From contig NC_092374.1 of the NCBI RefSeq assembly GCF_030028105.1, positions 181,119,487 through 181,183,486 of the forward strand: a stretch of 64,000 bases of DNA, in the 5' to 3' direction. Within the stretch, counting starts at the first letter, position 1. Every line of letters starts with the position of its first letter. Under the pieces are notes generated by a model, which saw nothing but the letters and a program-made list of their open reading frames with translations, was not told the origin of the DNA and searched no databases. Made by a program: the position numbers and the translations under genes. Below, in pieces: positions 1 through 64,000 of the stretch. The DNA comes from Mobula birostris (taxonomy: Eukaryota).

Positions 1-222
1 TCCTGGGCCTCGTCATCAGAAAGGGAGAAATAGAATGCCTTACATTACACGGTCATATACCTGAGAAACACAGAAGAGGAAGGCAAAGAAGAAAATATAT
101 GAACACTGTGAAAGAACTAACAGATCTAAGTGTGCGAGATATCATTGGCGCTGTGAGGGATCGTTCAATGTGGAGAGCAATGATCGCCCAAGCGTGTAAC
201 ACGCAAGGCACTGAAGAAGAAG
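1..222 (+). mobile_element. RTE-clade LINE, 3' end of ORF2 with GAA-repeat tail
   Basis: Translation LGLVIRKGEIECLTLHGHIPEKHRRGRQRRKYMNTVK...WRAMIAQACNTQGT resembles the RTE ORF2 C-terminus (GH...RGRQR); followed by gaagaagaaga. Confidence 0.7.
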
Positions 223-416
223 ACACCTTAAGAGAAATACTTAGAACTGCATGCCACTGTAGTTCCAGATCTGATACTGCAGCCTTTTTCACAGGTCATT
301 ATCTGATCAAATATCACATTTTTAACAACACCTCTGTGTCAAGCACACCATGAGGAAGACTGTTTTGCACTGATGGCAGTTACTGGTCATTTAAACTGTG
401 TGATGAGACCTGGTGT

Positions 417-461
417 TCAGTAGGAGAGAAAATATCTCGGAACTGCAAGGCTTCTAAGGTT
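417..461 (-). CDS. Gene A candidate terminal cytoplasmic exon (NLRSLAVPRYFLSY*)
   Basis: Acceptor gttttccttttatcattattcaag|aac; phase 0 matches the 564-595 exon; TGA at 417-419. Confidence 0.45.
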   Translation of the reverse strand, partial: NLRSLAVPRYFLSY

Positions 462-563
462 CTTGAATAATGATAAAAGGAAAACATCAGGATTGTGCAG
501 AATTATTATTTCATTTTTATCTGTATAGTTAATGCATAGCATTGATATTTGTGAAATACTTAC

Positions 564-595
564 TGTCTTACATTTATCAGAGATTGTAATCTTAC
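564..595 (-). CDS. Gene A candidate cytoplasmic exon (GKITISDKCKT), phase 1 to 0
   Basis: Acceptor ttccccaatattcag| and strong donor |gtaagt; 32 bp; phase-compatible with the TM exon. Alternative exons exist nearby (596-721 and about 770-800). Confidence 0.45.
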
Positions 596-989
596 CTGAA
601 TATTGGGGAAGCAATAGGATTGGGCAGAATCCCAAATGTTCATCTTTGCTGATCTTATTCTCTTTTGAATTTAATGGAATAAGGTTTTGAGCAGTGTGTG
701 CAGTGGGCATACTTTCCAATCCTGGGGATTTTCATTTGACCAACTTGGTTAAAATCACACTACTGTTTTACCCAGTATGAGGAACAATTAAGGTTGGGCA
801 ATGCTGAGCCATGAACAAGAACATTCATGTCACTTTCATGAGCACAATTTGAACAAAGGTTTAAACCTTCAATTAATTACTGTGATCTACAGAAGAGCAT
901 TTGTTTGAACGTAGGCTGTCAGTGATCTATTTGAAGGCAACAGTGAACACAGAGTGTACTGGAGACTATGTCACAGCAGTCCTGCTTAC

Positions 990-1091
990 CTCCATGGGAT
1001 TTCACGATCAAATAGAGGAAGATAACGTAAACAACAAGTCCAATGTATCGAAGGTTAATTCCAATTCCCAGCAATGGCCCATTGTCTGTAT
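990..1091 (-). CDS. Gene A transmembrane exon (DTDNGPLLGIGINLRYIGLVVYVIFLYLIVKSHG)
   Basis: Acceptor ccatttctctcttcacatcttggacag|, donor G|gtaagc, 102 bp, phase 1-1, open frame with a 24-aa hydrophobic stretch followed by K-S-H; phase matches the V exon. Confidence 0.8.
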
Positions 1092-1231
1092 CTGTCCAAG
1101 ATGTGAAGAGAGAAATGGCAGATACTAATTATCATTTCAGTACATCCATCCCAGAAGCTTCAGTGTAGATAACTTTCCGATGCATTAATAATGGAATTAA
1201 TGGCTTCCCATTGACTAATATACCAGAAAAC

Positions 1232-2170
1232 GATAAGACCATAAGACATAGGAACAGAGGTTGCTCTGCCATTCATACCTGGCTGATTTATTTTTCCACT
1301 CAACCTCATCCACCTGCCTTCTCCAGGTAACATTTGATGGCATTACTAATCAAGAATCTATCAACCTCTGCTTTAACCATACCAATGACTTGGCATCCAA
1401 AGCCATCTTTAGCAATGAATTCCACAGATTCACCACCCTCTGGTGAAAGAAATTTCTCATCTTGTTCTAAAGGGACATCCTCCTATTCTGAGTCATTGAT
1501 CTCTGGTCCTATCCTCTCCCACTGTTGGAAACATTTACCCCGTGTCCACTCCATCCATGCATTTGCCTTCCTTACTACCAATTCAACCTGCTAGTTAACC
1601 TACACTAGGTCCCCCAAGTTCCTTTGAACCTCTGATTTCTGAATTTGCCCCATTTAGAAAATAGTCTACACCTTTTTTCTTCTACCAAAGTGCATGACCA
1701 TGCACACCCCTATACACTATTCTGTCTTCCAATTTTTGCTCATTCTCCTAATCTATCTAAATCCTTCTTCAGACTTCCTACTTCCTCAACATTACCTGCC
1801 CTCTACCTATCTTTGTATCATCTGAAAACTTAGTCACAAAGCCAAATTCCACCATCTAGATCATTAACTTATAACATGAAAAGTAGCAGACCTCTGTGGG
1901 TTATCACTGGTCACCAGCAGCTAACCAGAAATGGCCCCTCTTCTCCCCACTCTTTGCCTTCTGCCAGTCAGCCAATCTTCTGAATTTGCTAGTATCTTTC
2001 CTGTACATAATACCATGGGCTCTTATCTTGTTTGGCAGCCTCAAAGGCCTCTGAAAATCCAAATAAATAAAATCCTATGACTCTTCTGTGCCACATCTTA
2101 CTTCCTCAAGAATTTTTTTAAAAACTGTCAGACAAGATTTCCAGTTGAGGAAACCATGTTGACATTGGTT
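1232..2170 (-). mobile_element. CR1-like LINE 3' fragment, degenerate
   Basis: Starts with the reverse-oriented tail ataagaccataagacatagg, followed by decayed RT C-terminal sequence similar to other CR1 copies in the window. Confidence 0.7.
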
Positions 2171-3439
2171 TGCTGATAGAACTTCTGCTAAGTTGCTTCT
2201 GAATATGTAGAAACTTCAAAGGCCAGAAGGCTTTACTCTATAATATTATGAAGTTTTATTAAAAGTAAGATGAATAAAATAGAACCTATCACTGTTTTTC
2301 AATCTTGATCTCAATCTTCACTCAAAGGGTGTTTTGCAGGGTGCAAAGACAAAGGTTTGCAACATTCCTGGCTCGAAGGTGAAAGTTAAAGCAAGTGTCA
2401 GCCTTGCAGTTATTTGTGGCAATTAATTTTAAACTGTTTAAGTTGTTCCTCACATGCTTTTCACTTTTAAAATTACTTGCATCAGGTTTAATATGTTAAG
2501 AATGTTTCAAAGGTTCAATACAAATCCTTCCAGTTTTGACCAGAGATGAAGCTGCTGACCTGCCTTTTGTCAACAGCCGAGGACATGCACTGCGACTCAG
2601 TGGAAGGCCTGTAGGTCCTATGCTGTCTGAATCCTGAGTGCAGTGGGTCAGAGAGAGTCAGAGGGCCAGTGGGTGCAGATGGGTGATCGTGTGTGGGGAG
2701 ATCAGATGCTGGCCCAGACCCAGTGAGATCTATCCCATTAGCGAAGGTGGAGAGATTTGTTCCCAAGTATATACAGCACTGTAACAAGGCCGCTGGCTGT
2801 CCATGAAGCACATAGTTTTGCACATACTAATCCTGTCCTAATACATTTCGTTCTGCACACTTTCCCATCAACTACCCCCAGATGAGGGAATTCTGTCAAC
2901 TGGACATGGCAGAAGGGCAAGAATGGGCAAGGAGGGTGGAAAGGACTGAGGACACTCGGGAGTGTAAAAGAGGGTTGAAGGAGGGAGGGAGAGGGTGAGG
3001 AAGGAAAACAAAGGGGGGTGTCATAGTGGGGATGGTGACAGCAAGGTGCATTGTGAAAGTGAGTTGTCAATATGTGGTGTAAATAACAGGAAAAAAAAAC
3101 AAACTGCTGGAGGAGCTCATCAGATTGAGCAACATCTATGGACATCACCCAATGCACCCTCTAATCTTACAACTTCCAATTCCCTGGCTTTACCTGCCTT
3201 ATCTTCATGTTCAGTGTTCCAGCAAGCTCGATGGCAGCTTCCACCCTGCTGTGATATGGCTCTCATATGGACCTCTTTAATGATAAAGATGAACTCTTGG
3301 TCTCTCAGTTCACCTCACAATGGCCCTTGAACTTTATCAGTCAACTTGCATTGCATTTTCCTTGTGACAGTAAAGCTATAATCTATCTTCTCTATTTTTG
3401 TTTTCTTTTGTACTACCTCAATGTTGTGATGAACTTAGG

Positions 3440-3572
3440 TATGGGATTCACTCAGCGATTCAGGAACAGCTTCTTCCCCTCTGCCATCCGATTTCTAAAT
3501 GGACATTGAATCCATGAACACAACCTCACCACTGTTTTATTTCTGTTTTTGCACTATTATTCTTAATTTACC

Positions 3573-3628
<56 letters not shown>

Positions 3629-3730
3629 TGTAAATCCTTTATTTATTTATTTCTATATTTATCATGTATTGCATTGTACTGCTGCTAAGTCAACAAATTT
3701 CACAGCGTATGTCGGTGCTTTTAGACCTGA
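3440..3730 (+). mobile_element. Rex1/Babar-like LINE 3' end
   Basis: Translation TQRFRNSFFPSAIRFLN is typical of the Rex1/Babar ORF end; similar 3' ends at 14330 and 49390. Confidence 0.65.
3576..3628. repeat. Compound (AT)n(AC)n microsatellite
   Basis: Seen directly in the sequence. Confidence 0.95.
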
Positions 3731-4282
3731 CTCTGATTTGGCTGAATGAATTGTAATCACAGTACCTCAGCATGACAGTAGTGAACCAATGAACAATTAC
3801 CTATCTTTGCACACCTCCAAATTCCCCAGCAGCAAGGTCTTGGGGCCCTTCATTTTTTTCTGGAACAAAGACCCAACCAGTTCTCCTCCTACTACTCTTT
3901 TCGTTCACCTCCCTGAAAACTATTTCTCCACAGAAGTAGGTCCAGTCCTTTTCCTCCACAGATGTGGTTTGATCCACTCAGTTCCTCCAGCTGTTTGTTT
4001 TTCACCACGATCCAACATCTGCAGACTTTTTTGTCTCTGTGCATTGGAGGAGCAGAATCCACAGGAGCACGGGTAAACAGGAGTGGTAGTAGGCCATGCA
4101 GCCCTTCAAGTAGATCCTATTCAATATGATCATGACTGATCCATCCCAGGCCCCTTCTCCTCTCTGGGAGTTCCTCTTGGCCCTCAATTCTCCAACCCTT
4201 CAAAAACCTACCTACATCACTTGAAGTTCTATTGATCTAACCTCCACAATTTTCTGGGGCAGAGAATTCTTGATTCAGCACC

Positions 4283-5258
4283 TTTTAGACAATAGACAAT
4301 AGGTGCGGGAGTAGGCCATTTGACCCTTCGAGCCAGCACCGCCATTCTCTGTGATCATGGCTGATCATCCACAATCAGTATCCCCATACCCTTTGATTCC
4401 ACTATCTTTAAGAGCTCTATCCATCTCTTTCTTGATAACATCCAGAGACTTGGCCTTCACAGCATTCTGAGGCAGAGCATTCCATATATCCATCACTCTC
4501 TGGGTGAAAAAGTTTTTCCTCAACTCTGTTCTAAATGGCCTACCCCTTATTCTTAAACTGTGGCCTCTGGTTCTGGACTCACCCATCAGCGGGAACATGC
4601 TTCCTTCCTGCAGCATGTCCAATCCCTTAATAATCTTATATGTTTCAATAAGATCCTCTCTCAGCCTTCTAAATTTCAGAGTATACAAGCCCAGTCGCTC
4701 CAATCTTTCGACATATGACAGCCCCACCATCCTGGGAATTAACCTTGTGAACCTACATGGCACTCCCTCAATAGCAAAAATGTCCTTCCTCAAATTTGGA
4801 GACCAAAACTGCACACAGTTCAACTCATCCACCATTTCCTTTTTCCCCGTAATAAATTCACCCGCTTCTGTCTTCCAGGGCCCAATTTTGGTCTTAACTA
4901 TTTTTTTCCTTTTCACGTACCTAAAGAAGCTTTTACTATCCTCCTTTATATTCTTAGCTGGTTTACCTTCGTACCTCATTTTTTCTCTGCATATTGCCTT
5001 TTTAATTACCTTCTGTTGCTCTTTAAAAGTTTCCCAATCCTCCGGCTTCCCACTCATTTTTGCTATGTTATACTTCTTCTCTTTTATTTTTATACGATCC
5101 ATTACTTCCCTTGTCAGCCACGGCCTCCCCTTACTCTCCTTAAGATCTTTCTTCCTGTTTGGAATGAACTGATCCTGCACCTTCTGCATTATTCCCAGAA
5201 ACACTTGCCATTGCTGTTCCACTGTCATCCCTGCTAGGGTATTGTTCCATTGAACATT
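4283..5258 (-). mobile_element. CR1 LINE with internal deletion removing the RT domain
   Basis: ORF 4365-5270 joins the post-endonuclease region (KKIVKTKIGP...EMVDELN) directly to the ORF2 C-terminus (CVQFWSPNLRKDI...FFTQRV); tail tagacaatagacaatagg. Confidence 0.85.
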
Positions 5259-5702
5259 TGTGAGAGTCATTACCAGCTGGTAAAAATCTAAATGATGTAA
5301 ATAATGAAATTCTTCACCATTTTTTTTTACCTCTAACTTTCTGATGAAACTTTAAACATTCACAGTTTTTCCTCTTCAAAGATGCTGCCTGAGTTAATGA
5401 ATATTTCCGGTATTTTCTAATTAAACTAATTTATCTCTTAGGACATTGAAGATCTGTATAGTAAAGTATTTCAGCAAATATAAACACAAACCCAAACAAT
5501 TTTTAAAGCAAGTCCTACAGGCGTGAAACTGTGAAAAATAAACAAATTTTCAGGGTACGTTTGAATTTGACAATAATCTTGAACTTGACACCTGCTAATC
5601 ACTGTTGGCATCTACAATTGTTACCTACCAAACAACACAATCTGAGTGAAGACATTCTGAATAATTTAGCAAACTCACCCCACTCCTTCTGAGAGTACCA
5701 AC

Positions 5703-6077
5703 TGGTTCTATTACTGGTGTCTGGCTGAACCATCAATTTCAGACTGCGACTCTCAGTTCCCGCTGAGTGGCCGATGGATAAATAATAAATCCCGCTGTCG
5801 CTGATCTGCAAATCTCTCAGCAGCAAGGATGTGTTCTCCGGGAAAAGCACCGTTCGACCCTTATAGTGATCGTCAGTGAGCCTGGTCTGGGCACATCCAG
5901 CAAGGGTGCCATTTCTGCTTGAGGGGCATCGATAATCTGCAATTCTCCTCCCGGCTTTGGTCCACGTGATCCGCAGATACCCGTGTGAGTCCGGGTCGGT
6001 GTAAGAGGTGGGTAGGGGCACAGACTGCCCGACGGTTCCATTCATGCGGTCCTGATGCACAGTCAGTGTTACAGCAC
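5703..6077 (-). CDS. Gene A Ig V-set exon (HEPACAM/CD2/CEACAM-type, no canonical B-F Cys pair)
   Basis: Acceptor ccatctccactgttag|gt; donor A|gttggt, placed by alignment to the paralog; 375 bp, phase 1-1. Motifs NGTVGQSVPLP, LRITW, YKGRTVLFPENTSLLLRDLQISDSGIY, SLKLMV. Confidence 0.9.
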
Positions 6078-6574
6078 CTAACAGTGGAGATGGTAATTGT
6101 TTCATGATATGGTAACTCTATCGCAATAAAACATTATAGTTGCAAATACACGGTAAATCAGACCGAATCCGTGACAAATTTCTAGAATCTCCAATTGTTC
6201 TTTCTCTGTGAATAATAGATCAATTGTTTAAACCGTGGAGCAAAACCAGATGAAGTAAACATTTTCTGCGTTTCACATCTTTCCAAAAGCATATAAGGGT
6301 GTGATTAGGTACACGGACTCTACGCTGTCGTAATATTCCCTGTAAACTGTTTCTCCATTCATATATTTCACACCTTGCCCCGCCCAGCGCTGTTCTTGGA
6401 TCTCTTAGGCTTAATGCAGGAACTTTCTGCTTTCTGGGTCGAAGCTGCTTTCCAACATAAATTAAAATCTGTGAGATTATTGACGTTACACTGATATTAG
6501 TAAAATGACCAGCACAATAATTGTATCGCTCATTTATAAAGTATAACTAATGTAGACAATGACGGTCTTATGTA

Positions 6575-9358
6575 TTTGACTCGCAGGGTTGACACGTGGA
6601 ATTATGACGTTGTAGCAATTAGTGAAACTTGGCTACAGGAGGGGCAGGACTGGCAGTTCAATATTCCAGGGTTCCGATGTTTCAGATGTGATCGAGGCAG
6701 AGGAATGAAAGGTGGGGGAGTAGCATTGCTTGTCATGGAAAATGTTACAGCAGTGCTCAGGCAGGACAGATTAGAGGGCTTGTCTACTGAGTCCTTATGG
6801 GTGGAGCTGAGAAACAGGAAAGGCATGGCCACATTATTCGGGTTGAGTTATAGACCACCCAATAGTCAGCGAGAATTGGAAGAGCAAACCTGCAGAGAGA
6901 TTGCAGCAACTGCAGGAAACATAAAGTTGTGGTGGTAGGGGATTTTAATTTTCCATATATAGATTGGCACTCCCATACTGTTAGGGGTCTAGATGGTTTA
7001 GAGTTTGTAAAATGTGTTCAGGAAAGTTTTCTGAATCAATATACAGAGGGACCAACTAGAGGGGATGCAATATTGGATCTCCTATTAGGAAAGGAGTTAG
7101 GACAAATGAAGGAAGTCTGTGTAGGGGAGCACTTTGGTTCCAGTGATCATAACACCATTAGTTTCAACCTGATCATGGGCAAGGATAGATCTGGTCCTAG
7201 GGTTGAGGTTCTGAACTGGAAGAAGGCCAAATTTGAAGAAATGAGAAAGGATCTAAAAAGCGTGGATTGGGACAGGTTGTTCTCTGGCAAGGATGTGATC
7301 AGTAGGTGGGAAGCCTTCAAAGGAGAAATTTTGAGAGTGCAGAATTTGTATGTTCCTGTCAGGATTAAAAGCAAATTGAATAGGAATAAGGAACCTTGGT
7401 TCTCAAGGGATATTGCAACTCTGATAAAGAATAAGAGGGAGTTGTATGACATGTATAGGAAACAGGGAGTAAATAAGGTGCTTGAGGAGTATAAAAAGTG
7501 CAAGAAAATACTTAAGAAGGAAATCAGGAGGGCAGTCAAAGTGAAGGATAATCCAAAGAGCTTTTACAAGTATATTAAGAGTAAAAAGAGATAAAATTGG
7601 TCCTCTTGAAGATCAGAGTGGTCGGCTATGTGCGGAACCAAAAGAAATGGGGGAGATCTTAAATGGGTTTTTTGCGTCTGTATTTACTAAGGAAACTGGC
7701 ATGAAGTCTATGGAATTAAGGGAAACAAGTAGTGAGATCATGGAAAATGTACAGATCGAAAAGGAGGAGGTGCTTGCTATCTTGAGGAAAATTAAAGTGG
7801 TTAAATCCCCGGGACCTGACAGGGTGTTCCCAGGGACCTTGAAGGAGACTAGTGTTGAAATTGCAGGGGCCCTGGCAGAAATATTTAAAATGTCGGTGTC
7901 TATGGGTGAGGTGCCGGAGGATGAGAGTGGCTCATGTTGTTCCGTTGTTTAAAAAAGGATCGAAAAGTAATCCAGGAAATTATAGGCTGGTAAATTTGAT
8001 GTCGGTTGTGGGTAAGTTATTGGAGGGAGTACAAGCATTTGGCATCTACAAGCATTTGGATAGACAGGGACTTATTAGGGAGAGTCAACATGGCTTTGTG
8101 CGTGGCAGGTCATGTTTGACCAATCTATTGGAGTTTTTCGAGGAGGTTACCAGGAAAGTGGATGAAGGGAAGACAGTGGATATTGCTACATGGACTTCAG
8201 TAAGGCCTTTGACAAGGTCCCGCATGGGAGGTTAGTTAGGAAAATTCAGTCACTAGGTATACATGGAGAGGTGGTAAATTGGATTAGACATTGGCTCAAT
8301 GGAAGAAGCCAGAGTGGTGGTAGAGAATTGCTTCTCCGAGTGGAGGCCTGTGACTAGTGTTGTGCCACAGGGATCAGTGCTGGGTCCATTGTTATTTGTC
8401 ATCTATATCAATGATCTGTTTGATAATGTGGTTAATTGGATCAGCAAATTTGCTGATGATACAAAGATTGGAGGTGTAGTGTACAGTGAGGAAGGTTTTC
8501 AGAGCCTGCAGAGGGACTTGGACCAACTGGAAAAATGGGCTGAAAAATGGCAGATGGAGTTTAATACAGGCAAGTCTGAGGTATTGCACTTTGGAAGGAC
8601 AAACCAAGGTAGAATATATAGGGTAAATGGTAAGGCACTGAGGAGTGCAGTAGAACAGAGGGATCTGGGAATACAGATACAAAATTCCCTAAAAGTGTCG
8701 TCACAGGTAGATAGGGTCATAAAGAGAGCTTTTGGTACATTGGCCCTTATTAATCAAAGTATTGAGTATAAGAGCTGGAATGTTATGATGAGGTTGTATA
8801 AGGCATTGGTGAGGCTGAATCTGGAGTATTGTGTTCAGTTTTGGTCACCAAATTACAGGAAGGATATTAATGAGGTTGAAAGTGTGCAGAGAAGGTTTAC
8901 AAGGATGTTGCCGGGACTCGTGTAAAAGGTTGAAATAGGTTAGGACTTTATTCCCTGGAGTGTAGAAGAATGAGGGGAGATTTGATAGAGGTATATAAAA
9001 TTATGATGGGTATAGATAGAGTGAATGCAAGCAGGCTTTTTCCACTGAGGCAAGGGGAGAAAAAAAAACAGAGGACGTGGGTTAAGGATGAGGGGGGAAA
9101 AGTTTAAATGGAACATTAGGGGGGCTTCTTCACACAAAGAGTGGTGGGAGTATGGAATGAGCTGCCAGACGAGGTGGTAAATGGGGGTGGGATTCTTTTT
9201 TAACATTTAAGAATAAATTGGACAGATACATAGATGGGAGGTGTATGGAGGGATATGGTCCATGTGCAGGTCAGTGGGACTAGGCAGAAAATGGTTCGGC
9301 ACAGCCAAGAAGGGCCAAAAGGCCTGTTTCTGTGCTGTAGTTTTTCTATGGTTTCTAC
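6575..9358 (+). mobile_element. CR1 LINE, near-complete ORF2 (APE endonuclease + RT), frameshifted; in gene A intron 1
   Basis: [67 protein letters not shown]; tail tttctatggtttct. Confidence 0.95.
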
Positions 9359-9654
9359 GGGTCAAGTTCAGATGGTATAATCAGCTACAATCCGGCTTGA
9401 GAGTAACCCTGAGTAGCTTCATTCAGTGAATTTGATTCTGCTTGTAATGCAAGAGCGCAGGAGGATGAAAATCAGCCCATCCTGCTGGTGCTAGTTCTTT
9501 AATAAATCTTTCTGCTTAGGGTTACTGGTCCCTTTCCCTCACAACCCTGTAAAAATATTGTTTCCTCAAACTCTAATATTAAAACACTGGATCTGAGGGA
9601 GCTGCAGATTTAGTTCACTGAATTAACAATGTACATTCCCTGATATTTATTTAC

Positions 9655-9832
9655 TTATTTTAGAGAGACAGTGCAGAAAAGGCTCTACCAGCCCTTGCAG
9701 CCACGCTGTTCAGCGACACCCAACAGCTCCGATTAACCCTAACCTGATCATGGAAGAATTTATAATGCCCAATTAACCCACTACCTGGTACATCTTTTGG
9801 ACTGTGGGAGGAAAGCGGAGCACCCAGAGTAA
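9655..9832 (-). mobile_element. SINE 3' portion
   Basis: tttggactgtgggaggaaagcggagcacccagag body shared with other SINE copies (for example about 21430-21500); AT-rich tail. Confidence 0.6.
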
Positions 9833-12507
9833 ACATAGAAACCTACAGCACAATACAGGTGCTTCAGCCCACAATGATGTGCCAAACATGTACTTACCTC
9901 AGAAATTTCCTAGTGTTACCCATACCCCTCTATTTTTCTAAGCTCCAGTACCTGTCCAGGAGCCTCTTAATGGATCCTATCGTATCCACCTCCACCACCA
10001 TTGCCAGCAGCCCATTCCACGCACTCACCACTCTCTGCGTAAAAAAAGAACTTACCCCTGACATCTCCTCTATACCTGCTTCCAAGCACCTTAAAACTGT
10101 GCCCTCTCGTGTTAGTCATTTCAGTCCTGGGAAAAAGCCTCTGATTATCCACATGATCAATGTCTCTCATTATCGTGTACACCTCTATCGTCACCTCTCA
10201 TTCTCTGTCGCTCCAAGGAGAAAAGGTCGAGTTCACTCAACCTATTCTCATAAGGCATGCTCCCCACTCCAGGCAACATCCTTGTAAGTCTCCTCTGCAC
10301 CCCTTCTATGGTTTCCACATCCTTCCTGTAGTGAGGCAACCATAACTGAGCACAGTACTCCAAGTGGGGTCTGACCAGGGTCCTATATAGCTGCAACATT
10401 ACCTCTCGGCTCTTTAACTCAGTCCCATAGTTGATGAAGGCCAATGCACCGTATGCCTTCTCAACCACAGAGTCAACCTGTGTAGCAGCTTTGGATGTCC
10501 TATGGACTCAGACCCCAAGATCCCTCTGGTCCTCCACACTGCCAAGAGTCTTACCATTAATACTATATTCTGCCATCATATTTGACCTACCAAAATGAAC
10601 CACCTCATACTTATCTGGGTTGAGCTCCATCTGCCACTTCTCAGTCCAGTTTTGCACCCTATCGATGTCCCACTGTAACCTCCGATAGCCCTCCACACTA
10701 TCCACAACACCCCCAGCCTATGTGTCATCAGTAAATTTACTAACCCATCCCTCCACTTCCTTATCCAGGTCATTTATAAAAATCACAAAGAGTATGGGTC
10801 CCAGAACAGATCCCTGAGGCACACCACTGGTCACCGACCTCCATGCAGAATATGACCCATCTACAACCACTCTTTGCCTTCTGTGGGCAAGCCAGTTCTG
10901 GATCCACAAGACCCTAATTTACCCTGTAACTGCAGACCTATTTCTAAACTTCCATTCCTGTCAAAGCTTCTTGAAAAGATTATTCTCAGTCAATTACTGC
11001 ATTACTTACACCAAAACAACATCTTGGAAAGACTTCAGTCTGGTTTTAAGGCTTATCATAGCACAGAGTCTGCCCTGCTGAAAGTGTACAATGACCTGCT
11101 CCTCTCTATCCACTCAGGTGACTCTGCCATTCTAATTCTTCTTGACCTCAGCGCAGCATTCGATACTGTGGATCACGCCATTTTAATAGACAATCTCCAA
11201 TACAGGGTTGGTGTTGATGGCACTGCCTTGAACTGGTTTATAGCTTACCTCAAAAATAGAAGCTTCTCTGTCAACATAGGCAAATTCTCTTCTCCCTCAG
11301 CTAGTGGGGTCCCACAAGGTTCCATCTTAGGTCCCATCCTTTTCTCTATATATACGTGCTTCCCCCCTGCCAAATCATTCAAAATTATGACATTTCTTTC
11401 CACTGTTATGTTGACGACACACAGTTTTATCTCCCCCGAAACCAATGGACCAGTCAAAAATAACCAGCCTTATGAACTGCCTTGAGGACATAAAGTGTTG
11501 GAATGCACAAAACTTCTTACAGCTGAATGAAGGCAAGTCTGAAGTTGTCCTATTTGCCCCCCTGACTCCATCAAAGTGATTACCAACAGTCTTGGTAACT
11601 TGTCCACCCTTGTCAAACCCCATGTTAAATCCCTTGGTGTGATATTTGATTCCAGTTTTAAGTTTGACAAGCAAGTTAATGCAGCAGTAAAAGCCAGTTT
11701 TTTCCAGCTTCGTACTATTGCCAAAATCAAATAGTTTCTCCCTTTTAAAGATCTTGAGAAAGTCATCCATGCCCTTATATCCTCCCGCTTGGACTACTCC
11801 AACTCTCTGTATACTGGGATTAGTCAGTCGTCCCTGTCCCGCCTGCAACTGGTCCAGAATGCCGCAGCCAGGCTCCTGCTGGGTGCCTGGGACCATATTA
11901 CTCCTATCCTGGCCTCCCTCCACTGGCTGCCATTACAGTTCAGAATTGATTTTAAGATTCTCCTGTTTGTTTATAAAGCCCTAAATGGGCTAGCTCCCCC
12001 TTATATCACAGACCTCCTAACCCCATATTCTACTTCCAGGTCCCCCAGGTCGGCTGACTTGAGGCTCCTGGCTGTCCCGCGATCTAAACTTAAGTTCAGG
12101 GGTGACTGCACCTTTGCTATTGTAGCCCCTAGACTGTGGAACAGCATTTCCCTCCCTATCAGATCTACCCCCTCCATCGACTCTTTTAAATCCAGGCTCA
12201 AAACTTAATTTTATTCACTAGCGTTTGAATCCTCCTGATGTGGCTGATTTTTGGCGCGTGCCTGGGCCCATGTGTTGTTTCTTTTGTGCCTATAAGCTGT
12301 TTGCCTTGTTGGTTATGTCTGTGTTTCTTGTATTTGTGATTTTAGCTATCTGCCCTGATCTGTACAGTTCTTTGATGAATGTGGGTTGTTTTAAAATGTG
12401 CTATATAAGTATATCTGACTTGACTTAACTTGACAATGTCCAGTTGGATCCCATGCCTCCTTACTTTCTCAATAAGCCTTGCATGGGGTACCTTATCAAA
12501 TGCCTTC
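9833..12507 (-). mobile_element. CR1 LINE RT/3' part, interrupted by an L2
   Basis: Minus-strand ORFs [27 protein letters not shown]. The sequence ...gatccacaag|caatgtc... is contiguous in the CR1 copy at about 58.55 kb and is split here at 10908/12433. Confidence 0.85.
10909..12432 (+). mobile_element. L2-clade LINE (RT + 3' end) nested in CR1
   Basis: CRPISKLPFLSKLLEK, QSGFKAYHSTESALL, LLDLSAAFDTVDH, HITPILASLHWLP, FKILLFVYKALNGLAP; tail tgacttgacttaacttga. Confidence 0.9.
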
Positions 12508-12618
12508 TCAAGCCCACACATTCCACAGAGAGGACGTATTGATTCATTGCGGAGGACGTGGGAATTGAACTCTGAACTCCAACGTCTCAAACACTAACCG
12601 CTACACTGCTGTGGCACT
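12508..12618 (-). mobile_element. tRNA-derived SINE 5' head
   Basis: Reverse complement gtgccacagcagtgtagcggttag...ggagttcagagttcaattcc carries A-box and B-box-like motifs. Confidence 0.6.
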
Positions 12619-12719
12619 TAATGCAATTAAAAGTGTGTTTTAACATTTATTCAGAACAAGATTTCATTCTGAGTACAGGTCAACGTACATTTTCAATTGC
12701 TAATCATGCAAACCCTCAC

Positions 12720-12780
12720 CATTAATAGCAAAGAGATGTGAAAAAAAGATGTCAACATACACTCCCAAAATCTCTTTAAA
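12720..12780 (-). CDS. Gene A leader-like exon (FKEILGVYVDIFFSHLFAIN-G)
   Basis: Donor G|gtgagg in phase 1. Aligns with the gene B leader exon (KE..G......F..L...NG) and its upstream flank (aaacttaagttactttcaaca vs aaactcaacttactctaaca). No in-frame ATG found. Confidence 0.55.
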
Positions 12781-13082
12781 CTGCACTTCAATTGTTGAAA
12801 GTAACTTAAGTTTATAGAAGGATGTTCAGCCATTGTAAATACAGAAAAATCGACAGTTGTATTGATCAAATCTTGTGTTGGGGACTCCAATGAGATCTGG
12901 GATGGGGGTCTGCTCGGGTTTAACATATTGACGAGGGCCAAACCAACCCCAGCACTATTTTCTGCTTCCCTCAGGCAGAAGTGCATAGAAAACAATGCAA
13001 ACAACGTCTTCATGTATTTAATATGTCTGTGATGGGAGTGTGTAAAGACAGCGTTGCATTATTAGTGAGATTTTTTTTTAAA

Positions 13083-13403
13083 TCACATGTGCACAGCGTA
13101 CTCATGCAAAAAAAAAATGGCAGTTGGTTGGAGGCATGTGCCAAGGTAGACTGTCAGCGCTGCCCAGCTCGCGCGCTCATCCTCACTCCCGTTAATCCCG
13201 TGCCTCACCACGGGCACGCTCAGCCCAGTAACCTGTCCCACTGGTGGGGCATCACCAGGCGGAAGGGTAGAATTCTCAGCCACACTCAGGCAATCAGAAT
13301 CCCTGCTGGCAGAAGGCGTCACCCTCAAGCTGAAATTGTTTCCCAAGTTAACCGCAACCGCTGGTGAACGGAGTAAAGTGAGGTTAACATAGATGGTCAA
13401 AAC
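13083..13403 (-). CDS. Gene B candidate terminal exon beginning VLTIYVNL (ITSM/ITIM-like)
   Basis: Acceptor ccagcatttttatttcag|gtt, phase 0, matching the ITIM exon; 106 codons to stop. The acceptor lies in a common repeat fragment, and this CpG-rich region could instead be gene A's promoter. Confidence 0.35.
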   Translation of the reverse strand, partial: VLTIYVNLTLLRSPAVAVNLGNNFSLRVTPSASRDSDCLSVAENSTLPPGDAPPVGQVTGLSVPVVRHGINGSEDERASWAALTVYLGTCLQPTAIFFLHEYAVHM

Positions 13404-13589
13404 CTGAAATAAAAATGCTGGAACTGTTCAGCTGTCCAAGCAACATATGCAAGGAGAGAATGTGCTTTTAGTGAAGGCTACACCTCACTTCTCTCTCCAC
13501 AGTAGATTCAACAGGATGAGGGGTTTGACATTTGAAGAGGTTGAGTACCTAGTGCCTCACTGAGAAAGATAATTGAGGCATGTCATAAT

Positions 13590-14260
13590 TTAGAGTTTTC
13601 CAGCGTGGAAACAGGCCCTTTGGCACAAGTCATCCATGGCGAACATGATACTGACCTGAACTAGCTCTATTTGTCCCATATCTCTCTCAGCATTTCCTAT
13701 GCCCGTACGTGTCCAAGTATCCCTTAAACATTGTCATTGTACCTGTCTCTACCACTTCCACTGGCAGCTCATCTGTCATATCCACCGCTATCTGTGAAAA
13801 AGTTGCCCCTCAGTTTAAAAGAGTCTGCTCTCACTTTAAACCTGAGTCCTCTCATTTAACACTCGGAAAAGGACTGTGATCACCCATCATATCTATGTCT
13901 CTCATGATTTTATAGATCTCAGTCGGGTCAATTCCTTAGCCTCTGACACATCAGGGAGAACAGTTGTAGCCTATCCAGTCTCTTTTTACATTTGAACTCT
14001 CCATTTCCAGTATAATCCTCATGAATCTTTCCTGCACCATTTACAACTTAATGACTTCCTTCCTGTAGCTGGGTGACCAGAAATACACACAGTTCTCTAG
14101 GTGGTCTCATCAGCATCCCAGCTCCAGTTACACAGTATCCTGACTGATGAAGGTCAGTGCCCAATCACTTTCTTCACCACCCTGCCTTCACCTCACTTTC
14201 AGGGATCTACGCAGGTATCCGTCAGTCACTCTAGTACAACACTCTACAGGGTTCTGTCAT
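13590..14260 (-). mobile_element. CR1-like LINE 3' fragment, degenerate
   Basis: Similar in reverse orientation to the CR1 C-terminal regions elsewhere in the window. Confidence 0.6.
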
Positions 14261-14329
14261 TTCCTGTGTAAAATCCTGCCCAATTTAGCTCAAACAAGGG
14301 TACAGTGTAGCAGTGTGCTAAGTTAAGTT

Positions 14330-14615
14330 CCATTTGGTATTCCTTGGCCCACTTGGCACTGAACACACCTACATGAAACGCTGTCACAGGAAAGCAGCAT
14401 CGATCATCAAAGGTCCTCATCCCCCAGGCCATGCTCTTTCTTCGCTGCTGCCATCAGGTAGAAGGTACCAGAGTCTCAGGACTTGCACCACCAGCTTCAA
14501 GAACAGTCACTACCCCTCAACCATTAGGCTCGTGAACAAAAGAGGATAACTACACTCATCTATTGAGATGATCCCACAACCAATGGTTTCACTTTAAGGA
14601 CTCTATCTTATTACT
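14330..14615 (+). mobile_element. Rex1/Babar-like LINE 3' end
   Basis: KAASIIKGPHPPGHALSSLLPSGRRYQSLRTCTTSFKNSHYPSTIRL. Confidence 0.75.
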
Positions 14616-14649
14616 TCTGTTAAGGCATAGTAGTGTAGTGAGAATGGCT

Positions 14650-17600
14650 CCAGGGGCCGTGTTTTGTATTGTGTGTGGATGCAGGAAGTCCGGGAGACAT
14701 CCAGCCTCCCAGATAAACACATCTGCACCAGGTGTATTGAATTGCAGCTCCTGAGAGAACAGATTAGGGAACCAGAGATGCAGCTCGATGACCTTTGACA
14801 CATGGGAGAATGAGGAGGTGATAGACAGGAGCTACAGGGAGGTAGTCACACTGAGATTGCAGGAGATAACCAAATGACTGTCAGGAGAAGGAGGGGAAAT
14901 GCACAGCCAGTGCAGAGTACACCTGTGGCCATTTCCTCAGTAATAATTATACAACTTTAGATATTGTGAGTTTAATGTTGAAGGATACACACTGCATCCA
15001 AAGGATAGGCAGGAAGGCAGATGGGTAGCGTTATTCTGTTGGTAAAAAAATAAATCAAATCATTAGAAAGAGGTGACATAGGGTCGGAAGGTGTTGATTC
15101 ATTGTGGATAGAGCTAAGGAACTGCAAGAGTAAAAGGACCCTGATGGGAGATGTATACTGACCCCCAAACATTAGTGAGGATGTGGTCTACAAATGACAA
15201 TGGGAGATAAAAATGCATTACAAGAGGCAGTACCCTCTTGGGATATTTCCATATGCAGGCAGATTGGGGAAATCAGGTTGGTGCTGAATCCCAAGAGAAG
15301 GATTTCTAGAATGCCTACAAGGTGGCTTTTTAGAGCAGCTCATTGTTGAGCCCACAAGGGGAATCAGCTATTCTGGACTGGGTGTTGTGTGATGAACCAG
15401 AACTGATTAGAGATCTTTAAGGTAAGGGAACCCTTAGGGGAAAGTGATCAAAATAAAATTGAATTCACTCTGAAATTTGAGAAGGAGAAGTTAAAGTCAG
15501 ATGTATCAGTACTACCATAGAGTAAAGGGAATTACAGAGGCATGAGAGAGAAGTTGGCCAAAATTGATTGGAAAAGAACACTGGCAGGGATGATGGCAGA
15601 GCAACAAAGGCTGGAATTTCTGCAAACAATTTGGAAAGCACAGAATACATACATCTCAAAGAGGAAGGAATATTCTGAAGGAAAGTTGTCACAACTGTGG
15701 CTAACAAGAGAAGTCAAAGCCAACATAAAAGCCAAAGAGACAACATATAACTGAGCAACAATTAGTGGAAGCTAGAGGATTGGGAAGCTTTTAAAAACCA
15801 ACAGAAGGCAACTGAAAAGTAATTAAGATATAGCTGGAATATGAAAGTAAGCTAACCAATAATATTAATGGTGATAAAAAATGTTTCTTCAGATACATAA
15901 GGTGGAACAGCGAGAAGAGAGTGGATATCTACAATTGGAAAATCATGCTGGAGAGGTAGTAATTGGGGTCACGGAAATGGCAGACAAACTGAATGAGTAT
16001 TTTGTATCATTCTTCACTGAGGAAAACACTAGCAGTATGGTGTATGGTGGAAGTTCAAGGTGTCAGGTGTCACAAAATGTGTGAAGTTATCATAACTAGA
16101 GAGAAGTTTCTTGGGAGACTTAAAGATCTGAAGGTAAATAAGTCACCCAGACCAGATGGTGTACACCCCCAGGATTCTGAAAGAAGAGGTAGAAGAGATT
16201 GTGGAGATATTAGTAATGATCTTTCAAGAATCAGTAGATTCTGGAATGGTTTTAGAAGACTGGAAAATTGCAAATGTCATTCCACTCATCAACAAGGGAG
16301 AGAAGCAGAATAAAAGGAAATTATAGGCCAGTTAGGCTGACCTCAGAGGTTGGGAAGATGTTGGAGTTGATTGTTTTGGGGTACTTGGAGATACATGATA
16401 AAATAGACTGTAGTCAGCATGATTTCCTTAAGGAAAAAATCTTGTCTGACATATCTGTTGGAACTCTCTGAAGAAGTAACAAGCTGGATAGACAAAGGAG
16501 AATCAGTTGATGTTGTGTACTTGCATTTTCAGAAGGCCTTTGACAAGATGCCACACGAAGCTGCTTAACAAGCTACGAGCCCATAGTTTTACAGGAAAGA
16601 TTCTAGCATGGATAATTGGCAGTGACTGATTGGCAGGAGATGAAGAGTGGGCTGCTGGTGACTAGTGGGGTTCTGCAGGGATCTGTGTTGGGACCAATTC
16701 TTTTTACATTACATTACAATGATTTGAATGATGGAATTGCTGGCTCTGTTGTAAAGTTTGCAAAAAATATGAAGATAAGTGGAGGGGCAGGTAGTTTTGA
16801 GGAAGTAGAGAGGCTACAGAAGGAATTAGGCAGATTAGGTGAATGGCCAGATTAGAAGCAGTAGATGGCATACTATATTGGAAAGTGTATAGTCATGAAC
16901 TTTGGGAGAAGAAATGAAAGGGTTGACTATACAAGATACAAAAAACTGAGGTGTAAAGGGACTTGGGAATCCTTGAGCAGGAATCCCTAAAGGTTACTTT
17001 GCAGGGTGAGTCTGTGGTGAGGAAGGCAAATGTGATGTTAGCATTCATTTCAAGAGGACTAGAACGTAAAAGCAAGGTTGTAATGTTGAAACTTTATAAA
17101 GCACTGGTGAGGCCTCACTTGGAATATTATGGGCAGTTTTGGGCTCCTTCTCTTAGAAAGGATGTACTGAAAGTCAAGAGGGTTCAAAGGAGGTTCACAA
17201 AAATAATTCCAGGTTTTAGTGGCCTATCGTATGAAGAGTGTTGATGGCTCTGGACCAGTATTCACTTGAATTCGGAAAAAATGAGGTGTTACCTCATTGA
17301 AACCTATCAAATGATGAAAGGCCTTGATAGAGTGGATGTGGAGAGGATGTTTCCTATGGTATAAGAGTCAAAGACCAGAGGACACAGCCTCAGAATAGAA
17401 GGGTGTCCTTTTAGAACAGTGATTATGAGGAGGTTCTTTAGTCAGATAGTGGTGAATTTGTGGAATACATTGCCACTGGCAGCTGTGGAGGCCAAATCTC
17501 TATGCATATTTAAGGCAGAGGTTGATAGATTCTTGATTGGTCAGGGTATGAAGGGATACGGGGAGAAATCAGGAGATCGGGGCTGAGAGGAAAATGGATT

Positions 17601-17672
17601 GGCCATCATGAAACAGTGAACAGACTCAATGGACCATATGGCCTAATTCTGTTCCTATATCTTATGGTCTTA
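14650..17672 (+). mobile_element. CR1 LINE with ORF1 zinc-finger remnant and decayed ORF2
   Basis: About 14660-14850 reads like CR1 ORF1 (C..C...HICTRCIELQLLREQ...LDDL), then endonuclease/RT fragments ([22 protein letters not shown]); tail tatcttatggtcttat. Confidence 0.85.
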
Positions 17673-18789
17673 TATTAGAACTTTAAAAATTGTCAGACAA
17701 GGATAAAAACAAAGACGATATTTGGGAACAAAATCCTTCAGGCGTGGGCACCAAGCAGTATGGCGAGTATATGGGGCAGACTAAGAAGCGGACTCACATT
17801 TACTGTTCTTCACTACACAGGAACTATTCCAGACTCAGATTAATTTTGAAAGTAATAACCAATGCATCTGTAATGGCCAATGCAATAACAATAGAAACTC
17901 AAAAATGTTGATCACAGCATCCTTGGGATGTATGGGATTTTAGTCTCAGTAACCTCTCTGCTACATTTTACTTAGTCATAGAATATCTTCCACGGAGATT
18001 TACTGGCAGGGTGCACAGTGGTGCAGCTCATAGAGCCTCTGTCTTGCAGTGACAGGGATCCATAGGGTTCAATTCTGACCTTGGGAGATTCTGCAGATGC
18101 CAGAAATCTTGAGGAGTACACAAAAATGCTGAAAGAACATAGCAGGTCAGATAATACCTGTGGAGGGCATTAAATAGTCAATATTTCAGTCCGAGACCCT
18201 TCATCTGGACTGGAAAGGAAGGGAGCAGCACCCAGTATCGTAAGGTGGGGTGGGATGAGGATGGATGGAGGACAAGCTGTGGTGATAGGTAAGACCAGGT
18301 GGGAGGGGTGAAGTATGATGCAAGAATACCCCCTTAGTGTTGATGAGTGTAATTATTGACTGGGTGTTCACATATAAATGCCTGAATGCAATAATGGGTC
18401 AAAGGTTGGCAATGTCAGCATTGTCGTTGAAAATGCTTGACTTGCTTGGATGAATGTAGTTTTGATTACTATCAAGAAGATTGACACTGTCCAGTAAAAA
18501 GAAAATTGTTTGATTGGTACCTCAGCTACTATCAGAAACATTCCTTCTATCTTCCCCAGTTCACAGTAGCTGCACAACGTACCAACCAAAATACAATACT
18601 TTACTTGACCAGGAGACCCGGACCTAAACCTGCAACTTGTGCTGTGACGAAAGACAAGGGAAGCAGATGCAGGAAACCACTATCATGCGCAGGTTTCCTT
18701 CATTGTCACTGATGTAAGCCCTTGGATGCCCTCCAATAGCATAGTTAGCACCTCAAGTAGAAGGATTGCAATTCAAGTAGCTGGCTCAC

Positions 18790-18838
18790 ACAATTTCTTA
18801 AAGGCAACTTGCGGTAAACAATATGTTCATGTCCAGAT
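18790..18838 (-). CDS. Gene B cytoplasmic exon encoding an ITIM (SGHEHIVYRKLPLRNC), phase 2 to 0
   Basis: Strong acceptor ttctatttatttgtttttcag| and donor |gtgagc; 49 bp; only one frame is open and it encodes I-V-Y-R-K-L. Confidence 0.55.
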
Positions 18839-20802
18839 CTGAAAAACAAATAAATAGAATTTTAAAACTGCCTAAGTGTAATGCTTAGTAGTATAAAAGA
18901 AATGTGCTCTGCTTAATATGGGAAGTGATGTATACTGTAACTGGGGAAAAGAATTGTATTTATCAAGGCCACAATCTGTTATGATCCTTAGTCATATTTG
19001 GCAGTCAGTGGTTTGATTCCGTTTTTGTTGATTTGTCTGCAGTTGGAAGCTGCAACTGCTCCTAGATGCCTGGAAAGGGAAGAAACTTTCTGAAATATTT
19101 CCTGAGGGATCTGGTTTATATTGTGCAAGAAGTTCACCAAAAGTGCTTAATTAAAGGCACCATCTGCCCGTGGCACTTCTGACAGAACAAAACCTGTGCC
19201 GCTTGCAAAATTCCAGTTACTTAACATGTTTAAATATTCAGAGAAGTAGTTGTATTAGCTCCTGTTTGTTTGTCTATAATGTACAGTTCTTTCAACACAC
19301 ATCAAAGTTGCTGGTGAACGCAGCAGGCCAGGCAGCAGCTCTAGGAAGATGTACAGCTGACGTTTCAGGCCGAGACCCTTCCTCAGGGCTAACTGAAGGA
19401 AGAGCTAGTAAGAGATTTAAAAGTGGGAGGGGGAGGGGGAGATCCAAAATGTAGAAATCCAAAATCCAAAAGTAGTTGAGGTACCAATCAAACAAGTTCT
19501 CTCAATGTGTTCGGCACATTTGGCTTGGTAGACCATACTGGTTGAGGAGGACAGGAAATCTGCTTACTTGTGGCTTATACGTCCTGAAGCTGCTCTATCC
19601 ATTACATTAAACAGCTCTCTAGTTACCCTCAGACATAGAAATATTTGTTTTTCCATAACTATTCATGATCCTATAGTATTATGTGCTCCCCGCAAAGTAT
19701 GTTCCATATCATGCACTTATTTCCCTAGAGCTAGACGTCACAGAGGTTTCCTTGTTTGCTGAGTTGGAAATACTCTGTCTTCATTAAATAATTTCTCTTC
19801 AATGTACAGTATGTCCAGCACTGCTCCCTCTCTTCACCCTTTAATATTATCCCATATCAGAATACATGAATCCATTGTCACATTATTTTGTAATATGCCT
19901 GAAAATTTAATCCTCCTCCCCATGCCAAGCTTTCTCTCTTCCCAGTGTTTTTAAATCACTGTGAGTCAACTATTAAATTCTCAGTCCTGAAAATCTTTGC
20001 GCCATGTTACGTGTTCATGCATATGCACTTCAGACTCATCTGAGTTTGCTTTGCATAATCCTCCTGAACTCCTCACTCTGTTGCTATTTTCCAATGAGCA
20101 GCTTTTTTTTGCACTTAATTAATATCTCACTGCGTTGTTCATTTTGCTGCCAAATAAGTTTAAATTCTCCAAAAATATTATCAATACCTTACTGTGAGGA
20201 TTTAATCCATTTTTTGTGTGGATGCTCTCATTTCATTCTAAAGAAAGTAACCCCTTTCCCCCAGCACTGGCTGAATACCATCTCCATTGTACACACTCTC
20301 CAGTCACACCTCAACTGTGTAATCTGTAAGAATTTCATAATTTCCTTGACATTATCCTCTACCAGTAATCACAATAAAGTGACTTAAGAAGAATGTAATA
20401 CCTTCAGTAATTATACTTCTATATTTAATTTATTATCCAGCTTACTCTTAATACATTAAAAACAAATTAATGCATAGTAATATTACAAAAGGGCATTATG
20501 TTCAGAATCAGAATCAGGTTTTGTATCACCGGCATATGTCATGAAACTTCTTGTTATGCGGCAGTGGTACATTGCAATAAATAATAAAAACACTTATAAA
20601 TTACAGTAAATATTCTATATATATATTAAAAAGTTAAATTAAATATAAAGTGCAAAAAGAGAGATAAAAAGTAGTGAGGTAGTGTTCATGGGTTCAGTAT
20701 TGCTTTGGCTTTTAATCTATTTTACCTTAAACACTTATTTCAAGACTAACTTCAGTTCATGTGTCTCACTGAATACAATTTGTGTGTTAATTCTGAAACT
20801 AC

Positions 20803-20866
20803 TTTTGATGCCTGTAATAATATGCAGACAATAATTCCGTGTACAATAATGGAATTAGCAGAAACA
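20803..20866 (-). CDS. Weak candidate for gene B TM exon (VFLLIPLLYTELLSAYYYRHQK)
   Basis: Phase 1 to 2 bridges the V exon and the ITIM exon. Acceptor ctcccag|; upstream flank loosely resembles the gene A TM-exon flank (aattatcattcag). Donor aa|gtagtt is weak and the helix contains a Glu. Confidence 0.2.
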
Positions 20867-21089
20867 CTGGGAGATTATCAGACATTGCCAAAAAGAAAAT
20901 GAAATTATCATTCAGACTTTAGACTACGTGAAAATGGAATACCAAGGCATTAGGGAAGATAGGGGAATCAAATTCTTTGCTTAATCTAGGAAAATTATGC
21001 AGTCAAAAGTTAACAGTCTTTAAAAGTGGTAATCTCCTGACCTCTGTAAAGCATATCCGCGTCAGGATTTGCAGTGGAAGTCATCACAG

Positions 21090-21590
21090 AAAGACACAAC
21101 ATGGAAACAGACCCTTTTACCCACTCGGTCCATGCCGATCATCAGCAACCTATTTACATAAATCTTAGATTAATTTCTAATTCCTCCCCAGATTCTGCCA
21201 GTGATCGAGACACCAAGGGCAACATGTTGTGCTAATGCACCAAAAGACATGCATGTCATTGGAAATTGAGGAACTGCAGGCGCTGCAAACCGAAAACAAA
21301 TGGGAAATGCTGCTGGAATTGGCAGGTCAGACTGATGCTTCAGGTCAAAGAATCTTCATCAGAATTATGATTTGGCCTGACTTGCTGAGTATTTCTGGCA
21401 TTTTCAATTTTCTTATATTGCATATCTTTGGGACGTGGGAAGAAATTGGAATATGCAGAGGATACCCACATTGTCATAGGGAGAATGTATAAATTCAACA
21501 CAGACACAGCATCCAAAAATCAAGATTGAACCCAGGTCCCTTGTGCCCTGAGGGATTGTTCTACTAATTGAGCTACTGTGCCGATGTGAA
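21090..21590 (-). mobile_element. SINE with an inserted short repeat
   Basis: SINE body gggagaatgtataaattcaacacagacac...caagattgaacccaggtccc (reverse B-box). Confidence 0.55.
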
Positions 21591-22069
21591 CTTGTGTTCA
21601 AGACATGCCCATTGTTTCTCTCTGTAGTATAATGAATCATGGAAAAGCTGTCAAGTTTTGATGGAAAGCTCTACTTCAACAATTGACCAGGTATCTCTCG
21701 TCAGTGTTTTTCTGCAGTATAAATTAATTTAGATTTTTTTCTACATCTTTCCTATCCATTATTCCAGATGATAATCATAATGAAAGAAATGCTCGAGGCC
21801 AGAGCTTCCCTTTTACCAGTCCCCATGGCATATTGATCCTGGCTTAAAATGCATTTATCAATAGTTAAGTAAAATGGAGGTCATAATGAACATATTCTTG
21901 AAGTGTTAGTCAATGTCATTAATGTACACAAATAATTTCAAAGCTCCCAGTTGTCACAAAACAAGAAAATGAGGTAAACAATGAGGTTTCAGTCCAGCCC
22001 CATGGGCCTTCTTTTGGTGTTGGATTGGCAGACCATTAGATATTGCTCCAAAGAAATTTGTTCATTTCA

Positions 22070-22530
22070 GATAGAGAAGCTTTAGAGAGGATGCAGAGGA
22101 GAATACCAGGACATGTCTTATGGCGAAAGGCTGAGTGAGCTATGTTTTTTTCCCTTCGGAGCAAGGCAGGATGAGAAACAACTTGGAGCTGTGTGCATTA
22201 TATGAGGCATCAACAGAATGAACGGCCAGAACAGCCACTATCTTTTTCCCAGCATGACAATGGCTAATACCAGAGCATATCCTTTCAAAGTGATTGGAGA
22301 AAGATTCAGAGGAGATGTCAGAGGTAGCTTTCTTTTTTACACGGAGAATTGTAAGTGTCTGGAATGCACTGCTTGTGATGATAGTAGAGTGTGATGGATT
22401 AGGGGCATTTATGAGACCTGTTCATGAGCACATGCATGAAAGAACAGTGGAGGGTCAGGGATAGTATAGCAGGGAAGGGAATGATTAACACAACTTCCTG
22501 GGCTGACAGGCCAATAGTGTGCAGTATGGT
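22070..22530 (+). mobile_element. CR1-like LINE 3' end, degenerate
   Basis: Similar to other CR1 3' ends (aaagattcagaggagatgtcagaggtag...ggaatgcactgc). Confidence 0.6.
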
Positions 22531-24360
22531 TCTAGTTAATATTCAAATTCACCCATTTTTCAAAATCAGAATCAGGTTTAATGTCACAGCTCAACACAGC
22601 AGTGTAATAAAATTCCCAGTGCCCCCAGTAAGTTTAAAGGAAATGCAGAAAACTGAACCCAGTGAATTTAAAGGGAGTGGTAAAAATTGAGTGAGATTAA
22701 AGGGAGTGTGGGAAACCAGGCCCAGGTGAGTTTAAAGGGAACAATGGAATTATTAAATTATATTAGGTACAATTTATTAAACAGGGGAAACTGGGCAGCC
22801 CTGTTTATAAAGCAACTACAGGAAATGGGCCTCTGGTAAAAAAGTGATGAGTATTTGGGATTTCCAAACAATGGACGAGCAGATTATTAATGTTTTACTT
22901 GAGCATGATTCACAGTTAGTGTGATTATGAACACAGCAGGTGGGATTTAAAAAATGAGGTATATAAAACAATATACTAGATGATACAATTTTAATATGTT
23001 GTAAGATAATTGAAAAGCTTGTAAAATGGCAATATCATATCTACAGCAAGGAATATACATCTACTTAAGTTTGTAAACACCAGTTGAATAATTAATTTAG
23101 TACATCAAAATCTATAAGTTGTGTGGGGAAGATTTTCTAGAAGAGTGCCTGGGAAATGCTGGTCACGAGACCATTGGAGAATATTTTTCCTTCCCATATC
23201 AGAGATGTTCAACATTACATGGGTTTCAAAGAATAAATGGAAAATGAACTACAGTGGCGGAGGTAGTGGGGGGAGTTGGAGGGGAAATCAATAAGTATTG
23301 GGACATTAGCAGATACGTTTTAGGTAGCAGTGACATCTTAAAATTGCAAAGGTAGTGATCATATCCAACACCAAAACACCTACTCTTGATATTCAATAAC
23401 ATTATCATCACTTCCTGACCAGCGTTACTAAGGTCAGCAATGAACAGAAACTCAACTGGGTGTACCACATAAAACTGACAATGGGCTGTGTGGGGTACCC
23501 ACCGCTGATATGCAGAAGCTCCACTCCACTATCTATGAAACCCACTGCAGTCACTTCTGAGGCTATGCTGACAGCTCCTCCCAAAACCCCATCTCTCCCT
23601 CCCATATGGATAATGAAAGGAGGCATAAGGGCAACATACCGGCAGTAGTTTCCCGTCAAGTCACTCACCCTCCTGAATTAAAAATGGATTGTTCTTCCAC
23701 TGTTGCTCGGATTAAACACGGAGGTTGTCGTGAGCACCATGATAAGGAGGACTTTCAAGTGGGTGTCTCGCTCTGAAGTTTCAGGATCAATAGGCCGTGG
23801 GTAATGCCTATATTCCGATATTTATTGCATTTTAAATAGAGGCTAGGTACTTGCCACAGCCAGCATGAGGGGAAGCAAACATCAGAGCAAATTGCTCTGA
23901 TCTTTTGAAAGCAAATTGAACAAAAGCTGGAAATTGAAACATCAGAGAGCGGTGGAAACACCGGGCGACACAGTGACACAGCGACTGCCTCTGTCCCAAG
24001 CTCGGGAGCTGCCGGCGTGGAGAATGCACATTCTCCCTATGAGGGCATGGGTTCCCCCCGGATGATCCCGGTTCTTCCCGCATCCCAAACACTGTTGATT
24101 GGTTATTGTAAACTGCCCTCACTAGGTAGGTAAATGGTACAATCAGACTGCAGTTGGTGAGAACATGCAGAGATTAAAAACATATGTATAATGCCGACAT
24201 TCCGGAAATAAAAAGCCTGAACCTTGTACAGGAGAGGACACTCAACAAAGCTTTAGTTATAAATCTCATGATTAATGTTGAGTCTGGATGTCACTGGATT
24301 CGGAATGAAAACTTTCCTAACAACTGCAAAGAGGACTTCATATCATGAAAATGTACCTAC

Positions 24361-24729
24361 CCATTCTATCAGACGGCTGCACGGTCAAGTACAAACTGCC
24401 TTTTTCAGTTCCCGTTGAGCAGCTAATGGATAATTCATAAATCCCGCTGTCGCTGGTCTGCAAATCTTTCATCAGTAAGGATGCATTCTCTGGAAAAAGC
24501 ACGGCCCGGTATTTATAGTGGTCGGCAATGGGAATGGTGTGGGTAAATCCAACTAAGTTGCCGTTTCTGTCCGAGGGACATCGAAAATCTACAATTCTTG
24601 TGCCGGTCTTGGTCCATGTGATCCGCAGATACCCGCCCGAGTCTGAGTTGGTGTAGGAGGCCGGTAGGAGCACAAACTGTCCGACCGTCCCTGTCAGGCG
24701 GTCCGGATGCATTCTCAGTGTTACAGCGG
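24361..24729 (-). CDS. Gene B Ig V-set exon, paralog of 5703-6077
   Basis: Acceptor gctatttttcctttag|cc, donor G|gtaggt, 369 bp, phase 1-1; TGTVGQFVLLPASY, LRITW, YKYRAVLFPENASLLMKDLQTSDSGIY; 79/119 aa identical to gene A by manual alignment. Confidence 0.9.
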
Positions 24730-24767
24730 CTAAAGGAAAAATAGCAATCCTCTTAATTTATAGAACT

Positions 24768-24965
24768 TGTTACCACAGGCAGCTGTGGAGGACAGGCCGT
24801 TGGGTGTATTTAAGGCAGAGATTGATCGGTTATTAATCGGACACGGCATCGAAGGTGACGGGGAGAAGGCCGGGGAGTGGGGAAAAAACGGATCAGCAAT
24901 GATTGAATGGCGGAGCAGACTCGATGCGCCAAATGGCCTAAATCTGCTCCCATGTCATGGTCTTC
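24768..24965 (+). mobile_element. CR1 LINE 3' end in gene B intron 1
   Basis: gtatttaaggcagagattgatcgg...ggcctaaatctgctcc matches the CR1 3' end at about 17.5-17.66 kb. Confidence 0.75.
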
Positions 24966-25348
24966 ATAAAAACCACTCTATCTGAATACGTCTCCAATAT
25001 ACGTTGCTGATCCTTTACGTTCAGTACTGGAAATTTCAGCTCTTTGGTTCGCTGAGCTGTTCTTAGAGCCCGTCTGTGAAATTCAATATTAACATTACAC
25101 TAGGGGAGAACACATTCAAGTGGTGATTAGTCTGTTCTGCCTTGCACAGTAACTGATGGAAACAACGCCAGAATTTAGATTCCGCAGCCCCGTCCGAGCT
25201 TGGCGACAGACAGCCGAGTTGATTTAGGTCTGCAGCAGTCGGGCCAATGCGCTAACAGGGTGTCCAAATGTGTCTCTTTTAAACCAGTTTGCAAGTTACA
25301 GTTTGTCAATGATACCCACCACATATTGTTTTATGTCCGCTGAGCCAG

Positions 25349-25352
<4 letters not shown>

Positions 25353-25414
<62 letters not shown>
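25353..25414. repeat. (GT)n microsatellite, about 31 units
   Basis: Seen directly in the sequence. Confidence 0.97.
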
Positions 25415-25416
<2 letters not shown>

Positions 25417-25917
25417 CGGGGGGAGAGGGGTGTAGTACCCTGACGAGTCCAAGGGGCGGTCTCCTGGGACGAGAGGTAGTTGCTTGCGGAGCCTTCGGTG
25501 ATCCCGCCCGGAGGTTGTTTTTGAGAGATCTGGATTAAAATAACACAACCCAGTCTGCTGATGCCAGCTCTGAAAGCGCTTTCTGGTTAGTAAAACCGCC
25601 TCGCCCTTTCTCCACCAGCCTGCATTTATCTTATGCTCTTAAATCTAGTATCCAAACAGAAACCAACTATTCAATCTGCGGAAACACGAGGAATTCTGCA
25701 GATGCTGGAAATTCAAGCAACACACATCAAAGTTGCTGGTGAACGTACACCAACGATATGTGTTGTTTATTCAATCTGCGGGACGTGGTTTTATTAAATA
25801 TCAGTTCCACCAACATCTGACACGGACGTACGTAGTATATTCGTTGCTTTGAATACATTCTGAAACAACCTTGAAACACAAACTGTTTGTCTGATCGTTA
25901 GTTCTGAAAACTCTTAC

Positions 25918-25978
25918 CGTTAACAACAACGAGGTAGGTAAAAAGATAGAAGCTGCACAGCCCAGAAGCTTCTTTCAA
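25918..25978 (-). CDS. Gene B leader (signal peptide) exon (LKEASGLCSFYLFTYLVVVN-A)
   Basis: Strong donor G|gtaaga in phase 1; hydrophobic core; spliced product VVNA/AVTL fits a -3/-1 cleavage site. No in-frame ATG (TTG at 25976-25978; possible acceptor at 26005). Confidence 0.6.
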
Positions 25979-26519
25979 TGGCACTTTGTCGGAGGCCGTG
26001 TTTACTGTTAGAGTAAGTTGAGTTTCTGGAATGAGTATTTAAATGCCGTGTTGATACTCGTCCAGTCTCGGCTTAGGGATGGACCTCAGCTCAGCAGCAG
26101 CTCAGGTAGTTCGGTGCTTCCGGGAAGAGCGAGTGGACTATCTAAATTTACATAAGAGTTAAATACTTCATTGGCCGTATACGATCGCTGTTCGACACTA
26201 GATTCACACTACGGAAAAATAATATTGCAACGCCAAGTTCAAGCAAATGACTCTCGACCCCGCCTTCCCACCAAGAAACAAACCATTAACATTCAACACT
26301 TTCTCGAGAACAAAGGCAATCACACAGACGTAAACTATTGCTCTTAGGCCACGTGCAACAGTCTTTGTCTCTGACCTGCTGGGGGGCGCATTTCTCCAAA
26401 TCTCTTTCAGATACACTGATAACAACAGGGCGGTTGCTTCCTACACTTCTGCAGAACTCGAAAATATCATCACTTTTCCAATCAGTTCTCATTCCGCCGT
26501 CAACTTCAGGAGCCTCCAA

Positions 26520-26960
26520 ATCAGAATCAGGTTTATTATCACAAACGTGTTGTTTTGAGTATCAATGCACGACAAAAATTCTGAAAGTAACATGAAGTGA
26601 GTAAATAGAAAGAGAAAAGGTGAGACAGTGTTCATGTGTTCATTGACCGCTCAGAAGTCTGATGGCGGAGAGGGAAAGATGTTGCTAAGACGTTGACTGT
26701 CGGTCTTCAGGCTCCTGTATCACCTCGTTAATGGTAGTGATGATAAGAGGGCCTATCCCGGATGCTGAGAGTTCCTCATGAAGCAGCGCATTTTGAAGGT
26801 GTCTTCCGATGGTGTACAGGGAATTGCCCGTAATGGAGCTGGCTGGTATAACTTTCCAGGGAACCTGTTTTGGTCCTCTGCGATGGAGTCTTCATATCAG
26901 ACCAGTCAGAATGATCTCCATGGTACATCTGTAGAAATTTACTAGAGTCCTTAGTGACAT
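26520..26960 (-). mobile_element. Rex1/Babar-like LINE 3' end
   Basis: Reverse tail tcagaatcaggtttattatcac; body similar in reverse to the 14330 and 49390 copies. Confidence 0.6.
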
Positions 26961-26963
26961 AAG

Positions 26964-27056
26964 CAGATATCCCACCCTGCAAAAACTCATTTCGGGGAGG
27001 TAGCACCATCAATTTGCGGGAGACTCCCAGAACTTCCGGTAGAGGTGGGATGTCTG
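26964..27056. mobile_element. 93-bp MITE derived from the hAT at 47066-48486
   Basis: TIRs cagatatcccacc / ggtgggatgtctg; both ends match the termini of the larger element; flanks cataag/caatag. Confidence 0.8.
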
Positions 27057-27103
27057 CAATAGAGCAGCTCCTTAGCAGCTAGCCAGCTAGTTTAAATAAC
27101 GCT

Positions 27104-27799
27104 CACAACACGCTGGAGGAACTCAGCAGGTTGGGCAACATCCGTGGAAAAGATCAGTCAATGTTTCAGGCCGGAACCCTTGTCAGGACTGTAGAGGGAA
27201 GGGTGAGAGACCCTATAAAGAAGGTGAGGGGAGGGTGGGAAGGAGAAGGCTGGTAGGTTCCAGGTGAAAAACCAGTAAGGAGAAAGACAAAGGGTGGGGG
27301 AAGGGGGAAGCATGGAGGTGATAGGCAGGAAAGGTGAAGAAAGAATAGGGGAAAACACAATGGGTAGTAGAAGGAGGTGGAACCAAGAGGGAGGTGATAG
27401 GCAGCTGGGGGAGGGGGCAGAGTGAAATAGGGATAGAGGAAGGGAGGGGGAGGGAATTACTGGAAGTTGGAGAATTCTATGATCATAGCAAGGGGCTGGA
27501 GACTACCCAGATGGTGTATGAGGTGTTGTTTCTCCTACCTGAGTTTAGCCTCATCATGGCAGTAGAGGAGGCCATGTATGGACATATCTGAATAGGAGTG
27601 GGAAGCAGAGTTGAAGTGGGTGGCTACCAGGAGATCCTGTCTGTTGTGGTGGACGGAGTGGAGGTGCTCGATGAAGCGGTCCCCCAATCCGCGTTGGGTT
27701 TCACTGATGTAGAGGAGGCCACATCAGGAGCACCGGATGCAATAGATGACCCCAACAGACTCACAAGTGAAGTGTTGCCTCACCTGGAAGGACTGTTTG
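27104..27799 (-). mobile_element. Penelope-like element, GIY-YIG endonuclease region and 3' end
   Basis: Minus-strand translation QSFQVRQHFTCESVGVIYCIRCS.CGLLYISETQRGLGDRFIEHLHSV; cut at 27799 by the LTR-like insertion. Confidence 0.85.
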
Positions 27800-28070
27800 T
27801 GTCAGAAGGCGGTGGTTGGGAATGGACCCAAGTGCAAGACACAGACACTAAAGTACTAGGGACAGGACTAGGATACAGGCTGAGGGCAAGGACATGGACA
27901 GGAAAACCAGGAACCTGGAACAAGACTGGACAAGAGAGCTAGCATCCCAGTCTTGGACTCTGAGCTAAAAACTGGACAAGGACTCAGTACCTGGTCTTGC
28001 CTCTGGCTCGGACCCCAGAACTAGGCAAGGACGAGGCTTGCAGGCAGGACGAGGCTGGTGTCTTCAGGCT
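27800..28070 (-). mobile_element. LTR-like terminus of the element hosting the minisatellites
   Basis: Begins tgtcagaa (TG...CA terminus) exactly where the Penelope breaks; ggacccaagtgcaagacacagac resembles fish Gypsy-type LTR ends (from memory, not searched). The other terminus was not found. Confidence 0.5.
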
Positions 28071-28610
28071 TGAGGCTAGAGGCTAGAGACTTGGCTTGGC
28101 TTGGCAAGAGGATAGAGGATAGAGACTTGGCTTGGATGGCAAGAGGCTAGAGGCTAGAGACATGGCTTGGCAAGAGGATAGAGGATAGAGACTTGGCTTG
28201 GATGGCAAGAGGCTAGAGGCTAGAGACATGGCTTGGCAAGAGGATAGAGGCTAGAGGCTAGAGACGGCTTGGCTTGGCAAGAGGCTAGAGGCTAGAGGCT
28301 AGAGACTTGGCTTGGCTTGGCAAGAGGCTAGAGGCTAGAGGCTAGAGACTTGGCTTGGCTTGGCAAGAGGCTAGAGGCTAGAGACTTGGCTTGGCAAGAG
28401 GCTAGAGGCTTGGCTTGGCAAGAGGCTAGAGGCTTGGCTTGGCTTGGCTAGAGGCTAGAGGCTAGAGACTAGAGACTTGGCTTGGCTTGGCAAGAGGCTA
28501 GAGACTAGAGACTTGGCTTGGCTTGGCAAGAGGCTAGAGGCTAGAGACTTGGCTTGGCAAGAGGCTAGAGGCGAGGCTTGGCTTGGCTTGGCTAGGTTAG
28601 AGGCTAGAGG
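28071..28610. repeat. Minisatellite A: mosaic of (GAGGCTA)n and (CTTGG)n modules
   Basis: Repeated gaggctagaggctagagacttggcttggcttggcaa with variable module counts. Confidence 0.9.
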
Positions 28611-28808
28611 CTAGGCAGGAGGCTGGAGTCTTCAGGCTAGAGGCTAGGCAGGAGGCTGGAGTCTTCAGGCTAGAGGCTAGGCAGGAGGCTGGAGTCTTCA
28701 GGCTAGAGGCTAGGCAGGAGGCTGGAGTCTTCAGGCTAGAGGCTGGGCAGGAGGATGGAGTCTTCAGGCTTGAGGATAGGCAGGAGGCTGGAGTCTTCAG
28801 GCTAGAAG
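28611..28808. repeat. Minisatellite B: six 33-bp units (ctaggcaggaggctggagtcttcaggctagagg)
   Basis: Six units counted; gives the SSLKTPASCLA repeat on the minus strand. Confidence 0.92.
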
Positions 28809-28909
28809 GTAGGCTGGAGACTGGAGGCTGGATAGACTCCAAGCCAGAGACTGGACAAGGACCCAGTACTTGGGTCTTGCCTCTGGCTCGGACCCCAGAA
28901 CTAGGCAAG

Positions 28910-31900
28910 AGACGAGGCAAAGCAGGGCTGTGGGCAGGAGCCTTGAGGCGAAGCGAGGCGAGGCTGGGGGTAGGAGCCTTGAGGCGAGGCGAGGCGATGC
29001 TGAGGGCAGGAGCTTTGAGGTGAGGCGAGGCAAAGCAAGGCGATGCTGAGGGCAGGAGCCTGGAGACGAGGCAAGGCTGGGGGTACGAGCCTTGAGGTGA
29101 AGCGAGGCTGGGGGTACGAGCCTTGAGGCGAGGTGAGGCGAGGCTGGGGGAAGGAGCCTTGAGGCGAGGCGAGGCTGGGGGCAGGAGCCTAGAGGTGAGG
29201 CGAGGCTGAGGCTGGGGACAGGAGCCTTGAGGTGAGGCGAGGCTGAGGGCAGGAGCCTTGAGGCGAAGTGAAGCGAGGCTGTGGGCAGGAGCCTTGAGGT
29301 GAGGTGAGGTGAGGCGAAGCTGGGGGCAGGAGCCTTGAGGCGAGGCTGGGGGCAGGAGCCGTGAGGCGAGGCGAGGCTGGGGGCAGCAGACTTCAGGTGA
29401 GGCGAGGCTGGGGGCAGGAGCCGTGAGGCGAGGTGAGGCTGGGGGCAGCAGACTGCAGGTGAGGCGAGGCTGGGGGCAGGAGCTCTGAGGCGAGGTGAGG
29501 CTGGGGGCAGGAGTCTTGAGGCAAGGGGAGGCGAGGCTGAGGGCAGGAGCCTAGAGGTGAGGCGAGGCTGGGGGCAGGAGCCTTGAGGCGAGGCGAGGCT
29601 GGGGGCAGGAGCCTTGAGGCGAGGCGAGGCGACTCTGAGGGCAGGAGCCTTGAGGCGAGGTGAGGCTGGGGGCAGGAGTCTTGAGGCAAGGGGAGGCGAG
29701 GCTGAGGGCAGGAGCCTTGAGGCGAGGCGAGGCGAGGCGAAGCGAGTCTGAGGGCAGGAGCCTTGAGGCGAGGCGAGGCTGGGGGGCAGGAGCCTTGAGG
29801 CGAGGCGAGGCTGGGGGCAGAAGCCTTGAGGTGAGGGGAGGCGAGGCTGAGGACAGGAGCCTTGAGGCGAGGCTGGGGGCAGGAGCCTTGAGGCAAGGGG
29901 AGGCGAGGCTGGGGACAGGAGCCTTGAGGCGAGGCGAGGCGACTCTGAGGGCAGGAGCCTTGAGGCGAGACGAGGCGAGGCGAAGCGAGGCTGAGGACAG
30001 GAGCCTTGAGGCGAGGCGAGGCTGGGGGCAGAAGCCTTGAGGTGAGGGGAGGTGAGGCTGAGGACAGGAGCCTTGAGGCGAGGTGAGGCTGGGGGGCAGG
30101 AGCCTTGAGGCGAGGCGAGGCGAGGCTGAGGACAGGAGACTTGAGGCGAGGCGAGGCGAGGCTGAGGGCAGGAGCCTTGAGGCGAGGTGAGGCTGGGGGG
30201 CAGGAGCCTTGAGGCGAGGCGAGGCGAGGCTGAGGACAGGAGCCTTGAGGCGAGGCGAGGCGAGGCTGAGGACAGGAGACTTGAGGCGAGGCGAGGCTGG
30301 GTGCAGGAGCCTTGAGGCTAGGCGAGGCGAGGCGAGGCTGGGGGCAGGAACCTTGAGGGGAGGCGAGGCTGAGGACAGGAGCCTTGAGGCGAGGTGAGGC
30401 TGAGGGCAGGAGCTTTGAGGCGAGGTGAGGCTGAGGACAGGAGACTTGAGGTGAGGCGAGGCTGGGGGCAGGAGCTTTGAGGCGAGGTGAGGCTGAGGAC
30501 AGGAGACTTGAGGTGAGGCGAGGCTGGGGGCAGGAGCTTTGAGGCGAGGTGAGGCTGAGGACAGGAGACTTGAGGTGAGGCGAGGCTGGGGGCAGGAGCT
30601 TTGCGGCGAGGCGGGGCTGGGGGCAAAAACATTGAGGCGAGGTGAGGCGAGGCTGAGGGCAGGAGCCTTGAGGTGAGGCGAGGCTGGGGGCAGGAGCTCT
30701 GAGGCGAGGTGAGGCTGGGGGCAGGAGTCTTGAGGCAAGGGGAGGCAAGGCTGAGGGCAGGAGCCTAGAGGTGAGACGAGGCGAGGCGAAGCGAGTCTGA
30801 GGGCAGGAGCCTTGAGGCGAGACGAGGCGAGGCGAAGCGAGTCTGAGGGCAGGAGCCTTGAGGCGAGGCGAGGCTGGGGACAGGAGCCTTGAGGCGAGGC
30901 GAGGCGACTCTGAGGGCAGGAGCCTTGAGGCGAGACGAGGCGAGGCGAAGCGAGGCTGAGGACAGGAGCCTTGAGGTGAGGCGAGGCTGGGGGCAGGAGC
31001 CTTGAGGTGAGGGGAGGCGAGGCTGAGGACAGGAGCCTTGAGGCGAGGTGAGGCTGGGGGGCAGGAGCCTTGAGGCGAGGCGAGGCGAGGCTGAGGACAG
31101 GAGACTTGAGGCGAGGCGAGGCGAGGCTGAGGGCAGGAGCCTTGAGGCGAGGTGAGGCTGGGGGGCAGGAGCCTTGAGGCGAGGCGAGGCGAGGCTGAGG
31201 ACAGGAGACTTGAGGCGAGGCGAGGCTGGGTGCAGGAGCCTTGAGGCGAGGTGAGGCGAGGCTGGGGGCAGGAACCTTGAGGTGAGGCGAGGCTGGGGGC
31301 AGGAACCTTGAGGCGAGGTGAGGCGAGGCTGAGGGCAGGAGCCTTGAGGCTAGGCGAGGTGAGGCGAGGCTGGGGGCAGGAGCCTTGAGGCGAGGCGAGG
31401 CGAGGCTGAGGGCAGGAGCCTTGAGGGGAGGCGAGGCTGGGAGTAGGAGCCTTGAGGCAAGGCGAGGCGAGGCTGAGGGCAGGAGCCTAGAGGAGAGGCG
31501 AGGCTGGGTGTAGGATCCTTGAGGCGAGGCGAGGCGAGGCGAAGCGAGTCTGAGGGCAGGAGCCTTGAGGCGAGGTGAGGCGAGGCTGAGGGCAGGAGCC
31601 TTGAGGCGAGGTGAGGCGAGGCTGGGGGCAGGAGCCTTGAGGCGAGGCGAGGCGAGGCTGGGAGCAGGAGCCTGGAGGCGAGGCGAGGCTGGGGGCAGGA
31701 GCCTTGAGGCGAGGCTGGGGGCAGGAGCTCTGAGGCGAGGCGAGGCTGGGGGCAGGAGCCTTGAGGCGAGGCGAGGCTGGGGGCAGGAGCCTTGAGGCGA
31801 GGCGAGGCGACTCTGAGGGCAGGAGCCTTGAGGCGAGGTGAGGCTGGGGGCAGGAGTCTTGAGGCAAGGGGAGGCGAGGCTGAGGGCAGGAGCCTTGAGG

Positions 31901-34900
31901 CGAGGCGAGGCGAGGCGAAGCGAGTCTGAGGGCAGGAGCCTTGAGGCGAGGCGAGGCTGGGGGCAGAAGCCTTGAGGTGAGGGGAGGCGAGGCTGAGGAC
32001 AGGAGCCTTGAGGCGAGGCTGGGGGCAGGAGCTGTGAGGCGAGGCGAGGCTGGGGGCAGGAGTCTTGAGGCAAGGGGAGGCAAGGCTGAGGGCAGGAGCC
32101 TAGAGGTGAGGCGAGGCTGGGGGCAGGAGCCTTGAGGCGAGGCGAGGCTGGGGACAGGAGCCTTGAGGCGAGGCGAGGCGACTCTGAGGGCAGGAGCCTT
32201 GAGGCGAGACGAGGCGAGGCGAAGCGAGGCTGAGCACAGGAGCCTTGAGGTGAGGGGAGGCGAGGCTGAGGACAGGAGCCTTGAGGCGAGGTGAGGCTGG
32301 GGGGCAGGAGCCTTGAGGCGAGGCGAGGTGAGGCTGAGGACAGGAGACTTGAGGCGAGGCGAGGCGAGGCTGAAGGCAGGAGCCTTGAGGCGAGGCGAGG
32401 CGAGGCTGAGGACAGGAGACTTGAGGCGAGGCGAGGCTGGGTGCAGGAGCCTTGAGGCTAGGCGAGGCGAGGCGAGGCTGGGGGCAGGAACCTTGAGGGG
32501 AGGCGAGGCTGAGGACAGGAGCCTTGAGGCGAGGTGAGGCTGAGGGCAGGAGCTTTGAGGCGAGGTGAGGCTGAGGACAGGAGACTTGAGGTGAGGCGAG
32601 GCTGGGGGCAGGAGCTTTGAGGCGAGGCGGGGCTGGGGGCAAAAACATTGAGGCGAGGTGAGGCGAGGCTGGGGGCAGGAGCCTTGAGGTGAGGTGAGGC
32701 TGGGGGCAGGAGTCTTGAGGCAAGGGGAGGCGAGGCTGAGGGCAGGAGCCTAGAGGTGAGACGAGGCGAGGCGAAGCGAGTCTGAGGGCAGGAGCCTTGA
32801 GGCGAGGCGAGGCTGGGGGCAGAAGCCTTGAGGTGAGGGGAGGCGAGGCTGAGGACAGGAGCCTTGAGGCGAGGCTGGGGGCAGGAGCTGTGAGGCGAGG
32901 CGAGGCTGGGGGCAGGAGTCTTGAGGCAAGGGGAGGCAAGGCTGAGGGCAGGAGCCTAGAGGTGAGGCGAGGCTGGGGGCAGGAGTCTTGAGGCAAGGCG
33001 AGGCGAGGCTGGGGGCAGGAGCCTTGAGGCGAGGCGAGGCTGGGGACAGGAGCCTTGAGGCGAGGCGAGGCGACTCTGAGGGCAGGAGCCTTGAGGCGAG
33101 ACGAGGCGAGGCGAAGCGAGGCTGAGGACAGGAGCCTTGAGGTGAGGGGAGGCGAGGCTGAGGACAGGAGCCTTGAGGCGAGGTGAGGCTGGGGGGCAGG
33201 AGCCTTGAGGCGAGGCGAGGTGAGGCTGAGGACAGGAGACTTGAGGCGAGGCGAGGCGAGGCTGAGGGCAGGAGCCTTGAGGCGAGGCGAGGCGAGGCTG
33301 GGGCAGGAACCTTGAGGGGAGGCGAGGCTGAGGACAGGAGCCTTGAGGCGAGGTGAGGCTGAGGGCAGGAGCTTTGAGGCGAGGTGAGGCTGAGGACAGG
33401 AGACTTGAGGTGAGGCGAGGCTGGGGGCAGGAGCTTTGAGGCGAGGCGGGGCTGGGGGCAAAAACATTGAGGCGAGGTGAGGCGAGGCTGGGGGCAGGAG
33501 CCTTGAGGTGAGGCGAGGCTGAGGGTAGGAGCCTTGAGGCGAGGCGAGGCTGGGGGGCAGGAGTCTTGAGGCAAGGGGAGGCGAGGCTGAGGGCAGGAGC
33601 CTTGAGGCGAGGCGAGGCTGGGGGCAGAAGCCTTGAGGTGAGGGGAGGCGAGGCTGAGGACAGGAGCCTTGAGGCGAGGCTGGGGGCAGGAGCTGTGAGG
33701 CGAGGCGAGGCTGGGGGCAGGAGTCTTGAGGCAAGGGGAGGCAAGGCTGAGGGCAGGAGCCTAGAGGTGAGGCGAGGCTGAGGGCAGGAGCCTTGAGGTG
33801 AGGCGAGGCGACTCTGAGGGCAGGAGCCTTGAGGCGAGACGAGGCGAGGCGAAGCGAGGCTGAGGACAGGAGCCTTGAGGCGAGGCGAGGCTGGGGGCAG
33901 AAGCCTTGAGGTGAGGGGAGGCGAGGCTGAGGGTAGGAGCATTGAGGCGAGGTGAGGCGAGGCTGGGGGGCAGGAGCCTTGAGGCGAGGCGAGGCGAGGC
34001 TGAGGACAGGAGCCTTGAGGCGAGGTGAGGCTGGGGGGCAGGAGCCTTGAGGCGAGGCGAGGCTGAGGGCAGGAGCCTTGAGGGGAGGCGAGGCTGAGGG
34101 CAGGAGACTTGAGGCGAGGCGAGGCTGGGTGCAGGAGCCTTGAGGCGAGGTGAGGCTGGGGGGCAGGAGCCTTGAGGGGAGGCGAGGCTGAGGGTAGGAG
34201 CATTGAGGCGAGGTGAGGCGAGGCTGGGGTGCAGGAGCCTTGAGGTGAGGCGAGGCTGAGGGCAGGAGCCTTGAGGCGAGGCGAGGTGAGGCTGAGGGCA
34301 GGAGCCTTGAGGCAAGGCGAGGCTGGGGGCAGGAACCTTGAGGGGAGGCGAGGCTGAGGACAGGAGCCTTGAGGCGAGGTGAGGCTGAGGGCAGGAGCTT
34401 TGAGGCGAGGTGAGGCTGAGGACAGGAGACTTGAGGTGAGGCGAGGCTGGGGGCAGGAGCTTTGAGGCGAGGCGGGGCTGGGGGCAAAAACATTGAGGCG
34501 AGGTGAGGCGAGGCTGGGGGCAGGAGCCTTGAGGTGAGGCGAGGCTGGGGGCAGGAGCCTTGAGGCGAGGCGAGGCTGGGTGTAGGATCCTTGAGGCGAG
34601 GCGAGGCGAGGCGAAGCGAGTCTGAGGGCAGGAGCCTTGAGGCGAGGCGAGGCTGGGGGCAGGAGCCTTGAGGTGAGGCGAGGCGAGGCTGAGGGCAGGA
34701 GCCTTGAGGCGAGGCGAGGCAAGGCTGAGGGCAGGAGCCTTGAGGCGAGGCGAGGCGAGGCTGGGAGCAGGAGCCTGGAGGCGAGGCGAGGCTGGGGGCA
34801 GGAGGCTTGAGGCGAGGTGAGGCGAGGCTGAGGGTAGGAGCCTTGAGGCGAGGCGAGGCAAGGCTGAGGACAGGAGACATGAGGTGAGGCGAGGCTGGGG

Positions 34901-37900
34901 GCAGGAGTCTTGAGGTGAGGCGAGGCTGGGGGCAGGAGACTTGAGGTGAGGCGAGGCGAAGCTGGGGGTAGGAGCCTTGAGGCAAGGCGAGGGTGGGGGC
35001 AGAAGCCTTGAGGCGAGGTGAGGCGAGGCTGAGGGCAGGAGCCTTGAGGCGAGGTGAGGCGAGGCTGGGGGCAGGAGCCTTGAGGTGAGGCAAGGCGAGG
35101 CTGAGGACAGGAGACTTGAGGTGAGGTGAGGCGAGGCGAGACTGGGGGCAGGAGCCTTGAGGTGAGGCAAGGCGAGGGGAGGTGAGGCTGACGGCAGGGG
35201 CCTTGACGTGAGGGGAGGCGAGGCTGGGGGCAGGAGCCTTGAAGTGAGGGGAGGCGAGGCTGGGGGCAGGAGCCTTGAGGGGAGGCGAGGCGAAGCTGGA
35301 GGTAGGAGCCTTGAGGCAAGGCGAGGGTGGGGGCAGAAGCCTTGAGGCGAGGGGAGGTGAGGCTGGGGGCAGAAGCATTGAGGCGAGGGGAGGTGAGGCT
35401 GAGGACAGGAGACTTGAGGCGAGGCGAGGCGAGGCTGAGGGCAGGAGCCTTGAGGCGAGGCGAGGCGAGGCTGAGGACAGGAGACTTGAGGCGAGGCGAG
35501 GCTGGGTGCAGGAGCCTTGAGGCTAGGCGAGGCGAGGCGAGGCTGGGGGCAGGAACCTTGAGGGGAGGCGAGGCTGAGGACAGGAGCCTTGAGGCGAGGT
35601 GAGGCTGAGGGCAGGAGCTTTGAGGCGAGGTGAGGCTGAGGACAGGAGACTTGAGGTGAGGCGAGGCTGGGGGCAGGAGCTTTGAGGCGAGGCGGGGCTG
35701 GGGGCAAAAACATTGAGGCGAGGTGAGGCGAGGCTGGGGGCAGGAGCCTTGAAGCGAGGCGAGGTTGGGAAAAGGAGCCTTGAGGCAAGGCAAAGCGAGG
35801 CTGGGGGCAGGAGCCTTGAGGCTATGCGAGGTGAGGCGAGGCTGGGGGCAGGAGCCTAGAGGAGAGGCGAGGCTGGGTGTAGGATCCTTGAGGCGAGGCG
35901 AGGCGAGGCGAAGCGAGTCTGAGGGCAGGAGCCTTGAGGCGAGGTGAGGCTGAGGGCAGGAGCCTTGAGGCGAGGTGAGGCTGAGGGCAGGAGCTTTGAG
36001 GCGAGGTGAGGCTGAGGACAGGAGACTTGAGGTGAGGCGAGGCTGGGGGCAGGAGCTTTGAGGCGAGGCGGGGCTGGGGGCAAAAACATTGAGGCGAGGT
36101 GAGGCGAGGCTGGGGGCAGGAGCCTTGAAGCGAGGCGAGGTTGGGAAAAGGAGCCTTGAGGCAAGGCAAAGCGAGGCTGGGGGCAGGAGCCTTGAGGCTA
36201 TGCGAGGTGAGGCGAGGCTGGGGGCAGGAGCCTAGAGGAGAGGCGAGGCTGGGTGTAGGATCCTTGAGGCGAGGCGAGGCGAGGCGAAGCGAGTCTGAGG
36301 GCAGGAGCCTTGAGGCGAGGTGAGGCTGAGGGCAGGAGCCTTGAGGCGAGGCGAGGCTGGGAGCAGGAGCCTTGAGGCGAGGCGAGGCTGGGGGCAGGAG
36401 GCTTGAGGGGAGGTGAGGCGAGGCTGAGGGTAGGAGCCTTGAGGCGAGGCGAGGCTGGGGGGCAGGAGTCTTGAGGCAAGGGGAGGCGAGGCTGAGGGCA
36501 GGAGCCTAGAGGTGAGGCGAGGCTGGGGGGCAGGAGCCTTGAGGTGAGACGAGGCGAGGCGAAGCGAGTCTGAGGGCAGGAGCCTTGAGGCGAGGCGAGG
36601 CGAGGCTGGGGGCAGGAGCCTTGAGGCGAGGTGAGGTGAGGCTGAGGACAGGAGACTTGAGGCGAGGCGAGGCGAGGCTGAGGACAGGAGACTTGAGGCG
36701 AGGCGAGGCTGAGGGCAGGAGCCTTGAGGCAAGGCGAGGCGAGGCTGAGGACAGGAGACTTGAGGCGAGGCGAGGCTGAGGGCAGGAGCCTTGAGGCAAG
36801 GCGAGGCGAGGCTGAGGACAGGAGACTTGAGGCAAGGTGAGGCAAGGCTGAGGACAGGAGACTTGAGGCGAGGCGAGGCTGGGGGCAGGAGCCTTGAGGC
36901 AAGGCGAGGCGAGGCTGAGGACAGGAGACTTGAGGCGAGGCGAGGTTGGGAGAAGGAGCCTTGAGGCGAGGCGAGGTGAGGCTGGGAGAAGGAGCCTTGA
37001 GGCGAGGCGAGGCGAGGCTGAGGACAGGAGACTTGAGGTGAGGCGAGGCGAGGCTGAGGACAGGAGACTTGAGGTGAGGTGAGGTGAGTCTGAGGGCAGG
37101 AGCCTTGAGGCGAGGCGAGGCGAGGCTGAGGACAGGAGACTTGAGGCGAGGCGAGGCTGAGGGCAGGAGCCTTGAGGCAAGGCGAGGCGAGGCTGAGGAC
37201 AGGAGACTTGAGGCGAGGCGAGGCTGAGGGCAGGAGCCTTGAGGCAAGGCGAGGCGAGGCTGAGGACAGGAGACTTGAGGCAAGGTGAGGCGAGGCTGAG
37301 GACAGGAGACTTGAGGCGAGGCGAGGCTGAGGGCAGGAGCCTTGAGGCGAGGCGATGCTGGGAGCAGGAGCCTTGAGGCGAGGCGAGGCTGGGGGCAGGA
37401 GGCTTGAGGGGAGGTGAGGCGAGGCTGAGGGTAGGAGCCTTGAGGCGAGGCGAGGCTGGGGGGCAGGAGTCTTGAGGCAAGGGGAGGCGAGGCTGAGGGC
37501 AGGAGCCTAGAGGTGAGACGAGGCGAGGCGAAGCGAGTCTGAGGGCAGGAGCCTTGAGGCGAGGCGAGGCGAGGCTGGGGGCAGGAGCCTTGAGGCGAGG
37601 TGAGGTGAGGCTGAGGGCAGGAGCCTTGAGGTGAGGCGAGGCTGGGGGGCAGGAGCCTTGAGGTGAGACGAGGCGAGGCGAAGCGAGTCTGAGGGCAGGA
37701 GCCTTGAGGCGAGGCGAGGCGAGGCTGGGGGCAGGAGCCTTGAGGCGAGGTGAGGTGAGGCTGAGGGCAGGAGCCTTGAGGTGAGGCGAGGCTGGGGGCA
37801 GGAGCCTTGAGGTGAGGTGAGGCTGAGGGCAGGAGCCTTGAGGCGAGGCGAGGCGAGGCTGAGGACAGGAGACTTGAGGCGAGGCGAGGTGAGGCTGAGG

Positions 37901-40900
37901 GCAGGAGCCTTGAGGCAAGGCGAGGCTGGGGGCAGGAACCTTGAGGGGAGGCGAGGCTGAGGACAGGAGCCTTGAGGCGAGGCGAGGCTGAGGGCAGGAG
38001 CTTTGAGGCGAGGCGAGGCTGAGGACAGGAGACTTGAGGCGAGGCGAGGCTGGGGGCAGGAGCTTTGAGGCGAGGCGGGGCTGGGGGCAGGAGCCTTGAG
38101 GTGAGGCGAGGTGAGGCTGAGGACAGGAGACTTGCGGTGAGGTGAGGCGAGGCGAGGCTGGGGGTAGGAGCCTTGAGGCGAGGGGAGGTGAGGCTGGGGG
38201 CAGGAGCATTGAGGCGAGGTGAGGCTGAGGCTGAGGGCAGGAGCCTTGAGGCGAAGCGAGGCGAGGCTGAGGGCAGGAGCCTTGAGGCTATGCGAGGTGA
38301 GGCGAGGCTGAGGGCAGGAGCCTTGAGGCGAGGCGAGGCTGGGAGCAGGAGCCTCGAGGCGAGGCGAGGCTGGGGGCAGGAGGCTTGAGGGGAGGTGAGG
38401 CGAGGCTGAGGGTAGGAGCCTTGAGGCGAGGCGAGGCTGGGGGGCAGGAGTCTTGAGACAAGGGGAGGCGAGGCTGAGGGCAGGAGCCTTGAGGTGAGGC
38501 GAGGCTGGGGGGCAGGAGCCTTGAGGTGAGACGAGGCGAGGCGAAGCGAGTCTGAGGGCAGGAGCCTTGAGGCGAGGCGAGGCGAGGCTGGGGGCAGGAG
38601 CCTTGAGGCGAGGTGAGGTGAGCCTGAGGGCAGGAGCCTTGAGGTGAGGCGAGTCTGGGGGCAGGAGCCTTGAGGCGAGGCGAGGCTGGGGGCAGGAGCC
38701 TTGAGGTGAGGTGAGGCTGAGGGCAGGAGCCTTGAGGCGAGGCGAGGCTGAGGACAGGAGACTTGAGGCGAGGCGAGGTGAGGCTGAGGGCAGGAGCCTT
38801 GAGGCAAGGCGAGGCTGGGGGCAGGAACCTTGAGGGGAGGCGAGGCTGAGGACAGGAGCCTTGAGGCGAGGCGAGGCTGAGGGCAGGAGCTTTGAGGCGA
38901 GGCGAGGCTGAGGACAGGAGACTTGAGGCGAGGCGAGGCTGGGGGCAGGAGCTTTGAGGCGAGGCGGGGCTGGGGGCAGGAGCCCAGAGGTGAGGCGAGG
39001 CTGGGGGCAGGAGCCTTGAGGTGAGGTGAGGCGAGGTGAGGCTGAGGACAGGAGACTTGTGGTGAGGTGAGGCGAGGCGAGGCTGGGGGTAGGAGCCTTG
39101 AGGCGAGGGGAGGTGAGGCTGGGGGCAGGAGCATTGAGGCGAGGTGAGGCTGAGGCTGAGGGCAGGAGCCTTGAGGCGAAGCGAGGCGAGGCTGAGGGCA
39201 GGAGCCTTGAGGCTATGCGAGGTGAGGCGAGGCTGAGGGCAGGAGCCTTGAGGCGAGGCGAGGCGAGGCGAGGCGAGGCTGAGAGCAGGAACCTTGAGGC
39301 GAGGTGAGGCGAGGCTGAGGGCAGGAGCCTTGAGGCAAGGCGAGGCGAGGCTGAGAGCAGGAACCTTGAGGCGAGGTGAGGTGAGGCTGAGGGCAGGAAC
39401 CTTGAGGCGAGGTGAGGCGAGGCTGAGGGCAGGAGCCTTGAGGCAAGGCGAGGCGAGGCTGAGAGCAGGAACCTTGAGGCGAGGTGAGGTGAGGCTGAGG
39501 GCAGGAGCCTTGAGGCGAGGTGAGGCGAGGCTGGGGGCAGGAACCTTGAGGCGAGGTGAGGCGAGGCTGGGGGCAGGAGCCTTGAGGTGAGGCGAGGCGA
39601 GGCTGAGGACAGGAGACTTGAGGTGAGGTGAGGCGAGACGAGGCTGGGGGCAGGAGCCTTGAGGTGAGGCGAGGCGAGGCTGAGGGCAGGAGCCTTGAAG
39701 TGAGGGGAGGCGAGGCTGGGGGCAGGAGCCTTGAAGCGAGGCGAGGCGAGGCTGGGGGGCAGGATCCTTGAGGCGAGGCGAGGCGAAGCGAGTCTGAGGG
39801 CAGGAGCCTTGAGGTGAGGCGAGGCTGGGGGCAGGAGCCTTGAGGCGAGGCGAGGCGAGGCTGAGGACAGGAGACTTGAGGCGAGGGGAGGCTGAGGGCA
39901 GGAGCCTTGAGGCGAGGCTGGGGGGCAGGAGCCTTGAGGCGAGGCGAGGCGAGGCTGGGGGCAGGAGCCTTGAGGCGAGGCGAGGCGAGGCGAAGCGAGT
40001 CTGAGGGCAGGAGCCTTGAGGTGAGGCGAGGCTGAGGGCAGGAGCCTTGAGGTGAGGCGAGGCTGAGGGCAGGAGCCTTGAGGTGAGGCGAGGCTGAGGG
40101 CAGGAGCCTTGAGGTGAGGCGAGGTGAGGCTGAGGGCAGGAGCCTTGAGGCGAGGCGAGGCGAGGCTGGGAGCAGGAGCCTTGAGGCGAGGCGAGGCTGG
40201 GGGCAGGAGGCTTGAGGGGAGGTGAGACGAGGCTGAGGGTAGGAGCCTTGAGGCGAGGCTGAGGACAGGAGCCTTGAGGCAAGGGGAGGCGAGGCTGAGG
40301 GCAGGAGCTTTGAGGCGAGGCGAGGCTGGGTGCAGGAGCCTTGAGGCGAGGCGAGGTGAGGCTGAGGGCAGGAGCCTTGAGGTGAGGCGAGGCTGGGTGC
40401 AGGAGCCTTGAGGTGAGGCGAGGCTGGGGGCAGGAGCCTTGAGGTGAGGTGAGGCTGGGGGCAGGAGCCTTGAGGCGAGGCGAGGTGAGGCTGAGGGTAG
40501 GTGCCTTGAGGTGAGGCGAGGCTGGGGGCAGGAGCCTTGAGGCGAGGCGAGGCTGGGTGCAGGAGCCTTGAGGCGAGGCGAGGTGAGGCTGAGGGTAGGT
40601 GCCTTGAGGTGAGGCGAGGCTGGGTGCAGGAGCCTTGAGGCGAGATGAGGCGAGGCGAAGCGAGTCTGAGGGCAGGAGCCTTGAGGTGAGGCGAGGCTGG
40701 GGGCAGGAGCCTTGAGGCGAGACGAGGCGAGGCGAAGCGAGTCTGAGGGCAGGAGCCTTGAGGCGAGGCGAGGCTGGGGGCAGAAGCCTTGAGGCGAGGC
40801 GAGGCGAGGCTGAGGACAGGAGACTTGAGGCGAGGCGAGGTGAGGCTGAGGGCAGGAGCCTTGAGACAAGGCGAGGCGAGGCTGGGGGCAGGAGCCTTGA

Positions 40901-43900
40901 GGCGAGGCGAGGCTGAGGACAGGAGCCTTGAGGCGAGGCGAGGCTGAGGGCAGGAGCTTCGAGGGGAGGCGAGGCTGAGGACAGGAGACTTGAGGTGAGG
41001 CGAGGCTGGGTGCAGGAGCTTTGAGGCGAGGCGGGGCTGGGGGCAGGAGCCTTGAGGTGAGGCGAGGCTGAGGGCAGGAGCCTTGAGGTGAGGCGAGGCT
41101 GAGGGCAGGAGCCTTGAGGTGAGGCGAGGCTGAGGGCAGGAGCCTTGAGGCAAGGTGAAGCGAGGCTGGGGGCAGGACTCTTGAGGTGAGGTGAGGCGAG
41201 GCTGAGGGCAGGAGCCTTGAGGCAAGGCGAAGCGAGGCTGGGGGCAGGACTCTTGAGGTGAGGCGAGGCGAGGCTGGGGGCAGGAGCCTTGAGGTGAGGC
41301 GAGGCGAGGTTGGGAGAAGGAGCCTTGAGGCGAGGCGAGGCGAGGCTGAGGACAGGAGACTTGAGGTGAGGTGAGGCGAGGCGAGGCTGGGGGCAGGAGC
41401 CTTGAGGTGAGGCGAGGCGAAGCTGGGGGTAGGAGCCTTGAGGCGAGGGGAGGTGAGGCTGGGGGCAGGAGCATTGAGGCGAGGTGAGGCTGAGGCTGAG
41501 GGCAGGAGCCTTGAGGCGAGGCGAGGCGAGGCTGAGAGCAGGAACCTTGAGGCGAGGTGAGGCGAGGCTGGGGGCAGGAGCCTTGAGGCGAGGTGAGGCG
41601 AGGCTGGGGGCAGGAACCTTGAGGCGAGGTGAGGCGAGGCTGGGGGCAGAAGCCTTGAGGTGAGGCGAGGCTGGGGGCAGGAACCTTGAGGCGATGTGAG
41701 GCGAGGCTGGGGGCAGGAGCTTTGAGGCGAGGTGAGGCTGGGGGCAGGAGCCTTGAGGCAAGGCGAGGCTGGGGGCAGGAACCTTGAGGCGAGGCGAGGC
41801 TGAGGGCAGGAGCTTTGAGGCGAGGCGAGGCTGAGGACAGGAGACTTGAGGTGAGGCGAGGCTGGGTGCAGGAGCTTTGAGGCGAGGCGAGGCTGAGGAC
41901 AGGAGACTTGAGGTGAGGCGAGGCTGGGTGCAGGAGCTTTGAGGCAAGGCGAGGCTGGGGGCAGGAGCCTTGAGGTGAAGCGAGGCTGAGGGCAGGAGCC
42001 TTGAGATGAGGCGAGGTGAGGCTGGGGGCAGGAGCCTTGAGGCGAGGCTGGGCTGGGGTCAGGAGCCTTGAGGTGAAGCGAGGCTGAGGGCAGGAGCCTT
42101 GAGGCAAGGCGAAGCGAGGCTGGGGGGCAGGAGCCTTGAGGTGAGGCGAGGCGAGGCTGGGGGCAGGAGCCTTGAGGCGAGGTGAGGCGAGGCTGGGGGC
42201 AGGAGCCTTGAGGCGAGGTGAGGCGAGGCTGGGGGGGCAGGAGCCTTGAGGCTATGCGAGGTGAGGCGAGGCTGGGAGAAGGAGCCTTGAGGTTAGGCGA
42301 GGGGGGGCTGGGGGCAGGAGCCTAGAGGAGAGGCGAGGCGAGGCGAGGCTGGGGGCAGGATCCTTGAGGCGAGGCGAGGCGAAGCGAGTCTGAGGGCAGG
42401 AGCCTTGAGGCGAGGTGAGGGTGGGGGCAGGAGTCTTGAGGCGAGGCGAGGCTGAGGGCAGGAGCCTTGAGGCGAGGTGAGGCGAGGCTGAGGGTAGTAG
42501 CCTTGAGGTGAGGCTGAGGACAGGAGACATGAGGTGAGGCGAGGCTGGGGGCAGGAACCTTGAGGTGAGGCGAGGCTGAGGGCAGGAGCCTTGAGGCGAG
42601 GCGAGGCGAGGCGAGGCGAAGCGAGTCTGAGGGCAGGAGCCTTGAGGCGAGGCGAGGCTGGGGGCAGGACTCTTGAGGTGAGGTGAGGCGAGGCTGAGGG
42701 TAGGAGCCTTGAGGCGAGGCGAGGCGAGTCTGGGAGAAGGAGCCTTGAGGCGAGGCGAGGCGAGGCTGAGGACAGGAGACTTGAGGCGAGGCGAGGCTGA
42801 GGACAGGAGACTTGAGGCGAGGCGAGGCTGAGGGCAGGAGCCTTGAGGCGAGGCGAGGCTGAGGGCAGGAGCCTTGAGGCGAGGCGAGGCTGAGGGCAGG
42901 AGCCTTGAGGCGAGGCGAGGCGAGTCTGAGGGCAGGAGCCTTGAGGCGAGGCGAGGCTGGGGGCAGGACTCTTGAGGTGAGGTGAGGCGAGGCTGAGGGT
43001 AGGAGCCTTGAGGCGAGGCGAGGTGAGGCTGGGAGAAGGAGCCTTGAGGCGAGACGAGGCGAGGCTGAGGACAGGAGACTTGAGGTGAGGCGAGGCTGGG
43101 AGAAGGAGCCTTGAGGCAAGGTGAAGCGAGGCTGGGGGCAGGAGCCTTGAGGTGAGGCGAGGCGAGGCTGAGGACAGGAGACTTGAGGTGAGGTGAGGCT
43201 AGGCGAGGCTGGGGGCAGGAGCCTTGAGGCGAGGCGAGGCTGGGGGCAGGAGCCTTGAGGCGAGGCGAGGCGAGTCTGAGGGCAGGAGCCTTGAGGCGAG
43301 GCGAGGCTGGGGGCAGGACTCTTGAGGTGAGGTGAGGCGAGGCTGAGGGTAGGAGCCTTGAGGCGAGGCGAGGTGAGGCTGGGAGAAGGAGCCTTGAGGC
43401 GAGGCGAGGCTGAGGGTAGGAGCCTTGAGGCGAGGGGAGGTGAGGCTGAGGGTAGGAGCCTTGAGGCGAGGCGAGGCTGAGGGTAGGAGCCTTGAGGCGA
43501 GACGAGGCGAGGCTGAGGACAGGAGACTTGAGGCGAGGCGAGGCTGGGAGAAGGAGCCTTGAGGCAAGGTGAAGCGAGGCTGGGGGCAGGAGCCTTGAGG
43601 CGAGGCGAGGCGAGGCTGGGGGCAGGAGCCTTGAGGCGAGGCGAGGCTGGGGGCAGGAGGCTTGAGGCGAGGTGAGGCGAGGCTGAGGGTAGGAGCCTTG
43701 AGGCGAGGCGAGGCAAGGCTGAGGACAGGAGACATGAGATGAGGCGAGGCTGGGGGCAGGAGACTTGAGGTGAGGCGAGGCGAAGCTGGGGGTAGGAGCC
43801 TTGAGGCAAGGCGAGGCTGGGGGCAGAAGCCTTGAGGCGAGGGGAGGTGAGGCTGAGGGCAGGAGCCTTGAGGCGAGGGGAGGTGAGGCTGGGAGAAGGA

Positions 43901-44610
43901 GCCTTGAGGCGAGGCGAGGCTGAGGGTAGGAGCCTTGAGGCGAGGGGAGGTGAGTCTGGGGGCAGAAGCCTTGAGGCGAGGGGAGGTGAGGCTGAGGGCA
44001 GGAGCCTTGAGGCGAGGGGAGGTGAGGCTGGGGGCAGGAGCCTTGAGGCGAGGGGAGGTGAGGCTGAGGGCAGGAGCCTTGAGGCTAGGCGAGGCGAGGC
44101 GAGGCTGGGGGCAGGAGCCTTGAGGCTAGGCGAGGTGAGGCTGGGAGAAGGAGCCTTGAGGCGAGGCGAGGCGAGGCTGAGGACAGGAGACTTGAGGCGA
44201 GGCGAGGCGAGGCTGTGGACAGGAGACTTGAGGTGAGGCGAGGTTGGGAGAAGGAGCCTTGAGGCAAGGCGAAGCGAGGCTGGGGGCAGGAGCCTTGAGG
44301 TGAGGCGAGGCGAGGCTGAGGACAGGAGACTTGAGGTGAGGTGAGGTGAGGCGAGGCGAGGCGAGGCTGGGGGTAGGAGCCTTGAGGCAAGGCGAGGGTG
44401 GGGGCAGAAGCCTTGAGGCGAGGGGAGGTGAGGCTGGGGGCAGGAGCATTGAGGCGAGGTGAGGCTGAGGCTGAGGGCAGGAGCCTTGAGGCGAGGGGAG
44501 GTGAGGCTGGGGGCAGGAGCCTTGAGGCGAGGGGAGGTGAGGCTGGGGGCAGGAGCCTTGAGGCGAGGGGAGGCGAGGCTGGGGGCAGGAACCTTGAGGC
44601 GAGTGGAGGC
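28910..44610. repeat. Giant G-rich compound minisatellite, about 15.7 kb; unit (GAGG[C/T])n + TG[A/G]GG[G/A]CAGGAGCCTT, mostly 26/31/36/41 bp (+/-1)
   Basis: Continuous across the interval; roughly 500 units estimated from length divided by unit size; G- and A-rich on the + strand. Confidence 0.97.
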
Positions 44611-44621
44611 GAAAGTGGGGG

Positions 44622-44925
44622 GTGGGCAATTACCAGAAGTTCACAAAATTGATGTTTACGCCATCAGGTTGAAGGATAGCCAGACAGAATATAAGGTGTT
44701 GTCTCCAACCTGAATGTGACCTCATCGCGGCAGACAAAGAGGCCATAGACTGAAGTCAGAATGAAAAGTAGAATTAAAATGGGTGGCTACCGGGTGATCC
44801 CACTTTTTCCAGCAGATGAAGCATAGGTGCTCAGCAAAGCGGTCTCCCAATCTACGTCGGATCTCATTGATATACAGGAGGCCACATCGGGAACACCGGA
44901 CACAACAGATGACCCCAGCAGTGGG
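44622..44925 (-). mobile_element. Penelope-like GIY-YIG fragment (second, more diverged copy)
   Basis: Homologous to 27450-27750 (gggcaattaccagaag vs gggaattactggaag; aagcggtctcccaatc vs aagcggtcccccaatc). Confidence 0.75.
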
Positions 44926-44929
44926 GAGG

Positions 44930-47060
44930 GATTAATTGTCAAGAGAGTTGCGTAGGAAGAGATCCCTCCTGGTACTTATTCTTGCAAGCTGACTATAGTT
45001 TCCTGCTGAGGATGTCAAGGAATCATTTGCAGAGGGAGATACAGAGGCCCAGATTTTTGACCTCGTTCGTTGGTACTAAGGACATGATGGTGTTGAATGC
45101 TGAGCTGTAATCAATAAACAGCAGCCTGTTGTGGACATTGCTATTATCCAGATGAGCAAAGGCTGAGTGGAGAGCCAGTGAGATTCCATCTGCTGTAGAG
45201 CTATTATTGCGATAGGCAAACTTGTAGAGGGTTCAGGTCTTTTCTAAGGCAGGAGTTGATTCTGACCATAACCATCCTCTCAAGCATTTCATCATAGTAG
45301 ACATGAGTACAAGATGCGAGTCAGCAATCATTGAGGCACTCACCCTGATCTTCTTGCGTTCTGGTATGACTGTCACCCTTTTGAAAGAAGTGGGAATCTC
45401 TGACTGCAACAGTGAGAGATTAGAGATGTCTGTGAACGCTCCCACCAGTTGGTTGGCACAGGTTTTCAGAGCCCTACCAGATAAACCATCAGGGCCTGAT
45501 GCCTTGTGAGGGTTGATCCTCTTGAAAGATGTTCAGACGTCAGCCTCTGAGGCAGAGGTCACAGGGTCATCAGATGCTGCAGGGATTTGCAGAGGTGTAG
45601 TTTATCCTCCCTTTAAAGCATGCATAAAAGGCGTTGAGCTCATCTGGGAATGAAGCATCACTGCCATTCATAACATTAGGTTTTGCCTTGTATGGAGTAA
45701 TGGCCTGTAAACTCCGCCAGAGGTGCGATATATCCGATTCCGTCTCTTACCTTAATTGAAATTGTTTTATTGTCCATAAAATAGTCTTTTGTAGGTTATG
45801 CCAGGACTTCTTGTATAGTTCTGGATCACTGCTCTTGAATGCCACAGATCTAGCTCTCAGCAGATTACAAATCTCCTAGTTTATCCACTGCTTTTGGTTT
45901 CAGTATGCACACTATGTTCTCAAAGTCACACACTTATGCACACAGGTCTTGATGAAATTGGTGACAACTGTGGTGTATTAATTCACATTCAAAGATGAAT
46001 CCCTGAATGTTATCCAGTTCCACAACTTGAAACAGTTCTGTAAGTCAGGGGTCCCCAACCTTTTTTGATCTGCGGACCGGTTTCATATTGACAATATTCT
46101 TGCGGACCGGCCGACCGGAGGGGGGTGTGGTAGGGTTGCCAACGGACAAGAGTAGCAGTCAAATACATTGTGTTTACCCCGAGAAAGACTACCATGACCA
46201 TATTAAATGATATTATCATTTAAAGAAAAATTGGATAGGTATATGGACAGGAAAGGAATGGAGGGTTATGGGCTGCATGCAGGTCGGTGGGACTAGGTGA
46301 GAGTAGCATTCAGCACGGACCAGAAGGGCAAAGGTAGCCTGTTTCCATGCTGTAGTTGTTATATGATTATATAAGTCAATAGCATCATAACATTTTAAGT
46401 AACATTTGGATATTAAACACACAGCGCATATTTTCCCCGTATGAACATATAAAATCATTACAACGCACCAATATCGCTGAATCAGTGGGAGCCCTGGGCT
46501 GAATACTTGATCCCCTGCAACAAGATGGTCCCATCGAGGGGTGGTGGGAGACAGCGATACTCAAAAGGGGTTCCTTATTCTATTCCGCAATTTAGTTTTC
46601 GTTGTATTCATTGCAGAAATATGTTGGAAATAGAAGCAACATTTTCAGTGCTTTCATGTCTATCTCAGGATATTTAGCCTTGACTTTGATCCAGAATGCC
46701 GGCAGAGCTGTTATGTCAAACATACTTTTCAGCCCACAGTCATTTGCAAGCTCAAGGAGTTGATCTCCTTCCCACGTGGGTAACGAGCTCACGTGTGTTC
46801 AAGCTCAACAGTGGGCGTGACAAGGAATGAGGAAAGATGCAGCTGACTCATATCGCCAAATCATATCGTTTCCTCATGGCCCAGTAGCACATGCTTTGCG
46901 GCCCGGTGCCAGTCCGCGGCCCGGTGGTTGGGGACCGCTGCTGTAAGTGCTCCTTTCCTCCCTTGACCACAACTTCTTAGACCTCACTACTGGCGCCGTG
47001 GTGTTTTGTCTCTGCCTCTACGCTGAGAGCAGAAATACAACCAGGAGATCAGATGTTCCC
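44930..47060 (-). mobile_element. Rex1/Babar-like LINE RT fragment, interrupted by hAT-Charlie
   Basis: FTDISNLSLLQSEIPTSFKRVTVIP...TMMKC resembles Rex1 RT; sequence resumes after the 8-bp TSD at 46941. Confidence 0.7.
46046..46940 (-). mobile_element. hAT-Charlie-type non-autonomous DNA transposon with transposase C-terminal remnant; CR1 3' end inserted at about 46220-46365
   Basis: TIRs caggggtccccaacc / ggttggggaccgctg; perfect 8-bp TSD ctgtaagt (46038-46045, 46941-46948); QLLELANDCGLKSMFDITALPAFWIKVKAKYPEI resembles the hAT dimerization domain. Confidence 0.9.
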
Positions 47061-47065
47061 AAGTG

Positions 47066-48486
47066 CAGAAATCCCACCCTGCAAAAACTCATTTCAGGGA
47101 GGTCTCAACCGGAAGTCTCAACCTCATAGCAGTCTGTGTCAATGAATTTGTTAATTTTGCAAGACATCAGATTCACAAGTGTTTTGTGAAACAGCTGACT
47201 TCTGAATTCTGTCTTAATGTGCCATGTTCACAATAGCTGCTGTCTTGGTTGATGAGCAGACATAGTTTTTTGCTATTTCTGAATCAGGAAACATTTTCCT
47301 GAATAGCTTGCCTGTGTGCTTCCACACCTGGAATGACAGGTTATGCTCAACGATGAAAGATGTAAAGTACACATCAGCTCTAGTGACCTTCTCCGTCGGA
47401 CTTTGGTTTTCTGCTGAAAAGAACTGTGAAATGCTTGAGCAGCGTTCCCTGTGCTTAACTTCTCTAATATGTTGTGGTCCCTAAAAGAAATAAAAGCATA
47501 AGGTGTATCCTTATTACAGTTGTGCGCCGCTTAATGTCTGTTCGGATAACGTCCGATCGCACATATGTCCGTAGTCACACACACACACATTTGCCTGCAA
47601 TAGTCGGGATCAGAACTTACTTTTTTACATTGAAATGGGGGATTTTAAATGAGTGATTTAGAAGTTCTGTATCTTCAAGTTCAAGTTTATTGTCATCTGG
47701 CTGATCGTCCACAAACGAAACAACCTCTGTCCGGACCACGGTGTAGCCACAATACAAATATCGCACACACCACATAAAACAATATATTACCACATTATTT
47801 AATAAAGTGTAATTCAAAATGCATATAAAGTGCGCAGTACAGGTAAACAGTTCGCTGTCCTAATGACGAGACCTCGGTGGGGGCCGGGTATTTATTAAAA
47901 TCAGTTTTTCTTCTGAAAACGGCTGCGCTTAAACCCAGCCCATCGCGGGCTTCGATGTACCTGTAAGTGGAAGTGTTTCAGGAAAAGTACCCCGAAGAAT
48001 TTGCTTGCTGCGAGTGCGTTTTTAAAGATGTCTTAACGGACGATTTTGGAATTTCGCTCCAATTTAAACCACACTCTAATCCCCCTTAAGACGCCAACGC
48101 GCCCCACCCATACAGGACAGCCTCGTGTAGTCACATTGTCACTGCCAGCCTTGGGAATTTCTTCGCCAGGCTTTTGCACTTCATCACTGATAGTTGTCCG
48201 GATGATTTCAGCATCATTACAGACGGCAGTAACTGAACTGATGGAATATGGAAGAGAGAGAGAGGTCGAGTGTAAAACCTGCTCACAGAGAAAACTGATA
48301 GGTCTACTTAGCACAAAGACAGATCAAGCAGGATTCATTCATTTTCTTTCTTTCTTTTTTTTCCCCTCTCCCTCTCCTTCTCTAAAAAATCGATTTCCGG
48401 GAAATTGTATATAATTTGCGGGCATCAAGGAGCCACTACCGATATGCGGGAGACTCCCGGAACTCCCAGGAGAGGTGGGATGTCTG
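47066..48486 (-). mobile_element. Deleted hAT transposon with 6-bp TSD (hAT6-like); LINE tail inserted at about 47675-47895
   Basis: 13-bp TIRs cagaaatcccacc / ggtgggatgtctg; TSD caagtg at 47060-47065 and 48487-48492. Minus frame 47214-47463 reads KVTRADVYFTSFIVEHNLSF...KLFRKMFPDSEIAKNYVCSSTKTAAIV, like a ZNF862-type hAT transposase N-terminal region. Confidence 0.75.
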
Positions 48487-48599
48487 CAAGTGTGGGTGTG
48501 GGATGGCATGGTAAGCATTCTTGATGGTGATGCAACAGTGGCCAAGTATGTTAGCACAGGTAATATTCAAAGATTGAAAGATTAAAAGTGAATTTATTA

Positions 48600-49390
48600 T
48601 CAAAGAATGTATAAATTATACAGCTTTGAGATTTCTTTGCTTGCTGGTAGTTGTGAAACATGGAACCCAAAAGAACCCAATTTAAAAAATAAGATCAACA
48701 CACAGTGCCCACAGGGAAAGAGGAAAAACACGAAACGAATCATGCAAACAATAGATGCAAGCAACAAGAAGAGCTTTGTGAACCAAATTGAGCCCTTGGA
48801 TCCAAATCCCTGGAGCAGTGGGCCCAAAGCCTTGGTATTAACGTGGCAAATTGCCACAAAGTTCGCAGACATGAAGCACAGCAGCCCGGGGCAGTCTGCC
48901 AGCCTTAGAATCATGGAGAGAGGAGCTCCAGACTATCTGGCCTGGCCTTTAAATCCTCTGAACCTTGCGCCCTGCTGCAGCGAATCACTTCGGGTCTAGA
49001 CTTCACTGCCGGAGTCGTCGTTCTTGACCTCCCCAAATTGGGCTGGCGCCTAGGGAGGGTAGATGGTAGTCATTCAGAGACTCCTTCAAGGTGGCCTGGT
49101 TGAAATCACTTGGAATGATGGGGAAGGCATCAGGGTGTGCTTCTTTGTAACGGCTGATCAGAGTGCTCAGCTCCTCCAGTGCCTGCCTAATGTTGGCCAG
49201 AGGTGGAATATACGCAACACCGGGATGACAGCAGAAAGCACCCTTGATAGATGAAATTGATAACTTTTGACTGCTAGATATGCCAGCTCGGGTGAGCAGG
49301 AATGAGACATTGTAGTGCACGGCCATGTTGTGCACCATGATGTATTCTCCACCTCCTCTTCCTGACTCAGCTATTCTGTCAGGAGTCTGC
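48600..49390 (-). mobile_element. Rex1/Babar-like LINE endonuclease region
   Basis: AYIPPLANIRQALEEL...HPDAFPIIPSDFNQATLK resembles Rex1 APE. Confidence 0.7.
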
Positions 49391-49840
49391 ACAGGTTCGG
49401 CATGTCATCAGTGTGTGGTGGAAAGTGTACTGACTGGCTGCGTCATAGCCTGGTATGGGAACACCAATGCCTTTGAGCAGAATATCCTACAAAAGCATCA
49501 TCAATCATCAAAGATCCTCTTCAACCAGGTCACGCTCTTTTCTCACTGCTGCCATCAGGGAGAAGGTACGGGTGCCTCAGAACTTGCACCATCAGATTCA
49601 AGAACAGTTACTGCCCCTCAACCATCAGACTCTTGAACAAAAAGGGGTAACTACTCTCACTGAAGGACTCTTCTCTGATTTCATGCTTGTTATTTATTAC
49701 TACTTATATCTGCATTTTCAGTTTGTTGTCCATTAATCCTGTTTACAGTTACTGTTCTATAGATTTGTTAAGTATGCCAGCAGAAAAAGAATCTCAGGGT
49801 TGTATGTATTCTGATAATAAATTGTACTTTGAACTTAAAA
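49390..49840 (+). mobile_element. Rex1/Babar-like LINE 3' end
   Basis: VESVLTGCVIAWYGN..., ccatcagattcaagaacagttactgcccctcaaccatcagactc. Confidence 0.75.
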
Positions 49841-50364
49841 ATGGCAGGGATGAGCCATGTTTCAATGGCGCAATGTACACAGCAGTCCCTGATGTCCCTC
49901 TGAAACAATGATCTTGCTCTGACATCTTCAATTTTATTTTCCAGAGACTATATTCAGGAATGGAGGTCTGTGTTTCAATTGTAGCTGCAGACCAATTCGC
50001 TTATCTTGCCTCCATTTTTTTTTAAAGGAGAACTGCACCCATGACCTGAGTCAGCTGTCTGGGGTCTACTGATTTTGAGGACTGATAGTTTTTTGAATGT
50101 CTTAAAACAATGTTGCTTGCTTAAATAATGGCTATGACTGTGGACTTGTGAATTCCTGGAGTATGGATGTTTGTGTTTTAGTGGCACGTGTTATTTGAGA
50201 TCAGTCTTTGAGAACTAATAATGCCTTGGCATCTGCAGCCTCCTCTTTGAGGTGTTGAAGATACTTCCCTTAGACTTCCTCAGCCAATGGCTGTACTTCT
50301 GAAATACTATTGGCCTTGAGTACTGTGTTATATATGTAATACCTCTGACTTCAGCAGTCTGTGG

Positions 50365-50880
50365 TACCGATACACTTCAAGCCATCTTCAATTATACTGG
50401 GGCCCTGCCTCAATGACCATCACCCGCTTACACTTAGGTCCACAGTAATGAAATGTTTTGAGAAGTTGGTGATGAAACATATTGGCTCCTGCCTGAGAGG
50501 TGACTTGCCTACCAGAGCAACGGGTAGATTTTATGTCATTAGCTCTTCATTCAATCCTGGAACATCTGTACAGCAAAGATGCACACATAAGGATGCTCTT
50601 TATCAACTACAGCTCAGCATTCAATACCATCATTCCTGCAAAGCTAATCAATAAGCTCCAAGACCTTGGCCTCAATACCTCCTTGTGCAATTGGATGCAG
50701 GATTTCCGCACTTGCAGACCCCAATCAGTTTGAATTGGCAAAAACATCTCTCTCTGCCATGATCTCCATCAGCATAGGTGCACCCACAAGGCTGTGTGCT
50801 TAGCCTCGTGTTCTACTTTGTTTTCACTTATGACAGTGTGGCTAAGCACAGCTCCGATATCTTACTTAAGTATGCTGATT
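50365..50880 (+). mobile_element. Rex1/Babar-like RT fragment
   Basis: CLNDHHPLTLRSTVMKCFEKLV; [20 protein letters not shown]. Confidence 0.8.
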
Positions 50881-51222
50881 ACAGAGACTTGGATGGTGCA
50901 GGGGTAGGAATGGCTACTTCAAGAGCCAGGTTTTAGATGTTTCAGAAAGGACAGGGAGGGAGGCAAAAGAGGTGGGAGCATGGCACTCTTCATCAGTGAT
51001 AGTGTCACAGCTGCAGAAAAGGAGGAAGTTATGGAGGGATTGTCTATGGAGTCTCTGTGGGTGGAAGTTAGAAATAGGAAGGGGTCAATAACTCTACTGA
51101 GTGTTTTATATAGACCAGGGACATCGAGGAGCAGATAGGGAGACAGATTCTGGAAAGGAGTAATAATGACAGGGTTGTTGTGGTGGGAGATTTTATTTTC
51201 CCAAATATTGATTGGCATCTCC

Positions 51223-52113
51223 TGTTACGTAACTGGCAACAATGAATATCAATCGAGACAGGTTATATAAAAACAACCAAACATTTATTAAACACGGATA
51301 AACGATAAGGTAAAAAGAAAACAAACGAAAACTTTAACTGGAAGTTAACAGATAGGCAGCCGTTCACCAATTCGCCACTCGGCTCTGGTTCTTAAAGCGT
51401 TAAATGCGAAAACAGTTCTTAAAGCAATACAGTCAAATGTAGTTGTTAAAGTGATAACTTCGAAAGTCCAACAGATTTACACATTCAATTGGGAGAGACT
51501 TCTCTGGAGAAGGATTTCTTCACAGACGCAACTTTACTGCTGGTTCTGTCCACAGGATTCACAATGTCGAAAATTAACAGTTTAAATCAACTGACCTTAA
51601 ATTCCTTTAGAGAGAGAGCACCTTTTTGCATGAAATCTTTGCTCCTTTTGGCAAGAGTTATCTCGATGCAGGTTGCTGCTCTTCCAACAAAGACTCCATA
51701 AGGTTGATCCTTTATTAAACTGCCAAACGATGCCGACTCCTCTCAATCCTTCGATCCTGTAACTTCGATAAATTCTTCACTCTCCCTTCTAATGTTGGAG
51801 TTGAGTGAATCAACACATTTTGCAAAAAATTCCAATCCAAATAATATGGTATCTTGCAACAGAATGCACACTCTGTTTTAAAAATTAAACTGCATATTAA
51901 AAACAAACATGAAACAGAAACGGAGATACAGTACATTCTACCTGGAAAACTACAAACTCAAAACCCACTGCGTCACCTGGGTCGACCCTTATATAGTCAT
52001 GGGTCACATGTCATCACATGACCTCGCATCGGTGGGAAAATCACATCAGGTGACCTCCAAAAGACCATTACATCATTCTCACAAAAAAAACACATCTCCT
52101 TGAGATGGTAACA
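51223..52113 (-). repeat. 3' LTR
   Basis: TG...CA ends; preceded on the minus strand by the polypurine tract atggagggagg (about 52114-52124); near-identical to 56355-57221. Confidence 0.92.
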
Positions 52114-52420
52114 CCTCCCTCCATAAAAAAAATTGGTCTCTTGAACAACCAAATTTTAACAATTTATACAAAAAAATACAAATGTATAAAATTTACAAAA
52201 TGCACAATATATACAATCTTATCTTTCAGTCCTTTACAAACTAATGTACAGTAGGAGTGTTACAAATGTTAAAATATCACTCCAAAAAAAAACAAATTTT
52301 CATTGTACATTTAACATCTAGACAATCAGTGATCACATTGTCTTTAACCTTAATATGAGTGATCAAAATATTGTACTCCTGTAGCATTAAACTGTGTTAT
52401 TAAATTGGAGTCTAATTTCC

Positions 52421-55127
52421 TTAACCCTTTTCCTTAACGGTCACAGTGGCATGACCAACTTCACTTTTAGCTAAGTTAATATTTAAGTTAACTTTTGAAA
52501 GTCTCTCAAATAATTTCTCCACTGCCATAACATGTGCTTTCCACGGATTATTCCCTGTAACCAAATTATCAATATAGGCATCTGTATCTTTTAATCCCTG
52601 AATCACGCCATTAATCATCCTCTGAAAAGTACCTGGTGCATTCTTCATCCCAAATGGAAGAACATTATATTCTTATAACCCAGGATTGGATACGCATCAG
52701 TTTTTGTCACAGCATTCACCTTTCTGTAATCCGTAGAAAACCTAATACTATAGTCTGGCTTAGGCACCATAACACACAGTGAACTCCAATTCAAATTGGA
52801 ATGTCTAATAATATCATTCTCTAACATATACTTAATTTCTTGTTCAGCAGTTTCACATTTTTCTCTGTTCATCCGATATGGATGTTGTTTTATGGGTTTT
52901 GCATCTCTAACATCTACATCATGTGTAGCTACAGTGGTTCTTCTAGGGACGTCTGGAAATAAATCTCTATATTTAAAAATTAACTGTTTCATCTGCGCTT
53001 TCTGCTCTGGTTGTAAATGTGCTAATTTTTCATTAATATTTTCCAGAATTTTTGAATTTGGTAACCTGGCTGAAATAATGTTGGGTTTAAAATGAGTTTC
53101 GGGTGAATCCTCTGTTAAGTTCTCATCAAGATCAGACTCATTATTGATCACAACAGTCATAGTAGCAACTTCTCTCTCATAATACGGTTTTATCATATTT
53201 ATATGACACAGTTGTGTTGTCTTTCTCCGATCTGGGGTTTTTACTACATAATCCATATCATTTACCTTAGATTTAATCTCATAAGGACCATGGAATTTGG
53301 CTTGTAATGGGTTTGTTTGCACTGGGAAAAGAACCATCACCTTATCTCCAGGCTTAAATAAAATCACCCTAGCTTCCTTATCATACCACATCTTCATCTT
53401 CTCTTGAGCTAACTTTAAATTTTCCTTGGCCAAGCTACAAGCTTTGTACAATCTGTCTTTAAATTTCAAAACATAATCTAGCAAATTAGTGTGTACTTCT
53501 TTATTAATCCACTGTTCCTTCAATAAAGCCAAAGGTCCTCGAAATCTATGTCCAAACACAAGTTCAAAAGGACTAAAACCTAATGATTCCTGCACTGCCT
53601 CCCTTACTGCAAAAAGTAGTAAATGTATACCTTCATCCCACTCCTTTTCATTTTCCACACAATATGTCCTAATCATAGTTTTTAGTGTAGAATGAAATCT
53701 CTCCAAGGCTCCTTGTGATTCTGGATGATAGGCTGATGAAATACTCTGCTTTGCTCCCAGTTTATAAACTATCTGCTGAAACAACCCAGACATAAAATTA
53801 CTACCTTGATCTGATTGTATTTCCTTAGGCAACCCAAAATAAGTAAAGAATATTATAAGAGGCTTTGTCACAGTTTTGGCCATTATATTCCTAAGAGGTA
53901 CTGCCTCTGGAAACCTAGACGCTGTACATATTGATAAATATTAATAAATATTGATGTCCAGTTTTAGTTTTTGGCAAAGGACCTACAGAGTCTACAATGA
54001 TTTTTGAAAATGGCTCACCGAATACAGGAATTGGTTGCAGTGGGGCCGCTGGAGTAACCTGATTAGGTTTACCAACAATTTGACACGTATGACACGTTCT
54101 ACAAAATGTCGCCACATCTTGTCTTAAACTAGGCCAATAAAAATGTTTAGAAACTTTGTTCATAGTTTTCTTTACCCCCTAAATGAACACCCAAAGGTAT
54201 ACTATGAGCCATAGTCAAAATCTCATTTCGGTAAATTTTAGGAACTACTACCTGATGATTAACTTCCCATTCCTCACTAGCGGGAATTGTAGGCGATCTC
54301 CACTTTCGCATTAATACCCACTTTTCAAAATAAAATCCAACTGGTACTTTTTCAATTTCACTATCTGGAAGAGCTTGTTCTTTTGTTTTAACTATCTCAG
54401 GATCTCTACCCTGCTCTGCTATCATCTCCTTTCGAGATAAAGACAAACCTTCCTGGTCAGACTTACCACCAAAATCCTGATCAAATAATGTAGGTAAGAA
54501 AGTTTCTGATACATCCTCAAAGTTCGAATCTTGATTTGAACTGTCATGGGTAACAACCTCATCCTTTACATCAGTCTTTTTAGCCATAGCTCTTGTCACA
54601 ACACAGGAGGAAACTGTGTTAGAATCCCTCTGTGATTCCTCAGAATTTGAATTTATTGTCAAATGCAGTTCAGGAAAAACTTGTCCACCTGCTAAATCAT
54701 TCCCTAACAAAAGAGAAACATCATTCACAGGTAAACGGGATTGTAGTCCTACTTTAACAACCCCTGTAACTAATCCTGACCTTAAATTTACTCTATGTAA
54801 ATGTACAGGCATACGGGCACTCCCTACTCCTCTTATATACTTTACCTCATCACTGTCAGACTCATCACTAAACCTTAGCACACTGTCTACTATTAATGAT
54901 TGTGAAGCTCTAGTATCTCTAAGTATCCTTATTGGTACTGAATTGGATCCATCTTTCGAGGATACAAATCCTTCTGTTATAAAAGCTTCATATCCCTTCT
55001 TAACTTGGTCAGACTCTGACACATCTTCATTAATATTTTCTAAACCCTGTGGCTTTACAGGTTTTTCAATCTGCTGCAAACAAGCATCTGGGGCCACTTC
55101 ATTCACTTTCCGTTTCAACGGAAGCAA
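52421..55127 (-). pseudogene. pol remnants: protease-like region, integrase (HHCC, DDE core, GPY), then RT with deletions; RNase H mostly missing
   Basis: ILRDTRASQSL; HSIPLGVHLG...CRTCHTC; IVDSVGPLP, QSDQGSNF, YHPESQGALERFH, FHGPYEI; KQHPYRM, DYRKVNAVTKTDAYP, NAPGTFQR, AYIDN; several frameshifts. Confidence 0.85.
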
Positions 55128-56249
55128 TTAGCTACTACGTGTCCAGGTTTCTTACAATAATTACAAATAATACCGAAATGTCTTTCCTTCACATGTCTCC
55201 CTTCATCCTTACTTTTCTCACTAACTTTAGATTTAATTTCTGATTTACCTTGACTCTCTGTGCTAGTTTTCCTTTTAAAAATTTTACCTGGAGAAAATTT
55301 TTTCTTGTGAATTAAAACATACTCATCAGCCTACTTAGCAATCTCCTGCAATGTAGCAGTGACCCGTTCATTTAAGCATGTTCTCACTTCAACAGGAATG
55401 CTTCTTTTAAATTCCTCCTGCAAAATCAGCTCTTTTAATTTATTATACCCCCCAGTCACATTTTTAGAGGAAACCCATCTCTCAAAACACACAGATTTCT
55501 CATAGGCAAATTCCACATAAGTTATTTCCACCGATTTCTTCAAATTTCCGAATCCTTCTCTATATGCTTCCGGAACCAACTCATATGCCTTTAACAATAT
55601 CATAATCCAGTGCTTGCTCAGCATTTAAAGCTGTATAAACTTGTTGTGCCTTGCCTTTAATTACAATTTGTAACATCACTGGCCATTGGTCCTTCAGCCA
55701 CTGTAAACTCAGAGCAACTGTTTCAAAATGTTGGAAATATGTGTCCACATCAGTTTCATTAAATTGAGGACCAAAAATAACCTCACAACTAGCAATGAAC
55801 TGTTTCGTAGAACCAGAAGACTGACTCCTGGACTTTAATTTCTGCATCTCTAGCTCAAATTTCTTCTGGTTTTCAGCTTCTCTTTTTGCAAATTCCCTTT
55901 TTTTAAGGGCCTCTCTTTCTTTGAATTCCTTTATTTTATTAGCCTCTCTTTTGGCCATTTGCACTTTAAATCTTTCAAACTTTAACTGTTCAAGATGCAA
56001 CTGCATTTCCAGATTACTCATTGGAAACTTATCTAACACCTCAGCATCAAACAGTTCCAAATTAATATAATGTTCAGCAATTTTTCTTTGACTGAAAGCC
56101 TTGGTGGAATTTTTTGTAACTCCTTTAATATCCAACTTCCTAGCAATCTCCAATACCTCAGGTTTTCTCACATTCTTTAAAGATCCAGAGTCAGGCGTCT
56201 TCAAAAACCAGTCAATATCCATTGTTGCCGAGTACAACACACACACCAA
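55120..56249 (-). pseudogene. gag with SCAN-like region and CCHC knuckle, frameshifted
   Basis: YFQHFETVAL..W...W...LQ...KGKAQQVY...KAYELVPEAYR; CNYCKKPGHVVANC at about 55125-55180. Confidence 0.8.
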
Positions 56250-56329
56250 TCAAACCAAAAAAAATCGGGTATTTTCCTTTTCCAAATCAAAATGGCAATT
56301 ACCAGCACTTAAACTCAAAATCAGAACAC

Positions 56330-56347
56330 ATCCCGGACGAGCCCCCA
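56330..56347 (-). promoter_or_regulatory. Primer-binding site, tRNA-Pro
   Basis: Minus strand TGGGGGCTCGTCCGGGAT, the 18-nt tRNA-Pro PBS known from MLV; 7 nt from the 5' LTR. Confidence 0.9.
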
Positions 56348-56354
56348 CTGTTTA

Positions 56355-57221
56355 TGTTACGTAACTGGCAACAATGAATATCAATTGAGACAGATTATAT
56401 AAAAACAACCAAACATTTATTAAACATGGATAAACGATAAGGTAAAAAAAAACAAACGAAAACTTTAACTGGAAGTTAACAGATATGCAGCCGTTCACCA
56501 ACTCGCCACTCGGCTCTGGTTCTTAAAGCGTTAAATGCGAAAACAGATGTAGTTCTTAAAGTGATAACCTTGGAGGTCCAACAGATTTACACGTTCAATC
56601 GGGAGAGACTTCTCTGGAGAAGGATTTCTTCACAGACACAACTTTACTGCTGGATCCGTCCACAGGATTCACGATGCCGAAAATAAACAGTTTAAATCAA
56701 CTGACCTTAAATTCCTTTAGAGAGAGAGCACCTTTTTGCATGAACTCTTTGCTCTTTTTGGCAAGAGTTATCTCGATGCAGGTTGCTACTCCAACGAAGA
56801 CTCACTAAGGTCGGTCCTTTATTAAACTGCCAAACGATGCCGACTTCTCTCAATCCTTCGGTCCTGTAACTTCGATAAATTCTTCAGTCTTCCATCTAAT
56901 GTTGGAATTGAGTAAATCAACACATTTAGCAAAAAATTCCAGTCCAAATAATATGGTATCTTGCAACAGAATGCACACTCCGTTTTAAAAATGAAACTGC
57001 GTATTAAAAACAAACACGCAACAGAAACGGAGATACAGTACATTCTACCTGGAAATCTATAAACTCAAAACCCACTGTGTCACCTGGGTTGACCCTTATA
57101 TAGTCATGGGTCACATGTCATCACATGACCTCACATCGGCGGGAAAATCACATCAAGTGACCTCCAAAAGACCATTACATCATTCTCACAAAAAAAAACA
57201 CATCTCCTTGAGTATGTAACA
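56355..57221 (-). repeat. 5' LTR
   Basis: TG...CA ends; minus-strand tatataa near 57100 and aataaa near 56420. Confidence 0.92.
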
Positions 57222-60200
57222 CTCTGTAGAGTGAGGGGTTTAGATGGGGTGGAGTTTGTTTGATGTGTTCAGGGAGGTTTCTTAACACAATATATACATA
57301 AGCCTACAAGAGGAGAGGCTGTACTTGATCTGGTATTGGGAAGTGAAACTGGTCAGGTGTCAGTTCTCTCAGTGGGAGAGCATTTTGGAGATAGATTTGT
57401 GATCATGATCACTCTCTCCTTTACCATAGCATTGGAGAGGGTAGGAACAGACAAGTTAGGGAAATGTTTAATTGAAGTAAGGGGAAATATGGGACTATCA
57501 GGCAGGAACTTGAAAGCAGAATTTGGAAACAGATGTTCTCATGGAAACGTACGGAAGAAATGTGGCAAATGTTCAGGGGATATTTCCGTGGGGTTCTGCG
57601 TAGCTATGTTCCAATGAGATAGGGAAAGGATGGTAGGGTACAGGAAACGTTGTGTACAAAGGTTGTTGTAAATCTAGTCAAGAGGAAAAGAAGAGCTTAC
57701 AAAAGGTTCAAAAAACTAGGTAATGATAGAGATCTAGAAGATTATAAGGCTAACAGGAAGGAACTTAAGAATGAAATTCGGAGAGCCAGAAGGGGCCATT
57801 AGAAGGCCTTGGTGGACAGGATTAAGGAAAACCCCAAGGCATTCTACAAGTATGTGAAGGGCAAGAGGTTAAGACATGAAAGAATAGGATCAATCAAGTG
57901 TGACAGTGGAAAAGTGTGTATGGAACTGGAGAAAATGGCTGAGGTACTTAATGAATACTTTGCTTCAGTTTTCACTATGGAAAAGGATCTTGGTGATTGT
58001 AGGGATGACTTGCAGTGGACTGAAAAGCTTGAGTATGTAGATATCAAGGAAGGGGATGTATTGGAGCTTTTGGAAAGCATCAAGTTGAATAAGTCACCGG
58101 ACCGGACGGGATGTGCCCCAGACTACTGCGGGAAGCAAGGGAGGAGATTGCTGAGCCTCTGGTGATGATCTTTGCATCATCAATGAGGACGGGAGAGGTT
58201 CCAGAGGATTGGAGGGTTGCGGATGTTGTTCCCTTATTCAACAAATGGAGTAGGGAAAGCCCAGGATGTTGTAGACCAGTAAGTCTTACTTCATTGGTTG
58301 GTAAGTTGATGGAGATCTTGAGAGGCAGGACTTAGGAACATATGGAGGGGCATAATATGATTAGGAATAATCAGCATGGCTTTGTCAAAGGCAGATCGTG
58401 CCTTACGAGCCTGATTGACTTTTTTGAGGATGTGATTAAACACATTCATAAAGGTAGAGCCGTAGATGTAGTGTATATGGATTTTAACAAGGCACTTGAT
58501 AAGGTAGCCCATGCAAGGCTTATTGAGAAAGTAAGGAGGCATGGGATCCAAGGTGACATTGCTTTGTGGATCTAGAACTGGCTTGCCCACAGAAGGAAAA
58601 GTGTGGTTGTAGGGGGGTCATATACTGCATAGAGGCCGGTGACCAGTGGTGTGCCTCAGGAATCTGTTCTGGGCCCCCTACTCTTTGTGATTTTATAAAT
58701 GACCTGGATGAGGAAGTGGAAGGATGGGTTAGTAAGTTTGCTGATGACACAAAGTTTGGGAGTATTGTGGATAGTATGGAGGGCTGTCAGAGGTTACAGC
58801 GGGACATTGATAGGATGCAAAATTGGGCTGAGAAGCGGCAGATGGAGTTCAAACTAGATAAGTGTGAGGTGGTTCATTTTGGTGGATCAAATATGATGGC
58901 AGAATATAGCATTAATGGCAAGACTCTTGGCAGTGTGGAGGATCAGAGGGATCTTGGAATCCGAGTTCATACGACACTCAAAGCTGCGACGAAGGTTGAC
59001 TCTACGGTTAAGAAGGCATACGGTGCATTGGGCTTCATCAATCATGGGACTGAGTTTAAGAGCTCAGAGGTAATGTTCCAACTATATAGGACCCTAGTCA
59101 GACCCCACTTTGAGTACTGTGCTCAGTTCTGGTCGCCTCACTACGGGAAGGATGTGGAAACCATAGAAAGGGTGCAGAAGAGATTTACAAGGATGTTGCC
59201 TGGATTGGGGAGCATGCCTTATGAGAGTAGGCTGAGTGAACTCGGCCTTTTCCCCTTGGAGCAACGGAGGATGAGAGGTGACCTGATAGAGGTGTACAAG
59301 ATGATGAGAGGCATTGATCGTATGGATAGTCAGAGACTCTTTCCCAGTGCTGAAATGGCTAGCACAAGAGGACATTTTTTTAAGGTGCTTGGAAGTAGGT
59401 ACAGAGGAGATGTCAGAGGTAGGTTTTTTTTGCACAGAGAGTGGCGAGAGCGTAGAACGGGATGCCGGCATCAGTGGTGGAGGCGGAAACAATAGGGTCT
59501 TTTAAGAGATTCCTGGATGGAGTATCTAAGCATGGAGCTTAGAAAAATAAAGGGCTGTAGGTAAGCCTAGGTAGTTCTAAGGTAAGGACATCTTCAGCAT
59601 AGCATTGTGGGCCAAAGGGCCTGTATTGTGCTGTAGGTTTTCTATGTTTTCTAAAGTGTTTGGAGAAAAACAGAATCTAACTCTATTGATGTAGAATTCA
59701 ATTCATGCTGAAACTGTACGAAACAATAAGGAGGGTAGAATACCATGTACAATTCTAGTCTCTACAGGAAAAATGTAAAAGAATTAGTGCAGTTGCAAGA
59801 AAGAGATATAATTATACTGTATTTATGAGACTCTTTGGGATAGGGCTATTTTACTTTATTTTTGATATATTTTTTGTCATTGTACCTTACATTAATTGGT
59901 TTTGCTGTGCTGCTGCTATGAAACAATATTATTTCACAATTTATGCAAGTGACAATAAATTTCATTCTGATCCAGAAAAGAGGAAACCAGTAAGTTTTAA
60001 ATAAAGACACAGGATCCATACTGGACTCTGTCTTAAGATGGTCAAACCACTGTTCACCATGATATCCTTACTCTTGTACTCTATGCACATTGATAAAGCC
60101 CAGGATGCCATATGCTTTTGGAATCTTTTCTCAATCTGCCCTTACTCCCACACACAACACCTACTCCCGAGCAAGATTTCCCTTCTGGTACCCCTTTTAC

Positions 60201-60599
60201 AATCTGCTTACAAAAGCATTCTGAGTCTTTGCCAACCAGATGTCCTGGATGAACCAACAGATTTGCAATCTGTTGAAGTTCAGATCTGTGCCATTTAGGA
60301 TAGGCGATCCAGTCAATCATGTCATCCAAATCCAACTTCCAGGTGATTATTGTGCAGAGGCATATTTCTGAACAAAACTGGGGTCACTTACAAATACTCA
60401 GCAGATGTGGCAGAGCTTGCATGCCTTCCCTTGCTATAAGGCAAAGGCAGGTGGCAACCTTGCAATACTTCCAGATGTGCTCAATGCCTTTTATACGTGC
60501 TTTCAAAAAGAGAATATCGGCACTTCTCCTCGAGCATCCAAAACAACAGCATTATTGTCTTCTCAGTCTCTGAGGCTGATGTCAGAGCATCTTTCAAGA

Positions 60600-61985
60600 T
60601 TTCTATTCTAAATATAAATCCTATGATTAATCAATCATTACGAAAATTTGGTATCAGTTTCGTAAGTTTTTTAATCTTAAAAAATTTAACCTTTTTAGTT
60701 TAATTTATCAAAACTATTTATTTAAACCTTCACTTAATTATCCTGTCTTTTCTCTTTGGAGGAATAAAGGAATTTTTTCCTTTATGGACTTGTTTCAAGA
60801 AGGTCAATTGATGTCCTTTGAGAAATTAGTAACTAAATACTCTCTCTCATATTTACATTTTTTGCAATATCTTCAGGTCAGACATTTTTTACAAGAATAT
60901 TTAAGTAATTTTCCATATATATAAGATTCTGACCTTAGATATTATTTTAAAAATGAACCCTTTAGTGAAAGGCTTTATTGGGAAAATTTATAATTTCCTA
61001 TTACAACAGGACAATTATCCTTTACTTAAGATTAAGCAAGGTTGGGAAAGAGAGCTTAACATGACCTTGATAACAGAGGATTGGTTGCGAATTTTGAAAC
61101 TGGTTAACTCTTCTTCGATTTGTGCCAGTCATTCTCTAATTCAATTTAAAATTGTACATCATTATTATTTGATGAAGGAGAGATTGTCTAAAATATTTCC
61201 CAATGTAAATAGTCAGTGTGATAGATGCAAAACTGAGATAGCTACATTGACACATATATTTTGGCCGTGTTCTGTATTGAAACAATTTTGGAAATCTATT
61301 TTTTCTATAATCTCTAAAGCTTTAAGAATCAATTTACAACCTAATAAAAATTAACAGTTTTGTTCAATAATTCCTCAACATATTCACGGTATTTCTATAT
61401 CTGACCAATATGTAATTGCATTTGTCACAATATTGGCTAGAAGGGCTATTTTATTAAAATGGAAAGATGTATCTGCTCTCACTTTGATACAATGGTTCTC
61501 TCAGGTGATGTTATGTCTTAGTTTGGAAAAAATTAGAAGTCGAACTTTTGATCCTAAATTTGACTTCGAGAAAAGGTGGGGTTCTTTTGCCCGTTATCAT
61601 CATTTGACTTGAGTTAATTAAGATGGTCCTTTTCTGATGCTTGGTTATATGAATTTGGTTGGCAGTTGATGTCTTTTTTTTTATGGACACTTGTATGGCG
61701 TATAGCGCCGGGTTTGTGCTCCAAACATTTTTTTTCCCCTTTTTTTTAGTTATCAGGGGTTTTCTCTGTTTTAGTTAGTAGGGGTTCTTTTTTCTTTCTT
61801 TCCTTTTTTCCATAAAAAAAGCTTTAATACTTTGTTTTTTGATTATTATTGGTATACTGTTCAGCCTGGTTGATAGCTTAACTTTTACTCTACATATGGA
61901 TATGTTATCTTGATTATTTTGATGTACTTTTCTCTGCTGTTGATTTCCAATAATAATTAATAAAAAGATTTAAAAATGAAAATGA
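60600..61985 (+). mobile_element. L1/Tx1-like LINE, ORF2 C-terminal zinc-knuckle region and 3' UTR
   Basis: WEREL...W..ILK......ICASHSLIQFKIVH...CDRCKTEIATLTHIFWPC...FW; aataaa plus A-rich end near 61955-61990. Confidence 0.85.
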
Positions 61986-61994
61986 AAGAAGGTG

Positions 61995-62630
61995 AACCGT
62001 CAGTCTGTCTTGGTTGGTTGGTATATTCAATGACATCTTTAACTTCTTTCTTCTGTGGTCTGTGATTCCCACCTGCTTCAAAAGCTGCCAAAGAAAAGCA
62101 TGCTGATCTGCCACAATAACTGCCATCTAATAGCACTTATATCCACCCTAACAAGGTGCTTTGAGAGGTTGGCTATAGTGTAAATTAACTCCATAGAAGG
62201 GATGACCTGCATACTCTTCAAATTGGCTATTGCCACATCAAGGCAACAGCTATTTCCATTGGCTCTCCATTCAGTCTGGATAATCTGGATGACAGAAATG
62301 CATACAGCAGGCTGCTGTTCATTGACTGCAGATCCACGTTCAACAATATTACCCTCTATACTTATCACCAAGTTCAAAGTTCTGAATATCTGTACCTCAC
62401 CTAACTTCCTCATCAGCAAATCGTAATCAGTACAGATCAGTAACATTTCCTCCTTACTGGTAATCAGAACAGGTGCTCCACAAGGCTTACTCCCCTGATC
62501 TACTGAATTTACACCCATGGCTCTGTGGCTAAGCATTTCTCCAAAACTATCAATGAATATGGAAATTACACCAATATTGAAAGAATCCTGATTGGTTAGG
62601 GTTAGAGAGCCTTGGCAGAGCACAGTCCCA
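61995..62630 (-). mobile_element. Rex1/Babar-like RT fragment
   Basis: QGSKPCGAPVLIT (PQG-like region) and VDISAIRWQLLWQ; reverse similarity to the other Rex1 copies. Confidence 0.55.
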
Positions 62631-62639
62631 TCCTCTGAC

Positions 62640-62997
62640 TGTGTTCTCCATCATTAACAGGAGCACCTAGAAGAGATGCGCGCTCAGGAAGACAGTGTCT
62701 ATTGTCAAGAATACCGACAGCACGGCTCCATGAAATGATAGTTCCCCAAAGCAGCCTAAAGATGGCAAGTGGCCACTCTAGCCTTCCACTGGCAGATTGC
62801 TCCCAGGGAATCTTGACAAGACAAACCAGCCACCCACAGTCATCTCCAAGGCTACTTATATTCCAAACCGCAAGATGGGAATCAGGTGCCTATGATCAAC
62901 TCAAGCAAAACAAGGAACAGCTGGAAGACCCAGAGTCCTGAGTCCACCGACCGGACCATGATCCAGAATGCGGACTTCACGGACCGGATCATGACAC
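62640..62997. mobile_element. LTR-like fragment ending ...gatcatgaca
   Basis: TGACA terminus and short internal repeats (accggaccatga / accggatcatga); family not identified. Confidence 0.35.
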
Positions 62998-63283
62998 CCC
63001 CAGCTACCTACTACCTCCCTTATGGTTCTGCCTCCTTCTACTACCGATTGTGCTTTCCCCTTTTCCTTCTTCACCTTTCCTCCTGCCTATCCCCTCCCCC
63101 ACCCCTCGCTCTTTCCCATTACTGGTTTTTCACCTGGCACCTACCAGCCTTCTATTTCCTACCTGCCCCCCACCTTCTTTATAGGGCCCGATCCTTCCCT
63201 CTTCAGTCCTGATGAAGGGATCCAGTCCGAAACGTTGACTCATCGTATCCACGGATGCTGCCCAACCTGCAGAGTTCCTCTAT
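62998..63283 (+). mobile_element. Penelope-like 3' region
   Basis: Reverse complement of about 27110-27410 (ttactggtttttcacctgg...cctaccagccttct). Confidence 0.75.
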
Positions 63284-63287
63284 TTGG

Positions 63288-64000
63288 TTCACTGTTACAG
63301 TTGTACCTGCAATGACGCTACGGGGTACTCGCCTTATTATCTGATATTTGGGCAGGAAGCGACGTTGCCCATTGATCTGTGTTTTGGGACTGAAGCAGGT
63401 GAATTACCTTCAAAGCCCTATCTGAAGTATGTGTCTGATATGAGGAGGGAGTTGAAAAGGGCGTACGAGTTTGCTGAGGTGGCGGCCACCAAGCAGAATC
63501 AAGGGAATAAGAGGAGGTATGATTAGAAAGTGAAGTTCACCCAACTTATGCCAGGAGACCGGGTTCTCATGAGGAATTTAGGACTACATGGTAAGCATTA
63601 GTTGGCGGTGCACCCCCTATGTGGTAGAGAGCCAGATGCTGAACCTATCTGTTTACTGGGTGAGACCAGAGGATAGGAAGGGGCCTGTCAAGGTACTCCA
63701 TCGGAAGCACCTATTGTCCCTGGGTCAAGAGGTGCAGGTAGACCAAGAGCCCGAATTGGAGTTTACGCCTAGTACGAGGACTCTGTGGTGGTGCAGGGCG
63801 AGGGTAGAGCCCACCGTGAAAGAGACGGGGCCGGGTCTTGCCCCGGAAAGGGATACTGATTTGGAAGACGATGATTCAGATGCGTGGTACCTGCTTCCGT
63901 TCGTAAATTCCCTGGTACCGGAAGAAGAGGCTCCTGACCCTTCCCCCACTGAGTTAGGTGAGAGGAGGAAGGGTGTTGCTGGGGAGTTTGGGATACAGCC
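63288..64000 (+). mobile_element. Gypsy integrase C-terminal fragment and downstream sequence
   Basis: YSCTCNDATGYSPYYLIFGQEATLPIDLCFG...LKRAYEFAE...KRRYD; PGDRVLMRN; stops present. Confidence 0.8.

Follow-up and report, generated by a model that had tools for sequence, protein, structure and literature searches.

Gene structure at the locus

The window, meaning the whole analyzed stretch of 64,000 nucleotides of Mobula birostris (contig NC_092374.1, positions 181,119,487 to 181,183,486), carries on its minus strand two V-set exons and one transmembrane (TM) exon. The membrane-distal V-set exon V_B lies at 24361..24729 (phase 1-1; Pfam V-set E ~1e-8), the membrane-proximal V-set exon V_A at 5679..6077 (phase 1-1; Pfam V-set E 2e-8), and the TM exon at 990..1091. 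Joined together, exons 24712..24361, 6077..5679 and 1091..990 give a translation identical to residues 1-284 of P0163, a model of M. birostris that NCBI calls an 'uncharacterized protein' and that was returned by a region-restricted protein search. Both the exon and the gene are already predicted in the NCBI annotation, where the gene span of P0163 is 34.3 kb. Past the TM exon the model continues with a tail of 33 residues (GCKRTQVQ...NPTE), none of them tyrosine. The tail exons are located outside the window, beyond its start, and the tail is taken from the NCBI model alone.

The two V domains are 65% identical to each other. V_A lacks the canonical cysteines of the B and F strands and has a short stalk at its end (…DTSNRTSWYSQKEW). 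All three coding exons of the window are open, with canonical splice sites and without frameshifts or stops, and their identity to the orthologues is 81-89%. The earlier note had treated 'gene A' as a gene separate from a 'gene B'. This division did not hold, as both V exons and the TM exon belong to one V-V-TM model (P0163), and in the annotation of three ray species a single V-V-TM gene stands in place of the two, the orthologous models being P0151 of Hypanus sabinus and P0002 of Hemitrygon akajei. The predicted layout of the manta gene is leader - V - V - TM - short tail.

When the window was scanned, no C2-type Ig exon was found between the V exons or before the TM exon. Tblastn searches with the TM peptide and 12 family proteins detected neither a separate TM exon for 'gene B' nor any tail exons in the window. 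The best TM-like match, at 21985..21959, is interrupted by stops and was rejected.

The introns are filled by LINE fragments at 4368-5270 (minus), 6570-8925 (plus), 10157-12208 and 15542-17244 (plus). Three of the four LINE ORFs scanned gave Pfam matches to RVT_1 and endonuclease-reverse transcriptase domains, and the ORF at 4368-5270 gave no Pfam match. A perfect (GT)31 microsatellite is present at 25353-25415, within the intron that separates the leader exon from V_B. About 3 kb upstream of the leader exon the window also includes a G-rich minisatellite of 15.7 kb (28926-44612), with periods of 36 and 67, a GC content of ~68% and a strong GC skew.

Leader exon and start codon

A homologue of the leader (signal-peptide) exon was found on the minus strand at 25918..25984 (V-PLKEASGLCSFYLFTYLVVVN, donor AAC G/gtaaga). 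At 25984..25982, where the Hypanus orthologue has its start ATG (the leader of P0151 begins MPLKEVSG...), the manta exon has GTG. An in-frame TAA is located 19 codons upstream of the GTG, at 26041..26039, with no ATG between the two, and when leader exons with an ATG were sought ab initio, nothing convincing emerged. Because the manta leader lacks an ATG, NCBI's P0163 begins at a methionine inside V_B, at 24712, and has no signal peptide. The GTG at 25982-25984 may represent the loss of the start codon, a polymorphism or non-AUG initiation.

The missing ATG, the upstream TAA and the start of P0163 inside its first V domain could also mean that the manta gene is a recently disabled copy, either a pseudogene or a null allele, and that its TM exon, though intact, is a relic without activity in this animal. 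The Hemitrygon model P0002, which also begins inside a V domain, points in the same direction. Against this, the three coding exons are open, correctly bordered by splice sites and as similar to the orthologues as stated above. Furthermore, a purine at position -3 of the GTG could allow low-level non-AUG initiation, the GTG might be a polymorphism, or the ATG might be provided by an upstream exon not yet seen. A disabled copy is rated as less likely than not, although it is a reading to be taken seriously.

A second, relic leader-like exon is located on the minus strand at 12720..12792 (…FKEILGVYVDIFFSHLFAIN G/gtgagg; E 0.075 to the leader of P0006). It includes no ATG and its hydrophobic core is weakened, and its gtgagg donor is intact in phase 1. 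The relic lies upstream of V_A, within the 18-kb intron between V_B and V_A and amid LINE fragments. Its position suggests that V_A once headed a gene of its own and that the two-V gene was born by fusion of tandem leader-V units.

The transmembrane exon

The TM exon (990..1091, minus) is 102 nt long, has phase 1-1 and matches residues 251-284 of P0163 exactly, encoding the peptide (D)TDNGPLLGIGINLRYIGLVVYVIFLYLIVKSHG(G). Given this exact match it is no chance ORF. The minus-strand translation of window positions 984-1095 reads TDTDNGPLLGIGINLRYIGLVVYVIFLYLIVKSHGGK, and stops are present in both other frames. Also the splice sites are canonical, with the acceptor ...cttggacag/AT before 1091 and the donor GAG/gtaagc after 990. 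The bounds of the exon and the peptide quoted in the earlier note were thereby reproduced exactly. The asparagine codon AAC is located at 1056..1054 and the arginine codon CGA at 1050..1048, and exactly 15 hydrophobic residues separate the arginine from the following lysine.

The earlier note had argued that a full helix must take in both the asparagine and the arginine. The hydropathy profile agrees, as windows of 19-23 residues need both residues to attain TM length, and such windows have a mean Kyte-Doolittle value of ~2.1. AlphaFold2, run with the family alignment (mean pLDDT 71), predicted a single helix INLRYIGLVVYVIFLYLIVKSH (INLRY...KSH) of ~20 residues, in which the asparagine is at position 2 and the arginine at position 4; the local pLDDT of 52-82 gives modest support. 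The arginine is thus placed inside the predicted helix, in line with the proposal that it lies within the bilayer.

Directly past the TM exon, read-through of the donor at 922-989 (minus) would give KQDCCDIVSSTLCVHCCLQIDH followed by a stop. This peptide resembles the tail of Scyliorhinus P0009 (KWSCCETVSDLCC...), and it may represent a conserved intron start or an alternative isoform with a short tail.

The shark and ray receptor family

Among 1.8 billion representative proteins a profile search produced 825 matches, the best of which were proteins of sharks and rays. These top matches carry a single V domain, except for the orthologues, which have two, and are named 'uncharacterized' or 'HEPACAM-like' by NCBI. 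Region-restricted searches for more TM-type relatives added only P0163 and P0164. A paper describing this V-set family of sharks and rays was not found in the literature search.

The TMs of the family fall into two classes. The Arg class includes Mobula P0163 (INLRY), Hypanus P0151 and Hemitrygon P0002 (IHLRY), Hemitrygon P0008 (ANARY), Rhinoraja P0019 (ANIRY), the three shark proteins Scyliorhinus P0009, Stegostoma P0013 and Hemiscyllium P0164 (AKIRY), and Hemitrygon P0001 (VIIRI). The tails of this class are short or moderate and lack ITIM-type motifs. The Pro class (P0005, P0006, P0007, P0010, P0012, P0014 and P0015) has uncharged TMs with Pro-Pro or Pro-Ala (ILPPVG, IIPPVV, ILPAVG). Its tails are mostly long, being short in P0007 and P0012, and those of P0005, P0006, P0014 and P0015 include the ITIM-like motifs YAEL, VEYATV or VEYDKI.

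The tree of the V domains interleaves the two TM classes, with five label changes, no fewer than with shuffled labels. Furthermore, P0001 (Arg) and P0005 (Pro) of a single species are identical at 115 of the first 120 aligned residues of the V domain, and their TMs are homologous, differing by arginine versus proline. As judged from the sequences, such interleaving together with such twins typifies paired activating and inhibitory receptors whose signalling modules are swapped or converted. A paired family with an activating twin of the Arg type is in itself a well-known design, and the manta gene would be an Arg-type activating member of a paired V-set receptor family of sharks and rays.

Conservation of the arginine and the asparagine

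The arginine is kept in all nine activating-type sequences, which represent seven species (Mobula, Hypanus, Hemitrygon with three sequences, Rhinoraja, Scyliorhinus, Stegostoma and Hemiscyllium). These include the two ray orthologues P0151 and P0002 as well as five shark and ray paralogues (P0008, P0009, P0013, P0019 and P0164), and the conservation of the arginine on which the proposal of the earlier note depended was thus found in both orthologues and paralogues. In the Arg class the arginine is followed by 15 hydrophobic residues and then by lysine, for which P0019 has Gly-Met-His. A tyrosine directly after the arginine (R-Y) is nearly invariant, being present in eight of the nine sequences. 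The same column is occupied by proline in seven of seven inhibitory-type sequences. In P0001 the arginine was apparently re-acquired independently, at the same column of an inhibitory-type TM.

The asparagine shows no such conservation. Its column holds histidine in both orthologues, lysine in Scyliorhinus, Stegostoma and Hemiscyllium, and isoleucine in P0001, and N-x-R is found elsewhere only in P0008 and P0019. The earlier note had read N-L-R as the N-L-x-R motif of mammalian receptors shortened by one residue, and this part of it was abandoned, since in addition to the variable asparagine the helical phase is different. A residue at i-2 is ~200 degrees from the arginine, in comparison to 300 degrees at i-3, and with this difference of 100 degrees N-L-R is no structural equivalent of N-L-x-R. 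The asparagine two residues before the arginine would rather be a variable polar residue of the membrane interface, outside any conserved motif. The conserved feature, as far as the alignment reflects it, is the arginine, kept across the split between sharks and rays.

The TM exon aligns column for column with the uncharged TM exon of the family itself, which fits an origin within the family. For this reason, and because the N-x-x-R feature failed, the exon was not filed as an NxxR-type TM.

Comparison with named receptor systems

The NxxR receptors coupled to FcRgamma (LILRA2, PIR-A, NKp46, GPVI, OSCAR and FcalphaRI, and in Xenopus XFL, ILR and CD2/SLAM members) are likewise type I proteins of the immunoglobulin superfamily. 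Like the manta protein they have a single arginine that lies N-terminally in the TM and precedes ~15-16 hydrophobic residues, a short tail without tyrosine motifs, and inhibitory twins with uncharged TMs (PMC2413239, PMC4536121, PMC1440944). The manta protein differs from them in that its asparagine is at -2 instead of -3 and is not conserved. There is a difference also at the other end of the helix: TMs of the LRC receptors end in an acidic residue and tryptophan or histidine, whereas the manta helix ends in lysine.

The occurrence in one species of near-identical ectodomains with opposite TM and tail modules is similar to KIR2DL/2DS, PIR-B/PIR-A, CEACAM1/CEACAM3 and SIRPalpha/beta. Unlike these classical paired families, the shark and ray ectodomain consists of V or V-V only, with no C2 domain, and so far the family has been encountered only in sharks and rays. 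From type I receptors coupled to DAP12 the manta protein differs by its charged residue, which is an arginine at helix position 4 of ~20 and not a central lysine.

The V domain resembles those of HEPACAM/HEPACAM2, the 'CEACAM-like' proteins and CD2/SLAM members (2B4) in being a V-set domain without the canonical disulphide and in its motif FPENASLLLxDLQxxDSGIY. In HEPACAM, CEACAM and SLAM proteins the V domain is followed by a C2 domain, whereas the models here are V-V-TM or V-TM. Among many V-set matches, the nearest named folds in Foldseek were HEPACAM (25-26% identity, rmsd 3.2 A) and HEPACAM2, and in language-model features the V domain resembles single-V proteins of the VSTM5 type. The Pfam match to V-set was clear, and Pfam assigned no family beyond it to the V domain, Receptor_2B4 being at threshold only (21.7 bits against a cutoff of 21). 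Attempts to name the V domain were given up, as a PDB profile search produced generic Ig matches only, and the Foldseek/Atlas matches (VSTM5, HEPACAM, TIGIT and sodium-channel beta subunits) are generic V+TM proteins. At ~20-26% identity the sequences allow no claim of orthology to HEPACAM, CEACAM or CD2/SLAM.

The next HMMER neighbours after the sharks and rays were 'CEACAM-like' proteins of frogs and birds. The frog 'CEACAM3-like' proteins P0016, P0047, P0078, P0115 and P0131 have an arginine at the start of the TM (e.g. FITRIILCF) and tails of 3-9 residues, and in some of the frog members with a TM arginine the tail is 3-6 residues long. These distant anuran relatives indicate that Arg-type members are widespread in the V-set superfamily.

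Proposed adaptor coupling and its alternatives

The manta model and its relatives present a type I TM with a single arginine about one turn from the outer end, a tail without tyrosine, and inhibitory twins, and an adaptor-coupled activating receptor is a plausible interpretation of these features. The arginine, located roughly one turn inward from the helix's outer end, would pair with the two aspartates of an ITAM adaptor dimer joined by disulphide, and the receptor would depend on this dimer to reach the surface, to signal or to do both. An FcRgamma/CD3zeta-type module would be likelier than DAP12, judging by the placement of the arginine in the TM's N-terminal segment. The gene of the manta itself would perhaps be disabled or unconventionally translated, as GTG replaces ATG in its leader. 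Taken together, an Arg-type receptor paired with an FcRgamma/CD3zeta-type adaptor, with the asparagine outside the motif and the manta copy possibly disabled, is considered the probable explanation, if not by a wide measure. Its weaker points are the low confidence of AlphaFold2 at the start of the TM, and the manta leader exon without an ATG together with an NCBI model without a signal peptide.

An arginine only 3-4 residues into the helix could also snorkel to the lipid headgroups without any partner. It would then be an interfacial residue of an adaptor-free receptor, which could be a non-signalling decoy, serve in adhesion or signal through its own short tail. The position of the arginine, fourth in the helix and following a Gly/Pro-rich, partly hydrophobic stretch, is consistent with snorkelling, and so is the residue at -2, which varies among polar residues (N/H/K) as an interfacial position would. 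However, the arginine is strictly conserved, opposed to proline in the inhibitory twins, it always accompanies the loss of ITIM-like motifs, and in P0001 it was gained a second time at the same column. According to the positive-inside rule a basic residue on the exoplasmic side is disfavoured in a type I TM unless it is paired, and an arginine conserved against this rule makes a pairing partner likelier than mere snorkelling. Snorkelling alone is rated improbable.

The Arg-Tyr pair and the FLCFTVKT-type helix are unlike the TMs of the mammalian partners of FcRgamma, and the arginine might instead dock an adaptor of the DAP12/DAP10 type or an undescribed, lineage-specific one. The choice of an FcRgamma/CD3zeta-type module over DAP12 follows from a published rule of position, by which all receptors assembling with FcRgamma have an arginine in the TM's N-terminal segment, while the type I partners of DAP12 have a lysine near its centre (PMC1440944). 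With arginine at helix position 4 the family agrees with the former, and docking of the other adaptors is regarded as having little likelihood. In Xenopus, NxxR TMs confer association with FcRgamma (PMC2413239), and such TMs are present also in the Xenopus CD2/SLAM family (PMC4536121).

On the adaptors of sharks the literature search for FcRgamma, DAP12 or CD3zeta found only the survey of Akula et al. (2014), with no useful result for the CD3zeta of sharks. That survey reported no FcRgamma in the shark data of its time (PMC4016189). This single report counts against the FcRgamma part of the preferred explanation, and it favours both snorkelling and an adaptor of the DAP12/DAP10 or other type.

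Implications for cartilaginous fish

The analysis corrects the picture of the locus in two respects: 'N-L-R' is no conserved motif, and what looked like two genes is one annotated V-V-TM gene, of which the manta copy lacks an ordinary start codon. Judging by the sequences, a V-domain-only family of cartilaginous fish, the most ancient of the living jawed vertebrates, has the paired activating/inhibitory design, including a charged TM residue by which an ITAM adaptor is presumably recruited. The family provides a concrete arginine, with natural proline counterparts, that could be used to probe which adaptor cartilaginous fish employ.

A bolder version of the proposal, held to be doubtful at present, is that this undescribed V-only paired family has carried a TM arginine with a neighbouring tyrosine (R-Y) in the outer leaflet since the split between sharks and rays, and has re-invented this arginine by Pro-to-Arg change in inhibitory-type TMs. 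If FcRgamma is truly absent from cartilaginous fish, the arginine would then dock CD3zeta or an undescribed adaptor. If this were true, the Arg-based adaptor coupling of innate receptors would date to the base of the jawed vertebrates, with a partner unlike the mammalian one.

What the first reader, a model, noticed from the sequence alone, without database searches (positions are those of the whole stretch)
28910..44610. 15.7-kb G-rich modular minisatellite about 3 kb upstream of the receptor pair
Seen: an uninterrupted array of roughly 500 units following a two-module grammar, (GAGGC)1-6 plus TG[A/G]GG[G/A]CAGGAGCCTT, so unit lengths step by 5 bp. It contains no TE insertions, although the flanks are saturated with them. 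Inference: a young or still-expanding array, much larger than typical minisatellites, that could act as a methylated block, a fragile site or a copy-number and recombination driver beside an immune-receptor cluster.
Basis: partly seen in the sequence, partly recalled or inferred. Interest (0 to 1): 0.7.

Follow-up and report, generated by a model that had tools for sequence, protein, structure and literature searches.

The report
Large GC-rich minisatellite beside ray receptor genes
A real 15.7-kb run of about 455 short G-rich repeat units lies upstream of an immune-type receptor gene in a ray genome, but it looks like an ordinary, very large, methylation-decayed minisatellite with no sign of a special function.

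Summary
An uninterrupted tandem array lies at 28926-44612 and has about 455 units. Each unit is 2-7 GAGGC-type pentamers plus a 16-nt core, so unit lengths step by 5 bp (31 and 36 bp make up 80%).

It is the large half of a compound domain. A 0.75-kb sister array (28072-28826) is homologous to it, and each array follows a copy of the same 84-bp leader.

The array is not young:
- There are 198 unit types.
- Units differ from consensus by about 6%.
- About a quarter of CpG sites have decayed, at about 7 times the non-CpG transition rate, which points to germline methylation.
- A second species whose orthologous flank is about 2.5% diverged holds some of its 31-mers.

It is still turning over: multi-unit blocks are duplicated at 96-100% identity.

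I found:
- no coding periodicity;
- no Rfam family;
- no excess hairpin potential;
- no canonical G-quadruplex motif;
- few AGCT sites;
- no array words in three small, probably RNA, runs.

Its right edge lies 17 bp after the stop codon of a truncated Penelope-like retroelement. The unit does not significantly match that element's 3' UTR, so seeding by the element remains only a positional rival.

I could not test array length by spanning reads or genome-wide abundance. Earlier notes of this scan report other 12-kb and >55-kb arrays of different sequence in this genome. Verdict: new member of a known kind, low interest.

The parts
28926..44612 (+). Main array A2: about 455 units of (GAGGC-type pentamer)x2-7 plus a 16-nt core TG[A/G]GG[G/A]CAGGAGCCTT. 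G-rich on the + strand, C-rich in the sense of the neighbouring receptor gene.
   Evidence: TRF; anchor counts and spacings; unit parse; composition.
28072..28826 (+). Sister array A1. A1a (28072-28600) has 36/43-bp units with nested GGCTAGA and CTTGG sub-repeats. A1b (28601-28826) has a 33-bp unit homologous to the A2 unit.
   Evidence: TRF. The A2 unit profile hits A1b at E about 1e-6, while nothing else in the window beats E=17.
27956..28037 (+). Leader L: 84-bp segment directly preceding array A1.
   Evidence: BLASTN shows 89% identity to 28835-28918.
28835..28918 (+). Leader L': second copy of the same segment, directly preceding the main array. Together they imply a duplicated leader-plus-array module.
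   Evidence: BLASTN; sequence read directly.
35591..36342 (+). Perfect 10-unit (376-bp) tandem block duplication inside the array, the clearest sign of recent multi-unit exchange.
   Evidence: Unit-type run analysis; ungapped diagonal scan gives 490 bp at 97.6%.
44633..44931 (-). 5'-truncated Penelope-like element fragment (GIY-YIG endonuclease end of the ORF, with a stop and a frameshift). Its stop codon at 44630-44632 lies 17 bp from the last array base.
   Evidence: Translation. Atlas top clusters are GIY-YIG at 0.94. A word-search hit carries PF01541. Pfam itself was blank.
26990..27801 (-). Second Penelope-like fragment in the same orientation: endonuclease part 27460-27801 and its + strand G-rich 3' UTR 26990-27459. 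Its truncated 5' end lies about 150 bp left of leader L, at the left side of the repeat domain.
   Evidence: Translation; 80.6% identity to the right-hand fragment; alignment with a third UTR copy at about 62997-63300.
24338..24712 (-). V-set immunoglobulin exon of the nearest receptor gene. The array lies 5' of this gene.
   Evidence: Pfam V-set E=9.8e-9; 64% identical to the V-set exon at 5599-6105.

Best explanation
This is a genuine intergenic, GC-rich, strand-asymmetric minisatellite (VNTR type) of about 455 units. It is the expanded half of a duplicated 'leader plus short array' module.

Each unit nests a pentanucleotide microsatellite (GAGGC)n inside a 16-nt core. Replication slippage in the pentamer tract created length classes 5 bp apart (inferred). 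Unequal exchange or gene conversion of multi-unit blocks then spread particular unit types and enlarged the array; the duplicated blocks and the length classes carrying their own variant signatures are shown.

Its CpGs decay like methylated CpGs. Continuing turnover has kept it free of TE insertions (inferred).

It most likely has no sequence-specific function. It is a passive, large tandem-repeat block of a kind reported as common in ray genomes. At most it acts as a bulky, methylated spacer 3-4 kb upstream of a receptor gene.
For: Array anatomy and significance.

Sister array and duplicated leader.

Unit diversity: 198 unit types in 447 parsed units, only 1.8% of adjacent units identical, no regular higher-order period.

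Internal turnover: blocks of 200-490 bp at 96-100% identity, at offsets of roughly 0.06-11 kb, mostly under 5 kb.

Length classes tied to variant signatures: 19 of 24 46-bp units share a GAAGC pentamer in fifth position followed by GAGTC or GAGGC.

CpG decay: C to T is 20.7% in CpG context against 1.2% in CpT context, and G to A is 5.1% against 0%. Among 54 private single changes, 16 are CpG transitions, about 7 times the non-CpG transition rate. CpG o/e is 0.62 against 0.34 in the flanks.

Not coding: most unit lengths are not multiples of 3, and the long minus-strand ORFs exist only because the C-rich strand lacks stop triplets.

No RNA family. No excess folding. No canonical G4, AGCT at 2.4 per kb, and AID hotspot density below the flanks.

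Three small runs flagged as probably RNA hold about none of its words.

Length looks real: 5867 distinct 31-mers, 55% of them single, and no perfect repeat longer than about 0.5 kb, which argues against an assembler loop.

Tandem-repeat-dominated regions, and higher GC in highly repetitive regions, are reported for a stingray genome (preprint 10.1101/2025.06.08.657570).
Against: No spanning reads were available, so the 15.7-kb length is not independently confirmed. Runs of the same species hold only 35-40% of the sampled words. That may reflect contig simplification, but it could also mean allele differences.

Genome-wide abundance of the unit is unknown.

The array's right edge sits exactly where a retroelement's 3' UTR should be. 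A purely local-origin model treats that as coincidence.

Absence of function is inferred from absence of signals, not shown. CpG o/e of 0.62 with 68% GC formally meets CpG-island criteria.
Confidence: 0.72

Rival explanations
1. TE-seeded satellite. The whole repeat domain (27830-44612) would be the hugely expanded 3' UTR of the right-hand Penelope-like copy in a partial tandem of two same-orientation copies, seeded by the G-rich, internally repetitive UTR of that element.
For: The array ends 17 bp after the element's stop codon, and the first 25 nt or so after the stop align with the UTR start of the other copy. The canonical UTR of about 460 bp seen in two other copies is missing here. A second truncated copy in the same orientation lies close to the other end of the domain. 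Penelope-like terminal sequences are known to give rise to tandem arrays, and these elements form partial tandems (bioRxiv 10.64898/2026.07.22.740005; PMC8557442). An earlier unchecked note reports a LINE-seeded satellite in this genome.
Against: The unit does not match the UTR better than shuffled controls (116/500 and 240/500 shuffles score as well). The unit profile scores the UTR at E=63. The leader and spacer show no residual similarity to the UTR. No hammerhead ribozyme was detected in the flanks scanned (26800-29000, 62900-63450) at a permissive threshold, or anywhere in the window at gathering score. The two UTR copies available are from elements only about 80% identical to the right-hand one, so the test is weak. 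These elements also prefer to insert at simple repeats, which would explain the adjacency the other way round.
Confidence: 0.15
2. Functional non-B-DNA or recombination element. The G-rich array would form R-loops or G-quadruplexes and act as a switch-region-like recombination substrate, fragile site or chromatin boundary for the paired receptor genes.
For: GC skew is +0.52 over 15.7 kb. It is built on pentamers, like mammalian switch repeats. There is about one two-tetrad G-run motif per unit. 275 units contain 8 of the 10 bases of the human hypervariable minisatellite core (core as listed in PMC2408603 and PMC9069542). It lies next to immune-type receptor genes.
Against: There is no canonical G4 motif, and mean G4Hunter is 0.88, below the usual 1.2. 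AGCT is only 2.4 per kb, and WRC/GYW density is lower than in the flanks. Hairpin potential equals that of shuffles. The array is C-rich in the receptor gene's sense and lies outside its exons seen here. The probable RNA runs hold none of its words. CpG decay indicates a methylated state.
Confidence: 0.07
3. Assembly artefact. The array exists, but its length or order is inflated or scrambled by the assembler.
For: Long tandem arrays are hard to assemble. No spanning read could be examined. Same-species contig sets hold only 35-40% of the sampled array words.
Against: The sequence is not a loop of identical blocks: the longest perfect multi-unit repeat is 376 bp, 55% of distinct 31-mers are unique within the array, and variant order is non-periodic. 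The right flank (from 44862 on) is reproduced without differences by contigs of a same-species run, though no listed contig spans the array junction. 15.7 kb is within the length of a high-fidelity long read (my own knowledge).
Confidence: 0.08

Closest known systems
GC-rich hypervariable minisatellites of the Jeffreys type (for example human CEB1, MS32, HRAS1 VNTR)
   Same: Unit of tens of bp, head-to-tail array, high GC with purine/pyrimidine strand asymmetry, interspersed variant units, and growth by block exchange. Most units contain GGGCAGGA, the first 8 bases of the published 10-nt human core.
   Different: It is at the upper end of size (about 455 units, 15.7 kb). It has a nested pentamer tract that gives quantised unit lengths. 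Only 6 units match the full 10-nt core. Allelic length variation and meiotic instability are untested. The host is a ray, not a mammal.
Mammalian immunoglobulin class-switch regions
   Same: Kilobase-scale, pentamer-based, strongly G-rich on one strand, and near immune genes.
   Different: It is not in a J-C intron of an antibody heavy-chain gene. It is C-rich in the sense of the adjacent gene. AGCT is sparse (2.4 per kb), and AID hotspot density is below the flanks.
Satellites born from retroelement ends (Penelope-derived non-LTR retrozymes; the LINE-derived satellite noted earlier in this genome)
   Same: The array directly abuts a truncated Penelope-like element, 17 bp after its stop codon, in the position of its 3' UTR.
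   Different: The unit has no significant similarity to the element's UTR copies available here. It has no hammerhead motif, and at 31-36 bp it is far shorter than retrozyme units.
Tandem-repeat-dominated regions reported in elasmobranch genomes
   Same: A multi-kb block made almost wholly of simple tandem repeat, in a batoid genome (preprint 10.1101/2025.06.08.657570).
   Different: That report is a genome-wide statistic for other species. No sequence comparison with this unit was possible.

Membership tests
Minisatellite / VNTR | Head-to-tail tandem array of units of about 10-100 bp | tested here: met
   Units of 26-51 bp, about 455 copies; 413 anchor matches against 0.08 expected.
Minisatellite / VNTR | Interspersed variant repeats along the array | tested here: met
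   198 unit types among 447 parsed units; only 1.8% of adjacent units identical.
Minisatellite / VNTR | Length polymorphism between alleles and individuals | not testable with these tools
   Only short-contig data sets were available, and the reads tool does not take long repeats.
Jeffreys-core hypervariable minisatellites | Unit contains the core GGGCAGGANG (16-nt form GGAGGTGGGCAGGARG) | tested here: not met
   275 units have GGGCAGGA, but only 6 have the full 10-mer. The best 16-mer matches have 3-4 mismatches. Core sequences taken from PMC2408603 and PMC9069542.
Immunoglobulin switch region | Lies in the intron upstream of constant exons and is G-rich on the non-template strand of that gene | tested here: not met
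   It is intergenic, 5' of a minus-strand V-set receptor gene, and C-rich in that gene's sense.
Immunoglobulin switch region | Dense AGCT / WGCW hotspots | tested here: not met
   AGCT 2.4 per kb; WRC+GYW 86 per kb against 111 per kb in the flanks.
TE-derived satellite (Penelope-like / retrozyme) | Repeat unit homologous to a segment of the parent element | tested here: not met
   Local alignment is no better than shuffles; profile E=63 on the UTR. The test is weak because only UTRs from copies about 80% identical were available.
TE-derived satellite (Penelope-like / retrozyme) | Hammerhead ribozyme in each unit | tested here: not met
   No Rfam hammerhead match at gathering score anywhere in the window, and none at a permissive threshold in the flanks scanned; the 31-36-bp unit is probably too short to hold one (my judgement).
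TE-derived satellite (Penelope-like / retrozyme) | Array physically continuous with the parent-type element | tested here: met
   The array ends 17 bp after the stop codon of a GIY-YIG retroelement fragment.
Abundant genome-wide satellite | Many long arrays of the same unit elsewhere in the genome | not testable with these tools
   There is no other copy in this 64-kb window, and no access to the rest of the genome. Summed contig depth is explicitly not a copy number.
Coding tandem repeat | Unit length a multiple of 3 with one frame conserved | tested here: not met
   Only the 36- and 51-bp classes are multiples of 3; units of 26, 31, 41 and 46 bp (230 of 447) shift the frame. The word search with one array ORF gave nothing.

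The most novel reading that the evidence does not exclude
The compound array occupies roughly the 3'-UTR slot between two Penelope-like copies in the same orientation. It could therefore have been born from that element's UTR. It could even have been seeded by reiterative copying of a short template by the element's telomerase-related reverse transcriptase, and later enlarged by recombination.
Probability: 0.07. Interest if true: 0.55.

Novelty: new member of a known kind. Interest (0 to 1): 0.25.

Why it matters
As it stands it matters little. It is a well-resolved example of how a nested pentamer tract quantises minisatellite unit length, and of block-wise growth with CpG decay.

It would be useful as a hypervariable marker, and as a caution for assembly and annotation beside ray immune-receptor genes.

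It would matter more if long reads showed large allelic length differences tied to receptor copy number or expression, or if a genome-wide survey showed that this unit regularly sits at the 3' end of one retroelement subfamily.

Tried and rejected
1. Coding repeat: rejected. The long minus-strand ORFs (up to 1219 aa) are stop-free by composition, unit lengths break the frame, and a word search with one ORF gave no scored hit.

2. Structured RNA: rejected. No Rfam hit at gathering score, and only chance hits at E up to 10.

3. Regular higher-order repeat: none. Unit-distance autocorrelation is flat, and 31/36 alternation is near random. TRF's period 67 is simply 31+36.

4. Edge-to-centre divergence gradient: none, 4.6-7.9% per kb throughout.

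5. Strand asymmetry of CpG decay as an R-loop footprint: 20.7% against 5.1% overall, but only 11 against 5 among private mutations. That is not significant and is explained by spread of GAGGT-bearing units.

6. Unit derived from the retroelement UTR: not significant.

7. Fetching other copies of the retroelement subfamily through protein searches: only 3 distant hits, so no flanks to inspect. Pfam was blank on the short endonuclease pieces.

8. My own BLASTN self-comparison returned nothing usable, so I replaced it with a diagonal scan. A first fuzzy-regex parse undercounted units, so I replaced it with a Hamming scan.

I laid the right junction and flank instead. All runs were contigs, so neither spanning nor copy number could be read.
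Full report
**Observation.**
- TRF reports one array at 28926-44612, with period 36, 455 copies and 76% matches. It also reports period 67, which is 31+36.
- The 14-nt anchor CAGGAGCCTTGAGG with up to 1 mismatch occurs 413 times, against 0.08 expected from shuffles. Every listed match is on the + strand and inside the array.
- With up to 3 mismatches I find 448 anchors. Their spacings are 26, 31, 36, 41, 46 and 51 bp (8, 177, 180, 21, 24 and 2 times).
- 92% of spacings fall in the 5-bp series. Most of the rest are +1 bp from a G5 to G6 run, and seven are double units whose middle core is degenerate.
- This gives about 455 units.
- No gap between anchors exceeds 67 bp, so nothing interrupts the array.
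- GC is 0.68 and GC skew +0.52 across the whole 15.7 kb. The flanks have about 0.42 and about 0.

**Anatomy of the units.**
- Of 1530 parsed pentamers, 70% are GAGGC and 14% are GAGGT. GAGGG, GAAGC and AAGGC are 2-3% each.
- The core has 52 variants.
- Length classes are tied to variant signatures. For example, 19 of the 24 46-bp units share a GAAGC pentamer in fifth position followed by GAGTC or GAGGC. Most length variation was therefore inherited by copying unit types and did not arise by repeated new slippage.
- There are 198 unit types among 447 parsed units, and adjacent units are identical only 1.8% of the time.
- There is no regular higher-order period and no divergence gradient along the array.
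- Multi-unit blocks of 200-490 bp recur at 96-100% identity, mostly at offsets under 5 kb (range about 0.06-11 kb). One is a perfect 10-unit (376-bp) tandem duplication at 35591/35967.
- This is the pattern expected from pentamer slippage plus unequal exchange or conversion of blocks.

**Age and methylation.**
- C to T at the last pentamer base is 20.7% when the next base is G, against 1.2% when it is T.
- G to A at the first base is 5.1% after C, against 0% after T.
- Among 54 private single changes, polarised by unit frequency, 16 are CpG transitions. That is about 7 times the per-site rate of non-CpG transitions.
- CpG o/e is 0.62, against 0.34 in the flanks.
- I infer germline methylation and an array that is neither fresh nor at equilibrium.
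- The + strand excess of CpG decay is not significant among private changes (11 against 5). It reflects the spread of GAGGT-bearing units.

**Wider structure.**
- The main array is half of a compound domain.
- An 84-bp leader occurs twice at 89% identity (27956-28037 and 28835-28918). Each copy is followed on the + strand by an array.
- The first array, A1 (28072-28826), has 33-43-bp units with their own nested 5- and 7-mers.
- Its 33-bp part matches the profile of the main unit at E about 1e-6. Nothing else in the window beats E=17.
- A leader-plus-array module was therefore duplicated, and one copy then expanded about twenty-fold.

**Gene context.**
- Two V-set exons, 64% identical, lie on the minus strand at 5599-6105 and 24338-24712.
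- The repeat domain therefore lies 3.4 kb (main array 4.2 kb) 5' of the nearer receptor gene, and is C-rich in that gene's sense.
I did not verify the species.
- To the right I found only TE remnants: a LINE reverse-transcriptase piece, an integrase, and very high-copy elements.

**Retroelement adjacency.**
- Both sides of the domain adjoin minus-strand fragments of a Penelope-like element.
- The fragments translate to a GIY-YIG endonuclease-type C-terminus.
- Pfam was blank on these short pieces. The protein atlas puts the right-hand piece in GIY-YIG clusters at 0.94, and one of three word-search hits carries PF01541.
- The right-hand fragment's stop codon is at 44630-44632, 17 bp from the last array base. 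The canonical 3' UTR seen in two other copies (26990-27459 and about 62997-63300) is missing there.
- Position therefore suggests the array may have grown out of that UTR.
- Sequence does not support this. Unit against UTR is no better than shuffles, the profile scores E=63 on the UTR, and the leader and spacer show no residual similarity.
- No hammerhead is called anywhere.
- The literature shows that Penelope-like ends can seed tandem arrays. It also shows that these elements insert preferentially at simple repeats. Adjacency can therefore be read either way, and I keep TE seeding as a 0.15 rival.

**Tests of a function.**
- Coding is excluded by unit lengths.
- DNA folding of four 140-nt samples gives z-scores between -0.3 and +0.8.
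- There is no canonical three-tetrad G4 motif, and mean G4Hunter is 0.88.
- AGCT is 2.4 per kb, and WRC/GYW density is below the flanks.
- The resemblance to switch regions therefore stops at G-richness and pentamers.
- 275 units contain GGGCAGGA, 8 of the 10 bases of the published human hypervariable core. Only 6 match the full 10-mer.

**Public reads.**
- Four runs of the same species hold 35-40% of 445 sampled array 31-mers.
- Four runs of a second species hold 6%.
- Three small runs flagged as probably RNA hold none.
- About 8% of array positions carry words that recur 20 or more times. The second species' share therefore fits shared consensus-type words.
- I laid contigs on the right junction and flank (44500-50400). 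Single-copy contigs of the same species match without differences at depth of about 55.
- Contigs of the second species match the same flank with about 2.5% differences. It is therefore a close relative with an orthologous flank.
- The repeat family thus probably predates the split of the two species.
- All runs were contigs, so array length and copy number could not be read. I did not send the array itself to the reads tool, because its stated rule turns long repeats away.

**Comparison and verdict.**
- The thing meets the defining features of a GC-rich minisatellite that I could test. It fails those of a switch region, a retrozyme or a coding repeat.
- Large tandem-repeat blocks are reported as common in a stingray genome. 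Earlier unchecked notes of this scan list other 12-kb and >55-kb arrays of different sequence in this same genome.
- I classify it as a new member of a known kind, with low interest.
- What remains open is its true length in reads, its allelic variability, its genome-wide distribution, and whether the retroelement adjacency is causal.

Noticed in passing
window 28072-28826: The sister array has its own nested short repeats (GGCTAGA 7-mers and CTTGG 5-mers inside 36/43-bp units, then a 33-bp unit). Nested slippage is therefore a property of the locus, not only of the big array.
   Followed up: partly
window about 62997-63300 (+) and 27100-27190 (-): The 3' UTR copies of the Penelope-like element carry CTGATGA ... 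GAAAC in hammerhead-like order (intact in the 63-kb copy, degenerate in the left one). Rfam calls no hammerhead even at E up to 10.
   Followed up: partly
window 46076-47060, 48243-48636, 49425-49818: Summed contig depth is 10^4-fold above the single-copy level in both species, which indicates very high-copy short interspersed elements. 48637-49424 and 50016-50400 look single-copy.
   Followed up: no
window 25353-25415: A perfect (GT)31 microsatellite lies between the receptor V-set exon and the repeat domain, in the likely promoter-proximal region.
   Followed up: no
window 5599-6105 and 24338-24712 (minus strand): The two V-set exons are 64% identical at protein level, which fits a tandem paralogue pair. 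No further receptor exon was seen right of the array.
   Followed up: partly
window 45236-45532 (-), 52645-53883 (-), 8299-8925 and 10874-11485 (+): A LINE-type reverse-transcriptase piece directly abuts the truncated Penelope-like fragment. An integrase ORF with rve, SH3 and p58 C-terminal domains and further RVT_1 fragments show the flanks are a TE mosaic.
   Followed up: partly
window 27877-27888: A 12-nt exact match to the array core (AGGCTGAGGGCA) lies left of the first leader in a purine-rich stretch. It may be a relic unit, but it is not significant on its own (profile E=18).
   Followed up: partly
window 49078-49439: Contigs of the related species align here with a 28-bp gap and about 2% substitutions, a small indel difference in the orthologous flank.
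   Followed up: no
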